Below are positions 1 to 55,806 of a stretch of 55,806 bases of DNA, in pieces (the stretch's first letter is position 1; each line of letters opens with the position of its first letter). This stretch comes from Cyanobacteria bacterium P01_D01_bin.156. GTDB taxonomy: Bacteria > Cyanobacteriota > Cyanobacteriia > Phormidesmidales > Phormidesmidaceae. Position numbers and translations under genes: made by a program. The DNA lies in the NCBI GenBank assembly GCA_039024555.1, contig JBCCQQ010000043.1, forward strand, positions 1 to 55,806, in the 5' to 3' direction. The notes beneath the pieces were generated by a model. It made no database searches. It was not told the DNA's origin and saw only the letters and a program-made list of their open reading frames with translations.

Positions 1-141
1 ACCCGATTCACCAACTGATTGATGTACGACACGCGCTGCGATGGTTGATAAGCCATCAGACCAGGACTCGCCTGTGCCAATACCCGACGCAGCTGCCCAC
101 GGCTATATCCCAGCCGTGCCAATCGCTCCGCTAAGAATCTA
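1..141. repeat. Terminal direct repeat (assembly overlap, circular contig), copy 1
   Basis: 1-141 is identical to 55666-55806, and the relaxase frame continues across the join. Confidence 0.97.
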
Positions 142-1610
142 TCAGCCAACCGATACGAAGATCGCCCACGTTGACTCACGTGTTCCCCCAGCAGCTGGAC
201 ATACCGCACCAACGGCGTTGGCCTCTTTGTCAGTGGAGCATTGGCAACCTTCAAGGCAACATCAAGCCGCCGCTCTCGTTCCTGCCGTGCAGCCTCAGTA
301 TCGTAGGTCATCATCACCCGCAATGTATTGCTATGTAGGCCCCAGGATATCGGGTCGGCGTCTCCTAACCCATCCTGCGGCCTACTTCGTTCCTGCTCTG
401 CTGTTTGTTGCCAATGTTGTTGTTCTTCAACTAACCCACGATGATCAAACACCTGGGCCTGGTCATTGGCAGGCGGTGGGGCAACAGGCTTCCGCTGCGA
501 CGCATCCATCGCTGTCCAGTTGGCGGTATAGCCCACCGCTGCTACCGCCGTCATTAACGGGGTTTCTACAGCCAGTTGTTTCTCTAACTGAGCAATCTCA
601 CGGTCAATCCCTGTCATCATCGCAGCCAACACCGCTGTGTCCGTCTCCGTTGGTTTGGTGGACGCTTCTTCGTCCTCCGTGATGTGTTCCTGCTGTAAGG
701 CTAACCGTTGCCCTTCTACGGTCAACAAATACGCTGGGTTCAAGTCTGCCCACCGCGCATGCAGTGCCGCAACCTTCACCCCTATCAAACGCCTCGGGCT
801 ATGTGTTCCTCCTGTCCAGTCCATCACCACAAACGATGGCACCCGTCGCACGGTTCCATCAGGGTCTGTCAGTTTGGTCTGACGATCGCCACGCACCAAC
901 AGCAATCCCTTCTCTGCGATCGCCGCTTCAAAGGCTGCACCATTGTCAGTTCGCTCCCATACCTCACGTAAATCTGCTTTCACCTGCGCCTTAGACACCT
1001 TGGTTCGCCAAGTCTGCTGATGGTCTTGGTAGTCCATCTCAGCCACAGGCCGTTCTGCTTCATGGGCACGCTCCCCTTTCATCCATGCCACGATCGCATG
1101 CTGCCCCTCTTCGGCTAGCTGTTTTATCACCGTGCGGTTATGCTTCCCCACCGTCAGGTCATGACCAAATTGGTGCTCTAAAATCCGTGAGACTTTCTCG
1201 TTTCTAATTCTGGTAAAAGACAGCTCGATTGCCTTGCATGTCTCCGTGTCCACCCGCTCATAGACGCGGTGCTTATGAATGCGTCCTTTCTTAATGTGGG
1301 TCACCTCAATGAACGGGTGATCACTCAGTCCAAACTCTGCCTCATAGGCCCACCACGCCCTGCCCCATTGTTCCTCATCTAGCTCCTCCGCAGGGCTCAC
1401 ACTGATGTGATACATGTGCTTCTCAACACGGGATGATAGCTGCGACATAAACTCCATGCATTGCAGTGCTTCATGCACATCATCATGCAGAGCTAGGTTC
1501 CTTGAACCACTAATAATAATCTCTTGCTCCACCCCATCAAAATCAATCACCTTTGTCAGGTGGTTAGCCAGAGATTTCACCCCACTGCGCTGGGACGATT
1601 TAATGATCAT
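1..1610 (-). CDS. MOBP-type relaxase, 5' part (full gene 1610->1 joined to 55665->55491, about 594 aa); missing from the ORF track because it crosses the contig end
   Basis: ATG at 1610 overlaps the mobC stop. Manual translation gives MIIKSSQRSGVKSLANHLTK...KHMYHISVSPAEELDEEQW...EVTHIKKGRIHKHRVYERVD (HUH motif) ...RNEKVSRILEHQFGHDLTVGKHNR. It is in frame with ORF 55491..55787. Confidence 0.9.
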   Translation of the reverse strand, partial: MIIKSSQRSGVKSLANHLTKVIDFDGVEQEIIISGSRNLALHDDVHEALQCMEFMSQLSSRVEKHMYHISVSPAEELDEEQWGRAWWAYEAEFGLSDHPFIEVTHIKKGRIHKHRVYERVDTETCKAIELSFTRIRNEKVSRILEHQFGHDLTVGKHNRTVIKQLAEEGQHAIVAWMKGERAHEAERPVAEMDYQDHQQTWRTKVSKAQVKADLREVWERTDNGAAFEAAIAEKGLLLVRGDRQTKLTDPDGTVRRVPSFVVMDWTGGTHSPRRLIGVKVAALHARWADLNPAYLLTVEGQRLALQQEHITEDEEASTKPTETDTAVLAAMMTGIDREIAQLEKQLAVETPLMTAVAAVGYTANWTAMDASQRKPVAPPPANDQAQVFDHRGLVEEQQHWQQTAEQERSRPQDGLGDADPISWGLHSNTLRVMMTYDTEAARQERERRLDVALKVANAPLTKRPTPLVRYVQLLGEHVSQRGRSSYRLADRFLAERLARLGYSRGQLRRVLAQASPGLMAYQPSQRVSYINQLVNR

Positions 1611-2001
1611 CTTCGACCTTCAACCCCATGAGCGTTCGGGTTACCTCAGCCATCATGTCCTCTAACGCTTTACACGAAGCAGCGATAGCCGCATGGCTAG
1701 GCTTCATCGTCTCATCACTGCGGAGGTGGCCCGCATTCGCTAAGTACGCCAATTGGTTTAGATTACTTCCTATCTTCCCCATCTGACCTACAAACTGACG
1801 CACCACTTTGGCATCATCATTTGCTGGGACACGGTGCTTCTTTCTCGGCACTGGCGCGTCCACAGCCAACTGTCGAAAATACTCATTCATCGACACCCCC
1901 GCCGTGTCGATATCTTGCTCGATTTGCGCCCACTCTTCCCACTTAAACCGCAAGGTCACGCGGCGGTACGGTGGATGCTCGGACTGGGTTCCCTCTGCCA
2001 T
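1600..2001 (-). CDS. mobC: MobC relaxosome accessory protein (ribbon-helix-helix)
   Basis: VTLRF...SMNEYFRQLA RHH segment and KIGSNLNQLAYLAN MobC signature. It lies directly upstream of the relaxase. The likely start is ATG 2001 rather than 2115. Confidence 0.88.
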   Translation of the reverse strand: MAEGTQSEHPPYRRVTLRFKWEEWAQIEQDIDTAGVSMNEYFRQLAVDAPVPRKKHRVPANDDAKVVRQFVGQMGKIGSNLNQLAYLANAGHLRSDETMKPSHAAIAASCKALEDMMAEVTRTLMGLKVEDDH

Positions 2002-2079
2002 TCCAAGTTGCTCTCTTGTTTTTCTTGGATGCCCAATGCCAAACCCAGTTTTGGCGGAAAGGTTCAGACCTTTCCAAGG

Positions 2080-2180
2080 TGGGGGTTCAGCGGGGAGGAC
2101 ACCTCCCCCTGACAAGCTGTGCGGCAGAAAAAACCCTTGTGGTTTTTGTCTGACAGCACACGGCTTGCTATATTTTTATA
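2080..2180. other. Candidate oriT
   Basis: Lies between divergent mob genes. Hairpins ggggagg-acac-ctcccc and an imperfect cagaaaaaacc-cttgt-ggtttttgtctg are followed by CACGGCTTG|CT, which resembles MOBP nic sites (..CTTG^C). Confidence 0.6.
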
Positions 2181-2394
2181 GTAGCGTTTCTAACGGTAAT
2201 TGGGGGGCGGCATTTTGCAATGCACCATCAGCACTTTCGTGTATTTAGTCACACCCTGTGACGACCACGACACAACTTAAACGCAAGCCGTTAATCCCTC
2301 GTTACGCATGCACGCAATCGTTCACTTACTTGGTTGGTTCCTATAGTTTTTTCAGGTTTGCTATCGTGGTCATAGGTCTTTCTTAAGGTGTCCC

Positions 2395-2841
2395 ATGCCT
2401 CAATCAATCGAGCAAAAACTTGCAGCATTAAAGGACAAGAAAGCAGCCATTGATCAGCAGATTAAAGATATCGAAAAAGCAAAAAATCGGGAGCTACGTA
2501 AACGGCAACACAAGCGTGAACAGCTCGTTGGAAAGGTCATCTATACCCTCGTCAATGGGGAAGATTCAATGGCGGGTGTTCAGTGGTCTGAGGCGGTTTT
2601 AACAGACATCATGGATGCTCACCTCACACGCGCCTCTGAGCGTGCTTTATTCGGGCTGTCAGTACCTGAAACCTCTAAAGCTAAAGCCACACCCTCGTCT
2701 CGAAAGAAAACCGCATCCAAGCGTGCAAATAAAGAGGCTTCATCATCTAAAACATCTAAACGGCGTCGGGAAGGTGAGACAGTCAAGACATCAATTATCA
2801 AGGCACCTACAGAGGATTTATCAGGCGAGTTTAATCTCTAG
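2395..2841 (+). CDS. RSF1010 MobC/MobS-like mobilisation accessory protein
   Basis: Coiled coil followed by QLVGKVI...WSEAVLTDIMDAHLTRASERALFGL, paralleling RSF1010 MobC (VLVGAMI...WPEDRLMAAMDAYLERDHDRALFGL, recalled). Confidence 0.7.
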   Translation: MPQSIEQKLAALKDKKAAIDQQIKDIEKAKNRELRKRQHKREQLVGKVIYTLVNGEDSMAGVQWSEAVLTDIMDAHLTRASERALFGLSVPETSKAKATPSSRKKTASKRANKEASSSKTSKRRREGETVKTSIIKAPTEDLSGEFNL

Positions 2842-3524
2842 GCTGCTTTCGTTTTTTGGGGCTTTTGCTCTTGCTGTGCCCCTATTTCTTCAAAGTATGT
2901 ATTGCAGTCTTCCGTCATACAGATACCACGCATACGGCGCACTGTTTTAAAGGTGAATCCACACTTAGGGCACCCGTATTCCAAGGGCTTCGCTTTAGTC
3001 TTCACAGGGCGGCGCTTATCCCCTTTCCAGGGGAAATATTCACGCGGCATATGATCCATTGCAGCCTTGAATCTTCCATCTGGTACCACCCAGTGTTTCA
3101 TCGTAAAACCGTACCGCTTTCCTGACGGTGTCCCCGTGTCTGTAGCGGGAAGCCCAATATCCCACATCTTATCCGTGAAAGTCTTGTTGTAGTAGCCCTG
3201 GGCCGTTGATGCGCCCTCTTGCTCATACACCCATAGCTGCACCATCAATCGTGTCAGCCATGATAGGCATTCTTCGATCGACGTTTCTAATAAATGAGGG
3301 TTAAGGCTGATTTCATGAGCGCTCTGCACCATTTCATTATTTCGTGTCTTAATCCATCGCTCTGCTGTAAAGTAGCCATTTGACCCGCCATGAGTCGCAA
3401 AATTCAGCACACACGTTGGCAGTTCTTCGTCGAACAGGTCACCGTTTAGGTAATTAAACACCAGTTCATAGTGATGCCAAAGGTCTTGCGTCGGTGTTGG
3501 CTGCGGCTCTTCGGTTTCACTCAT
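2838..3524 (-). CDS. SprT-like (plasmid Mpr-type) metalloprotease-family protein with degenerate HExxH and C-terminal Zn ribbon
   Basis: FNYLNGDLFDEELP, GYF..RW, HEISLNP, GYYNK.F..KM..IGL and CPKC..C..C motifs. The expected HEMVH reads RLMVQ. Likely start 3524 (ORF extends to 3599). Confidence 0.75.
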   Translation of the reverse strand: MSETEEPQPTPTQDLWHHYELVFNYLNGDLFDEELPTCVLNFATHGGSNGYFTAERWIKTRNNEMVQSAHEISLNPHLLETSIEECLSWLTRLMVQLWVYEQEGASTAQGYYNKTFTDKMWDIGLPATDTGTPSGKRYGFTMKHWVVPDGRFKAAMDHMPREYFPWKGDKRRPVKTKAKPLEYGCPKCGFTFKTVRRMRGICMTEDCNTYFEEIGAQQEQKPQKTKAA

Positions 3525-3656
3525 CCCTCGTTGAGTTTGGTTCCCCAACCAAACTACCCCTCTTCTGCTCTCCTTCACTTCTACGGTGACAATCATCACC
3601 TGGCAATAAGATTTTGCTAAGATTTTGCAACGCTAGGTTCGGCAAAGAAAGATCGC

Positions 3657-3702
3657 ATAGTATTCTAGCAGAATATATTTGTGTAGTCCGCTAGAACACT
3701 AT
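3657..3702. promoter_or_regulatory. T(G/A)TTCTAGC-N20-GCTAGAACA operator, copy 1
   Basis: tattctagc 3661-3669, 20-nt spacer, gctagaaca 3690-3698. The same element occurs at 22149 and 22418. Confidence 0.7.
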
Positions 3703-3741
3703 GACTACCTATTTTGGTTGCGCTTTCGCCCTACTTCTGGG

Positions 3742-4242
3742 TCAGTGGTTGCAAAACACCGCTATCCCGTTTCCGCTGCCAATAATGAAAATATCGCCAC
3801 TCATTTCCATATCTCGAGCCATGGCTGTGTAGTCGATATAGAATTCTAAATTGTTTGGAATGGTGTAAAGTTCACGCGCGTAGTCTTCAACGCTATCGTA
3901 TTCTCCTAAATAGCTATCTTCCAAAGCCTTACTAGCCTCTTCAGTACAGCCACTAAAATGCGCGAGCAAGTCATGTGCTATCTCACCATGTTCTTCGATA
4001 AAACTAGCGAACTCATGTACGGTTTCCAGGCTGCTAAATTCCCCTATAGAACATCCCTCAAAACCTTCATGGTCATGAATCGCGTACTCCTCTGCATCCT
4101 CAATCGGGGACGCGACTAACATCGATTTCACAGCGACTTTCATCTCATCAAGGGACTGAGTGGCGTCTATCCATTCACCATGAAGAATGCCATTGTTATA
4201 AGCCGCTAAACAGGCAACATAGATTTGTATCTCACTGATCAT
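3742..4242 (-). CDS. ardA: ArdA antirestriction protein (DNA mimic)
   Basis: IYVACLAAYNNGILHGEWID, EEYAIHDHEGF and YIDYTAMARD motifs; highly acidic. Confidence 0.95.
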   Translation of the reverse strand: MISEIQIYVACLAAYNNGILHGEWIDATQSLDEMKVAVKSMLVASPIEDAEEYAIHDHEGFEGCSIGEFSSLETVHEFASFIEEHGEIAHDLLAHFSGCTEEASKALEDSYLGEYDSVEDYARELYTIPNNLEFYIDYTAMARDMEMSGDIFIIGSGNGIAVFCNH

Positions 4243-4264
4243 TTCACTCTTCTTTCTGGGTTTT

Positions 4265-4440
4265 GAGGTTGAAAAAATTTCAACCTCTGCCCCTCGGCGA
4301 GAGGGGGTAGCAAGTACAAGGGCGATTATCTGCCAATTTTGAAGCGTAGCGTCCGCGAGGAATGACCAAAGGTCAGGGGAAAATTGACAGATAATCGGGC
4401 ATCGCCTTTACCCTTGTGGGCGCGAGGGCAACGCCCTTAG
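4265..4440. promoter_or_regulatory. Large stem-loop upstream of ardA, Frpo/ssi-like single-strand promoter candidate
   Basis: 18-bp arms with 1 mismatch (4323-4340 and 4380-4397) containing TTGACA and GATAAT, plus outer and inner hairpins. Confidence 0.55.
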
Positions 4441-4483
4441 CTGTGTCTGTTTTCTCTGAAATATCTTGATTTATTGTCTTAAC

Positions 4484-4504
4484 TGGTCTAGTCTACCTAG
4501 ACCA
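4484..4504. promoter_or_regulatory. TA operon operator palindrome
   Basis: tggtctag-tctac-ctagacca immediately before the antitoxin ATG. Confidence 0.6.
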
Positions 4505-4755
4505 TGAATTGGCAATTAGTAGAAGCAAAAAGCAAGCTGAGTGAGGTTTTGAACCTTGCGCACACCGAAGGGCCACAAATCATCACTAAACGTGGTGTGC
4601 CTGATGCCGTCGTGTTGTCTGTTGAAGACTATGAAAAACTCAATCCTTCAACATCGTTCAAAGACTGGTTACTTGCGATTCCTCAAGCACCATCAGATGA
4701 AACCACTGATCCTTTCGAGCGTGGTACGGGTGCGGCGCGTAATGTGCAGCTGTGA
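4504..4755 (+). CDS. Phd/YefM family antitoxin
   Basis: WQLVEAKSKLSEVL...EGPQIITKRG...AVVLSVEDYEKL. Confidence 0.93.
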   Translation: MNWQLVEAKSKLSEVLNLAHTEGPQIITKRGVPDAVVLSVEDYEKLNPSTSFKDWLLAIPQAPSDETTDPFERGTGAARNVQL

Positions 4756-5162
4756 CCTACCTCCTCGATACCTGCGTTATCTCTGCGCAAAGACGACAAA
4801 AGACTAATCCTGGTGTGTGTTCTTGGATGCAACAACAAGCACCAGATGACCTCTATATCAGCCTGATCACCATTGGTGAAATTCGCGCGGGTATTCACCA
4901 AATCCGCCATAAAGATCCAACACAGGCAGCAGCACTAGAGACATGGTTTAGTGATGTTCGGCTGTTTTACAGCAATAAAGTACTAGCCCTTTCAGAGTCG
5001 ATTATCGAATGCTGGGGGCATCTGGGTAATTGTCGAAAGCAGCACCCCATAGATGCATTGGTTGCAGCTACTGCCATTGAATACGACATCACATTGGTTA
5101 CTCGAAACACCAAGCACCTTGCAGACACTGGGGTGAAAATCCTTAACCCTTGGGATGATTGA
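4752..5162 (+). CDS. vapC: VapC PIN-domain toxin
   Basis: YLLDTCVIS, TIGEIRAG, DALVAATA, LVTRN...LNPW; GTGA overlap with the antitoxin. Confidence 0.93.
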   Translation: MTYLLDTCVISAQRRQKTNPGVCSWMQQQAPDDLYISLITIGEIRAGIHQIRHKDPTQAAALETWFSDVRLFYSNKVLALSESIIECWGHLGNCRKQHPIDALVAATAIEYDITLVTRNTKHLADTGVKILNPWDD

Positions 5163-5198
5163 GATAAGCCTTTAGCTTTTTAACGTGCCACCTATCAT

Positions 5199-5777
5199 AT
5201 GTCGGGCTATATCTGGGCCATGATGGCACGTAATCACATCCCCTTTGCCATGTCGTCTTGGTGGCTGGTTGCGATCGCGACTGGGCAGCCTATCGAGGTG
5301 CAAAGCACCATGACAGCTGCCATCGGAGGACTACTTCCCGATCTTGACCACCCAGAAAGTGCGTTGGGTCGTCGTTTTTTACTCATTAGCGTCCCTCTGG
5401 CATCCATTTTTGGTCATCGAGGCTTCACACATAGCCTATTAGCTGTAACGTTACTCCTCGGCCTTCTAATCGCGATTATGATGCTTCCTGGCTATGGGTA
5501 TTGGGCCTGGCTCGTTGCGCCGCTTATTATTGGCTACCTGTCTCATATCCTCGGCGATAGTATGACACCCTCTGGTGTCCCCCTCTTCTGGCCTAAAAAA
5601 CGATCCTACAGCTTCAACTTTTTTAAGACTTGGAGCTGGCAAGAGTCTGCCTTCGTTGGTGTCATCACGCTTGGCATGCTTACAGTCGGTGGTGTTGCCA
5701 ACCAGGTCTTTAACGACGCATTGGGTCAGATGCCTGGTGGCTACGTTGTAAATCAATTAGCCCAGCGCGTTTTTTGA
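5199..5777 (+). CDS. YdjM-like membrane metal-dependent hydrolase
   Basis: GGLLPDLDHP, GHRGFTHSL and SHILGDSMTPSGVPLFWP motifs; start may be 5220. Confidence 0.9.
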   Translation: MSGYIWAMMARNHIPFAMSSWWLVAIATGQPIEVQSTMTAAIGGLLPDLDHPESALGRRFLLISVPLASIFGHRGFTHSLLAVTLLLGLLIAIMMLPGYGYWAWLVAPLIIGYLSHILGDSMTPSGVPLFWPKKRSYSFNFFKTWSWQESAFVGVITLGMLTVGGVANQVFNDALGQMPGGYVVNQLAQRVF

Positions 5778-5980
5778 AAAACTCATTTATCAGGTAGCTA
5801 GTACTAACACCCCAATGATCGCAATAGGGTCTGAATGCTCATAAATTTGATGTAGAGAGCGATCTAAGCATCTGATTAAGTACTACGTCATTAAATATCA
5901 ATATCTAGCACGCAGTACTAAACTGGCATACTAATAAGTTCAAACCTACTACTTAATCTATTCGGCAATCAGTATGACCT

Positions 5981-6087
5981 ATGGATTTGCCATGCCTAAT
6001 GAAAAACAGGGATAACACTACCGTTTTACCCACGGTTTTTCACAGCCATTTGGACAACGCCTTCGTCGTTGACCACAATTCCACAGG
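5981..6087. repeat. Structured ~105-bp element, copy A (next to oriV)
   Basis: Homologous to 34030-34136 (tggatttgcc...gggataac...ttggacaac..gttg.ccacaa..ccacagg). Confidence 0.65.
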
Positions 6088-6132
6088 CCCAAATCACAGA
6101 CGTTTTTCAAAATATGACATTAGTCAGGATTA

Positions 6133-6692
6133 AGGGGGTACCGTTTCACCGTTCTTTCTTAATTCTTATAACTTCTCATTTTTTACATGTAATCGGAATG
6201 AGATTGTTCTTCGATTATCTTGCTACCTTAGTTTTGTAAGCAATGTTTGTTCCTTTAAAGGCAGTGCTCTATTCTTAAAACAATCAAACTTCTTGTTTTA
6301 ATAAATTAGGTAATTTGCTGGACAAAGAGACTGTTGTGTAACCGATAGGTTATACACAGGCTCGCATGGCCTACTAAAGGTAAATAAATAATCTATAGGT
6401 ATAACTATAGGAAGGGGGTACCGTTTCACCCTTATAGGGGGTACCGTTTCACCGTGGATAACGTTGAGTCTTATTATTTATCAATTAATTGCTAGGGGGT
6501 ACCGTTTCACCGTGGATAACTAGTTTTTTCCACTGGTTTACGCACAAAGAGGGTGTATTTAGCACATTTCTGCGGATTATCGATTTATTCACAGGGGTAC
6601 CGTTTCACCATAAGGGGGTACCATTTCACCGTCTTGAAATTAAAATTATTCCTCATATCAGTTAGTTAAACAAGGGGTACCGTTTCACCGTC
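6133..6692 (+). repeat. oriV: seven iterons (A)GGGGTACCGTTTCACC with DnaA-like boxes and an AT-rich tract
   Basis: Iterons start near 6133, 6413, 6436, 6494, 6593, 6613 (variant ccattt) and 6673. TTATACACA near 6350, TTATTCACA near 6585, two GTGGATAAC. AT-rich 6150-6320. Directly downstream of repA. Confidence 0.88.
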
Positions 6693-6696
6693 TCTT

Positions 6697-7644
6697 TTAC
6701 GAAATCACCCGTTTAGGGGGCTTTTGGGATACAGCTGGTCGACTCTGTTTGATGATAAAACCACCATGGGCATCATCAATTTTAAGGTCTGGGTACACAA
6801 CTTGAACCTTAGTAATCGCTTCTTTGATTTTGCGCTTGAAGTTTTTGACATCACTATAATCAGCCCCCATTTGAGCCATAAACGAACGCCATGGAATAAA
6901 TTGCTCTTTTTTCTTCCCTTGGCTGAGGGAGAATGTTTTATAGGTTGACCAAGCATAGAAATCTAACGCCATAGGCGATTGTTTGAGCGCCCCTAGTGCC
7001 CGTTTATCCATTGGCACTGGCGATGTAACAATAGCCTCATAGAATTTCTCACCCAACTCAATCCATGATCCAAATAGACTCGTGGCTTCTGGCTCGTTGA
7101 AATTCCACCAAAACTCCCCTTCTGGCGCAATTTGCATATCAAGCCAACGCTTACCTGTTGTAGCACCATCATTGCGATTCACTTCCAAACTAATAGTCGC
7201 CCTAAAGAGACTATCCATTTGTTTTTTTAACCTAGCGCTATCACCACGAGCCCCTCCTCCAGTTGCAGGATTAAGGCCTAAATCACGCATGAAGCTTGCC
7301 AAGCTATCACCAAGCATTAATTTACGACTCTTATTTCTAAGTGCTTCTGTTGTTATCCAAAAGAGAAGCAATCTAGGAATACAACCATAAGGAAGGCCGA
7401 CCGCTTGATTTTTCTCGTGATCCCAGCCTGGTCGAATCGAGAGACTTAAGTCACCGTTGTTACGTTGCCATATGTCTAGTTTTCCAGGGTTTGAGTGAGG
7501 CAACGTGACCTGAACCAACTGGCGTGTCAAAAAAGCTTTATCTTGTTCACCAGTTTCAGGATCTAACGCTATTGCTTCAGCAGCATCTATTAATCTACTA
7601 ATTGTCCTGGATGGTTGCTGAGGATTTACTTGTTCGGCGGTCAT
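6697..7644 (-). CDS. repA: Plasmid replication initiator RepA (RepA_C; IncW/PromA-like)
   Basis: RQLVQVTLPHSNP, GLPYGCIPRLLLFWITTEA, LGDSLASFMRDLG and LKQSPMALDFYAW; adjacent iterons. Confidence 0.9.
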   Translation of the reverse strand: MTAEQVNPQQPSRTISRLIDAAEAIALDPETGEQDKAFLTRQLVQVTLPHSNPGKLDIWQRNNGDLSLSIRPGWDHEKNQAVGLPYGCIPRLLLFWITTEALRNKSRKLMLGDSLASFMRDLGLNPATGGGARGDSARLKKQMDSLFRATISLEVNRNDGATTGKRWLDMQIAPEGEFWWNFNEPEATSLFGSWIELGEKFYEAIVTSPVPMDKRALGALKQSPMALDFYAWSTYKTFSLSQGKKKEQFIPWRSFMAQMGADYSDVKNFKRKIKEAITKVQVVYPDLKIDDAHGGFIIKQSRPAVSQKPPKRVIS

Positions 7645-7714
7645 GCTCCCCTACCCTTCTAAAATATTTACAAGGGGAACCGTACTCAGGGCGCAAAAAC
7701 TGCACAAGCAAAAA

Positions 7715-8482
7715 TCACTTGGTGTTGCCTTTTTCTAGCTCTATCTCGATGAGGCTAAGGACTTCAGAAACCTTTTCTCGCAGCTCCTTATTACTTCTAG
7801 TGCTCTTAACACCTTTATTCCATGATTCTAAAGACCGTTTTGCCTTCTTGAGAAAAAACACGACAGATGTCGTGTTTTTCTTCGGTTCATCCTTTAGATA
7901 CCGCTGAATAGTTCTAATATTTTTACCGATAACGACACTAAGCGCTGGCAACAGTGCCTTTTCGCCTTTCTTTGGCCTGCCTTGACTGTCTTTATAACCT
8001 ACTTCACGAAGGTAATCAGCAATGTTTCTAACTTCGGCAGGTGTGTAGTCCCGTCGATGCTCATTTTCTGCCACTTCAATCTGAAGTGCTCTCTGTGGTT
8101 CTTCAACTGATTTAAATGGCATGATTCGAACTGGAATTTTACCGTTCGAGAAATGCTTTTTAAACGAATCTATATCTTGTTCCTGCAAAAGCGTAATCGC
8201 AGCAAGTCGATGTCCCCCAGCTAGTAGGACTTTATCTGAGTCCACAACCAATGGCTCAATTAAACCAAGAGCAGCTATGGACTCCATTAAACTAGCAACA
8301 TGATTCTTATTTAAAGGCCTAGTATCCGATTCACGCAATTGAATGCGATCGATAGGAATAGTGCTTAATTCCCCACGTTCTTCAGAGCGTCGAACTGAAA
8401 CTTCCTTATCCTTATCTGCCATCTGGTCACTGAAAGCATTTAAAGAGGCTAAAACATCCAGATTCTTCTTTTTGGCCGCCAT
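7715..8482 (-). CDS. parB: ParB partition protein (cyanobacterial plasmid type)
   Basis: LMESIAALGLIEPLVVD, LLAGGHRLAA, AENEHRRDY, and HTH GKNIRTIQRYL. Confidence 0.92.
   Translation of the reverse strand: MAAKKKNLDVLASLNAFSDQMADKDKEVSVRRSEERGELSTIPIDRIQLRESDTRPLNKNHVASLMESIAALGLIEPLVVDSDKVLLAGGHRLAAITLLQEQDIDSFKKHFSNGKIPVRIMPFKSVEEPQRALQIEVAENEHRRDYTPAEVRNIADYLREVGYKDSQGRPKKGEKALLPALSVVIGKNIRTIQRYLKDEPKKNTTSVVFFLKKAKRSLESWNKGVKSTRSNKELREKVSEVLSLIEIELEKGNTK
7854..7879. promoter_or_regulatory. Perfect palindrome inside parB (candidate parS/operator)
   Basis: aaaaacacgaca-ga-tgtcgtgttttt, 12-bp arms. Confidence 0.5.
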
Positions 8483-8493
8483 TAGAGTAACTC

Positions 8494-9279
8494 CTATTTT
8501 TTACGCTTGTCAGCTTTATTAGCTACCCAAATCGCAATTTCCTCTATGTCACTAATAGCTTTTGCAGACGGAGAATTATCCATAAATGGAATGCCCGCAG
8601 CAGTAGCCCAGTGAAAATCACTTCTTTGACTAATCGAAAACAGGGCAGTATCAGGATGCTTTTTAGCAAGTTGCCCAGGGATATTTTTATCTAAGCTGCG
8701 AGATTTATTAATCTGCGTCAGTATTAATGCACAGTGCTTAGGGCCTTTTCGCTGGGTATCCTGTCTTCGTTTGACTTCACTCAGGACTCTCTCTGCACCC
8801 ACAATTCCTAAAGGATGGGCATTTGTACAAATCAATGCAGTATCAGCAGCAATTAATCCCAGTCGCTCTAAGTGATCATTTCCAGGTGGACAGTCGAAGA
8901 TGATGACACCATAGCCAGAAAACTTTTTGATCGCATATTCAAGTTCTACTGAATCGGATTGCTGTACTGCATTTTCTTGAAGAGAAGCACCACCAGGAAG
9001 GACAAATAGGTTTTCAGCAGCTTTCAATGGAGTAGGTGAATCACCACATATGAGTTCAGCACTACCTGGCGCAACGGGGTCAACACCTAATACATACCCT
9101 GTATTACTCTGAGGATCTAAATCAACGACTAAAACACGAATGTCGTGAGATGCATAATAAGAAGCCAAGCACGCCGCCGTCGTAGTTTTACCAACGCCAC
9201 CTTTACGTCCACAAACTGCGATTTTATGACTACTCATGTCTCGCAAAGTACCTTGTTTCGTCTCAGATGCAAGAATCAT
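8494..9279 (-). CDS. parA: ParA partition ATPase
   Basis: KGGVGKTT, VDLDPQSN and IFDCPP motifs; the start is probably the later Met (MSSHK). Confidence 0.94.
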   Translation of the reverse strand: MILASETKQGTLRDMSSHKIAVCGRKGGVGKTTTAACLASYYASHDIRVLVVDLDPQSNTGYVLGVDPVAPGSAELICGDSPTPLKAAENLFVLPGGASLQENAVQQSDSVELEYAIKKFSGYGVIIFDCPPGNDHLERLGLIAADTALICTNAHPLGIVGAERVLSEVKRRQDTQRKGPKHCALILTQINKSRSLDKNIPGQLAKKHPDTALFSISQRSDFHWATAAGIPFMDNSPSAKAISDIEEIAIWVANKADKRKK

Positions 9280-9353
9280 ACTTGAATATCATTTAGTTTT
9301 TCGATCAATTCCTAAAAATCGTGGGGCAGGGCTTGCCAGCCCACTTTGCTCAT

Positions 9354-9872
9354 CTAGGACACAACCTCCACAGCTTTTTCTAACGCCTCTAATCTCAACG
9401 CTGGCTCTCCGCGCAAACTGTACCGTTTCACGTTTTCTGGTACATCAAAGGGAAGGTCGCTGACCTTTACTACAGACTTCTTATGTAGCTTGTAAATCTT
9501 GATATCGGCCAGCTGCAACATGGGTTTATCTAATAGCTGGGACGCTGCTTCCGTGGTGCTGACTACTGTATCAACCGTCATTTCTTCATTGGTCACGGTC
9601 GGTTCTTGGCTATCTGTCTCCATGGTCATCGGTACTGTCGCGGGTGGAATGACCTTGACTGGGGGCTTAGTTACAGCAATCGCCGCGATCGGCCTGGGCG
9701 CTACACAACGACGCTCAACCGTGGGACAGGGAGCTTCGTTTACAGTTGCTAGTGGAGGCACCATCTGTGCCTGTTCAGCTTGGTCACAAAGAACATTTGC
9801 AACATGGATCGAGACCACAAATGCGATCCCATAGAGCAGGATATCGAATGCACCGAAGTACAGTTCAAACAT
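9354..9872 (-). CDS. Hypothetical protein with N-terminal TM segment
   Basis: Clean ORF with an N-terminal hydrophobic helix, P/T-rich linker and C-terminal IKIYKLHKKSVVKVSDLPF domain. Confidence 0.65.
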   Translation of the reverse strand: MFELYFGAFDILLYGIAFVVSIHVANVLCDQAEQAQMVPPLATVNEAPCPTVERRCVAPRPIAAIAVTKPPVKVIPPATVPMTMETDSQEPTVTNEEMTVDTVVSTTEAASQLLDKPMLQLADIKIYKLHKKSVVKVSDLPFDVPENVKRYSLRGEPALRLEALEKAVEVVS

Positions 9873-10055
9873 GATTCAATTTCCCCAAATTCTGTTTGAT
9901 GCATCGCCCACCCACAAAGGGTTTTAAGGATTAGGGCGGTTGTTGTGGTTGACGTTTGGAACGGGTGCCAACCTGATATGCTCACAGTATAAACGAGATT
10001 CTACAAACCAGCACAGCTAATTCAAAGATCTAAAAGCATTCTCTCTTTCTCAGGG

Positions 10056-10817
10056 TTAGTTATTGAATCGTCCTTTAATATCCTGGATAACCTGACCCCA
10101 ATCCACTTGACTAGCTGGGGCAGGGGCCTGATACTCACCGCTATATCCTGTGAGCGTCCATTCCAGGGGAGGCTGCTGCGGTTCCTGCGCTGCTCCATTC
10201 AATTGGCTATGCTCAGACCATCCAAGATTGCTCACCGTTTCACCGAGGAGGGTACCAGGCGTGACGAGTCCTGGTGTACAGCTGCTTAGGTATTGGGCTT
10301 TGTAAAACACGTTTGGCGTGGCGCTGCTAGCAAGGGTTGCAACGGCTCCAAATTCCGTGTCCTTACAACTCACCTCCACCTGGTCATGGGATTGACCAAA
10401 CGCGTAGATAGGTGTGCCCGCTGGAGTATCCAGCGTGATGCCACCATTAAAACTCTCCTGATAGCGGGCCTCTTTTTCTTCTTCTTGTCTGGCCGCCGCC
10501 AGTTGCAGTTCAATCTCACGTAACCGCTTAACACGTGCCGCATCCCTGGCTTTATATTCAGGGGTGTTCATGTACGCGAGGAGATCCTCCAGTAGCGCTT
10601 GATTGTCTGTCGCTGCGTCCGTTTGACGGACGATGGGAGCTGGTTCTGTATCTGCCATTAGTGCCGTATTAATCCCAAGATTGAGCAAACCAGCTCCACC
10701 AACAACAATGCTGCCAGCCCATGTCCACCAGCGGGGAATGCCACGGCGTTTGGGAGGTGGTAACTTCAGATCTAGGGTAAGTTGCTTGTACGTGGGACGC
10801 TTCAAGGTAAAGAGCAT
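10056..10817 (-). CDS. Membrane-anchored degenerate M23/LytM-like protein (no Zn ligands)
   Basis: TM, coiled coil, then GITLDTPAGTPIYA...VSC...YLSSCTPG...WTLTG, which aligns with the M23 of 10827..11960 but lacks HxxxD and HxH. Confidence 0.65.
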   Translation of the reverse strand: MLFTLKRPTYKQLTLDLKLPPPKRRGIPRWWTWAGSIVVGGAGLLNLGINTALMADTEPAPIVRQTDAATDNQALLEDLLAYMNTPEYKARDAARVKRLREIELQLAAARQEEEKEARYQESFNGGITLDTPAGTPIYAFGQSHDQVEVSCKDTEFGAVATLASSATPNVFYKAQYLSSCTPGLVTPGTLLGETVSNLGWSEHSQLNGAAQEPQQPPLEWTLTGYSGEYQAPAPASQVDWGQVIQDIKGRFNN

Positions 10818-10826
10818 GGGGCATTC

Positions 10827-11960
10827 CTATGGCAATAGATGGCGCTGGTCTAAAGAGTCAGCAATGGCCTCGGTGCGGCGTGTTTGGTCACGTACCACGT
10901 TGGGCATGGTGTTTCCCAACCCTGGAGCATCTAGCCTGCCAGTGTCAGGGTTAATGTAGCTTTTCGCTCTAGCATCAATTATCCGATCTAGGGTGCCATT
11001 ACGGCCCAGGGCAGCAGCAGGGGACTGGTTGTATTGGTCAATAATCGACAACAACTCCACCGTTTCCAAAGTCACGCCAGCAGCATCGGCACGATCCAAA
11101 ATGATTGTTTCAATCTTGCGCAGGTTGGCTAACTGTTTAGCGTCTGCCTCTTCAGCACTAGCTGCACCATGCTGATAGGAGAATGTCCCTTGATTGCGGA
11201 CGCCATTACCAGGGTCAATGTGGCTCTCATGGGCCGCAGTGCGATCACAGTTCCTATCTCGCGTGCCCTCCGCTGCACCAATAGCACAGACGATGTCCGT
11301 GTCCGTCAGGGCAGGGGCTACCGTTTCACCGTCCTTAGTAGGCGGTATTCCTGTCAGGAGCCAACTTACGACTGATACGGTAGGCGGTGTATGGGTGCCA
11401 TTGGCCAACACGTACTCTACGTGCAAATGAGGGCCAGTGGTGTAGAGACCTGTATTGCCACTCTTCGCAATGACATCGCCTTGGCCGTGGACGCCTCGAT
11501 AACACGCATCTAAGTGCATCAGTTTCACGGTTTTCCCTGGTAACAGGTCAGCGGAGATAAGCGCAATAATTCCACCGTTCTTATCGTTCCAACAGGTCAC
11601 GCGTACCATGGAGCCAGCCTCCTTACTGGCAAGCGCATACACAGGGGTACCCACTGGGGTTGCCACATCCACTCCCTTATGAGGCTTTTGGACACCTGTA
11701 ACAGGGTGACGGCGGACGCCAAACCCCGAGGTTATTCGGTAGCCACCAATCTGTTCTCCTACAGTCGCTGGTGCATCGTTGGTTAAGTCAATAGACCGAG
11801 TACCAACCCGCTCGCGAGCACCAGGGACACCGACCAACGCCAGCGCAACATTGACCCCATGATGAAACGGACGGTGGAGACAATAGGCGAAGGCAGGGGA
11901 GGCTACCAACGCTGTCAGCGTCCAACTGGTGAGTGTCCGTTTAAGGCCTGTGCTGCTCAT
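10827..11960 (-). CDS. M23 family peptidoglycan endopeptidase with C-terminal lysozyme-like domain
   Basis: ITSGFGVRRHPVTG, HKGVD, SGNTG..TGPHLH. The C-terminal IGAAEGT..HIDPGNG..NQGTFSYQ domain is inferred to be lysozyme-like. Confidence 0.88.
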   Translation of the reverse strand: MSSTGLKRTLTSWTLTALVASPAFAYCLHRPFHHGVNVALALVGVPGARERVGTRSIDLTNDAPATVGEQIGGYRITSGFGVRRHPVTGVQKPHKGVDVATPVGTPVYALASKEAGSMVRVTCWNDKNGGIIALISADLLPGKTVKLMHLDACYRGVHGQGDVIAKSGNTGLYTTGPHLHVEYVLANGTHTPPTVSVVSWLLTGIPPTKDGETVAPALTDTDIVCAIGAAEGTRDRNCDRTAAHESHIDPGNGVRNQGTFSYQHGAASAEEADAKQLANLRKIETIILDRADAAGVTLETVELLSIIDQYNQSPAAALGRNGTLDRIIDARAKSYINPDTGRLDAPGLGNTMPNVVRDQTRRTEAIADSLDQRHLLP

Positions 11961-12115
11961 GGTTTCACCCCAGCATCTGCACGATCGACCGTCAATATCG
12001 TTGGCAGGTCTGGCAGTGTCCCCAACAGCGCATATCGCTTAAACCCTGGCTCCCACCAATTGAGGAATGCATAGGAAAACGCGATGGACACAATCATGAC
12101 TTGAACTGTTTGCAT
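11957..12115 (-). CDS. Small membrane protein (52 aa), not in the ORF track
   Basis: MQTVQVMIVSIAFSYAFLNWWEPGFKRYALLGTLPDLPTILTVDRADAGVKP. TAATG overlap with the upstream gene and ATGA overlap with the M23 gene indicate translational coupling. Confidence 0.7.
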   Translation of the reverse strand: MQTVQVMIVSIAFSYAFLNWWEPGFKRYALLGTLPDLPTILTVDRADAGVKP

Positions 12116-12531
12116 TACTCTTCGTCTCCGTCCTCGTACTCATCTGGTGGCGGGGTTGGCTGAGTGCCTTTGGTACTTTGATGTACGCTTTTGAGCACGC
12201 TATTCTTCAGTCCAATCAGACCGTCCACCCCAGTAAAGGTGATGTGTTGGAGTAGAAACGGGCGATAGTTTGCACGGTCGGCAGGGGATTGCAGGCCATA
12301 CATGATGCCTTCAAAGCTGACGCATAACAGGGCTACTAAACCTATAAGGCCTGAGAGGTTGTAGAAGGTGCGCTTTGGGTGCCAGAGCGCGTTGGGGAGA
12401 AGGCCAAACCCCTTAGCAGTTTCAGTGGTGGCAAAGTCAGCACCAACACCACGAAAGCGTTGACGGCGGCTACTGCGGCGCTGGCGTCCGCGTTCTTCAT
12501 ACCGTGTTTCTTGGCTATTGGGGTTATCCAT
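12115..12531 (-). CDS. Hypothetical membrane protein
   Basis: GAGGA RBS before ATG 12531 (MDNPNSQ...); Arg-rich N-terminus and one TM segment. Confidence 0.7.
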   Translation of the reverse strand: MDNPNSQETRYEERGRQRRSSRRQRFRGVGADFATTETAKGFGLLPNALWHPKRTFYNLSGLIGLVALLCVSFEGIMYGLQSPADRANYRPFLLQHITFTGVDGLIGLKNSVLKSVHQSTKGTQPTPPPDEYEDGDEE

Positions 12532-12655
12532 CGTGAGTTCCTCAGAGATTATGCAAGGGCAGGGGAGCGGCATTGCTAAGGCGCTTGGCACACGGCCAAT
12601 GCCGCGATTTAGGGGTCTATGGTGCCGCCGCCGAATGGGCACTTTTTGGGTCGTT

Positions 12656-14209
12656 TTAGGGCACTTCCACAGGTGTTGGGAACGACGCGGGGTCTGGCAT
12701 CGTTGTATAGGCAACTTTCAGCGTCCAATGCTTGGGACTGGTTGAATGATCAAACGCCCCTAAGCCGTAGGCATTAACCACTGCTAGAAATTTAATGAGG
12801 TCGTCAGTTGTATCCAGATGGTGTTTGCCCCAGTCGTCCCGTATCTTGCTGACAAGTAGCTGATGGCCATCCATAAATTGGCGTTTGATCAGCCAGGTAC
12901 AAAATGCGGCTGCGTGAGGGAGGTCAAACAACGCACACCAATCATCACGATTACCGTTGAGGGTCACGCCAGCAGTGGCAGCAACAAACGGCGTATCCTC
13001 CACCCATCCGTCCACGATGTCGGCGTCTCTAGGTGTAGCGTCTTCCCACCGTTCTACGGCGTCCATGAGCTGTTCTGCCGCCGTCCGTTTGATGGACGCT
13101 GATGGACGTAAAGCGTTGACCGCTGCCGTAAAGTAAGGGGCGAATTGTTGCGGGTAGTGGTTGGGGCCAAGGAGGGCAGGGAGCTGAAACTTCACCCGCT
13201 TTCCGCCTTCATAAGTTGCGCCCCTGGGGCTGGCTTCTCCTCGGCCAGTCCATGTGGGATCGTCATCGTCGTCATCGATAGAATCGTCCACATCGAGCGA
13301 GAGCACCACGGATTGATCTAACAGACGGGCGGTGCGGCCACTATCCATGGCTTCCCCACCCAGCATGCCTTTCTTAAGACCATGGACTGGAATGATGAAA
13401 TTAAGAATGCTTTTGCGCAGGTCTTGCGAGGCCGAAAAGATCACTTGTTCGGCGACTGCGCCTAAATGATAGAGCGAGGTATGCCAATTGCTGAACTCTT
13501 CCAGCACGATGGAAACCCGCTGCTTAGTTTCTTGACCTTCTACCTTGCGCGGGGTGGCCAAGGCCTCCGCAATGATTTTCGGCAGCTGCTGGCGGATCTC
13601 TTCCGCTGTTCCAAGCACGACATCAGCGGTGTTATACAACCCATTTTGCCTGTCGTGGTGGTAGTGGGGGTTAGCAACAACAATCGTGTCACCGCGACGT
13701 ATTTGCCGCCAGGTACTGAGCTGGTGACTGAGTAACGATTTGCCAGCGCCTTGGTCACCATGAACAAGTAAGCACCGTGCGGCGATGGCAGCATTCAGTA
13801 CGCGGTTGTCGGCCAGGAAACTTCCCAGGACATCACGGCACTCGGTGACGAGGTCAATCGCATCACCTGTCTTGGTATCAGGTTCTAAATCCTGGCCATC
13901 ACCCACAACATCAACAGATGCAGGGGCTAAGGTTTTAGGATTGCTAGTGGCCATGGTTGCTCCCAGGCAAATCCCTCCTAACCCCATGACAGACATCAAC
14001 ACCCCGCCTAGCCGCACCCGAGGGTCGCGGAACTGAGCAGGAATGTTAGTCCCTGAAACCCCGAAGGCATGTGCTTGCTGCAAGTCATCTCGGCTGTAGA
14101 ACTGCGGGTTTTGCGTGGCAAGCCACCACCCAGCAAGGCACAACAATACGGACAATAGGGTGGTGCCGTAGGCGGAACGGTCTAAGTGTTGATCATCGCG
14201 GTAGGCCAT
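12656..14209 (-). CDS. Membrane-anchored P-loop ATPase (FtsK/TraB/coupling-protein-like)
   Basis: Two N-terminal TM helices, Walker A GDQGAGKS, Walker B SIVLEE, SQDLRK motif, and a C-terminal winged-helix-like segment. Confidence 0.7.
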   Translation of the reverse strand: MAYRDDQHLDRSAYGTTLLSVLLCLAGWWLATQNPQFYSRDDLQQAHAFGVSGTNIPAQFRDPRVRLGGVLMSVMGLGGICLGATMATSNPKTLAPASVDVVGDGQDLEPDTKTGDAIDLVTECRDVLGSFLADNRVLNAAIAARCLLVHGDQGAGKSLLSHQLSTWRQIRRGDTIVVANPHYHHDRQNGLYNTADVVLGTAEEIRQQLPKIIAEALATPRKVEGQETKQRVSIVLEEFSNWHTSLYHLGAVAEQVIFSASQDLRKSILNFIIPVHGLKKGMLGGEAMDSGRTARLLDQSVVLSLDVDDSIDDDDDDPTWTGRGEASPRGATYEGGKRVKFQLPALLGPNHYPQQFAPYFTAAVNALRPSASIKRTAAEQLMDAVERWEDATPRDADIVDGWVEDTPFVAATAGVTLNGNRDDWCALFDLPHAAAFCTWLIKRQFMDGHQLLVSKIRDDWGKHHLDTTDDLIKFLAVVNAYGLGAFDHSTSPKHWTLKVAYTTMPDPASFPTPVEVP

Positions 14210-14214
14210 CGATA

Positions 14215-15042
14215 TTAGTCCCCGAGGGTTTTATTGATACGAGCTTCCACGCCATCAGGGGTGACGGGTGGAATAGTTGCCAAAGGCCTATCGATCTCTC
14301 CAATCCACATCTTGTTGAGATCAATCACGTCATGAATTGCAGCACGATACGTTTTGAGAGTTTGCTTCGTAGTGGAAAAGTCTGGCGATCGCACAGCGGC
14401 ATCTCCCAGTGCTGCTAATGCAGCCATATAGACCCGCTCACCATCAATGAACAGTTGATAGTTTTGCTGCTCATGCCCATTACGCATCCGCACCAAGCCG
14501 TCCCCCATGAACCGCAGGTAAATGCAGTCTTCGTGTTGAATGCCTGATTCGAGGCACGTTTGGAAGTTCAGATCTCCGACTTTATCGGTGGGTGGCATTG
14601 CTGTCCCTTCCTCAATCTCCTTTCGAGCGAGGGCACGGAGGGTTTCTACCTCGCCAGCAAGCAACAAGTCTCGCTTGTAACTGGTCAGCAGGTCTTGGGT
14701 CAGCTTGGCATGTTTGTCTAGGTGCGCCATCGCTAATGCCTGGGTTTGGGCATCAATGTTGCCACGATTCATATCAGGGGTAAGTCCCAGCGCTCCATAA
14801 AGCGAGTACATCGGGTCACTGTAGATATCCCGCAATGGTGCGACATCACGGGCAATTTCTGGCTCAATCTTGGGCGCACTCATCGCCGAGAACAAGGCCC
14901 ATACGGTCATCAAGGCCATGGGCATTCCAGCCAGCAGAATAATGCGCCGACGCGGTGCCATACTCTTCACTCGCGCCATGAGGGCACGACCACGAGAGAC
15001 TTTTTTGAGGCTGGTGAATTTCACAGAGGTGTCCTCATACAA
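14215..15042 (-). CDS. Hypothetical single-pass membrane protein
   Basis: Long ORF with a TM segment at about aa 34-54; part of the operon. Confidence 0.7.
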   Translation of the reverse strand: MYEDTSVKFTSLKKVSRGRALMARVKSMAPRRRIILLAGMPMALMTVWALFSAMSAPKIEPEIARDVAPLRDIYSDPMYSLYGALGLTPDMNRGNIDAQTQALAMAHLDKHAKLTQDLLTSYKRDLLLAGEVETLRALARKEIEEGTAMPPTDKVGDLNFQTCLESGIQHEDCIYLRFMGDGLVRMRNGHEQQNYQLFIDGERVYMAALAALGDAAVRSPDFSTTKQTLKTYRAAIHDVIDLNKMWIGEIDRPLATIPPVTPDGVEARINKTLGD

Positions 15043-15056
15043 AGGGGCAGGGGGAA

Positions 15057-15629
15057 CTACGCAGCGGTTTGTGTCATCCGATAGCTGGCGATGGCCTCGG
15101 TAATCTTGACGCTCATGTCGATGCCGTACTGACTCGCCAGTGATGCCCCCAGGGCCTTTCCCGCATCTTCTAGGCTTCGATCAATGGCAGCAGGGAGGTG
15201 ATAGCGCACCCGCTTCTTGAGCAGGTGAGTGGCAGCATCAGGAGCGACGGCATTAGCAATGGTCTTGGCAATGTCATCTATCGCTTGAAATCCAGCATCT
15301 GCATCCATGGCCAGCGCAGGTGGTGCTTGCTGCTGCTCCATTGCTGACAGCACCAGCTGTTCAGCCAACGCACGGAATTGCTTGCCGCGTTCAGACTGGA
15401 TGTGAAAGCCCAACTGCACCACACCAGCCTTCGTCCAGAGAGTAGAATTTCCCTCTTTAATCCAGTGCTGATGTTCCAACAGTTCATCTTTTTTATTGGA
15501 CTTGTGGCCACGCAGGGTACTGGCATCGATGCCATAGCCTTCAGCCACTTGCGCGGATGTCAGCACCCAATCGTGCTGTTCATGGGGTTTGGCCTGATCA
15601 AGAATCGTCGAGATGTCAACCTGTGTCAT
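15057..15629 (-). CDS. Phage antirepressor-like DNA-binding protein
   Basis: LTSAQVAEGYGIDASTLRGHK...DELLE..HW...LWTKAGVVQLGFHIQSERGKQFR; first gene of the operon. Confidence 0.7.
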   Translation of the reverse strand: MTQVDISTILDQAKPHEQHDWVLTSAQVAEGYGIDASTLRGHKSNKKDELLEHQHWIKEGNSTLWTKAGVVQLGFHIQSERGKQFRALAEQLVLSAMEQQQAPPALAMDADAGFQAIDDIAKTIANAVAPDAATHLLKKRVRYHLPAAIDRSLEDAGKALGASLASQYGIDMSVKITEAIASYRMTQTAA

Positions 15630-15965
15630 GGGGAGAAGAGGGGACAGCGACCACTGCCCCAATTGCTATAGAGAGGTGTAATCAGCTGTCTCAATATTGG
15701 CGGTAACACGGGCAGTGTTCATTGAGGACAGCATGTTCTGGTTATTCAAGGGGCGTAAAATATTCTGTTGTTTGTTCTTGAGTCGTGGGCATCAAACCCT
15801 CCTTATATAGAGCAGCTCATTTGTTGTTGGTGTCGTCGATGTTGAGAGCAGTGGTGTTGATAGTGGTGTCTTCGGAATGGCTGTTGCCATCGGCTGTTAG
15901 CACATGGAATAGCGGGAGCGGCCACCGTGGAGCATCATCCGCTGCGCCCTTAAGCCTTTTATTGG

Positions 15966-16241
15966 TTATGCGCCTTTGGGATAAGGAACTTTGTTGGTAT
16001 CCGCTTTCGGGCCATAGGCAATGGTTGGAAGCGGCAACAATCGCGCAAGTGTATTGCGCTCGGTAATCAAACTCTGAATCAGTTCGTTGGGATCTTCCGT
16101 GCCGTAAAGCTGGTAAAAAGCACGCAGCCTGGCTTCGGTTGTCGCGTTTAAGGTGACGCGCATGGGCGGTACCTGCCATCTGGCAGGCATGAATAGGGTT
16201 TTAACAGCCATGAGCTGACTGCTGAAACCACAGTAACACAA
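15966..16241 (-). CDS. Small hypothetical protein (possible RHH regulator)
   Basis: MRVTLNATTEARLRAFYQLYG...NELIQSLI pattern; start uncertain. Confidence 0.45.
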   Translation of the reverse strand: MCYCGFSSQLMAVKTLFMPARWQVPPMRVTLNATTEARLRAFYQLYGTEDPNELIQSLITERNTLARLLPLPTIAYGPKADTNKVPYPKGA

Positions 16242-16284
16242 ATCGTGTTAATCTACATCTACAACTTATCGTGTCATACAGTTT

Positions 16285-16893
16285 ATGACTGATGTCCACA
16301 AAAGATCCCATGCAGGCGGTACGATACTCAGGTCTCCTGTTTTAATAAACCGCGTGCATATTGATATCCCCCTTAATTACATTCATGTCGAGCCTGACAT
16401 GTGGGAGAACTACTATCTCGCCGCCGTCAATTACTTGGCATGGAATAAGAAAGGTCTTTTAACCCAAATCTCCAGCGCTTTTTGCAGTCGTCACCGTGAC
16501 TACCTGTTACAGTGCGCTGACATTGAGGCAGCAGCACGGGGTCTAGATACTGATAGTGCCGATTTCTTCGAGCTTTATTGCAATTGGAAATCCGAGTTGC
16601 CGCCATATACCAGTGGCCAGTACCCCGACTTTCCAGCATCCCCACTGGCTAACATCATCGACCCAGATGCAAGCATGGCTAACCGCCATAACTTTGCAAA
16701 CATCAGAATCGGCAAGCTCAATGCCGTCTTACTGCGGGTGTTGAAGAATGCCAACCGTGATGCGCCAGCTCCAGTGCTGTTTAGCCGTTTAACCAAATAC
16801 CATTTTCAACACTACGGCACTGGCTACCTGTATCAGTTCGCTGCCGACGATCAAAATACCATTCGACCCACATTACCTGCGAAGGAGGACTGA
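16285..16893 (+). CDS. Hypothetical protein
   Basis: 202-aa ORF divergent from the ATPase operon. Confidence 0.65.
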   Translation: MTDVHKRSHAGGTILRSPVLINRVHIDIPLNYIHVEPDMWENYYLAAVNYLAWNKKGLLTQISSAFCSRHRDYLLQCADIEAAARGLDTDSADFFELYCNWKSELPPYTSGQYPDFPASPLANIIDPDASMANRHNFANIRIGKLNAVLLRVLKNANRDAPAPVLFSRLTKYHFQHYGTGYLYQFAADDQNTIRPTLPAKED

Positions 16894-16897
16894 ACCA

Positions 16898-17338
16898 ATG
16901 CCACAAATGCAAGTAAAAATGTCTCAAGGGGCAACACCAACACCAGCTCATCCGCAAACGACTTGGGGCGCTGATGACGTATTAGCAAAACTCATTGCGG
17001 TGTTGCCCAAAGCAACCACTGATGAGCAGCATTCAGCCCTAGAGGCCCTTCAAGCAGGACGGTATAGCCAGTGCAAGATTTATCCTTGTTTGGCGTTGGA
17101 TGACCCCTTTGTCAAAGCCATTGGCTACATGAGCAGTATCCCCACAGTGATTAGTAAGGGCGTGCCCACACTGCCTACCCTCATTGGGGAAAGCTGCCGA
17201 GCGATCGCCGATGCTTGCTACGGTCAAGCACTTCTTGATAATCAATCAGAAGACAACGCCTTAACCATTAAGCGGGATGCAACGGCCACCCTGCACCAAA
17301 TCAACCAGGATATTTTTGCTAAGGGGTTAGGTAAGTAG
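16898..17338 (+). CDS. Hypothetical protein
   Basis: 146-aa ORF with GGAGG RBS, 4 nt after the upstream gene. Confidence 0.65.
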   Translation: MPQMQVKMSQGATPTPAHPQTTWGADDVLAKLIAVLPKATTDEQHSALEALQAGRYSQCKIYPCLALDDPFVKAIGYMSSIPTVISKGVPTLPTLIGESCRAIADACYGQALLDNQSEDNALTIKRDATATLHQINQDIFAKGLGK

Positions 17339-17465
17339 CTATTGTTAACGTCTTGAACCATGGCCAGTAAACGGCTCATCATTAGCGTTTTGGCCAGTTT
17401 AGGCGTAAGATCACTGAAATAAATTGATGCGTTCAGGTGTACTGATATGAGCCCATAAATCCCCA

Positions 17466-17590
17466 TCAAAAAACCTCCAGACCAGGCAAGGACGGGAGGT
17501 CAATTGATTTTTATCGTAATGAACCACAAGTGAGAACGAGATAACGAAAGGTTTGGCGGCCAGGAGTTAGATTCGTTCACGGGTTACTAT
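17466..17590 (-). ncRNA. Candidate antisense copy-control RNA in the rep leader
   Basis: Minus-strand TTGCAG-18-TAAAAT promoter (17625-17596), terminator acctcc...ggaggtttttt near 17468-17500, and a long hairpin with a TTGGCG loop at about 17530-17580. Confidence 0.5.
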
Positions 17591-17659
17591 GTGCAATTTT
17601 AAAGGATAGGTTGTCGTTTCTGCAACCTATGTTCTTACTTTTTGTAAAACATGTAGCTT

Positions 17660-19384
17660 GTGATGCTCTTGCTTTGTGGTGTTGTCCCTTCACCCACAAG
17701 CACCATGACACCTGCACCTGTAATGCAGCGGTCGACACAGTCTTTTACTTGCGTCAAAGAAACCGACGATGCATATCTGAGACTGTTCTGTCACCGCTAT
17801 GACTTTCTTTTTGCCCCACATCCAGATCCTGGCCATAGACCAGATTGGGTCACTGAATCTCGATATCCCCTAAGTGATAGAAGACTCATTCAAGGGTCGT
17901 ATCTCTATGGGGTTCGGTTCGGTAAAAACACCAGGTATGCGATGCTCGACATCGATGCTGGCAGCCCATACCATCCTCGCCGTGACCGCATGGCTATTGA
18001 CAGAATAGTGGATGCACTTGCTCCACTGGGATTAGAAGAACACCTCACTGTCACCAGCTCTGATAGTAAAGGGCTCCATTTATATTTTCCCTTTGATATT
18101 GATTTGCCATCGTGGAAGGTCGGCCTGGCCATCACCACCTTGCTAGAGAACAGAGGCTTTAAATGCTTGGGAGGGTGGTTAGAGGTATTTCCTAACCCGA
18201 AACCCTTTACTAGCAATGGCTCTATTAGTTTGTATCATGGCCATCGCTTGCCCATGCAGCAGGGCTCATATCTGTTGAATCAGGATTTATGTCCCATTAC
18301 TGGTGGAGCGCAAACGTTCGCTCGTTTATGGCAGGCCACGGAACGGCGCAACAGCATTGACAAAACCATCCTTGAACAAACGATCGCACAATCAAAGCGC
18401 ACAGTCTATCGCATCTCTACCAGCGCCGAGAAGTTTCTCAATGATATGAATGCTGATATCGAACCTGGATGGACAGGCAAGGGGCAAACCAATGAATTAT
18501 TGGGTGGCATCGCCCGACGGTCTTACATTTTTGGCCACATTCTGGGAGCGTCTGAACCGCTCACCGGCGAGGACTTAGTTGCTGACATCGTTAAGGTAGC
18601 CAAGGGCTTACCTGGTTTCAAAGACTGGTGTGGCCATCAACATGATTTAGAGAGCCGAGCACAGGACTGGGCACGGTGTGTTGAAGCCAGTCACTATTAT
18701 CACTATGGCAACAACACACCATTGAAGGTACTGAACCCTAAAGTCAAACAACTAACCCTGTGGAACCAGCAACAGTTGGATAAAGCACGAGTCAAAATCA
18801 AAGAGGCCGTTCTGGGGTTATTTAGGGCAAACAGTTGGCCAGAAACCATTAAGGAGCGTGTGGCACTACTGCTTAAGAACGGAATGAGTAAGGCCACCCT
18901 CTATAAGCACAAAGACCTCTGGCACCCTTCAGCGGAGGGTGCGAAAACAGCGCCTGTAGAAAACCCCCCAGACCCCCCGATCTTTCAAGAGGGGGCGGGG
19001 GATGGTGAAGCCACCCCCGCATCCCCTACAAGCTTATTGGGTGAGATTGGGTGTACCTCCTCTAACGGCAACAACTTGAGCGGTGAAGATACAAAAGAAA
19101 TCAAAAACGCAGGGTGTACTTTAAATGGCCATCAGCAACAACCTGGCGATCGCCAACATCCATTCCATCTTACGCTTCCTATCAAGCAAGCCTTAGCAGC
19201 CCAGCAAACTGCACGGAAAGCCAAAGAACAGGCACAACGGGAATCACGCCAACGCCAACAGCGGGATAAAGCCCCTGATCCTGCATACATCGCCTACTTA
19301 CGGGCTTTACAGGCTACAGGTGAACCTATCCTGGTCAAGGAGGCAACTGGCATTTTAGAGCGGTTGGGGCTATCGCCAGGGTAG
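17660..19384 (+). CDS. AEP (archaeo-eukaryotic primase) superfamily plasmid Rep, cyanobacterial type
   Basis: AMLDID (DxD), SSDSKGLHLYF (SxxxGxH) and LEVFPN motifs; helical domain; HTH GMSKATLYKHKDLWHP. Likely start 17705. Confidence 0.75.
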   Translation: MMLLLCGVVPSPTSTMTPAPVMQRSTQSFTCVKETDDAYLRLFCHRYDFLFAPHPDPGHRPDWVTESRYPLSDRRLIQGSYLYGVRFGKNTRYAMLDIDAGSPYHPRRDRMAIDRIVDALAPLGLEEHLTVTSSDSKGLHLYFPFDIDLPSWKVGLAITTLLENRGFKCLGGWLEVFPNPKPFTSNGSISLYHGHRLPMQQGSYLLNQDLCPITGGAQTFARLWQATERRNSIDKTILEQTIAQSKRTVYRISTSAEKFLNDMNADIEPGWTGKGQTNELLGGIARRSYIFGHILGASEPLTGEDLVADIVKVAKGLPGFKDWCGHQHDLESRAQDWARCVEASHYYHYGNNTPLKVLNPKVKQLTLWNQQQLDKARVKIKEAVLGLFRANSWPETIKERVALLLKNGMSKATLYKHKDLWHPSAEGAKTAPVENPPDPPIFQEGAGDGEATPASPTSLLGEIGCTSSNGNNLSGEDTKEIKNAGCTLNGHQQQPGDRQHPFHLTLPIKQALAAQQTARKAKEQAQRESRQRQQRDKAPDPAYIAYLRALQATGEPILVKEATGILERLGLSPG

Positions 19385-19684
19385 GGGGCATTCTATGCCA
19401 ATGAATGAATGTGCTGATTATTGGGCTTCACAAGGGGTTGATCCCTTCAATGCCATGTTGACCGTAGGCTGCAACACCAAGAGTGGCTCAGATGTTTTGG
19501 GTGGGGTCATATTTCTTGCACTGCTGATACTTGGTGTTGTGATAGCCAAAAAAACAGGCCAGCTGTAAGACGTAGCTTAATAAACTTTCCGTTACGTCCA
19601 GAATGCAGTGCATATAGTAGTAGAAATCTGGATACTTTGCTGTAATGTTTACCCTAGAAATTAACGAGTACAGCAAAACTTACA

Positions 19685-20329
19685 ATGAGTGCTTTCGACC
19701 GCTCAGAACACGTATATACATCTCAAGATTTCGATGAAATCATCAAAGATACGATACGTTTCTTCAATGGGACGCCAGTTTATAATATATCGCTGCCTGA
19801 ACGATTTCATGGCACTGGTGTCTATGCAATATATTGCATCGCTAAGAGTGGCGTGTATGCCAGATATAACTTAATCAATAGAACAGCGTTTCGTATCCCA
19901 ATTTACGTAGGGAAAGCGGTTCCAAAAGGTTGGAGACAAGCAAGGCAAATTCAAAACGCTCAGACCAAGAGATATGAGCTGCATGGACGATTAAGAGAGC
20001 ATGGACGAAGCCTTACTGTTGGAGAAGGGTTAGAAATTACTGATTTCCACTGCCGCTTCATGATTCTTGAAGGCAAGGAAAGTGACCTCATTGGAACAGT
20101 TGAAGCCGCATTAATACGAAAGTACCAACCTTTGTGGAATACTCTTATTGATGGGTTTGGCAACCATGATCCTGGGAAAGGGCGATATGAACAAGCTAAA
20201 TCAGACTGGGATGTCTGTCATCCTGGGCGAGCGTGGGCTGAAAAGTGCTTAGGCATTCATAGCAGTAAAGAAGAACTATTAAAATCAATTGGCGTATTTG
20301 TTGAGGGCATCAATGAAGAAGAGAACTAA
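19685..20329 (+). CDS. Eco29kI-family GIY-YIG type II restriction endonuclease
   Basis: GVYAIY, PIYVGKA, RLREH and E..LIRKYQPLWN..IDGFGNHDPGKGR..SDWD..HPGR.WA. Confidence 0.92.
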   Translation: MSAFDRSEHVYTSQDFDEIIKDTIRFFNGTPVYNISLPERFHGTGVYAIYCIAKSGVYARYNLINRTAFRIPIYVGKAVPKGWRQARQIQNAQTKRYELHGRLREHGRSLTVGEGLEITDFHCRFMILEGKESDLIGTVEAALIRKYQPLWNTLIDGFGNHDPGKGRYEQAKSDWDVCHPGRAWAEKCLGIHSSKEELLKSIGVFVEGINEEEN

Positions 20330-21467
20330 ACCCTCTTGCTTAGAATTATTTGCAGGTGCAGGTGGGCTAGCCACTGGCATTGAACTCGCTGGTATAGACC
20401 ACCAAGGCTTTGTTGAATGGGACAAGAATGCCTGCCAAACATTGGCACAAAATTATCAAAGTACACTCGTTCATCACAACGATATACGCGAGTTTGACTT
20501 TAGCAGTTTTAATGATGTTGATATCATATCTGGTGGACCTCCTTGCCAACCATTTTCTCTTGGTGGAAAACATAAAGGCAGCATGGATCAAAGGGATATG
20601 TTCCCATACGCCTGTAAAGCAATTGCTATTTGTAACCCAAAAGCATTTATTTTTGAAAATGTTAAGGGTCTTCTGAGAAAGTCTTTTAGTAGCTATTTTG
20701 AATATGTCATCTTGAGACTAACCTATCCCGAGGTATCACCCAAAAAGTCCGAATCTTGGGAAGAGCACCTCACTCGGTTAGAAGAAATTCATACGTCAGG
20801 ACAATACACTGGCACCAAGTACAATGTGGTTTTCAGATTAGTAGATGCAGCAGATTACGGAGTTCCTCAGCGAAGAGAACGTGTTTTTATCGTAGGTATT
20901 AGAGAAGATCTCGATATCAAGTGGTCATTTCCGAAAAAAACACATTCTATTGATGCCCTACTGCACTCCCAATATATCGACTACTCGTATTGGGATAAAC
21001 ATAATACTGAACCTTTAGGAATCGAGAAACTCGACAAAAGGGTTCAACAAAGAATCAATAGTCTTAAAAATAAGCCAACGCTTTTTCCACCTCAATTTCA
21101 GCCTTGGAAAACAGTGAGAGATCAAATAGGGATGCTACCAGAACCAGATACATCGGGCAGCTTTGACACTGAGCACATCTATAGAGACGGAGCTAGGTCA
21201 TACCCAGGACATACAGGTAGCTATATTGACCTACCTTCAAAAGCCATTAAGGCTGGTGATCATGGCGTTCCTGGTGGTGAAAATATGATTCGTTACCATG
21301 ATGGTTCGATACGTTATTTCACTACCTATGAGGCCAAGCGCATTCAAACATTTCCTAGCAATTACAGAATTCAAGGGTCTTGGACAGAAGCAATGAGGCA
21401 AATTGGTAATGCAGTTCCTGTTGAGCTCGGACATTGCGTTGCACAGTCCCTAGCTAAAGTTCTTTAG
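20313..21467 (+). CDS. C5-cytosine DNA methyltransferase, cognate of the REase
   Basis: ELFAGAGG, GGPPCQPFS, FENVKG, YGVPQRRERV and QIGNAVP motifs. Confidence 0.95.
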   Translation: MKKRTKPSCLELFAGAGGLATGIELAGIDHQGFVEWDKNACQTLAQNYQSTLVHHNDIREFDFSSFNDVDIISGGPPCQPFSLGGKHKGSMDQRDMFPYACKAIAICNPKAFIFENVKGLLRKSFSSYFEYVILRLTYPEVSPKKSESWEEHLTRLEEIHTSGQYTGTKYNVVFRLVDAADYGVPQRRERVFIVGIREDLDIKWSFPKKTHSIDALLHSQYIDYSYWDKHNTEPLGIEKLDKRVQQRINSLKNKPTLFPPQFQPWKTVRDQIGMLPEPDTSGSFDTEHIYRDGARSYPGHTGSYIDLPSKAIKAGDHGVPGGENMIRYHDGSIRYFTTYEAKRIQTFPSNYRIQGSWTEAMRQIGNAVPVELGHCVAQSLAKVL

Positions 21468-22141
21468 GTCTCCGTTTGAACGACTTCTAACGGTGCGATT
21501 GCGATCGCCATTGCTTCATCGATTAAGGTCTGTGCAGCCTTGAGTCGAGTATTGACCATCTTCAATCGTTCGCGTCTTTCGATCCCTAAGCGACCCTCAA
21601 TGTTGCGTGGGTCATCGTTATGGCTCAAGTGAATTACTCGTACACGATCCTCTTCTGCCGCTGGTTCAAAAATTCGTTCGGTCGCTGTTAATTTGTTGTA
21701 CCAGTAAACGTTCCAGGTTTGTTCTTTCTCGCCATTCTCATCTTCAATGACATAGCTGGGACGTTTCACATTGTAAGCATGAGCAAACACCCCCGCTGGG
21801 GCAATATAGCCTTCTTCATAGGTCTGAAGGTGCTCACTAAGAGCGGATAATTGACTCGTGAGATCGTCAATCTGTGCAGTGGTGCCAAAATCATCAACTG
21901 ACTGCGCACAGCCACGGTCGTGAAGCATCATTAGGGCTGCCGCATGGCGCGTAACCCTTAGATATTCTTGTATCCGTCGTCGCGACTCCACCCGAATACG
22001 GATTAGCTCGATTTCTTCTTCTGGTGTGTATTCCTGAGCGCGGCCACAGGTTGCCCAATTGAGGCAGTCTTTGGGCTCCAAGGTAGCATCTTGCATCATG
22101 GAGGCACAGTTAAAGCCTAGTCCGCATTTTTTCCTCGGCAT
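21464..22141 (-). CDS. Hypothetical protein (Cys-containing N-terminus)
   Basis: 225-aa ORF preceded by the N20 operator; a fragment of its 3' end is duplicated at about 24.8-24.9 kb. Confidence 0.7.
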   Translation of the reverse strand: MPRKKCGLGFNCASMMQDATLEPKDCLNWATCGRAQEYTPEEEIELIRIRVESRRRIQEYLRVTRHAAALMMLHDRGCAQSVDDFGTTAQIDDLTSQLSALSEHLQTYEEGYIAPAGVFAHAYNVKRPSYVIEDENGEKEQTWNVYWYNKLTATERIFEPAAEEDRVRVIHLSHNDDPRNIEGRLGIERRERLKMVNTRLKAAQTLIDEAMAIAIAPLEVVQTET

Positions 22142-22148
22142 GGCTATT

Positions 22149-22186
22149 TGTTCTAGCGCAACAGTATAAGTATATCAGCTAGAACA
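22149..22186. promoter_or_regulatory. TGTTCTAGC-N20-GCTAGAACA operator, copy 2
   Basis: Perfect 9-bp arms; minus-strand TATACT in the spacer. Confidence 0.72.
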
Positions 22187-22209
22187 ATACTCAGCACCTG
22201 GGCTCTTCG

Positions 22210-22404
22210 TTATCTAGGGTCAATATCCTGTACAGCCAGTGCCTCTCGAATCTTGCTGGCAGCAGCAATCATGGTATATGCCTCATCGCTATCGACCGCA
22301 CGACGCAGGTAATCATCAAACGTCGCCCGTTTCATAAATTGTGCGATCGCGAGGGCTTCTGCTGCCGTCAACGTCGCTTGAATCTGGATTGAATGTTCGT
22401 CCAT
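22210..22404 (-). CDS. Small conserved-looking plasmid hypothetical protein
   Basis: AEALAIAQFMKRATFDDYLRRAVDSDEAYTM pattern; has its own operator upstream. Confidence 0.7.
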   Translation of the reverse strand: MDEHSIQIQATLTAAEALAIAQFMKRATFDDYLRRAVDSDEAYTMIAAASKIREALAVQDIDPR

Positions 22405-22417
22405 GATGTTGACCTAA

Positions 22418-22455
22418 TGTTCTAGCGTTATAATTATATTTTATCAGCTAGAACA
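22418..22455. promoter_or_regulatory. TGTTCTAGC-N20-GCTAGAACA operator, copy 3
   Basis: Perfect 9-bp arms; minus-strand TATAAT in the spacer. Confidence 0.72.
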
Positions 22456-22471
22456 TTGAGACACCAATCCC

Positions 22472-23737
22472 CTAGCAATGAGCAATAGCGATTTCATTCC
22501 AGCACGTTGTATACCTGGGCGAACGGTTTTGGCTTTTCATCTGCCAATCTCTTTTAATGCCTTGCGCTGCGAGAAATACAGTGCCCTTGCCGAACCGTTC
22601 ATTCATCGTATCCATAATCTTCATGAGCTTGTCTTGTTCTGTATATTTGGCAGGCGCTAATAAACTGGTCTGAGCTTCTTCAGCTTGGACGATATCGAGC
22701 AGCATCACCCCGCATTTGTGATACCGATAACCAGGCTTATACAGCGCGGCTAAATTTCGACGCACTGCCTTTACAATCAGTCTTGCATCATTGGTAGGGT
22801 TGTTGAAAACATATGTTTTACTTGCTCGGTATTGGGCATCAACACGACTGAATGGATTGGTTTTAAGGAATACACGAACAGCGCCAGCACGCCCATCTTG
22901 CCGACGTAACTTCTCACTAGCACGGACGCCGTAATTGGCAGCTGCTTCTAAGAGATCGTGTCTGTCCGTTGTCAGCTTCCCAAATGAACGGGAGCACATG
23001 ATCGACTGTTTTGGTTCAATATCTGTCTCTAAAGCTAAACAGGAATCACCGCGCAGCTCATGCACAATTCGCTCACCAACGACGTTGAGCTGCTGACGAA
23101 TACTTCTCGGGCTTGCATCTCGTAAATCCGCAGCAGTGTTGATACCTAAAGGCTGCAATCGTTTAGCCCACCGATGGCCTACGCCCCACACATCATCGAT
23201 GGCTACCGTAGGTAAAATCTCATCTTGCATGCTGCGATCGCACAGACTGAACACGCCAGTCTTAGTGCGTTTCTTCGCTATGCGATTGGCAACTTTCGCA
23301 AGCGTCTTTGTCGGCCCAATACCGATACAAACTGGGATACCTGTCCACTGTTGAACGGTTGCTTTAACCTCTGCCATGTAAGACTCCAGGTCTCGGTGTG
23401 CAAAACCATCCAACCCTAAAAAAGCCTCGTCTATGGAATATTCCTCAACATATGGGGTAAAGGTATTTAGGCATGACATCACCCGCTGAGACATATCCCC
23501 GTATAAAACATAGTTTGAAGAGAGAATCACCACATTGTTCTTACGACAAATATCACGTACTTTAAATAGAGGTGCGCCCATTGCTATGCCAAGGGATTTG
23601 GCCTCTTCTGAACGGGCAATAATACAGCCATCGTTGTTCGACAAAACAACCACAGGGCGAGATTGCAAAGAAGGATTAAACACACGCTCACAAGAAGCAT
23701 AAAAGTTGTTACAGTCAACGAGTGCAAAAATGGGCAT
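22472..23737 (-). CDS. umuC: DNA polymerase V subunit UmuC (Y family)
   Basis: ALVDCNNFYASCE, VVLSNNDGC, YSIDEAF and C-terminal SPRYTTCW. Confidence 0.96.
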   Translation of the reverse strand: MPIFALVDCNNFYASCERVFNPSLQSRPVVVLSNNDGCIIARSEEAKSLGIAMGAPLFKVRDICRKNNVVILSSNYVLYGDMSQRVMSCLNTFTPYVEEYSIDEAFLGLDGFAHRDLESYMAEVKATVQQWTGIPVCIGIGPTKTLAKVANRIAKKRTKTGVFSLCDRSMQDEILPTVAIDDVWGVGHRWAKRLQPLGINTAADLRDASPRSIRQQLNVVGERIVHELRGDSCLALETDIEPKQSIMCSRSFGKLTTDRHDLLEAAANYGVRASEKLRRQDGRAGAVRVFLKTNPFSRVDAQYRASKTYVFNNPTNDARLIVKAVRRNLAALYKPGYRYHKCGVMLLDIVQAEEAQTSLLAPAKYTEQDKLMKIMDTMNERFGKGTVFLAAQGIKRDWQMKSQNRSPRYTTCWNEIAIAHC

Positions 23738-24190
23738 CTAGATCATTTTATGAATCACGTTCGTAACCACACCCCAGATAGTTAAATCTGTAAACTCGGT
23801 GACTTCAATAGGTGGATATCTCTTGTTGTCTGGGTCTAAGAACATTGTGCTTCCTTGGTAGCGCACACGTTTAACTGTCAGTTCGCCATTAATCGCTGCG
23901 ACCACCACACGGCCAGCTTTGGCAGTGATGCTACGGTCTACTACCAACACATCACCATCAAATATCCCTGCTGGCGTCATTGAATCCCCCGAAGCACGCA
24001 CCATGAAGGTCGCTACGGGGTTTTGGATAAGCAAGTCATTGAGATCCAGTGTTGGCTCAACATAATCATCCGCAGGTGATGGAAATCCTGCGGATACAGG
24101 GCAACCGTAAAAAGGGATATCGTAATGATTGAGCGGAATATAACCGCCGTACACTTCGACTCTTTCCCTATAGTACGTTTGAACTGCCAT
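23738..24190 (-). CDS. umuD: UmuD/LexA-like S24 peptidase subunit
   Basis: VSAGFPSPADDY, GDSM, GELTVKR and WGVVT motifs; start uncertain (ORF extends to 24226). Confidence 0.93.
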   Translation of the reverse strand: MAVQTYYRERVEVYGGYIPLNHYDIPFYGCPVSAGFPSPADDYVEPTLDLNDLLIQNPVATFMVRASGDSMTPAGIFDGDVLVVDRSITAKAGRVVVAAINGELTVKRVRYQGSTMFLDPDNKRYPPIEVTEFTDLTIWGVVTNVIHKMI

Positions 24191-24297
24191 CAATGTACTG
24201 TAGGGGCACTGTAGGAATTCAGTCAAGAGCTAGAGGACGTCGACATTACGAACAGAACTTATGTACTATATGGTGGTAAACCATAATTGCTATCACC

Positions 24298-24663
24298 ATG
24301 AGTCAAGTGTTTTCGGTATCCGATGTGAATGGCCGCGATCGTAATCTAATCGAGAAAGTTTATAACCGAATAGATGACGTTGCGCGTCGAAGTGACTGGG
24401 ATAGCTATTGGATTGAGAAAGGTTTAGAGTCCCCTACGGATTTCACACCAAATCGGAAATTTATTCATGATGGTAAGGAATGGACATATGGGAGTCCTCA
24501 TGAAGAAGCCACTTTACGTACATCAGAGATCAACCAATTTATTGATATTGCACTTGATGAAGTGAAGGGTGAACTCACACGGAATTCAAAACTTTTATCG
24601 TCAATATCTACCGATAATGTGCGAGATCTTATCGAGAAGTTTTCAAGGATGGGAATGTTTTAA
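24298..24663 (+). CDS. Hypothetical protein
   Basis: 121-aa ATG ORF at the left edge of the AT-richer island. Confidence 0.6.
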   Translation: MSQVFSVSDVNGRDRNLIEKVYNRIDDVARRSDWDSYWIEKGLESPTDFTPNRKFIHDGKEWTYGSPHEEATLRTSEINQFIDIALDEVKGELTRNSKLLSSISTDNVRDLIEKFSRMGMF

Positions 24664-24803
24664 ATATATCTTCTTTAAGGAATATAAGGTTTAAAGTAAG
24701 GTATTAGTTGTGCTGTGGATGCAACTCAGAGATTTGAATGCCACAAAAGTGACATCTTCTTCTAAAAATAAAGTTCCTAATAGGGGTGCGTCACTACCCC
24801 TAT

Positions 24804-24917
24804 TACATTGTGTTCCACAGTCCATAGCTATAGTTCTTTAGGCATCCGTTTGAACGGTTTCTAGCAGTGCGGTTGCAATCGCCATAGCCCTATCGATCAA
24901 GGATTAAGCAGCGTTGA
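24804..24917. pseudogene. Degenerate duplicate of the MTase 3' end / 21464..22141 3' end junction
   Basis: acattgtgttccacagtccatagctatagttctttaggcatccgtttgaacg... aligns with acattgcgttgcacagtccctagctaaagttctttaggtctccgtttgaacg... at 21431-21544. Confidence 0.75.
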
Positions 24918-25168
24918 TCCGAATTTCGTACGTATCTCGTTCAGGAGGCTAGTAGAGATAAAACTCACCATAACTCCAGTAGTATCGTGAAATCATGTTT
25001 TTTATACGACATGGTCACGTGCAGATTAAACCAAGCGTTTTGCTAATTATCTGATGACTTATACAGCCATTGAAAACGGACACCCTTATGCTAGTAAATG
25101 ATTGTGCTTATGCTGGAAAGTTGTAAAATCAAAGCCTCATATCTCAATATATAAGAACAGATACTCCG

Positions 25169-26245
25169 TTGAATAAAATAGAAACTTGCTGTTCAAAGGG
25201 TGATTCCATGCTGGAATGGAAGCTTACAAAAGATTCTTCAGTCGATTTTGCTGATGCTATCAGTCACCATGTACACGCCATTGCCAAAAAAGCATTCCCT
25301 GATCTTTTACCTTTTTTCCCCTCTGGGGCAGCAGGACAATTTAAACTATTTTTAGGCTCTCAGTTTATTTGTGGCTGGGTTGAACTTAATCCACAAAGCC
25401 CCATTTGGGTTGGAGGCGGGTATACAGAAACCTATCATCAAAAAGACTTAGCAACGCTTGTTGATCAGCTTCCAGATTCAAAAGATTGCATCTGGTCTCC
25501 TGAGCAGTTGCATGATGTATTTCCATATCAAGCGTACTCATCAAATCGTTTTACCTATGCTGGGCCTTACCTAGAACCGTATGCTGATTGGCCAAACATG
25601 ATGCAACATATTAATCATTGGATTGAGCATGACGTAATTCCATCAATATTGACTGAAAATGAAACACGTATAAGGAGGGTTATACGACCTGCTTGTCCTA
25701 TCAAACCATTAGAAGTATTGAAATCTGTTTATCCCATCGAATGCGAGAATACAATTAAACAAGGGACTGGTTTTATCAGCGAAAAAGGTCAAATGATCAC
25801 ATGTGCTCATGTTCTGGGCTCGAACTCAGTGGTTATAGGTACAGCCCCTGTAGGGCCAACCTACCCAGTCAAGATAACATCTCAAGATGAGACTATTGAT
25901 CTGGCGATTCTTAAAGTAAACAACCTCCCAATAGGTAATCAACTAGAAATTGGCTGTGCTGATAATTTACAAACAGGAGACAACTTATATCTAGTTAGTT
26001 ATCCAAATTATCGAAAAGGTGATACAGGCATGGTCACGCCTGGGGTTATCACTGGATTTCGTATGGTATCAGGCATAAGAAGAATTTTGACTAACATCCC
26101 AATTATTGCGGGTGCTAGCGGTTCCCCAGTGTTGCATGAAAATCGTGTTATCGGTGTTGCTGTGACTGGTGCAGATAGAATGGAAGATGCGCATACAACG
26201 GAAGACCATGGGATTATACCTATTGATGCACTCAAGTACCTTTAA
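25169..26245 (+). CDS. Trypsin-like (S1) serine protease with unknown N-terminal domain
   Basis: QGTGF, TCAHV, DLAIL and GASGSPV give an intact catalytic triad. Start probably 25208. Confidence 0.85.
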   Translation: MNKIETCCSKGDSMLEWKLTKDSSVDFADAISHHVHAIAKKAFPDLLPFFPSGAAGQFKLFLGSQFICGWVELNPQSPIWVGGGYTETYHQKDLATLVDQLPDSKDCIWSPEQLHDVFPYQAYSSNRFTYAGPYLEPYADWPNMMQHINHWIEHDVIPSILTENETRIRRVIRPACPIKPLEVLKSVYPIECENTIKQGTGFISEKGQMITCAHVLGSNSVVIGTAPVGPTYPVKITSQDETIDLAILKVNNLPIGNQLEIGCADNLQTGDNLYLVSYPNYRKGDTGMVTPGVITGFRMVSGIRRILTNIPIIAGASGSPVLHENRVIGVAVTGADRMEDAHTTEDHGIIPIDALKYL

Positions 26246-26325
26246 ACTAAATTATTTTTGTACTCGCTCACATAACTTCTATTGCTTTATCAATTAGGGG
26301 TGAGCTGATTTAAGCCAAGTCGCCA

Positions 26326-29300
26326 CTAGTTTTGATATATTTCCATCCGCTTCTTCAGATCAATACCAATAACCTCAATATTTGAAATTCCCGAATTAGT
26401 CGAGATAATCTCCCCAGCGTATTCTTGAAGAGCACTTACCATTTTCTCAAATGATAAAAGCGATTTAGTTTTTGGGTGTTGCCACTTTTGTTTCTCTCCA
26501 CGATAAACCAAGAGATATATTCCGTTTTCCGAGTTTTTGTCTCGAAGATAATCACCAACGAGTTGGTCTCGCAATTTATCAAATAGAGCAGTGCCTGACC
26601 AACCCTTATCAGCAATTTTTAGCTCTACAGGCACCATGCCTGTTATAGAGGAATGCACAAAGCGTATATCGGTACGTTGCTGGTTAGGCATTTCATCTTC
26701 CTGTGAAATGGAATACCGGCCATTCGCTGATTTTATGAGACGAGCTGCTAGATAATTGCGTAGTTCTTCCTCATCATTCGTCTTTCTTACGACTTCGGCA
26801 GTACTAAAATCTCCATCTTCGAAATCATACTTAAGGTCATTAAGTCGGTTTACCGCTACGTCAAATAATTTGCGCGGCGTGCTTGGTGTGCATTCTAGCT
26901 CTTCGGCAAATTGGTTCGTTTCTAAAATAGATAAAGGATCATCCGCATCTGCTTGAGCACGAGCGATGACATGCGTAAACATCCATGACTGGACGTGACC
27001 TGGTGTGGCCTCACGTGCTATTGTGCTCAAGGAATCAAACGCTTCCTTTCCAGGAATATCACAAATATCCTTATAGATGTTGTTTCTTGCATCTTGTGCA
27101 TTGTCTCGACTAGTTGGGGTGTAACAACCGCTATTCATGCGGTCGATATCGTCTTCACGCCGTATGTATTTGTGCATAAGAAAATAGATGTCTTTTAGGT
27201 GACTCGCCGTTTTATAATTTTCGCGCACACTAATTCCGCACTCATGCCTTGAACCGTATAGTGCATTGATAAAGTCAATTGCCATATTGACAGCCTGGTC
27301 ATCTTCCAGTGTTGCCAGAACATCAGACAGCTTTGCGATCGCAGGGGTAGGATCGACTGATACCCATGCTGCATACCAAAGATGATGATACCTCTCTAGC
27401 ATTTGTACATCCGAAAGTTTTTTAACGCACAAGTCAGCGACTTCTTCATCTGTAATCGCTTCGCACTTTAATATGAGGGTAAGTGCATGACTAAGCGTGT
27501 TGGCATGTTGTGGTTCTCGACGCTGCAAGAAGTTTAAAAGATCAGGTGCGATATAGTCTCCAAACCAGGGTGCATGCCAAGCAATATCCGACAGCACATA
27601 ATGAGACGGTTTTTCATTGGGATTCTCGAATAAATCCCATTCGATCTCTTGTAAAAAAACAGTACGTGTAATTTCTGGGAAAGTTTTTTCGAACTGTTCA
27701 AACCAGCGAGGAAATCCATTCAAGCTACTGAACAAATAACGCGCTGCTCTTTTAGTATCACTTTCTGATAAGGAACATGGCCAATTTTCGGATTCCCGAT
27801 ATTCAATCTCTAAACCCGATAATCCCATGATTTCTAGGTCTGGTGTGCTATTACTTTTTTCGCCTGCTTCTGAGACGAGCGTTGGATTGAATCGACGCCA
27901 AATTTTCATGAGACCATCACGCATGGCTTCGGCAACATCTTGCCCAACTTCAGGTATTAAGTCAGCCCAATTGTATTTGACCCAGTCATCCCGATCTTTG
28001 TCCAAGTCCCGCATACGATTAAAAAGATACTGTTGCGAAGTCCAGTAATGATCTTCTGGAGGTACTGTTAATTCTCGAATCTGGTCGATATGATTGGGTA
28101 GTGCCTCGCGCCACTGTGCATGAAATTCAGCATCCTTCTCTTCACGTTTTTTTTGACGTTTCTTCCATTGTAATTCACTGCGTCTGTAGCTCTTTTCTGC
28201 ATCACTTAATTGTGGCGGATTGAGAAGTCTCTTGAGAGTTGCGCTCAACTCCTTATTTCCTTCAACAAGCTTCCAAAGTCGTCTTCGCAATTTAGGCGGA
28301 CGATCCATATCTATATATATTTTAAATGCAAGAGTAAGAGCGACAAGCTTATCGTCTTGAAGCTCTTTTGTTTGAATCCATCCCATGATTTCCTCAAGCG
28401 AGTCCTTTTCGAATGCCCATAGATTGCTAAATGCGCGTGCTTGCCACCAATTAGTGAGCCTATCACTTTTCTCCTCAGCACGTAACTTTCGCGCCTCTTT
28501 AACATCAGACCAAAACAGCTTGGAATTAAGCTCTCGCCACTGAGGAATCAACTCGCTAAGACTTGTTTTTGCATGAACAATATTGTAGTCTCTAGCCCTA
28601 CTTGCCAGGGACATGACGCATAGGGCGGTTACATCTAAGGCTGCAGGATGCTTTTCTTCCACAAGTCTTTCACAGGCAGGTATAGCGAACTCCAACATCC
28701 ATGCATACCTCTTAGAAATCTCAAAGAAGCGCTTTTCGATGAAAGGCTCTTCTTGGATTAAGCTTGCGACTTCACATATTACGTGCTCAGCTTCGTTAGA
28801 AGCGCAAGTTTTCACGTACGACTGCATTGCTTGATTTAGGCTATCTATGCTATATCTTTCTTCCAATTTTATATTTGCGATTAATGACATTAAAGTTCTA
28901 GACGAAAGATACTCAGGCCCAAATACTTCAATGATATTTGAAAGCTCTCTCCTTCCCTTTGGATTGGTGTCTTTACAAACTGCGTCGCAAACAGACGCAA
29001 TTTGTGTGTGATCACATACAGTCGTTACGGCACGCATTGCGGCAAGACGTGTATACGGAGATTGTTCTGGTTGCTTAGCAGCGGTGATAGCAATATCGGC
29101 CAAGTCACTCAGTCTCCCAATCTCTATAGATTTGAGCAGTAATCTTTTAATATCGTCATGTCCTACATACCGTTTATATAGGGTTCTAATAACAGAGGAT
29201 AATTCGGGTGAGACAAGACGTTGTAGAGAATTGAAATCAAAAGATAATCGTTCTCCCCTGTCTACAGCATATCGTGCACAGTATTTTTGAAGAAGTGCCT

Positions 29301-30594
29301 CTCGAGCAGATGTAGGCAATGATGCGGGATCACCACCTTCTAAAAGTATTTCAGGCCAATTTTCCAAGACGCGCGTACGTATTTTTTGATCAAAAATCGC
29401 AAGCCAGGGTAATATGGGCCTCATACTTGGAACAACAACGTCAATGCCATATTGATTCTTAAAAAAAAGCTTTTCGACTCGCATCCGCGATTGACCATTT
29501 TGAATAAGGTCATAGCACCATTGTGCTGCCAAGTATTCTTTACTATCGCGATGATCAAAGCGTACGAAACCATACACTTCTGGTTCAAAGATGGGACGCG
29601 CAAGTAGTGCAGAACACTCGGGTGTTTCCCAGTCCTCTAGAACAGATTGAATGGAGAAGCCTTCCCCTGATACCACACTGTTTGAGACAAGAATTTTTGC
29701 TTGATGAGTAAGAACGACCGAGGCTGCAAGCTTCTTAGAACCTGATAACGCCTTGTTTGGTGTCAGCGGATCGCTCTCAGCACGGTCTTGATCGGACTCT
29801 ACAAGCTTCCTCTTGATACTCTTGTCGATAATCTCTCGGCGGGTACCTAGACATCCTTCCTCTTCCCAAAATGCGATGATGTCTTCTAGATCCTTTGGAC
29901 GTCTCACTAGAGCTTCCAAGTCTGAACCAACGATAGCTGATGAAAGTGATTCAAAATTTGGCACGTTACGTGCCTTGATAAAGAGACTAATCTGTTCCGA
30001 CGTAAGGCGGTGTAACGTGAAGAATTTGATGTGGTGACTTCGCGATTTCTCATTACTGTCTGTATAAGGAAACAGTCTCCTAACGCGTTCTAAATCGTTT
30101 TCAGGACGCCAAGCACCAATCCGACTAGTTAGAATGATATGTGTATTTTGAAGATTATTGCGAATGTGCGGTGCCAGACGCTTAAGTGCCTTTTCAAAGG
30201 CCTCAGGCCCTCGTAGGCGTGCCTCGTCAATGGAGTCAAGAAAAATCCATATTTCTTCTCGATTAGTAACGGCCTCACTCAGAGAACCAATATCTCCAAA
30301 ATCTTCTTCGAATATAATATCGTCCCATTCAGAAGCAAGATATTCGAGCCGAATAAAAAAGGCGTACTTGCCATCTTCTTTAAGTCTTCTGCATTGTTCA
30401 TAGATTTCCCGGGTTTTTCCTGAGCCAGCCGATGAAAGAATAACAACGCGGTGTTCTGCGAGAATATTACTCCAACCAGGAGGCGATAATTGCCCCCAGG
30501 CGATGCGTCTCTCAACATCAGTTTGTTCAACGTCTATTTCGCTAATCTCGACGAATTTTCTGTTGAGTTTGATATAGTCTTTGGCATTTATCAT
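26326..30594 (-). CDS. NACHT/STAND NTPase with helical repeats and C-terminal PD-(D/E)xK-like nuclease (putative anti-phage)
   Basis: Walker A SAGSGKT, Walker B IFLDSIDE, ILTSR and VRFDHR; C-terminal QEDEMPNQQRTDIRF...VPVELKIA...QLVGDYL. Confidence 0.82.
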   Translation of the reverse strand: MINAKDYIKLNRKFVEISEIDVEQTDVERRIAWGQLSPPGWSNILAEHRVVILSSAGSGKTREIYEQCRRLKEDGKYAFFIRLEYLASEWDDIIFEEDFGDIGSLSEAVTNREEIWIFLDSIDEARLRGPEAFEKALKRLAPHIRNNLQNTHIILTSRIGAWRPENDLERVRRLFPYTDSNEKSRSHHIKFFTLHRLTSEQISLFIKARNVPNFESLSSAIVGSDLEALVRRPKDLEDIIAFWEEEGCLGTRREIIDKSIKRKLVESDQDRAESDPLTPNKALSGSKKLAASVVLTHQAKILVSNSVVSGEGFSIQSVLEDWETPECSALLARPIFEPEVYGFVRFDHRDSKEYLAAQWCYDLIQNGQSRMRVEKLFFKNQYGIDVVVPSMRPILPWLAIFDQKIRTRVLENWPEILLEGGDPASLPTSAREALLQKYCARYAVDRGERLSFDFNSLQRLVSPELSSVIRTLYKRYVGHDDIKRLLLKSIEIGRLSDLADIAITAAKQPEQSPYTRLAAMRAVTTVCDHTQIASVCDAVCKDTNPKGRRELSNIIEVFGPEYLSSRTLMSLIANIKLEERYSIDSLNQAMQSYVKTCASNEAEHVICEVASLIQEEPFIEKRFFEISKRYAWMLEFAIPACERLVEEKHPAALDVTALCVMSLASRARDYNIVHAKTSLSELIPQWRELNSKLFWSDVKEARKLRAEEKSDRLTNWWQARAFSNLWAFEKDSLEEIMGWIQTKELQDDKLVALTLAFKIYIDMDRPPKLRRRLWKLVEGNKELSATLKRLLNPPQLSDAEKSYRRSELQWKKRQKKREEKDAEFHAQWREALPNHIDQIRELTVPPEDHYWTSQQYLFNRMRDLDKDRDDWVKYNWADLIPEVGQDVAEAMRDGLMKIWRRFNPTLVSEAGEKSNSTPDLEIMGLSGLEIEYRESENWPCSLSESDTKRAARYLFSSLNGFPRWFEQFEKTFPEITRTVFLQEIEWDLFENPNEKPSHYVLSDIAWHAPWFGDYIAPDLLNFLQRREPQHANTLSHALTLILKCEAITDEEVADLCVKKLSDVQMLERYHHLWYAAWVSVDPTPAIAKLSDVLATLEDDQAVNMAIDFINALYGSRHECGISVRENYKTASHLKDIYFLMHKYIRREDDIDRMNSGCYTPTSRDNAQDARNNIYKDICDIPGKEAFDSLSTIAREATPGHVQSWMFTHVIARAQADADDPLSILETNQFAEELECTPSTPRKLFDVAVNRLNDLKYDFEDGDFSTAEVVRKTNDEEELRNYLAARLIKSANGRYSISQEDEMPNQQRTDIRFVHSSITGMVPVELKIADKGWSGTALFDKLRDQLVGDYLRDKNSENGIYLLVYRGEKQKWQHPKTKSLLSFEKMVSALQEYAGEIISTNSGISNIEVIGIDLKKRMEIYQN

Positions 30595-30733
30595 AACGGC
30601 ATGATTAGTCGATAATATATGGCATATGCCACATTTGGCTTGATATTTGGATAAGTAAACAAGATTCTACTAAATGTAGAAAAATACCACCAGTAGTGTC
30701 TGACAACCCAAGAATTCAAAAGCTAGCCATACC

Positions 30734-30976
30734 CTAATACCCTACTAATCTGTAGCCATGAGCAATTCGCCGTTTTGCAACTTTCTCCATTAATGTTGTT
30801 GCGTCTTCATAGGTCTCTGCCATGACGGTTTTGGAATTGCCCAGGCGATTATGAAGACCACCCCAGGTGAGATGTAAAATCCATTGCCCAAAGAGATCTT
30901 GTTTCACTTCACCGACGTAGAGGCGGGTATCGGACTTCCAGAGATTAAACACCCACTTCTCTTTTTGGTATTGCAT
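30734..30976 (-). CDS. WGR-domain-like protein
   Basis: RLYVGEVKQDLFGQWIL.LTWGG...KRRIAHGY. Confidence 0.75.
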   Translation of the reverse strand: MQYQKEKWVFNLWKSDTRLYVGEVKQDLFGQWILHLTWGGLHNRLGNSKTVMAETYEDATTLMEKVAKRRIAHGYRLVGY

Positions 30977-31080
30977 AGATGAAGACCCCTATTACCATTT
31001 TAAATATTGATAGTTTTGAAAGGACGGTACGTATTTTGTCAATACATATCAATAACAATTATTGTTTTTAATCTCTTTTA

Positions 31081-31151
31081 GTATTTATGTTGCATAAATA
31101 CATGATTGTAGGGTAGAGGTTTTCATAGTACATAAAAAGGGGTTATGTACT
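31081..31151. promoter_or_regulatory. Putative tyrosine-recombinase core site plus a second palindrome
   Basis: agtacataa-aaagggg-ttatgtact (31127-31151) and gtatttatg-ttg-cataaatac (31081-31101), directly upstream of the recombinase. Confidence 0.65.
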
Positions 31152-31166
31152 GTCATTGAGGCCTCT

Positions 31167-32183
31167 ATGATGCACGTTGGAAAAGCAATACAAATCGTTG
31201 AGCAAGGTGGACAAGTTACACCAGGTGTGGGTGTATCTTCGTCACTTCCAGTGCCAGCCATTGTTGCCCAGTCTGGTGATGCCGTCAGTGAAAAGTTTGT
31301 TGAGTACTTTATTGCGCAATTGCGTAACCCTAATACCCGTGATGTCTACCGTCAGGCAGTACGACAATTTTTAGAATGGTGTGAAGCCAAGGGGGCAGGG
31401 CAACTCCAAGACATCACCTTTGTTGCAATCTCTGCCTATATCGAACAACACCCTGGTGCGCCCACCACCATCGGCGTGCATTTGGCCGCCATCCGTGAAC
31501 TCTTCAACTGGCTTAAACAACAAGGTGTCTTAGAAAAGAATCCTGCTGAAAACGTTCGAGGCCCCAAATACCGTATCAAAGAAGGGAAGACTCCCTTCCT
31601 TGAATCCCAGGAAATGCGCCAGCTACTCGATAGCATTGATACGAGCAATGTCATTGGCCTCCGCGATCGCGCCCTCATCGCGCTCATGACGTTCACCTTT
31701 AGTCGGATTAGCGCCACCTTAAAAATGGACGTTGAAGACTACATTCAGCGTGGTTCCACTCATCTCATCCGCCTCCATGAAAAAGGGGGTAAAGACATGG
31801 GAATTCCTCTCCATCACACCGCTAATGAATATCTCCACGCCTATATTGAAGCTGCGGAAGCCCAGGAAGGGATTGTTTGGGGTAAAGGCACGCCGCTGTT
31901 TAGGTCACAACAGCATAGCCGCGTTTACCGACTCAGTGACAAACGGCTCCTGCGTGGCAACGCCTGGTCAATGGTAAAACGACGTGGGCAAGACGCGAAC
32001 CTCCACATCGATATCTGTAACCATTCTTTCCGTGCTACTGGCATTACTAACTACCTTGAAAATGGCGGTAGCCGCGATATTGCCCAAGATATTGCTGGCC
32101 ACGAAGATGTGCGTACCACCGCCCTTTATGACCGCAGAACCAACAAGGCCACGCTGGATGAGGTTCAACGCATGCGGTTTTGA
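31167..32183 (+). CDS. XerC/D-like tyrosine recombinase (resolvase/integrase)
   Basis: GLRDRAL...SRIS (R), EKGGK (K), HSFR, AGHED..TT.LY catalytic residues. Confidence 0.94.
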   Translation: MMHVGKAIQIVEQGGQVTPGVGVSSSLPVPAIVAQSGDAVSEKFVEYFIAQLRNPNTRDVYRQAVRQFLEWCEAKGAGQLQDITFVAISAYIEQHPGAPTTIGVHLAAIRELFNWLKQQGVLEKNPAENVRGPKYRIKEGKTPFLESQEMRQLLDSIDTSNVIGLRDRALIALMTFTFSRISATLKMDVEDYIQRGSTHLIRLHEKGGKDMGIPLHHTANEYLHAYIEAAEAQEGIVWGKGTPLFRSQQHSRVYRLSDKRLLRGNAWSMVKRRGQDANLHIDICNHSFRATGITNYLENGGSRDIAQDIAGHEDVRTTALYDRRTNKATLDEVQRMRF

Positions 32184-32240
32184 TATGATCACAACCTCTT
32201 TTTATTGAATTAAGTAAACTATGACTTTACGCTGATTTCT

Positions 32241-33935
32241 ATGTCGCTACAGGACTGGTTTCAATACGCAGATAAAGACACATCACCATACAATCCAAGT
32301 GTCGGTACTAACATTACGGTCAATAGATTTTGGCATCATGAGGAAGGGAACTTCGATACGCCCGACTGGAAAAAAGAAGAATGGCTGGTACGTTCTGCCC
32401 TCGTTCCAATCGATCAATTAGAAAGTGCGGCTAGTCAAATCAAAGAACCAGATGATTTAACGTTTGAAACAGGCTGGGATTTTGAAAACCAGTTTGATTT
32501 TGGTGATCACATGGAGTATGGCAATCTTCAGCTATACCCATTAGTTTTATCTGGAAAACATCCTATTACAGAGGAAATCACGGTTGAATTATGCCGTAAA
32601 TTTCGAACATATCATGCACTAGAAACACAAGACCAACTGAAATATAATCACCCAATCGACAAGCTCATAGCAGCAACTGTCTTAATGGAAGCACACCCCT
32701 TATATGACCCAACAGCAAAGGTTACCGTCCATCCGGACTACCTACGAGATTTCCTTGCAGCAGTACAGATGGGCCTCATCATTTCTGTGGTTGCAGATCG
32801 GTTTGCCAATGCGCTAACTGAAGATGCCCTTCAACTTGAAGAAGTCGAAGCACAAGAGGTTGATGCATTCACAACGCTTTCAACAATCATTCATCCACCT
32901 GAGTTCACACGCCACGAGCATTTTCGGGGGCGGTCTATTCTCCATCGCAATTTCATTATTGAACCATATACTCAACCGAAGTTCGAGCGTAGCCCTTGGC
33001 ATTTTTATGGTGAAAAATCAGCCGAAGATTCCACAGCACCAACCTTTATCATCAATGATGAAGGAGAGAAAAAGCCCTTACCCTCCAACACTTTTCTTCC
33101 AAACTACACAGCTGAAGGCATAGGGCAGTACGGCTATTTGTATTTTCGCCCTGAAGTTCTTCATAAATACCTGAATGAGCCTGGATACAGCGTGTGTTTT
33201 CACATGCGAAAGTGGGGAACCGCTTCTATTCCAGGCGGTATCAAAACTGTGGATGTAGGGATCAACTCCCATGGCCTGGTCAATGCCTTCGCTCCAGATA
33301 TCGCTGACCTATCCATTACAGAGCAGTCTTACTGGGCTTCATACTCATCATTGCCTAATGGTGAAATCTGTGATGAGATGTTTCAGACCAGAATGCAGCA
33401 AAAACCACCTCACTCGCCTGGGGTCATTGAAGTCATTCAAAATGCACGCTCTCAGCTAAGCGACACTTTCAAAAATCAGTTTTCTGTAGATTTATTCAAG
33501 GACAAAGAGCCTCCTAAAAAAGAACAATACCAATTAAGCGTTGGGCCAATTCTTGGTCAAATGAAAGAGGTAACCGATTTTGCTAAGACTCTATACATTT
33601 GGGCCATTGAACCAATGGAAATCGATGCTTTGAGAGCAGCCTTAACGTCACTAGGAGGCACTGTAGATAAGAAATTAAGGCAAATTAAACTGCTAGAGAA
33701 AATCTTAATTCAAAAAGGGCTAAATCTACAGCAGGCACGCTCAATAACCGCAGCGCTTGTGGGACTTAATGATCTACGGATAGTATCTGCGCATATTGGA
33801 GGCCCTGAGTCAAAAGCAAGTTTCCAATTAATGGGCGCAACTTCCATGCCTGAAACACCAATAGCAGCATGGGATCTTTGTGTTGATGCTGTAGCAGCAT
33901 CTCTTAGAGCGATCGAGCAAAAATTGAGAGCATAA
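32241..33935 (+). CDS. Hypothetical protein (564 aa), possible defence cargo
   Basis: Long ORF right after the recombinase; C-terminal LVGLNDLRIVSAH resembles a HEPN-like RxxxxH. Confidence 0.7.
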   Translation: MSLQDWFQYADKDTSPYNPSVGTNITVNRFWHHEEGNFDTPDWKKEEWLVRSALVPIDQLESAASQIKEPDDLTFETGWDFENQFDFGDHMEYGNLQLYPLVLSGKHPITEEITVELCRKFRTYHALETQDQLKYNHPIDKLIAATVLMEAHPLYDPTAKVTVHPDYLRDFLAAVQMGLIISVVADRFANALTEDALQLEEVEAQEVDAFTTLSTIIHPPEFTRHEHFRGRSILHRNFIIEPYTQPKFERSPWHFYGEKSAEDSTAPTFIINDEGEKKPLPSNTFLPNYTAEGIGQYGYLYFRPEVLHKYLNEPGYSVCFHMRKWGTASIPGGIKTVDVGINSHGLVNAFAPDIADLSITEQSYWASYSSLPNGEICDEMFQTRMQQKPPHSPGVIEVIQNARSQLSDTFKNQFSVDLFKDKEPPKKEQYQLSVGPILGQMKEVTDFAKTLYIWAIEPMEIDALRAALTSLGGTVDKKLRQIKLLEKILIQKGLNLQQARSITAALVGLNDLRIVSAHIGGPESKASFQLMGATSMPETPIAAWDLCVDAVAASLRAIEQKLRA

Positions 33936-34029
33936 GGATTTATCAGGGGTATTTCCCTCATATATGTTTACTCACCCCACTCACTAAAACCAATATCCAT
34001 ACAGTCAGCTGAGTCAAAACCAATCATCT

Positions 34030-34136
34030 GTGGATTTGCCGTACCCATGGAAAACGGGGATAACGGCTTCGCGTTCACCAACCGTTTATCACCGCCCCTT
34101 GGACAACATCTTTGCTGTTGCCCACAAGACCACAGG
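34030..34136. repeat. Structured ~105-bp element, copy B
   Basis: Homologous to 5981-6087; bracketed by the inverted repeat tactcacccc (33969) / ggggtgagta (34216). Confidence 0.65.
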
Positions 34137-34539
34137 GAACAAACAACAACTTTTTTAGAACACTATTTTAGTTAACAAGAAGGGAAGTAATCAGGGTAAT
34201 TGACGTTATATATAAGGGGTGAGTAGAGCATCCATTGCATCAGTTTCAAACCACATTTATTGTGATGACTATCACTACCAGTACTGAAATAATTATTGAC
34301 AACTACTGTTTGCATTGCTAATGCATACGGATAGTCATTCAATAATCATTTCAAAGGCTGCTAGGCATGCAGAATCATTTTATTAAAGGCCGTTTTTTTC
34401 CTTTCACTAAGAAGAGCGCAGCATCATTATTCATCGCGATGACCATAGTTTTTTCAATTCATACTGAAGAAAAACCGAAGTACCTTGACCCAACATTAGC
34501 AGTCAAAAAAATATTTTGGTCTGATAGTAACTAAACCTC

Positions 34540-35025
34540 ATGATCAAAGAGTATATAATAAGAAATAAATACTGGATTATCCTGTCTGTAATTTTCTTAG
34601 GATATAATATGTCACATATTAAATTCAATAATATTATTGATGGTAATACAGTCAAAATAGGTAGTCAGATAATTCAGTTAGAAGGTATTTCTGCACCTAA
34701 AATAAATCAAACATGTCAATTAAATAGTAATCCATGGGAATGTGGAAAAGCATCAAGAAAAGCACTTAAAAAACGTATTGGTGACTTTCCTTTCAAGTGT
34801 TTAATCACAAATGATGACGATCCATCTCTTAACATAGGAATTTGTTTTTCAAATAATATTAATCTAAATGCATGGATGATTGAAAATGGATGGGCAGTTC
34901 TTCATCCTAGTGACTCTAAAAACTACATAGATCTACAAAAATCAGCCCAGCAGCACAAGAGAGGTATATGGGCCTCAACGTTTGCGAACCCGTGGGAATG
35001 GCAGAAAGGATTATACAGTGAATAA
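34540..35025 (+). CDS. Thermonuclease (SNase-like) family protein, catalytic residues substituted
   Basis: IIDGNT..IQLEGISAPK..QTC..WECG..LNAWMIENGWA..A...KRGIW...PWEW. Confidence 0.8.
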   Translation: MIKEYIIRNKYWIILSVIFLGYNMSHIKFNNIIDGNTVKIGSQIIQLEGISAPKINQTCQLNSNPWECGKASRKALKKRIGDFPFKCLITNDDDPSLNIGICFSNNINLNAWMIENGWAVLHPSDSKNYIDLQKSAQQHKRGIWASTFANPWEWQKGLYSE

Positions 35026-35626
35026 TCCCTCTCTACACCATAATCAAAAAAGGAAAAGCCGATTCAATTTATTTTTCTTTGCCCCTGTTTTGCTAAGTCT
35101 TATCTATGGTGTATTTCTTGGGGTTTCCGATCAAATATATCCCAATTTTCTCAAGACATACCAAATAGAAACCAAGTTTATTACTGATTTCGTCATTGAT
35201 AAAGCTATATTCTTTGATGACGTTCATCAGAAACTTGTGAATAATGGATATAGAGATCGAGTCTTATTCGTACGCCATGCGTATGGGATTTCTTATTTAT
35301 TCACAATATTTACTTTGTGTTGGATGGTATTTTTTTCAGCAAAAAATATAAAAGAAATCAAGAATAGGAACAACGAATCTTTGTTAAAGATTTTTGCTAC
35401 ATCTGTGGGGTTTTTTATTATTGGTTTCGTTGTTTATTACATGAGCTATGTAGAAATTACTTTTGAAGCGGTAGAAATTGACCATCGCTCAAATAATCTC
35501 CATGTCAACCCATTTGATCTTGCATATGTATATGCAGGTAACTTGCTTAGCCCTTTTTTTATATGGGGGTCTTTAAGTGGACTATTTTTAGCGTTCAAGG
35601 AGTTAATGAACAATGACATCAAATAA
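35018..35626 (+). CDS. Multi-pass membrane protein (possible immunity protein)
   Basis: About four hydrophobic helices; overlaps both neighbours; likely GTG start at 35018. Confidence 0.7.
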   Translation: MNNPSLHHNQKRKSRFNLFFFAPVLLSLIYGVFLGVSDQIYPNFLKTYQIETKFITDFVIDKAIFFDDVHQKLVNNGYRDRVLFVRHAYGISYLFTIFTLCWMVFFSAKNIKEIKNRNNESLLKIFATSVGFFIIGFVVYYMSYVEITFEAVEIDHRSNNLHVNPFDLAYVYAGNLLSPFFIWGSLSGLFLAFKELMNNDIK

Positions 35627-38600
35627 TATTGAAATAACCTATCAAGGTATTGTAGGCGGGTTAGAAGGATATTTTAATGCCCTGCTAACACCAGAAAATA
35701 GAGCTATCGCCGAGATAACATCTAACTCAACAAATCTATTATTAAAAGGCTCCGCACAAACCCTGGGACAGCTTCAATCAGTAAAAAAAGTTGTAGATTC
35801 GGGAAACCCCCAACGGGAAGTGATGGTACAATTTACCGCCTTTTCAATCGGGGTGATTGCAGGGAAACTTGCTAAGTTAGGAATAGGAAGAGCTGGCGCT
35901 ACTGATCTGCAAAAAAATGTATTAGGAGGCATAACTGCTGGAATAGTTACTACAACCTTTGCAGAAGATCTTGCCCAAAAAATGTTCCCAGAAGATTGGA
36001 CATTCTCAAAAGCATCTGTCGGTATTTTTGAGTTCTACATCGAAGGTATCAGGGTGGCATTTAACGGTGTTGGGAGTGTCATAGATACAGTTATAGGAGA
36101 ATCTGACTTATCCGCTGCTGAGAAACAGGCACTGAGCAATGAGTTAAAAGGCGCAATTGAGATAGAAATACAAAAAATTACAGCACCCGATATCATCACT
36201 TCATTAGAGAATAATGTATTCGCTTTTGCAAAAGATGCCTACTTAGTTGATCCTGACATCGTATACCAATACTCCTATACCGATGAGCAAGGCAATCTAA
36301 CGCAACAAGATATTACTTTGTATGACCTGATCATGCAGAATGTATCGGAAGAAGCCACCAACATGGCAGAAATGATCTGGGAGGGTACCAACGGCCAGCG
36401 GTATGCCGTCATTACCCCCGATTCTTTCATTACCCTAAACGGCACACAATATAAAATTGCAGGTATCCCCATAGATGCCAAAGAGGACGAACGCACCGTT
36501 TCATCCGATGGTGACACACCAACTATTCTTCTTGGTTCTAAAGAAGATGACATGCTCTATTCCAATGGGCCTGGTGATATTGTTCTCGCTGGCCCTGGTG
36601 ACGACACCCTTGTTGGTGCAGTGATCACGGAAGAACAACATGACGAGGCACCTGCTTACGAAGCCTTCTCTTTCCTTTTCGGGGGTGAAGGCAGCGATCA
36701 ATACTACACAGGTAATTATTCCTATGTGATTGATGATGGTAATGGCGACAGCATTACCTTTGAACCGCCTAAAGGGGAAGAAGACTTTCACTCAATCCCT
36801 GTCGATGGTAGCTCTAGGGTTTTTCCAGACGCTACCCCATTCCCTTTTGTGGGCGACACGGGTATTGTCACTTTTACATCCAATACCAATACACCTATTG
36901 GCATGGTGAGCTTTGATGAAAGCGATACGTACCTGCTCGATGCTGATGCTACCGTGTTCACCCATGATGGAACAGAAGGGTATGTGACGCCAAATGGACG
37001 ACAGACCATTGGTTTTACCAATGGCCCTAACCCAGTTACCCACGAGTTATTGGCTGGCCTTACCTACTTTCAATATGAAGGTGCCACGGTTGTAGAGCGT
37101 CCGTATTTTATGGATGTAGATTTAGAAGGACGTATTGCCACACTAGGGGAAGGCGACCGCTTCTTTATTAGTAAGCCTAATGGTGACACCCTAAGCCCTG
37201 GCGACTTTGGCATCCATTATCAATATACTGAATTCTATTATCACCCTAGCTGGGACCCAACGATAGAATCGGATACACCGATACTAGAATATGATATTGG
37301 GATTCGTGAATATACAGGGACTGAACAACCTGAGTACCTTAGCAGGGATACCACAAAGTTTGATGGTCAATTGCAAGGTATCAATGATGATTTAGCCTTG
37401 GCATCTCTTAGTAAGGTAGGCCCTAACCAAGACGTACCTACTTTTGAGATTACTGATACCTTCCCAAACTTCTTCGACGGCCCATTTGAAATCACCCCAC
37501 CTTCCACTGATTTCAGCACTGAAACCTTAGACATCACCGTTAAAGGAGATACGTACATTGATTATGCACGTTTCAACGTGACGGTGGATGGCACCATGGT
37601 GGCCCGTGAACTCGCGGCAACCCAAGCCAATTGGCAAGAAGGCACCACCTTCTCTCTGCAAGTGCCAGGGCTGCAACCTGACAGCCGTGTTGAAATTGAA
37701 TTCACCAATGATATCGACGATGGTACCTGGGATACCAACAGAAACCTCTATGTGACTGCCGTTAGTATTGCGGGACAAGAACAAGACCTGAATACAGGAA
37801 CCTTCACCGCCAATGGCTTAACCAGTCAGAACAGCGGTAACCTTTGGGTGAATGGGACATTTGTCCTTAACCCCGATGGCCCTGCTAATCCAGGTGGGAA
37901 TACAGGTAACAGCCAGGATGCTCCCGCCACCATCGTCATACTTGCTAATGGGGAAACCTCCCCACAAGGCCCTGTCTTTGATTTACTGATTGATGGCCAA
38001 GTCGTTGCGGCCAATAATCAGGTGACTGCCCTCAACTGGCAAGCACCACAGTTGTTCACCTTCAATGTCCCTACGTTGTATAGCGATAGCCGTATTGAAG
38101 TGGCTTACAAGAACGATGCTGGCGCTGCTGAACGGAATTTGTACATCAAAGATGTGCAGGTTAATGGGGCTACCCTTGATCGAAACACAGCCACCTTTGA
38201 GGCTAATGGCATGAGTAGTGCCAACACAGGGAACCTATGGGTCGATGGTAGCTTTGTGATTGAACCAGGGGAAGCCGCTACCCCTCGCCCTACATCCACT
38301 GGGAATGGAGCCTCTAGCATTGTTGTAGAAGCCAGTGGTACGTCTTGGAACGGTGACCCTGTTTTTCAATTGTTTGTTGATGGACAGCAAGTGGGCAATG
38401 ACACCGCTGTGTCTGCAACTTTCGGCCAGAACGTTGATCGCTTTACCTTCAGTACGCTTGCCCTGACATCTGCCAGTGTCATTGAGGTCAAGTACATCAA
38501 CGATGCTAACAATGGTAATCCTAATGAAGACCGTAACCTGAATATCAATGCGATTGAGGTCAATGGCACTACTTTAGATGCTGGGCAATCCATCTACACC

Positions 38601-39035
38601 TCTTGGGGGCAGTCCACGGTCGGTCAACAGTTCATGTTCGGTATTGGCGACATCACCTACAACATGGCCGATAATCCTGGTGTATCCCTTGGTGGTGCTA
38701 GTGATCCACTAACGAATCCATTTGATGCGAACAACACGCTACGCGGCCAAGGTGTTGGAGATATTCTCATCAATCCTTACAACAGAGCCGATGCCCATGG
38801 TGGAGCCATCTTAACAGGAGGTAATGGCGCTGATACGTTTGTGTATGGCTTAGGAGACGGTGCAGTGGTGATTACTGATTTCCAAGATGACGTAGACAAT
38901 TTGCAACTCATCGCTGGGCAGTCAGACTATGTCACCCGCGATGTGTTGAATGGTACATTCTACGACTTTGGTAATAACCAAGGCGTGCTTGTAGCTGGGA
39001 TTGCTGCACAGGCACTGCAAAACGATCTCGTGTAA
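35613..39035 (+). CDS. Large secreted RTX-type Ca-binding protein with three Ca-dependent carbohydrate-binding-like modules
   Basis: GPGDDTL, GGEGSDQY and GGNGADTF nonapeptides; three repeats F.(V/L).(V/I)DG...IE(I/V).(F/Y).ND...RNL.(V/I)...V; C-terminal VITDFQDDVD.L type I secretion-like tail. Confidence 0.82.
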   Translation: MTSNNIEITYQGIVGGLEGYFNALLTPENRAIAEITSNSTNLLLKGSAQTLGQLQSVKKVVDSGNPQREVMVQFTAFSIGVIAGKLAKLGIGRAGATDLQKNVLGGITAGIVTTTFAEDLAQKMFPEDWTFSKASVGIFEFYIEGIRVAFNGVGSVIDTVIGESDLSAAEKQALSNELKGAIEIEIQKITAPDIITSLENNVFAFAKDAYLVDPDIVYQYSYTDEQGNLTQQDITLYDLIMQNVSEEATNMAEMIWEGTNGQRYAVITPDSFITLNGTQYKIAGIPIDAKEDERTVSSDGDTPTILLGSKEDDMLYSNGPGDIVLAGPGDDTLVGAVITEEQHDEAPAYEAFSFLFGGEGSDQYYTGNYSYVIDDGNGDSITFEPPKGEEDFHSIPVDGSSRVFPDATPFPFVGDTGIVTFTSNTNTPIGMVSFDESDTYLLDADATVFTHDGTEGYVTPNGRQTIGFTNGPNPVTHELLAGLTYFQYEGATVVERPYFMDVDLEGRIATLGEGDRFFISKPNGDTLSPGDFGIHYQYTEFYYHPSWDPTIESDTPILEYDIGIREYTGTEQPEYLSRDTTKFDGQLQGINDDLALASLSKVGPNQDVPTFEITDTFPNFFDGPFEITPPSTDFSTETLDITVKGDTYIDYARFNVTVDGTMVARELAATQANWQEGTTFSLQVPGLQPDSRVEIEFTNDIDDGTWDTNRNLYVTAVSIAGQEQDLNTGTFTANGLTSQNSGNLWVNGTFVLNPDGPANPGGNTGNSQDAPATIVILANGETSPQGPVFDLLIDGQVVAANNQVTALNWQAPQLFTFNVPTLYSDSRIEVAYKNDAGAAERNLYIKDVQVNGATLDRNTATFEANGMSSANTGNLWVDGSFVIEPGEAATPRPTSTGNGASSIVVEASGTSWNGDPVFQLFVDGQQVGNDTAVSATFGQNVDRFTFSTLALTSASVIEVKYINDANNGNPNEDRNLNINAIEVNGTTLDAGQSIYTSWGQSTVGQQFMFGIGDITYNMADNPGVSLGGASDPLTNPFDANNTLRGQGVGDILINPYNRADAHGGAILTGGNGADTFVYGLGDGAVVITDFQDDVDNLQLIAGQSDYVTRDVLNGTFYDFGNNQGVLVAGIAAQALQNDLV

Positions 39036-39155
39036 ACCTCAAGGTGTGTTTGGGTATTTGATGTAGGGATTATTTGTAACAGTATCAACAATTAAGCACT
39101 ACACCCTACATTCAGAGATTGAGTCGGCTTTTACGCCCTCCTATCGTTCCAGCTA

Positions 39156-39899
39156 ATGTTTCGCCTGGAGCGGTTTACCGTGCCTACTATCAATCCCAAT
39201 GAAGACAAAGGGTACTATCGTCACCCAAGTGGCGTTTTAATTCTCGGAGACAGCATCGATAAGATGCGGTGTATGCCGAGTCGTAGTGTTGACTTCATTC
39301 TGACTGATCCACCGTACCTCGTGAATTACAAATCACGGGATGGTCGGTCTATCAGTAATGATATCCATGATGATTGGTTGCAGCCTGCCTTTGAAGAGGC
39401 ATTTCGCTTATTGAAACCTGACAGCTTTGCAGTCAGCTTCTATGGCTGGTCAAAATGTGATCGCTTCATGCATGCCTGGCGTAAAGCTGGGTTTCGCATG
39501 GTCGGCCACTTCTCCTTCATCAAGGATTACAGTTCTAGCCAGTCTTTTGTGTCTTACTGCCACGAGGGAGCGTTTTTGCTGATAAAGGGTGACCCAGCCA
39601 AGCCTGAAAACCCCATCAAGGACGTTATTCCATTCGAGTTCACAGGTAATGCGTTACACCCAACGCAGAAGCCTGTGGAGGCACTCAGAACCCTCATACG
39701 CAGCTTTTGCCCACCAGGTGGCACTGTGCTTGACCCTTTCTGTGGGTCTGGCTCAACAGCAGCCGCTGCGATCGCAGAAAACCGAGAGTTTGTCACTGTC
39801 GAGTTGATGCGTGAATACTACGACAAAGCTAGAGAGCGTCTTGAGAAGGTGCAAGCGCCGCCTATCAAGCGTCAACCAGCCCTCAAGGTCGTTTCATGA
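39156..39899 (+). CDS. Orphan N6-adenine/N4-cytosine DNA methyltransferase (beta class)
   Basis: ILTDPPY, HPTQKPV and VLDPFCGSGST motifs. Confidence 0.92.
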   Translation: MFRLERFTVPTINPNEDKGYYRHPSGVLILGDSIDKMRCMPSRSVDFILTDPPYLVNYKSRDGRSISNDIHDDWLQPAFEEAFRLLKPDSFAVSFYGWSKCDRFMHAWRKAGFRMVGHFSFIKDYSSSQSFVSYCHEGAFLLIKGDPAKPENPIKDVIPFEFTGNALHPTQKPVEALRTLIRSFCPPGGTVLDPFCGSGSTAAAAIAENREFVTVELMREYYDKARERLEKVQAPPIKRQPALKVVS

Positions 39900-39913
39900 G
39901 TCTATTCATGGTT

Positions 39914-39945
39914 AGTCCCTCTTCAATCGTTTGGGGAGGGACTTT
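39914..39945 (+). terminator. Probable intrinsic terminator after the MTase
   Basis: agtccctcttc...ggggaggggact hairpin followed by a short T run. Confidence 0.5.
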
Positions 39946-39991
39946 CATGCCATGCTATTGCAGTTCTACAAACAATCGGTAGGGTGTTCCT

Positions 39992-41020
39992 ATGGACACC
40001 GAGTACACCTATCCCATTGGCTCAAATGGCGACATTCCATATCGAGTCGTCATTGGTTGGTCTGATACAGAGCAGTCCTATTTTTCGAGAGTTGAAACAG
40101 ATACACTGGAACCAAGGACTGTCTGGCAGTTTGAACCAGCTGTAACCTCCATGACACCGCTATTAGACGTCCTTGCACTCACACAGATAGAAGCTCGTAA
40201 GTGTACCAGCATAGAGCAATTTGAATTACCAGAAGACGATATCAATGCGCTCATCGAAGCAACGCGCCAGCGCCTGGTAGACCCTTCAGAAATTCAACCG
40301 CTGAACATGTTAGACACTGACTATGCTAAAGCTCCTATCTATGGCAATACGCCCTCTCCAGCACTAGTCCATCAGCAACTCCCTTTTGAACAGTTTTTAG
40401 CCATCATTGATGATGGCCGAAGCACGTCACAGTTCAGCAATGATGCCCCATATGATGATTTGGAGCAGATGGTTGCCGACAGTCTTTTTGAACTGCAAAC
40501 CTGCGTTAGCTATCTCAGCACATCTCTAACAAATGAACAACGTTGCCATCTTGGTCTCGTGTTCACAGCGTGCCAACTCATACAGATTAACCAAAGCCTT
40601 AATTTAAGCTTCTCTCACGATCGCATGCATCATATAGCTATTGAATCAGAGAGCCCCATAGCTACCCTACATAACCTCTTTACCCCAGATGAAATCGACC
40701 GCATTAATGCCCTTACTGTTAGCCTTTGTGGTTCTAAATTAACCGACTTTAGGCAAGCCCTTGAGCGGGGTTATGATCCTACCAACGGTGCGCCGCTGGA
40801 CTGTCCAAACCCTGTATCTTTTAACTGGGCCGATACAGTAGAAGATGACGCCATCGGGCTTTACCAGCAATACGGGTTATCCCTAGATGATGCTCAACAT
40901 ATGGTCGATATTGAGCGAACCGATCCACGCTATAGGGCTCCTGAAGACTGGGCGTTTTTGGAAAGTACCGCACAACGCTTAAGAGCTATTAGTGAGCGTA
41001 GGCGTGAGGGTATGGAGTAG
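39992..41020 (+). CDS. Hypothetical protein
   Basis: 342-aa acidic ORF. Confidence 0.7.
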   Translation: MDTEYTYPIGSNGDIPYRVVIGWSDTEQSYFSRVETDTLEPRTVWQFEPAVTSMTPLLDVLALTQIEARKCTSIEQFELPEDDINALIEATRQRLVDPSEIQPLNMLDTDYAKAPIYGNTPSPALVHQQLPFEQFLAIIDDGRSTSQFSNDAPYDDLEQMVADSLFELQTCVSYLSTSLTNEQRCHLGLVFTACQLIQINQSLNLSFSHDRMHHIAIESESPIATLHNLFTPDEIDRINALTVSLCGSKLTDFRQALERGYDPTNGAPLDCPNPVSFNWADTVEDDAIGLYQQYGLSLDDAQHMVDIERTDPRYRAPEDWAFLESTAQRLRAISERRREGME

Positions 41021-41452
41021 CTATCGCACGGTGCTCTTTGCTGCCAATTGCGCCAGATATTCCTCATCAGTCATCTCTAAATCCACTATCTGTGGTGGGG
41101 GGTTCTTCAACCTATCTAGGACATATTCAGGATCACGAGGAAAGCCCTCAAGGCCTAGTTCATCTAGCTTTTCATGTAGAGCCTGGAACATGGCTTCAAA
41201 TCCATAAATTGGCCCCATAATATCGTCAGAATACAAGAAACGTTCACTGTAGTTACCAACAAAAACAGAATACCTATTACGTCTTGGATTAAATCCTAGA
41301 ATTGCTGTGATTCCACTATCGAAATCAACCGTAAGATCAACATAAAAGGCTTGGAACGAAATATAATCTTGACCTGTCATCAAACACTCTTTCAAAAAAG
41401 GAGTGTTATAACAAAAAACCAAATGCCAGTGAACCCTTGTCCTACAAAGCAT
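41021..41452 (-). CDS. Hypothetical protein
   Basis: Acidic ORF; the start is probably the internal MTGQDY (about 41380). Confidence 0.6.
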   Translation of the reverse strand: MLCRTRVHWHLVFCYNTPFLKECLMTGQDYISFQAFYVDLTVDFDSGITAILGFNPRRNRYSVFVGNYSERFLYSDDIMGPIYGFEAMFQALHEKLDELGLEGFPRDPEYVLDRLKNPPPQIVDLEMTDEEYLAQLAAKSTVR

Positions 41453-44400
41453 TAAAGCTGAATAGCTCAGTTAATAATTCATTACGATAACGGCCAGGAA
41501 ACACAGATGACTTGTGCATTTCTCCTTTTTCCATCACCTCAACAATTGCCTCACTGCACCTTTCTAAGTAGAGGAACAAATAGCCATTAAACTGATGCTT
41601 ATGCTCATGGCGGTTAGCATCACTATACAGGCCACCAAGCAATGCTTTTACCTCCGTGCAACGCGACTTTTTATCATCAGAGGTGTAACACCTGAGCGCA
41701 GCACAAGCCGCAGCCATCACACAACCAATGTCAGTGACCTCAGCAATCTTCAGCGGAAACAGGTTCCATACGCTCATGGCATGCTTATCAAGCAGGTCAT
41801 TCTCGATGCCCTGGTCATCTTTCTCTAGCTGACGGCTGATATGCCTTATGCCATTTTCATCAATACTTACATCGCATCCGTTTCCAGCCAAGGCGTAGGC
41901 ATACGTGAATAATCTATAGCAATGCTCTAGCTTAGAATCCCATTGTTCTGGGGTTGCTACGTCTTCTTCAAACTCCTCAGCAGCATCACTACAAAGATGA
42001 TACAGCCCCCGTATCAGGAATAAGTGGCAAGACTGCGGTCCAAACAGGTAAATGATTTCACTACTGTTGGGGTTATCACTATCTACCCATCCTCGCTTAA
42101 TTGATAGGTACCGCATATCCAAATCCAGCACGCCTTTTTCGGGCTTATAACCAGGTACGTCATCGTTAATTGTTTCCCTTATTTGCGGTAGGGACTCTAC
42201 TGTGCAGTTCCCATAGGGTTGAGCTTTAATGGATATGCCACTTTTTTCTTTGGTCGCGTGATAACACTGCTTACCCGTTTCCGCGTACTGAATCAGACAG
42301 TGGTTTCTAAGACTCTTGGCCCAGGCTAGGCTCTGATGCTTATTAAATGTCCCCTTTCGCCCGAGTTGGCTCAGGCTCGCATCAATTCGCAACCTACCAT
42401 CCCCAATGGTAAACGCCGTCATCAACCAGGCTCGACACTGATAGGCAGTGCAAATGACATACAAGACGTCATCCCCATCACACCCCGCGTATACACGCGC
42501 TCGTTCCAACAGGTACAAACGATTACGGTTTGAATGTTCAGGAGAATCACGCCTAGTCGTGTTATCTAAAACAAGGGGTGTATATACAGATTTATCTGGC
42601 GGAACGATGCTCGGATACCAGAACAACAACATCGCTCGATGCAGATAAATTTGTGCTAATAGCTGATAATAGGGCCTAGCTGTTGCCTGATGCGACTGCT
42701 CAATCATATGGTATTTAAGCAGTCGCACGGTTAAATGTTGCTCTGCCCGTATCAAACGCGTCCACGCTTGCTCGATTAAATCAGTCCGAGTAATTCGTTC
42801 CTTTTCTAATACGTTATGCTCCAAAGCGTTTAGGCAATATCTTCTATCGCGCTGCGCCACTTCCCCATCTAATACCGTGAAATATCGAGCAAGGCACATC
42901 TCATACCTTGCCATCAGCTGGCCAGACACCACATGAAATGGCATCGGCTCCTTTAAAGTACTGCTGAAGTTTTTTTCATGCTCATCTAGTTTCTCACTAT
43001 TACATTCTTTAAGCCATGCAATCCCACTGATCGCGTCTTCGTTCAACGCATCATGGACTTTCTCAAGGTATTCATAAGCCCTGTTGTAGTTACCCTCTAC
43101 CAAGAAGGTTTCTGCCACGGTCAGTCGAGCGTTATGCACCACTGTCGTATCGGGCTTTCCTGCTAGCTCAGCTTTGTCCAGTAGCTGTTCATCCATCCAA
43201 CCAGATAACGCGAAAGATGAAAACGGATACCCTGTCAATAACCCCTGCGCCTGCTCCAACCAATACCGCTGTTCCACGCGATGCAATACACCTTGCAGAT
43301 ACTTTTTCTTATCAATGTCTGAGGCATTCACGATGGCCTCTAGCCGGGACAACATCACCGCATTCGCTAAACTCGTCACCATATCAATGTGGGTAAACGA
43401 TGCGCTCCCTCGTGCATCGCGGCCTGCAAAGACGTCATAACGTTTAATACCTTCATCTGGGTTCTTCGCCGTGGCCCTCATCGCCTTTATCAAGGTATCG
43501 TTACGGCACAACTGGACAAAGCTATGTGATACAGCCGCAGGCGACATCTGCTGATGCGCCTCCGCTTGCTTCACATAGATATCACGGGCAATCGGGTAGT
43601 AAATATCTCGCAGACAAGCAATATCAGACAACAAAGCCTGGTTCATTGCACGGGTTATCAAGCTACTGCTCCCCGACAATCCAGTTGTTGAAATCTCGAA
43701 ATGTAACCTTTTAGCCATGCCTACCGTGCTTTGCAAGCCCTCGGAGACCTCCCCATCTATACCAAGCCCCTGCTTATCTCCTTCTTTATTCAAGCGAATA
43801 TAAAAGTCTAATATCACCCGCATCACAGGACGTGACGGCAATTGCGTGAGCAATTTATCGATGGGTGCTCCACCAATCGCCTTCTCCTCATTTACTGTCA
43901 GTAAGGTGTCAGAAAACCAGCTCACCGTTGGGTCATCATCTGGTCTGGGGAGAGGAAACGGCCCAACTGGCTCTAATGCGACTTTCTTTAAATAGACTGG
44001 CAATTGATTCCGTAACTTATTATTTGCCTGTACGGTGGCACTCAACTGCTCGATAAAGTCTGTCCCAAGGTAATGACGAATATAAAATTGCTGAGTAACC
44101 TCCTCAGCATTTGGTTGCTTCAAAAACCGCGTCTGCCCTGTACCAGCTTGCAATAACAGTCGCTCAATCGCATGCTCGATACGGCTGATCTGTTGATCGC
44201 TTTCCCCATCCTGAATGATGAAACTGAGGTCTCCCACATATCCTTTGATCTGATCCAACGTTTCCTTAAATGCGGCACCAGTGCCCTTTTGAGATGGATT
44301 GTCCAGGGACAGTTCATAGACTTCCCTATACACATCTGGTACCGTCTCACCCTCAATCGTCGCTAAATTAATAAACGCTTTCTGTAATAGCGGGTGTTGG

Positions 44401-44894
44401 CTATGCACTGGCAGATTCAGTAATTGCAGTTCCTCTGGCGATAGCTGAGTAAACACCTGTAAGGCTTCTAACAGTTGGGCATTCGTCGGGACTGGCACCT
44501 CATTTCTATGGCGCTCACCATTAGTGCCCTTTTTGATGATGTATTTATTTTCTAAACGCTGACGCAGTCGATTGATGACTGCAACCAAGGTATTGATATT
44601 ATCAACAACCTCTCCCTTCCTAAATTTAGCGCCTTTAGTGGTCGCAGCACCCCGCTGCTCGTCAAAGTCATATCCAAACAAGTAATCGCCAAAAAATCGC
44701 GCACTATATGGCCTATCTGCTTTTTTATCTTCTGGTGGGGGCTCGTGAGGTACCTTGAGCAGCACCCGCACAATGTAATCAACAATGGCTAAGTGACGTG
44801 TTTGATTATGTGTAGCATCCTCTTTGATTGGATCATATGCTGGCTTTTTAATTTTCTTAGATGACTGATCTTCAGGCGATGTGGAGTTGGGCAT
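41442..44894 (-). CDS. Large helical (TPR-like) hypothetical protein, 1150 aa
   Basis: Uninterrupted ORF with TPR-like segments (ARLTVAETFLVEGNYNRAYEYLEKV; YQLLAQIYLHRA); no NTPase motif seen. Confidence 0.8.
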   Translation of the reverse strand: MPNSTSPEDQSSKKIKKPAYDPIKEDATHNQTRHLAIVDYIVRVLLKVPHEPPPEDKKADRPYSARFFGDYLFGYDFDEQRGAATTKGAKFRKGEVVDNINTLVAVINRLRQRLENKYIIKKGTNGERHRNEVPVPTNAQLLEALQVFTQLSPEELQLLNLPVHSQHPLLQKAFINLATIEGETVPDVYREVYELSLDNPSQKGTGAAFKETLDQIKGYVGDLSFIIQDGESDQQISRIEHAIERLLLQAGTGQTRFLKQPNAEEVTQQFYIRHYLGTDFIEQLSATVQANNKLRNQLPVYLKKVALEPVGPFPLPRPDDDPTVSWFSDTLLTVNEEKAIGGAPIDKLLTQLPSRPVMRVILDFYIRLNKEGDKQGLGIDGEVSEGLQSTVGMAKRLHFEISTTGLSGSSSLITRAMNQALLSDIACLRDIYYPIARDIYVKQAEAHQQMSPAAVSHSFVQLCRNDTLIKAMRATAKNPDEGIKRYDVFAGRDARGSASFTHIDMVTSLANAVMLSRLEAIVNASDIDKKKYLQGVLHRVEQRYWLEQAQGLLTGYPFSSFALSGWMDEQLLDKAELAGKPDTTVVHNARLTVAETFLVEGNYNRAYEYLEKVHDALNEDAISGIAWLKECNSEKLDEHEKNFSSTLKEPMPFHVVSGQLMARYEMCLARYFTVLDGEVAQRDRRYCLNALEHNVLEKERITRTDLIEQAWTRLIRAEQHLTVRLLKYHMIEQSHQATARPYYQLLAQIYLHRAMLLFWYPSIVPPDKSVYTPLVLDNTTRRDSPEHSNRNRLYLLERARVYAGCDGDDVLYVICTAYQCRAWLMTAFTIGDGRLRIDASLSQLGRKGTFNKHQSLAWAKSLRNHCLIQYAETGKQCYHATKEKSGISIKAQPYGNCTVESLPQIRETINDDVPGYKPEKGVLDLDMRYLSIKRGWVDSDNPNSSEIIYLFGPQSCHLFLIRGLYHLCSDAAEEFEEDVATPEQWDSKLEHCYRLFTYAYALAGNGCDVSIDENGIRHISRQLEKDDQGIENDLLDKHAMSVWNLFPLKIAEVTDIGCVMAAACAALRCYTSDDKKSRCTEVKALLGGLYSDANRHEHKHQFNGYLFLYLERCSEAIVEVMEKGEMHKSSVFPGRYRNELLTELFSFNAL

Positions 44895-45313
44895 AGGTGC
44901 TCAATAACATGTTCCATAATACGTACATTTACCTATGCAGGAATAGCTACAAGGGTAGTTTTCAACCTTGTGACGAAAAATGACAAGGTCAATTCAAAAA
45001 ATGTATTAAATGATACAAAATATTGTCGATTTAGCGCTGATTTCTACTCCAGTAGAATGTTCGAAGTCCTTTTTGGTAATCGGTTTGTACCAAAATGATT
45101 GAAAAAACAAGAGTCTGCATCAACCAAAAACACTGATAATAAAGGGGATAAGTCACTTTATCATTTCACCTCACAACACTTTTGGTATCCTTCCTATTTT
45201 TTCACCCAAGCATTGCCCTCTATATCAAGCGGATCTGGTGCAACGGTAGTACACATAAACTACTTAAATCCCTCTACGGTATCTAATAGACGGCATCAAC
45301 ACCGTTGCTAACC

Positions 45314-45361
45314 AGCAAGGGGTAGCACTTCAAAAAGGTTTGGCGGCCATGCTACCCCTGC
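45314..45361 (+). promoter_or_regulatory. TTGGCG-loop hairpin upstream of the coupling-protein operon
   Basis: ggggtagca...aaaggtttggcggcca...tgctacccc; the 16-mer aaaggtttggcggcca is identical to the one at about 17547. Confidence 0.5.
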
Positions 45362-45476
45362 TCCTTATTTTCTAATCTCTACTACCGCCTTCATCTCTAC
45401 CACAGCCAGCATGAAGCCTCTAGACAGGTAGCCGCTGGCTGACAGAATCGTTCGTCTATTTCTTCACGAGGCAACC

Positions 45477-47723
45477 ATGTTCAACCTCTCTCATGTCCTA
45501 CACTTTCGTTCCATCAAGGGTGCCTTCCAGTGGGCGTACCGTACTGTGGGGGATGTCTTTCAGTGGTGTCTTCGCACCCCGAAGGCCACCCTGCATGCCT
45601 GGCAGGATCTCGTCCAGCATGGCCCTTTCCCTGGACTCCAGATTAAAATCGCCTCCTTGGCCCACCAGCCAACGCTAGAGCACTGGATTGCACGCCTCCT
45701 CCCCGATTGGCTGGAGCATGTACTGGTTCTTGGCACTGGCCTGGCCGTTATGGGTTTAGCAGCCTGGATCGCTGCCTTAGACCCCATTGGCGCTGTCATC
45801 GGTACCGAGCTTATCTGGCCCCTGGTCAATGTCGGCATCACCTTCGGCATCGCCACTTATGGCCTCCAGCTTTATAAAGAGGATATCTGGCTGCGCCATA
45901 AGATTCAGCCCTGGGTCTGCCTCGCTGCCGTCTCTGTCTTCGCAGCACTCAGCGTCATTATCCCCATTCCCTTTATGATTGGCCCTGCGATCGCAGCCGC
46001 TTGGTGGTTCCCCCGCCGTGTTCATTACTTGCAAGTCGAGGACAGGCTATGGCAGCAAGACGGAGTAAACCACCCGTTACGACACCTGCCATACGGTCAG
46101 GTGCATCGTGAGAAACTTGCTGCTGTTCCTATTGGGGAAGACGTTCTTGACTGGGGTGGTATCCCCATCCGCTACAGCGAGGCTGTGTTGAACTTCCTCG
46201 TGGTAGGTGCGATCGGCTCTGGCAAGACCATCATGCTGCGCTTGTTTTTACAGACCCTTCTCCCTCATATCCACAAGGGAGGCACTAAGCGGGCTATCGT
46301 CTTTGACGCCAAACAAAACCTACTACCCATCCTTAAAGGCATCAATCCTGATACCCCTATTCACATCCTCAATCCGTTTGATGCTCGCCATGCCAAGTGG
46401 GATATGTCCATGGACATCAACACCATGGCCGACTGCGTAATGCTTGCAGCTGCCTTTACCCCTGAGCAGGCGGGGGACAAAAACCCCTTCTGGCGTAACA
46501 TCTCACGCCAAATGTTCACAGGGCTCTTCAAATACTATTACCTCAATGTGCCAGCAGGGCAGTGGACTTTTCGAGACGTCTTACTCGCTACTCAATCGCC
46601 CAGCCTGTTGATTGCGCTCCTTCGCAGCTGTGATGACACTAAACAGTATGCCGATATGCTCGATCGGCCTGGCGAGCTAAGCCATAACATCATGGTGACC
46701 GTGCAAACCTATTTGCATGAGCACTACGTCATTGCAGCGCTTTGGGAGCAAGCCGCTTACAAGATCAGCCTCAAGCAATGGATTAAAGAAAGTTCTATTC
46801 TCCTCCTCGGGAACAGCAACCAACACCAAGTGATTCTCTCCTCAGTGAATCGATTGTTGCTTCGGCTACTTAAGCCCATCATCTCTGATATGCCTGCAAC
46901 CCTTAATCCTGTTGCAGAAACCTTTATCATCCTCGATGAATTTACCCGCCTTGGCAGAATTGAAGACCTCGAAGGCTTCATCAACACGGCTCGTGATAAG
47001 GGAGTGAGCACCTTCCTCATCACCCAAGATGAAACCGATGCTGAAACCGTTTATGGCCAAAAAGAAGCCAACACACTCTTTGGACAATTTCACCACAAAG
47101 GCTTCTTTCGTCTCAACAGCACCGCCAGCGATAAGTGGGCATCTGCACTAGCTGGAACTGCTAAACGGCGCATGATTAAACGGGTACGCAACATGAGTGT
47201 TAAGCCCGATTACGAATGGCGTAACAACGATCTCTATGAAGAGAAATACGACGACGGTTCCGCCTACTACCGTATGGAAACCACCCGTGTCCTTCAGCCA
47301 GGGAAACTCAGCGCTATCCCCATCCCTAAACCTGGTAAGCAAGGGGTGAAAGGCTTCTACATGGACGAACGAGCGTATTGGTACACCACACCATCCTGGT
47401 ATATCAGTCAGCACTTACAGAGAAAAGACGAGCGGGTCAAACACTTTGAGTCCTTTAAATCCCACACCACACAACTCGTAGAGCCTTGGACTGAAGCCGA
47501 CGTTCAGCGCCTGGGTTTACCCTTCACCAGGGAGCAAATGCACGAGTTTGGGATTGAAGCAGAGCGTATTATGCGAAACGCCTCGCAAGCCTGGGATACA
47601 GCAGAAAATCCCACTTCTTATGGGGATGTCGTTGATGAAACCGTCACCACTGACAGCGGTTTTGATGGTGGCCTCAATACGGAAGCTAGCAACGAGTTCC
47701 CCGACCTTGATCTCTTTAACTAA
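45477..47723 (+). CDS. Type IV coupling protein (TrwB/TraD/VirD4-like)
   Basis: N-terminal TM helices, Walker A GAIGSGKT, VFDAK, LNPFDAR, NPFW, Walker B IILDEF and ARDKG. Confidence 0.9.
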   Translation: MFNLSHVLHFRSIKGAFQWAYRTVGDVFQWCLRTPKATLHAWQDLVQHGPFPGLQIKIASLAHQPTLEHWIARLLPDWLEHVLVLGTGLAVMGLAAWIAALDPIGAVIGTELIWPLVNVGITFGIATYGLQLYKEDIWLRHKIQPWVCLAAVSVFAALSVIIPIPFMIGPAIAAAWWFPRRVHYLQVEDRLWQQDGVNHPLRHLPYGQVHREKLAAVPIGEDVLDWGGIPIRYSEAVLNFLVVGAIGSGKTIMLRLFLQTLLPHIHKGGTKRAIVFDAKQNLLPILKGINPDTPIHILNPFDARHAKWDMSMDINTMADCVMLAAAFTPEQAGDKNPFWRNISRQMFTGLFKYYYLNVPAGQWTFRDVLLATQSPSLLIALLRSCDDTKQYADMLDRPGELSHNIMVTVQTYLHEHYVIAALWEQAAYKISLKQWIKESSILLLGNSNQHQVILSSVNRLLLRLLKPIISDMPATLNPVAETFIILDEFTRLGRIEDLEGFINTARDKGVSTFLITQDETDAETVYGQKEANTLFGQFHHKGFFRLNSTASDKWASALAGTAKRRMIKRVRNMSVKPDYEWRNNDLYEEKYDDGSAYYRMETTRVLQPGKLSAIPIPKPGKQGVKGFYMDERAYWYTTPSWYISQHLQRKDERVKHFESFKSHTTQLVEPWTEADVQRLGLPFTREQMHEFGIEAERIMRNASQAWDTAENPTSYGDVVDETVTTDSGFDGGLNTEASNEFPDLDLFN

Positions 47724-47770
47724 GACGTCACCTTATCCATTTCTTTCTGTTCTTCATTCCCTTCATCATC

Positions 47771-48235
47771 ATGACTTTAAGCAATAACAACAAATCCGAT
47801 TCCAACGAGTGGGTGGTGGACATCTTGTGGCTCATCACTAAGATCGCAGGTGTGCTTTTCTTTGGCGTTCTCCTCGTTGGCACCCTGGTGTACATCATCA
47901 AGCTCCCTTGGGTCATTCCCACCGTCGCCATCATGTTTGGTGTCTTGTTTGCCTGGGTTGCCCTTGAAAAAGGGGTTTCAGTGTTCAACCGCTTTGAACT
48001 CTATCCCTGGATCAAGCTGGCATCCCTCCTCGGCTTCTTCTTCGGGCTCTGGCTGTGGTTACCCTCCATCGCCACACCACTGGCCACCATGGCCTTCTTT
48101 GATGTTGCGGCCCTTCCCAGCTTCGTCGGTGCCCTCCAAGCTTATGACCCCACTGGGGTTTTCTACATGCTCGGCTGCGGCACCACTCGCCTGGTGTTTG
48201 AAGCCCTGCCCCGCTTGATGCGGCCACGGGACTAA
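47771..48235 (+). CDS. Hydrophobic membrane protein
   Basis: Four or more TM helices; in the T4CP operon. Confidence 0.7.
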   Translation: MTLSNNNKSDSNEWVVDILWLITKIAGVLFFGVLLVGTLVYIIKLPWVIPTVAIMFGVLFAWVALEKGVSVFNRFELYPWIKLASLLGFFFGLWLWLPSIATPLATMAFFDVAALPSFVGALQAYDPTGVFYMLGCGTTRLVFEALPRLMRPRD

Positions 48236-48310
48236 TCACCATATTCGGGGTGGCCTTTCTCCCACCCCATCAGGGTGCCAATTGTTGTTGTTCATTCCAG
48301 GTACATATCC

Positions 48311-49042
48311 ATGCCCGATATTATGTTCTTCGCTGGTGAAAAAGGCGGCGTTGGGAAATCTTTCACCTGTCGCGCTGCTGTCCAGTACGCCATTGACCAT
48401 ACCCTCCAACCGTTAACCGTCATCGAAAGTGACCGCTCTAATCCCGATGTCATGCGTATCTACGGCAAGCACGTTGATTGTAAGTTAGCCATCTTTTCCG
48501 AAGGCGAAAAGTTCCAGGACACCGCTAATGGCATCTACATCGCTGCCGCTGACCAGCGCCATCACGTCATCGTCAATATGCCAGCCCAAGTGCTTCCAGC
48601 CATCAAACAATGGTTTGAGCATAACGAGCTGCTCGCGATCGCAAAGGATGACGGTGTGCGATTTATCTTCTTCTTTGTCACTGATGGTGGATACGATTCG
48701 TTGAACCTGCTGAAAAAGTCCCTCACATACTTCGATGGCCGTGCTCACCACATCATCTTGAAGAACTACGGTATGACCGACGACTTCGAGGCCTTCGACC
48801 AGGACGTCGCCGTCCAACGCCTCATCAAAAAGTACAAGGCTCCTGTGATGGACTTCCCCAAGCTCATTGGCAGTGTTGAGCGTAACCGGCTCGATGCTGA
48901 GTCCATCCCTTTTGGGGAAGCACTCACCCTTGACGGGTTCAACTCTATCAGCCGCCAGCGGGTGCGGAAGTTTCTGCGTGAGGCCTACAGCACCTTCGAC
49001 CAGACCCCATTAGCCATGGAGCACGCCAGTGACGCAGCGTAA
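48311..49042 (+). CDS. MobD/TraL-like ParA-family mobilisation ATPase
   Basis: GEKGGVGKS, ESDRSNPDV, VIVNMPA and C-terminal RQRVRKFL. Confidence 0.8.
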   Translation: MPDIMFFAGEKGGVGKSFTCRAAVQYAIDHTLQPLTVIESDRSNPDVMRIYGKHVDCKLAIFSEGEKFQDTANGIYIAAADQRHHVIVNMPAQVLPAIKQWFEHNELLAIAKDDGVRFIFFFVTDGGYDSLNLLKKSLTYFDGRAHHIILKNYGMTDDFEAFDQDVAVQRLIKKYKAPVMDFPKLIGSVERNRLDAESIPFGEALTLDGFNSISRQRVRKFLREAYSTFDQTPLAMEHASDAA

Positions 49043-49721
49043 AGACCTGATCGATACCGCCCTCGCCCACCGTTCTACCAAAGAACGCGCTCGTGTCCTC
49101 GACCTGGTACGCAAGATGGGTGTATCTCAAGAGGACGACTTCTGGCTTATCTTTATCGCCATCGGCCAGCTTCAGGTGCTGATAGAAGATACCCCCGTTC
49201 AGTGGCAAGCCATTTTTGATGATTTTAAGGAGTATCTAGGCCAATGGTCAGACAAGAACGTAGAATTGATGACCCTGCTCGACACCCAGAACCAGGGCAT
49301 CGCCATGCTGGCGGAGGACATTCAATACTTACAGACCGTCTCTGGGGAAAACTCACAAAGGCTGATAGCCTCCTTCAACGAATTAGCAACTCTATTAGCA
49401 ACACTCGGCAAAGTATCGAACGAATCCGAGCACCACGTGGCCCATCTCACGACCGCAGTCCAGCATCTCCAAAACCAGAACAGCCAATTAATCACACAAA
49501 TGAGCACCATGGCCGAGGAGATGACCGCCATCAGGACGACCCTCAACACACCCCACCGCACTAGCTGGTGGATACCATGGGGAATCGGAGCAATGCTCTT
49601 CATGAGCGTCATCACTAGTATTGGCCTTGCCAATGCTCATAACCGACTCGATAGAGCTGAGGCTCCCAAGCCGCCTTCAGATGTGATGCAGAACGGCTGG
49701 ATTACTGGCCCACCAGAATAA
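49029..49721 (+). CDS. MobE-like coiled-coil protein with C-terminal TM segment
   Basis: RVLDLVRKMGVSQEDDFWLIFIAIGQLQVLIEDTP; overlaps the mobD-like gene. Confidence 0.7.
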   Translation: MTQRKDLIDTALAHRSTKERARVLDLVRKMGVSQEDDFWLIFIAIGQLQVLIEDTPVQWQAIFDDFKEYLGQWSDKNVELMTLLDTQNQGIAMLAEDIQYLQTVSGENSQRLIASFNELATLLATLGKVSNESEHHVAHLTTAVQHLQNQNSQLITQMSTMAEEMTAIRTTLNTPHRTSWWIPWGIGAMLFMSVITSIGLANAHNRLDRAEAPKPPSDVMQNGWITGPPE

Positions 49722-49725
49722 ACAC

Positions 49726-50199
49726 CTAACCTGACACGATCACATCAGAAAGCCCCATTAATTCCTTAAGACGCTGCATGTCAGGGGATTGGGGCTTTTC
49801 TGCTGGTATCTCTTGCTGGGCGGCAGCGATTCTTGCTCGTATTTTCTGTTTCAGACGAGGTAAATCAATAGAAAATTGTTCCGACCCCTGTGGTGTAAGC
49901 GGCTTTCTATAGTTTGGGTTATCGTTCCTATCTCTAATCAGATCCAGCTTTTCACCAATACTTTTTCTTATTTTCTCCGACATCTCGTTATAAGAGTTTT
50001 TTTCCAGGTTTTTCTCGACAACAATCTGATGAGCCTGAAGCAACGTTAGATTATCAGGATCAAGAGATTGTAGATTAGGACTCAGTAAAGTACCTTCTTG
50101 CAAAGTCCTCTTTGCAATCAACATCGTCAGCTGTTCGCTTGCTGGCTGAATATCAAGTTTATTAACCATGCAAATAGTATGCACGCTTTTCATATGCAT
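49726..50199 (-). CDS. Hypothetical protein (partner/immunity candidate)
   Basis: 12 nt downstream of 50212..51348 on the same strand. Confidence 0.6.
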   Translation of the reverse strand: MHMKSVHTICMVNKLDIQPASEQLTMLIAKRTLQEGTLLSPNLQSLDPDNLTLLQAHQIVVEKNLEKNSYNEMSEKIRKSIGEKLDLIRDRNDNPNYRKPLTPQGSEQFSIDLPRLKQKIRARIAAAQQEIPAEKPQSPDMQRLKELMGLSDVIVSG

Positions 50200-50211
50200 T
50201 TAAAGCATATT

Positions 50212-51348
50212 TTATCGCTCTATAGTTGGCATTGGAGGAGAAGGTGGCTCAGGTTCCTTAGTGTTGAATCGCGAGTTTTCTGGCTTCTCTCGCTGCTCTT
50301 GCTCCTCCTTCCTTAATTGTTGTGCTGCTTCTGCGGTTGTTTCTTTGGCGTGTTTCTCACGAACTTGAAATGAGCAGCGTCCAAGCAAGTATGGCGAATT
50401 ATCCCTGACTAAACTGACAACACTTTGCTCACTTGGAGAGAGCTTAGTGCCCAGTCGATTGGTCTCTTGCGCACGTGACTCTTGTTTCTTAATGACTTCT
50501 TTCGTAGCCAAAATGTCAGTGCCTTTATTGTAGGCTTTATCGATACCTAATTCATTAACCTTAGCTGCCCAAGCTTGATAATAGTGATCCAATAAAAGAT
50601 GTTGATTAGGTGGAATGTTTTCTATTCCTTCTAACCGTTTATTAATGAGTGTCTGTGCGTCATTTTTGATTTTTTCTAGCTGGCCTTCGGTGAAAGTTTC
50701 GTGGGTTCCTGTCGAGGCCTCAGCAGTATTTCTCTGAGCTTGTTGTAAATCAAATGGACTCTTTTCCTTGTCGATAAATCTGTCCTGAACTGCATCATTG
50801 GCACGACCCAGCAGCTCTTGATTCTTGATATCCTTTTGAACTTCGTCCTTTGTAGGCATACCTGGCGCACAATGACCTTGAACCATTGATGGTCGAGGCT
50901 GCATGACCTGGCGCGTCACTTCATGCCGTTGCCCCTGCCTGTCTTCCAAGCGCTCCGATTGCGCTTTCACCCTCGCCGCTTCCTGCTGGCCCTTGGCCTC
51001 CAATGCTTCTAATTTCGTCTGTAACCGCCCTCTATCGTGCAGCGTCTTCGCAATAGCAGCCTTTTGCTCCTGAGCTTGCTTCAGCAGCTCAGCTCTTTCT
51101 TTGTTCTGTGCCGCCGATAGGGTACCATCACCAAGAATAGTCGGCTTCAACGCCGTACTTATCAACCCGACAGCAGGAACTACTTTATTCCCAATCCGAC
51201 TCCCCCAACGACCAAGCATTGACCCACCCTGGGACTTTTCCTGCACTGGTAGCTGCGGTCTATTGTCGTTAGCTGCTGGTTTAATCAGCGGTGTCCGCTG
51301 CGATTGTTGACGATTCGGTTCAGGTGATTTCCGTGCAGGCTGTGCCAT
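50212..51348 (-). CDS. Putative conjugation-translocated protein with one RepB'-C-like helical domain
   Basis: AANDN motif; PTILGDGTL hydrophobic segment; LDHYYQAW...G...TDILA...RDNSPYL domain; PEPPSPPMPTIER tail. Confidence 0.65.
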   Translation of the reverse strand: MAQPARKSPEPNRQQSQRTPLIKPAANDNRPQLPVQEKSQGGSMLGRWGSRIGNKVVPAVGLISTALKPTILGDGTLSAAQNKERAELLKQAQEQKAAIAKTLHDRGRLQTKLEALEAKGQQEAARVKAQSERLEDRQGQRHEVTRQVMQPRPSMVQGHCAPGMPTKDEVQKDIKNQELLGRANDAVQDRFIDKEKSPFDLQQAQRNTAEASTGTHETFTEGQLEKIKNDAQTLINKRLEGIENIPPNQHLLLDHYYQAWAAKVNELGIDKAYNKGTDILATKEVIKKQESRAQETNRLGTKLSPSEQSVVSLVRDNSPYLLGRCSFQVREKHAKETTAEAAQQLRKEEQEQREKPENSRFNTKEPEPPSPPMPTIER

Positions 51349-51369
51349 GAGATTTCGGGGAATAAACGA

Positions 51370-52677
51370 CTATCGACTAGGCGTATGTGAGGGCGGTGTT
51401 GGCGTTGGTGGAGCTTGGTTCTGCGTCTGTTGCTGAGGGTTCGCACTAGAAAGATTCAACTGGTCTAAACGACGCTCATTGGTCATGCCATTAGCCTGCT
51501 TCCACTGCCATATTTGAGCCCTTGCCTGCTGGACTTTTAGCTGACCAAGGGGCTTTACAACGTGCTCTCGGATATATCCTTCCTTAACCGCTACGGACTC
51601 TCCAACAATTGCCACCGAACCCCGATGCACCGCATCCATAATTTTCTCTCGGCCAAAACCAGCAGCAAACAGTCGAACACTGATCTCTTCATCATGCTTT
51701 GCCCCTTGCATGCCTTTGACGGCCTCAAGCCCGTCTCGTCCAATAACGCGCCCTAGCTCTTTGCGATATTCGCGAATTGCTGAACCACGATAACCTTCGT
51801 AATCGTCTTTCTTCAGCTCAGTTACAGCCATTTCAATCTGTAACGCCTGCGCTTTTTGTTGGGGGGTTTTAGGCTCGGGAGGTTGATTTTCTTGGCTCCA
51901 CTTCAATATGGCTATTGTAGCCACCCGTTGCCCATAGGCTTTACGGTCTTCTAGCTGATGATGCTCTACGACTGGAGAATGATTTGCGATAACCGCTGCA
52001 ATATCTCCTTTAGCAATCGGCGTGTCCTTGTCGTCTCGTACATCCCTCGCTTGGAAAAAGGTCAGCTTCTCTGCGATCGCAACATCCGTTGCTTGTGATA
52101 TCGCACTATGGCCTTTGTGCTTGACCTGTATTTGAAGATTTCTGTGATAATGATCTTCAAGCGTCGTAGGCCGATGCACATCAAGATTGACGACATTTTT
52201 AGCCGTCACCGTTGGTTTAACGGACGCTGTCTGGGTTGCTGCTGGCTGTGATGGTTGGTTGCCCTGGCGTAGCATGTTGCTACTCGCCATCATGCGGTAG
52301 GCATTGCGCTGGGATGCATCCATGACCGCAGCTCGTTCTTTCAAGCTGATTAGTTGCGTTTGCAGTTCCTGCCGATGGACTGATGGGGCGGCCACAGGAG
52401 GCTTAACAATATGATGGCCATTTGTCGCATGTAACGAGGTCATCATCAGTTGCTCTCGCCCTTGCTGCTCCTGTTGGGCTATAGCAATCTTCTGCGCTTT
52501 TAATGATGGTTGTACTTGATGTTCACCCCGAGGAGCAGTCCCTACCCTGCCTCGAAACCAATTTACAACCCGTGACCATCGTCCTGGCCGCTTCGATTGT
52601 TTACTCGTATCGCTGTTATCGTTCGCAGCGGTAGGCGGTTGCTGCCACTGTGTCGGCAGGACTGGAGGCTGAACCAT
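51370..52677 (-). CDS. Putative conjugation-translocated protein with two RepB'-C-like helical domains
   Basis: AANDN motif; LEDHYHRNL...TDVAIAEKL...NHSPV..AY and AIREYRKEL...HDEEISVRLFAAGFGREKI...GYI...VQQARAQI domains; PPTPTPPSHTPSR tail. Confidence 0.65.
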   Translation of the reverse strand: MVQPPVLPTQWQQPPTAANDNSDTSKQSKRPGRWSRVVNWFRGRVGTAPRGEHQVQPSLKAQKIAIAQQEQQGREQLMMTSLHATNGHHIVKPPVAAPSVHRQELQTQLISLKERAAVMDASQRNAYRMMASSNMLRQGNQPSQPAATQTASVKPTVTAKNVVNLDVHRPTTLEDHYHRNLQIQVKHKGHSAISQATDVAIAEKLTFFQARDVRDDKDTPIAKGDIAAVIANHSPVVEHHQLEDRKAYGQRVATIAILKWSQENQPPEPKTPQQKAQALQIEMAVTELKKDDYEGYRGSAIREYRKELGRVIGRDGLEAVKGMQGAKHDEEISVRLFAAGFGREKIMDAVHRGSVAIVGESVAVKEGYIREHVVKPLGQLKVQQARAQIWQWKQANGMTNERRLDQLNLSSANPQQQTQNQAPPTPTPPSHTPSR

Positions 52678-53006
52678 AGCAGAACATAGGAACTACACTT
52701 CTATTATGACGCTTCTCTCTCATTACGGGGGTTTTCAGAAATCCTACAGGAAACAAAAGCGTAATCATTCACATCTATTAAAATAGTCGAATATAAGCGA
52801 GTTACTTTTCCGAAATCAGACTCAATAAGGGAAAAAATGATAAGTCCTTCTGATATCTTAACAATCGTAGAGAAAGCAGGTTCACTTCTCCAATTCTTGA
52901 ACGATGACAAAGAATATAAAAGTGCTGCCAAGAAAGCCCGAAAATATTTAAAAAAGAAATACAAAATTGAATTAGGAGAGAATGTTCCTATTCAAAGAAA
53001 TAATTA

Positions 53007-54710
53007 GGGCTTGCTGAAAAAGTCCATCGTTCAGCCTTAGCAAGGGTTTCGTTCTATTGAGATTTGATTAAGTGCAAGGGAAACTGGCTAAGATGCTCAA
53101 AACCCTTGCAGCTAACTCAGGGAAATGTACCGACAATCATCACCAGGCCAGCTATCATTCGAGGATTTTTATTTGCCGTTTGGGGGCAAATTATCGTCAG
53201 AGAACCGCTGGGTGAAACTGGCCGAAATTATCCCATGGGAGGAGTTTGAATCGAGCTATGCTAGCCAGTTCAGCGAGGATATAGGAGCGCCAGCGAAGGG
53301 GTTTCGGATGGCGTTGGGAGCGTTGATTATCAAAGAGAAATTGGGTATCAGCGACCGAGAGACGATAGAGCAGATCCGAGAGAACCCGTATCTTCAATAT
53401 TTTCTCGGACTTCATGAGTACAGTGATACGCCTCCGTTTGATGCGTCAATGATGGTTCATTTCCGCAAACGCATCGGTTTGGAGCTGGTAATATCCGTTA
53501 ATGAGTCAGTGGTTGAAGCCGGACTGAATTCAGCGGTGTCCTCACCTCAGGAGCGTTGCGCTGAGAGTGATGATGACTCAGACCCACCGCAACCGCCCTC
53601 TAGTGGCAATCAAGGTCAATTGGTTGTGGATGCCAGTTGCGCGCCAGCCGATATTCGCTATCCGACAGACCTGGATTTGTTGAACGACGCGAGGGAACAC
53701 AGTGAACGTCTCATTGATGAGTTGTATCCACAAGTGGCGGGATGTCTCCCCAAGAAGCCCCGCACCTATCGTCAAACCGCCCGCAGAGATTATCTCAGGA
53801 TTGTGAAACGGCGCAAGAAGCCCCGTAAATTGCTTCGGAAGGGACTGCGACAACAGCTCAACTATGTGCGCCGCAACCTGGGCCACATTGACCGGCTAAT
53901 CGAGGCAGGCGCCACCCTCGCAGCCCTCAATCCAGGGGAGTACAAGACACTGTTGGTGATTCATGAAGTCTATCGCCAACAACAGCACATGTACGACCAA
54001 AAGCAGCGGCGGATCGATGACCGCATTGTGAGTATTTCACAGCCCCATGTACGCCCGATTGTACGTGGTAAAGCGGGCAAACCTGTCGAGTTTGGCGCTA
54101 AATTCGATATCAGCTGTGTGGCAGGTTATGTGTTTCTAGACCATCTCAGTTGGGATAACTTCAATGAATCCAAACACTTGATTACACAGATAGAACGGTT
54201 TCGAACTCGAACCGGGCACTATCCTGCCTCAGTCCATGCCGACCAGATTTATCGAACACGAGATAACGTGAGGTGGTGTAATCAGCAGGGCATCCGTCTG
54301 AGTGGCCCGCCTTTGGGTCGTCCTTCCCTGGATGAGGCTTCACAAGAACTCCGCCGACAACAAGCCCAAGACGATGAGGGTGTGCGAAACGCTGTTGAAG
54401 GCAAATTTGGTCAGGGTAAACGACGATTTGGACTCGGACGGGTGATGGCCAAACTCGCCCAAACTGCCGAAACCATGATTGCTATCACCTGCTTGGTGAT
54501 GAACTTGGAGAAACGGCTACGCCGTTTAATTGTTTTGTTGTTGAGGGTGTTGATACGCTTACTATGTGCCTATCAGACAGATGTGCGCCACTTTGCCGCA
54601 ACATTAGGCAATGACTGGCAGAAATCTCTCGTTTATGGGCGATGAAAGGCGGATCACCTCCGGGCGACCGGATAACCCCTGAGATTTTGATTGAGTTTTT
54701 CAGCAAACCC
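53007..54710 (+). mobile_element. IS5-family insertion sequence
   Basis: Terminal IRs gggcttgctgaaaaagtc / gagtttttcagcaaaccc; TAATTA direct repeat at 53001-53006 and 54711-54716. Confidence 0.93.
53125..54645 (+). CDS. IS5-family DDE transposase
   Basis: ENRWVKLA, ENPYLQYFLG, VDASC..DIRYPTD, RGKAGKPVEFGAK, ADQIY and RNAVEGKFG motifs. Confidence 0.95.
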   Translation: MYRQSSPGQLSFEDFYLPFGGKLSSENRWVKLAEIIPWEEFESSYASQFSEDIGAPAKGFRMALGALIIKEKLGISDRETIEQIRENPYLQYFLGLHEYSDTPPFDASMMVHFRKRIGLELVISVNESVVEAGLNSAVSSPQERCAESDDDSDPPQPPSSGNQGQLVVDASCAPADIRYPTDLDLLNDAREHSERLIDELYPQVAGCLPKKPRTYRQTARRDYLRIVKRRKKPRKLLRKGLRQQLNYVRRNLGHIDRLIEAGATLAALNPGEYKTLLVIHEVYRQQQHMYDQKQRRIDDRIVSISQPHVRPIVRGKAGKPVEFGAKFDISCVAGYVFLDHLSWDNFNESKHLITQIERFRTRTGHYPASVHADQIYRTRDNVRWCNQQGIRLSGPPLGRPSLDEASQELRRQQAQDDEGVRNAVEGKFGQGKRRFGLGRVMAKLAQTAETMIAITCLVMNLEKRLRRLIVLLLRVLIRLLCAYQTDVRHFAATLGNDWQKSLVYGR

Positions 54711-55121
54711 TAATTATATGAATAAATATTCTTTTTATGTTCCAAAGTTTGAAGGGGATTGGGGGGATGCACTTGTTGCTATCACTGACACCATATTCGA
54801 GGACAAAATAAAGTCTTTTGGTGATAAAACAATGCAGGCTTGTGCCGATTTGATTTTCATTGACATTGCTGCTGGTGATCATATTCGCGCCTTAGAAGGA
54901 ATAGAAGATGAATACTACGAAGAGCCAGGATTAGATCCTAAATGGAATATTTTCTTTAATGCTCTAAAGGATAATCCAGAAACCCAAGTCAGCATTTATG
55001 AAATGGCAAGAGGGCGGGGTAGCAAACACGCTCTAAAACTGATTCGTCAAGAAATCGGTGATAAATTACCCTATTAACTGCCCCCGTCACATGCAAGCAA
55101 TTCCCTGCCTTATAATGACAG

Positions 55122-55212
55122 GGGCCAGCAACACGCTAACTAAAGTGGTTTAGCCGCTCCTCGTCAGGCTTACAAGATTTATGAAGAGCTGTCCTTCGGG
55201 GTGGCTTTTTTG
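55122..55212 (+). ncRNA. Candidate ~90-nt small RNA ending in an intrinsic terminator
   Basis: TATAAT at about 55111; terminator agctgtc-cttcgg-ggtggct followed by a T run. Confidence 0.35.
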
Positions 55213-55287
55213 CTACTAATTTAGGCCGTTTATAATGGAAAAGTTCAGCGTAACCTTTGTTATTGTCACAATACTGGGAAAGTGCAA

Positions 55288-55475
55288 TGAAACCCTCAAT
55301 TAACAGGCGATTTCCTCATTTAACCAATAAGATTATTCTGGCATCTCTAGCAGTTTTAAGCCTTGTAATTGTTAGTAGATACTATTGTCGGCTCATCGCA
55401 GAACTTGATATTCCATCTGGACAAGTTAAGATCATTTTCTGCGGCAGTCCTGAGCCTCTACCAAAGCTCCCATAA
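55288..55475 (+). CDS. Small membrane protein
   Basis: MKPSINRRFPHLTNKIILASLAVLSLVIV...; one TM segment; upstream TATAAT at about 55231. Confidence 0.5.
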
Positions 55476-55490
55476 ACTGTTAATTCCTCT

Positions 55491-55665
55491 CTATCGTGCT
55501 GGAAACGGTGGCCTTGGTGGCTCAGGCGGATTGTTATCGTTCACTGGCAATTTTGATTGCTGGGTTGCTGTTTTTTCCTTAAAAGACTTACGCCCAGAAG
55601 CTTTCCCTTTTATATCAGCACTCTCCTCTTGCCGCTGTATCCGCTGCTGTTCCACCGTGCGGTAA
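55491..55665 (-). CDS. Relaxase, 3' end (continuation across the circular join)
   Basis: In frame with 1610->1 (1610+175=1785 nt); ends ...PVNDNNPPEPPRPPFPAR. Confidence 0.88.
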
Positions 55666-55806
55666 ACCCGATTCACCAACTGATTGATGTACGACACGCG
55701 CTGCGATGGTTGATAAGCCATCAGACCAGGACTCGCCTGTGCCAATACCCGACGCAGCTGCCCACGGCTATATCCCAGCCGTGCCAATCGCTCCGCTAAG
55801 AATCTA
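55666..55806. repeat. Terminal direct repeat (assembly overlap), copy 2
   Basis: Exact 141-nt copy of 1-141. Confidence 0.97.

Follow-up and report, generated by a model that had tools for sequence, protein, structure and literature searches.

A primase-derived helix bundle ends the relaxase and a neighbouring protein of a cyanobacterial plasmid and is a candidate tag for conjugation cargo

The window, by which we mean the whole stretch of 55,806 nucleotides analysed here, is an entire circular cyanobacterial plasmid, since the contig carries a 141-nt terminal overlap and the circle is also closed by a public contig. All open reading frames of a preliminary description, made from the sequence alone, were recovered in place. 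HBD denotes the C-terminal helix bundle of the RepB' primase (PF22448), and the features of interest are:

1..1610, minus strand: MOBP relaxase, amino acids 1-536; its HBD begins at nt 233 and spans the origin
1600..2115, minus strand: MobC/NikA-like relaxosome protein
45477..47723, plus strand: type IV coupling protein (T4CP), TrwB/TraD-like, presumed reader of the tag
47771..48235, plus strand: 154-aa membrane protein of the mob operon, kept in locus L031
48275..49042, plus strand: MobD/TraL-like P-loop protein
49029..49721, plus strand: DUF6753 protein in MobE-like position; it has a hydrophobic helix at its C-terminus, and its gene converges with that of C157
49726..50199, minus strand: C157, small soluble protein without HBD, final gene of the A-B-C run and possible partner; dN/dS 0.22
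50212..51348, minus strand: B378, N-terminally helical/low-complexity, with one divergent HBD-like domain and a Pro-rich tail whose last residue is Arg
50299..50613, minus strand: remote HBD-like domain of B378, aa 246-350; dN/dS 0.10
51370..52677, minus strand: A435, N-terminally low-complexity (aa 1-165, ANDN at aa 18-21), with two HBD copies and a Pro-rich tail whose last residue is Arg
51883..52179, minus strand: A435 HBD copy 1, aa 167-265, in which an insertion separates helices 2 and 3; the B378 domain is its paralogue; dN/dS 0.07
51448..51801, minus strand: A435 HBD copy 2, aa 293-389, plus an RRLD extension common to the terminal domains of MOBQ/MOBP relaxases; dN/dS 0.07
53007..54710, plus strand: insertion sequence between relaxase and A435, DDE transposase at 53125-54645
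55491..55665, minus strand: relaxase end, with the HBD end, a VNDN motif and a Pro-rich tail; 55666-55806 repeats 1-141

The relaxase comprises 594 aa and reads from 1610 to 1 and then from 55665 to 55491. The insertion sequence is missing from the equivalent relaxase-A435 gap in L031, and a 147-aa form of C157 is also on record. Scans for promoters and terminators gave chance-level results only. The plasmid is without a recognisable VirB-type channel, and in the genome, which is 99% complete, the PF03135 and PF19044 profiles found no VirB4. At 10056-15042 lies an unannotated operon with ATPase/peptidase genes that could represent a divergent T4SS.

The HBD is real in the relaxase, in one copy, and in A435, in two. 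Both proteins exceed the Pfam cut-off of 26.1 bits, the relaxase with 34.0 bits (E 2.8e-8) and A435 with 43.2 bits over two stretches (E 3.6e-11). When the AlphaFold model of A435 169-269 was compared with 48,161 chains, RepB' (3h20, residues 217-307) came first (Z 9.9, rmsd 3.4, 85 aligned), the next-best match reaching Z 6.2. The likeness to the C-terminal bundle of MobA-RepB', noted in the preliminary description, is thereby supported by family profile and, for copy 1, by fold. The model of copy 2, built from 3-4 sequences, was of low confidence. Pairwise BLASTP among the window proteins gave nothing significant, so that their relationship must be traced by profiles. The domain had been described as the relaxase's own, a view the identities do not support: domain 2 of A435 shares 37/96 and 38/96 residues with the terminal domains of MOBQ relaxases from other elements, as opposed to only 11/56 with the relaxase of its own plasmid.

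In B378 the HBD is, as judged by sequence, a remote paralogue only. The proposed recurrence of the relaxase C-terminus is thus upheld for both copies in A435, whereas the B378 copy escapes PF22448 and has profile support alone; Pfam gave no match to this family in B378, in three B378 relatives or in the 157-aa ORF. Aligned by hhalign with the A435 family, B378 reached E 9.8e-5 and a probability of 58%, and in local profiles over about 4,300 ORFs domain 1 of A435 and the B378 family were mutual top non-self matches (E 2.4e-8 and 5.4e-5). On the broad profile B378 scored 7.7 bits only, a value equalled by one of 200 shuffles, and the fold search with its low-confidence model (3-4 sequences) returned generic helical matches with 3h20 at Foldseek rank 22 (E 4.1). 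No usable match to B378 was present in the ESM Atlas, and the B378 alignment retrieved no relatives from metagenomes. One further distant relative, P0008, is on record and gave nothing significant against A435 by BLASTP. A likeness of the N-terminal hydrophobic stretch of B378 to the bacteriocin translocation motif was without Pfam support and was dropped.

As first noticed, the relaxase, A435 and B378 have in common an (A/V)ND(N/Q) motif and a Pro-rich tail with Arg as its last residue. Of the 3,807 genome frames of at least 200 aa, 45 contain the motif and two the tail, the latter count made up by A435 and B378 alone. The net charge of the last 25 aa is +1 in A435, -1 in B378 and +1 in the relaxase; these tails are thus not basic, unlike classical signals, while 27 of 43 standalone relatives have a tail charge of +2 or more. 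Tails are plasmid-specific, those from the same locus being more alike than those from different loci (mean 3.6 versus -3.9, 41 pairs).

The C-terminal half of A435 mirrors the two-bundle ends of MOBQ relaxases and an insertion sequence lies upstream, as might be expected if these genes were functionless remnants of relaxase 3' ends. This explanation is highly improbable and largely refuted by the selection test. A435, B378 and C157 are kept in conserved order under purifying selection, their frames intact with dN/dS of 0.14, 0.23 and 0.22, respectively, at dS 0.7-1.4, and constraint is stronger in the HBDs (0.07-0.10) than in the N-terminal parts (0.31-0.40). The existence of P0008 and of parallel standalone HBD genes at many loci likewise speaks against decay.

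The association with T4CP, mobDE and relaxase genes that had been pointed out in the window is borne out by synteny across loci, and plasmids of Pseudanabaena PCC 7367 and Gloeothece PCC 7822 have the same layout. The HBD ends MOBP, MOBQ and MOBF relaxases, three unrelated families, that have no primase catalytic domain; these carry it once or twice, and one relaxase-primase fusion bears three copies. It also ends unrelated proteins, namely an AbiEii toxin (L147), a 2,139-aa methylase-helicase, a DUF3854 protein and a 1,392-aa RdRP-like polymerase, which score 24-48 bits with their own families excluded from the profile, as against at most 8 bits for shuffles (200 each). In 86 of 91 proteins of at least 300 aa the final copy ends within 75 aa of the C-terminus, where 17 would be expected; the loci were selected for bearing HBD and many are related, so that such counts are not independent. 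A mob gene lies within 3 kb of 49 of the 75 non-relaxase carriers, a distance within which about 26% of the window plasmid falls. For 16 of the 26 others the sequence fetched on one side was shorter than 3 kb, and ten with full flanks had no mob gene within 3 kb. One HBD subtype alone was matched in 86/173 genomes of the family and 43/301 of the class. A family-biased profile matched only three genomes in a phylum sample of 401, a near-blank result attributable to the query, since the second profile matched 43/301.

Because the HBD recurs at the end of numerous unrelated proteins encoded next to transfer genes in other cyanobacteria, it is probably an address label for transport into neighbouring cells during mating. 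Could the bundles instead have kept their ancestral activity as nucleic-acid-binding accessories, retaining ssDNA or nucleotide binding and coating the T-strand or aiding a primase in trans? The RepB' bundle binds ssiA and acts in trans at a low level (PMC8567376), and the isolated bundle binds ssDNA weakly, at about 27 uM, which leaves room for a DNA-binding role. The named carriers are mostly DNA enzymes, too. Primer synthesis by RepB' requires D238 and R285 (PMC8567376), and both equivalents are kept in 5/5 primase-linked copies but in only 1/112 others, the latter counted with L060, L068 and L092 (relaxase-primase fusions or fragments with a RepB-like domain) as non-primase. In A435 the positions read I/R in copy 1, which thus retains the R285 equivalent, and Q/E in copy 2, and in the L031 relaxase orthologue S/Q. 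The AEP catalytic domain PF16793, present in five relatives (L033, L035, L048, L095, L102), is absent upstream of the bundle from the relaxase, A435 and B378 by Pfam. No RepB' catalytic domain was found by Pfam in the window ORFs scanned, where nothing beyond a weak match of 17660-19384 (E 0.011) points to a primase. The terminal position, the AbiEii fusion and the locus-matched tails are also left unexplained by accessory binding, which we regard as distinctly unlikely.

The preliminary description spoke of effectors, and in the toxin sense this found no support: scans of Pfam, NCBIfam and the ESM Atlas revealed no toxin or catalytic family in A435 or B378, though an activity outside the known families is conceivable. 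With hydropathy maxima of 1.06 and 1.21, respectively, the two proteins also lack a transmembrane segment. A narrower form of the delivery reading, in which both are exported toxins and C157 confers immunity, is unlikely, even though the tag is found on the AbiEii toxin of L147 and both proteins have N-terminal amphipathic stretches; no evidence for an immunity role of C157 emerged. The gene downstream also tracks the type of standalone: C157, to which the scans assigned no family, adjoins A/B co-oriented in 2/2 loci, Aca2/YdiL-like genes take this place in L032 and L046 and unrelated genes elsewhere. Several standalones, however, are without a co-oriented gene within 250 nt downstream.

A further alternative is that the tag binds the coupling protein while A435 and B378 stay unexported on the donor side, where they would serve as adaptors, plugs or decoys and modulate or limit how the T4CP is used. 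Both consist mostly of bundle and low-complexity sequence without a recognisable payload, many relatives of 120-280 aa extend scarcely beyond one or two bundles, and the T4CP of the window carries a TraM-recognition-type domain. Ligands of this kind would not account for the tag on enzymes whose activity would be most useful in a recipient, for the maintained C-terminal position with a free tail, or for N-terminal parts that vary from locus to locus, and we find them quite unlikely. The window T4CP falls into a five-member clade (support 100/98) in which every member has a two-HBD standalone near mobE. At 11 of the 21 loci found using this T4CP no HBD was present in the fetched flanks, so the tag is not general. 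An HBD-negative T4CP clade (L112-L115) and a second HBD-positive one (L034, L041) were also seen.

The C-terminal position, the lost priming residues and the proximity to mob genes are consistent with a BID-like tag that the coupling protein recognises. The explanation we favour, and hold to be somewhat probable, is that A435 and B378 are non-enzymatic conjugation cargo and that the HBD and the short tail form a two-part T4CP recognition tag. The tag would derive from the RepB' primase accessory domain, with A435 and B378 as tagged clients. The T4CP would bind the relaxase and both clients through bundle and tail and pass them to a mating channel supplied by another element. Once in the recipient, the short, variable, non-enzymatic N-terminal parts might act by binding, helping establishment or countering defence, and not as catalytic toxins. 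C157 may remain in the cytoplasm as chaperone or antidote, the weakest step of the scheme. Complex prediction of the cytoplasmic part of the T4CP with A435 165-435 scored 0.00 twice and carries no weight either way.

The literature found on which non-relaxase proteins conjugation machines carry, and on their recognition, concerns proteobacterial systems. Should bundle and tail prove to be the signal, candidate cargo could be listed throughout the cyanobacteria with a single profile; a replication domain would then have been co-opted for secretion, and a further domain-type signal would stand beside BID and XVIPCD. More tentatively, the HBD could be a general, coupling-protein-specific export tag of cyanobacterial mobile elements, marking an unlisted set of mating-injected proteins; TA toxins, methylase-helicases and single-subunit RNA polymerases would belong to it along with a large number of small uncharacterised proteins, and A435/B378-C157 would form an effector-antidote module. 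Cargo would in that case be predictable from sequence, and designed protein delivery into cyanobacteria may come within reach. No description of the HBD as a cargo tag was found in the main texts of open-licence papers.

Among known systems the closest is MobA-RepB' of RSF1010/R1162 (PF22448, 3h20), which has the same fold, with its D, G, SP and Y positions kept here too, and the same C-terminal placement on a relaxase. The bundle had been taken for a reported transport signal; the portions of that literature available to us give internal MobA signals and a VirB/D4 signal in the final 48 residues, with none mapped to the bundle as such. By arithmetic, these residues correspond to RepB' 276-323, that is the final bundle helix and the tail. 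The domain described here differs in that the primase catalytic domain is missing and the priming residues are lost, that it occurs also in non-relaxases and in tandem, and that its tail is Pro-rich and not basic.

The BID domain of Bartonella Beps, VbhT and alphaproteobacterial relaxases is a relaxase C-terminal domain with tail, sometimes multicopy, reused on other proteins encoded beside Dtr genes, TA toxins included, and fusions such as VbhT are a precedent for such reuse (PMC5675462). The BID-like logic proposed at the outset is supported, by a far larger collection of tagged proteins than was then in view. A relaxase-type C-terminal domain and a gene adjoining T4CP/Dtr genes are shared with BID substrates. 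In contrast, the domain itself is unrelated, neither A435 nor B378 carries a toxin domain, a VirB-type channel is not recognisable on the plasmid, the three tails in the window are not basic (net +1, -1, +1) and translocation is here a prediction. No BID domain, for which Pfam presumably includes a model, was found in Pfam or NCBIfam scans of the window proteins.

The XVIPCD of Xanthomonas T4SS effectors is a compact C-terminal domain read by the coupling protein and preceded by variable N-terminal payloads; it serves a killing system, not DNA transfer, is not known from relaxases, and is likened to the HBD by this C-terminal layout alone, not by homology. The Sog primase and SSB, PsiB and ParA/B of pED208 are plasmid proteins delivered with DNA that aid establishment, as given in the available parts of the respective sources. 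No shared dedicated domain is described in those parts, whereas in the cyanobacterial plasmids one identifiable domain marks the candidates.

The contig, C43 of a 6.6-Mb genome, has a terminal overlap of 141 nt, so the window represents a whole circle of 55,665 bp. The genes of this plasmid include repA, parAB, ardA, a PIN-domain gene, and restriction-modification and umuC-type genes, and the named relatives returned by the searches were cyanobacterial. The mob region consists of two halves that face each other on opposite strands:

45477-49721, plus strand: gene for the type IV coupling protein (T4CP), then those for a 154-aa membrane protein, a MobD/TraL-like ATPase and a DUF6753 protein
Minus strand, in this order: mobC, MOBP relaxase gene spanning the origin, IS, 128-aa ORF, A435 (51370-52677), B378 (50212-51348), C157 (49726-50199)

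The intergenic gaps between A435, B378 and C157 are 21 and 12 nt. An imperfect inverted repeat 5′ of mobC (2110-2170) is a candidate oriT, and on its far side are ardA and a PIN-domain gene pair, as in a leading region. VirB4 was not found anywhere in the host genome by profile search. A minus-strand operon at 10056-15042, encoding membrane proteins, a P-loop ATPase and an M23 peptidase, has no conjugation-family match and may be a divergent transfer module. Divergent from the T4CP gene is that of a 1,150-aa protein without family (41442-44894, minus strand), with homologues near mob genes in the comparison loci L032 and L039. The plasmid also carries two possible replication genes, for a RepA_C protein and a primase-polymerase-like protein (6697-7644 and 17660-19384), and, after nuclease and membrane-protein genes in a low-GC stretch, a gene for a 1,140-aa protein with three CBM60 repeats and calcium-binding-type repeats (35613-39035).

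The preliminary description had noted that the C-terminal segment of the relaxase recurs in A435 and B378 with a motif and a Pro-rich, Arg-ending tail, and this is borne out by PF22448, by profiles and by background counts, the shared motif and tail being far above background frequency. In a Pfam scan, PF22448, the C-terminal helix bundle of the RepB′ primase (here HBD), scored over the cut-off in one stretch of the relaxase and two of A435. The A435 structure model was confident for residues 171-262 only, and with this part (copy 1) RepB′ ranked first of 48,161 chains, at Z 9.9 and rmsd 3.4 over 85 residues (Z 6.2 for the runner-up), bearing in mind the search tool's warning that middling Z can arise by chance for helical bundles; fold and Pfam results concur. 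Pfam gave no match for B378, and its fold search, from a low-confidence model, gave generic helical matches. One distant B378 relative, P0008, came out of a search of 1.84 billion representatives; it bridges A435 copy 1 and B378 at profile level: among about 4,300 ORFs, the copy 1 profile has P0008 as its top non-self match (E 2.4e-8) and the B378-family profile has copy 1 as its first (E 5.4e-5). With hhalign, B378 matched the A435 family at E 9.8e-5, and the two group together in a quick tree (copy 1 with B378, SH-aLRT 89). From Pfam and fold, reciprocal profiles, hhalign and tree grouping, all four segments are probably homologous, as had been proposed, B378 remotely. P0008 and the HBD-bearing MOBP relaxase P0019 are recorded on contigs of 7,342 nt, probably a single contig, and each has a Pro-rich tail with ER at its end.

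The plasmid's own relaxase, first named as the source of the A435 domain, is not its nearest kin. Copy 2 is closest to terminal bundles of MOBQ relaxases of other elements (37/96 and 38/96), with which it shares an RRLD extension, versus only 11/56 for the own relaxase. In the domain tree, standalone and relaxase copies are intermixed (8 and 7 changes; 104 columns, many forks unresolved). Relaxase 3′ ends captured repeatedly would account for this better than a duplication of the plasmid's own relaxase.

PF22448 matches occur in 26 of the 173 genomes of the family, a broader alignment matches in 56, and a MOBF-type alignment in 86 and in 43 of 301 genomes of the class. The loci analysed are the flanks of nearly all places from PF22448, the broader alignment and the phylum sample, together with 35 regions chosen from the class-wide MOBF-type search and biased to unusual ORF lengths. 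HBD terminates MOBP, MOBQ and MOBF relaxases in these loci, the majority without a primase catalytic domain. Other carriers are of four kinds: two-bundle, A435-like proteins adjoining mobE (L031, L032, L039, L046, L050 and a Pseudanabaena PCC 7367 plasmid); a family of 450-680 aa immediately 3′ of a different T4CP clade; 120-170-aa proteins close to T4CPs or MOBF relaxases; and enzymes (AbiEii toxin, methylase-helicase, a DUF3854 protein in L148, RdRP-like polymerases), whose distant matches hold under leave-family-out and shuffle controls.

Several carriers merit description. An AbiEii toxin whose C-terminal domain is HBD-like (L147:8020-9548, minus strand) lies between T4CP and MOBF relaxase; an upstream ORF of 180 aa without family overlaps it, a parallel to VbhTA. 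A 2,139-aa methylase with a Strawberry-notch-type helicase (L128:3247-9666) ends in an HBD-like domain and a Gln-rich tail. Three proteins of 1,392-1,395 aa (L040:956-5134, L041:13800-17987, L042:2979-7157) show a DFDGD motif along with RdRP/YonO-like features and finish in HBD and a basic tail, near mobD/mobE/T4CP in L040 and L041; the N-terminal part of the 1,392-aa proteins grouped with RdRP-like polymerases (ESM Atlas, score 0.94), and YonO-like polymerases in cyanobacteria are described in an excerpt of PMC2919709. The three HBD-ending proteins are candidates for an RNA polymerase delivered by conjugation. Related 290-403-aa HBD proteins (L142:761-3097, L145:7338-8549, L146:7440-8592), directly 3′ of MOBF relaxases in L145 and L146, have a possible nuclease-like N-terminal part, without Pfam support. 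A widespread, nearly pure HBD protein of 130 aa (L066:9070-9462, contig C12 of the same genome; L074, L077, L080, L081, L084, L086, L087) follows a conserved gene of 160-180 aa and is divergent from an HBD-ending MOBF relaxase. In L060, L068 (fragment) and L092, MOBF relaxase-helicases are fused to three further parts: a RepB-like primase, a Cys/His motif and, at the end, HBD.

Three patterns, in position, lost ancestral function and linkage, point to a tag. In 86 of 91 long proteins, at most 75 aa separate the end of the last HBD copy from the C-terminus, 17 such proteins being expected (B378 family left out). Primer synthesis by RepB′ requires D238 and R285, as an excerpt of PMC8567376 states; equivalents of both are present in 5/5 primase-linked copies versus 1/112 others, among which are three relaxase-primase fusions or fragments that carry a RepB-like domain. 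The anticipated linkage was found, a mob gene lying within 3 kb of 49 of the 75 non-relaxase carriers (probably including a few relaxase fragments; 16 misses have incomplete flanks, 10 are real), and L031 has the gene order of the window mob region minus the IS. The reverse test, with the window T4CP as query, was mixed: 10 of 21 T4CP places, including the nine best scores, were at known HBD loci, and no HBD, relaxases included, was seen in the fetched flanks of the other 11. In the T4CP tree the HBD label is clustered (4 changes versus a shuffled mean of 10), the window T4CP falling in a clade of five, all HBD-positive. Since sampling was by domain and kin share labels, co-evolution of tag and T4CP is at most suggested. 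Tails are more alike within than between loci (non-independent pairs, including the window and L031). That A435 and B378 are ligands of the T4CP on the donor side appears quite unlikely to us.

Purifying selection acts on A435, B378 and C157 relative to L031, with dN/dS lowest in the bundles (0.07, 0.07, 0.10), 0.31 and 0.40 in the N-terminal parts and 0.22 in C157; that A435 and B378 are debris is hardly credible. Their N-terminal parts are low-complexity, with no family in Pfam, NCBIfam or ESM Atlas and no membrane-spanning segment, and a binding role in establishment is therefore likelier than catalysis. A435 and B378 as toxins neutralised by C157, a special case of export, are unlikely, and as nucleic-acid-binding accessories distinctly improbable.

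The reading we favour, with moderate confidence, is that the T4CP reads bundle and tail, so that A435 and B378 are exported alongside the relaxase by way of a helper-element channel. We infer all steps from T4CP binding on: the T4CP would recognise bundle and tail of A435, B378 and relaxase, the two proteins would leave together with the relaxase by a channel supplied by the helper element, and their N-terminal parts would act by binding in plasmid establishment. Establishment proteins co-transferred in conjugation are described in excerpts of PMC11288057 and PMC12282955.

The statement of the preliminary description that the bundle is reported to carry a transport signal is matched by the reviews only in part. 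Excerpts of two reviews (PMC10025392, PMC3297438) report two internal signals in MobA and VirB/D4 export via its terminal 48 residues, which by residue count correspond to RepB′ 276-323 and comprise the final helix plus the tail. Literature searches across the main texts of open-licence papers returned no account of HBD as a cargo tag, and an excerpt of PMC12857230 held nothing further on HBD. BID fusions to TA toxins adjoining relaxase genes appear in an excerpt of PMC5675462. The initial reading is supported in part, for a probable BID-like tag on proteins beside mob genes, with catalysis less likely than binding; A435 and B378 are not members of the BID or VbhT families, but probably work like BID-tagged substrates by way of a different, primase-derived domain.
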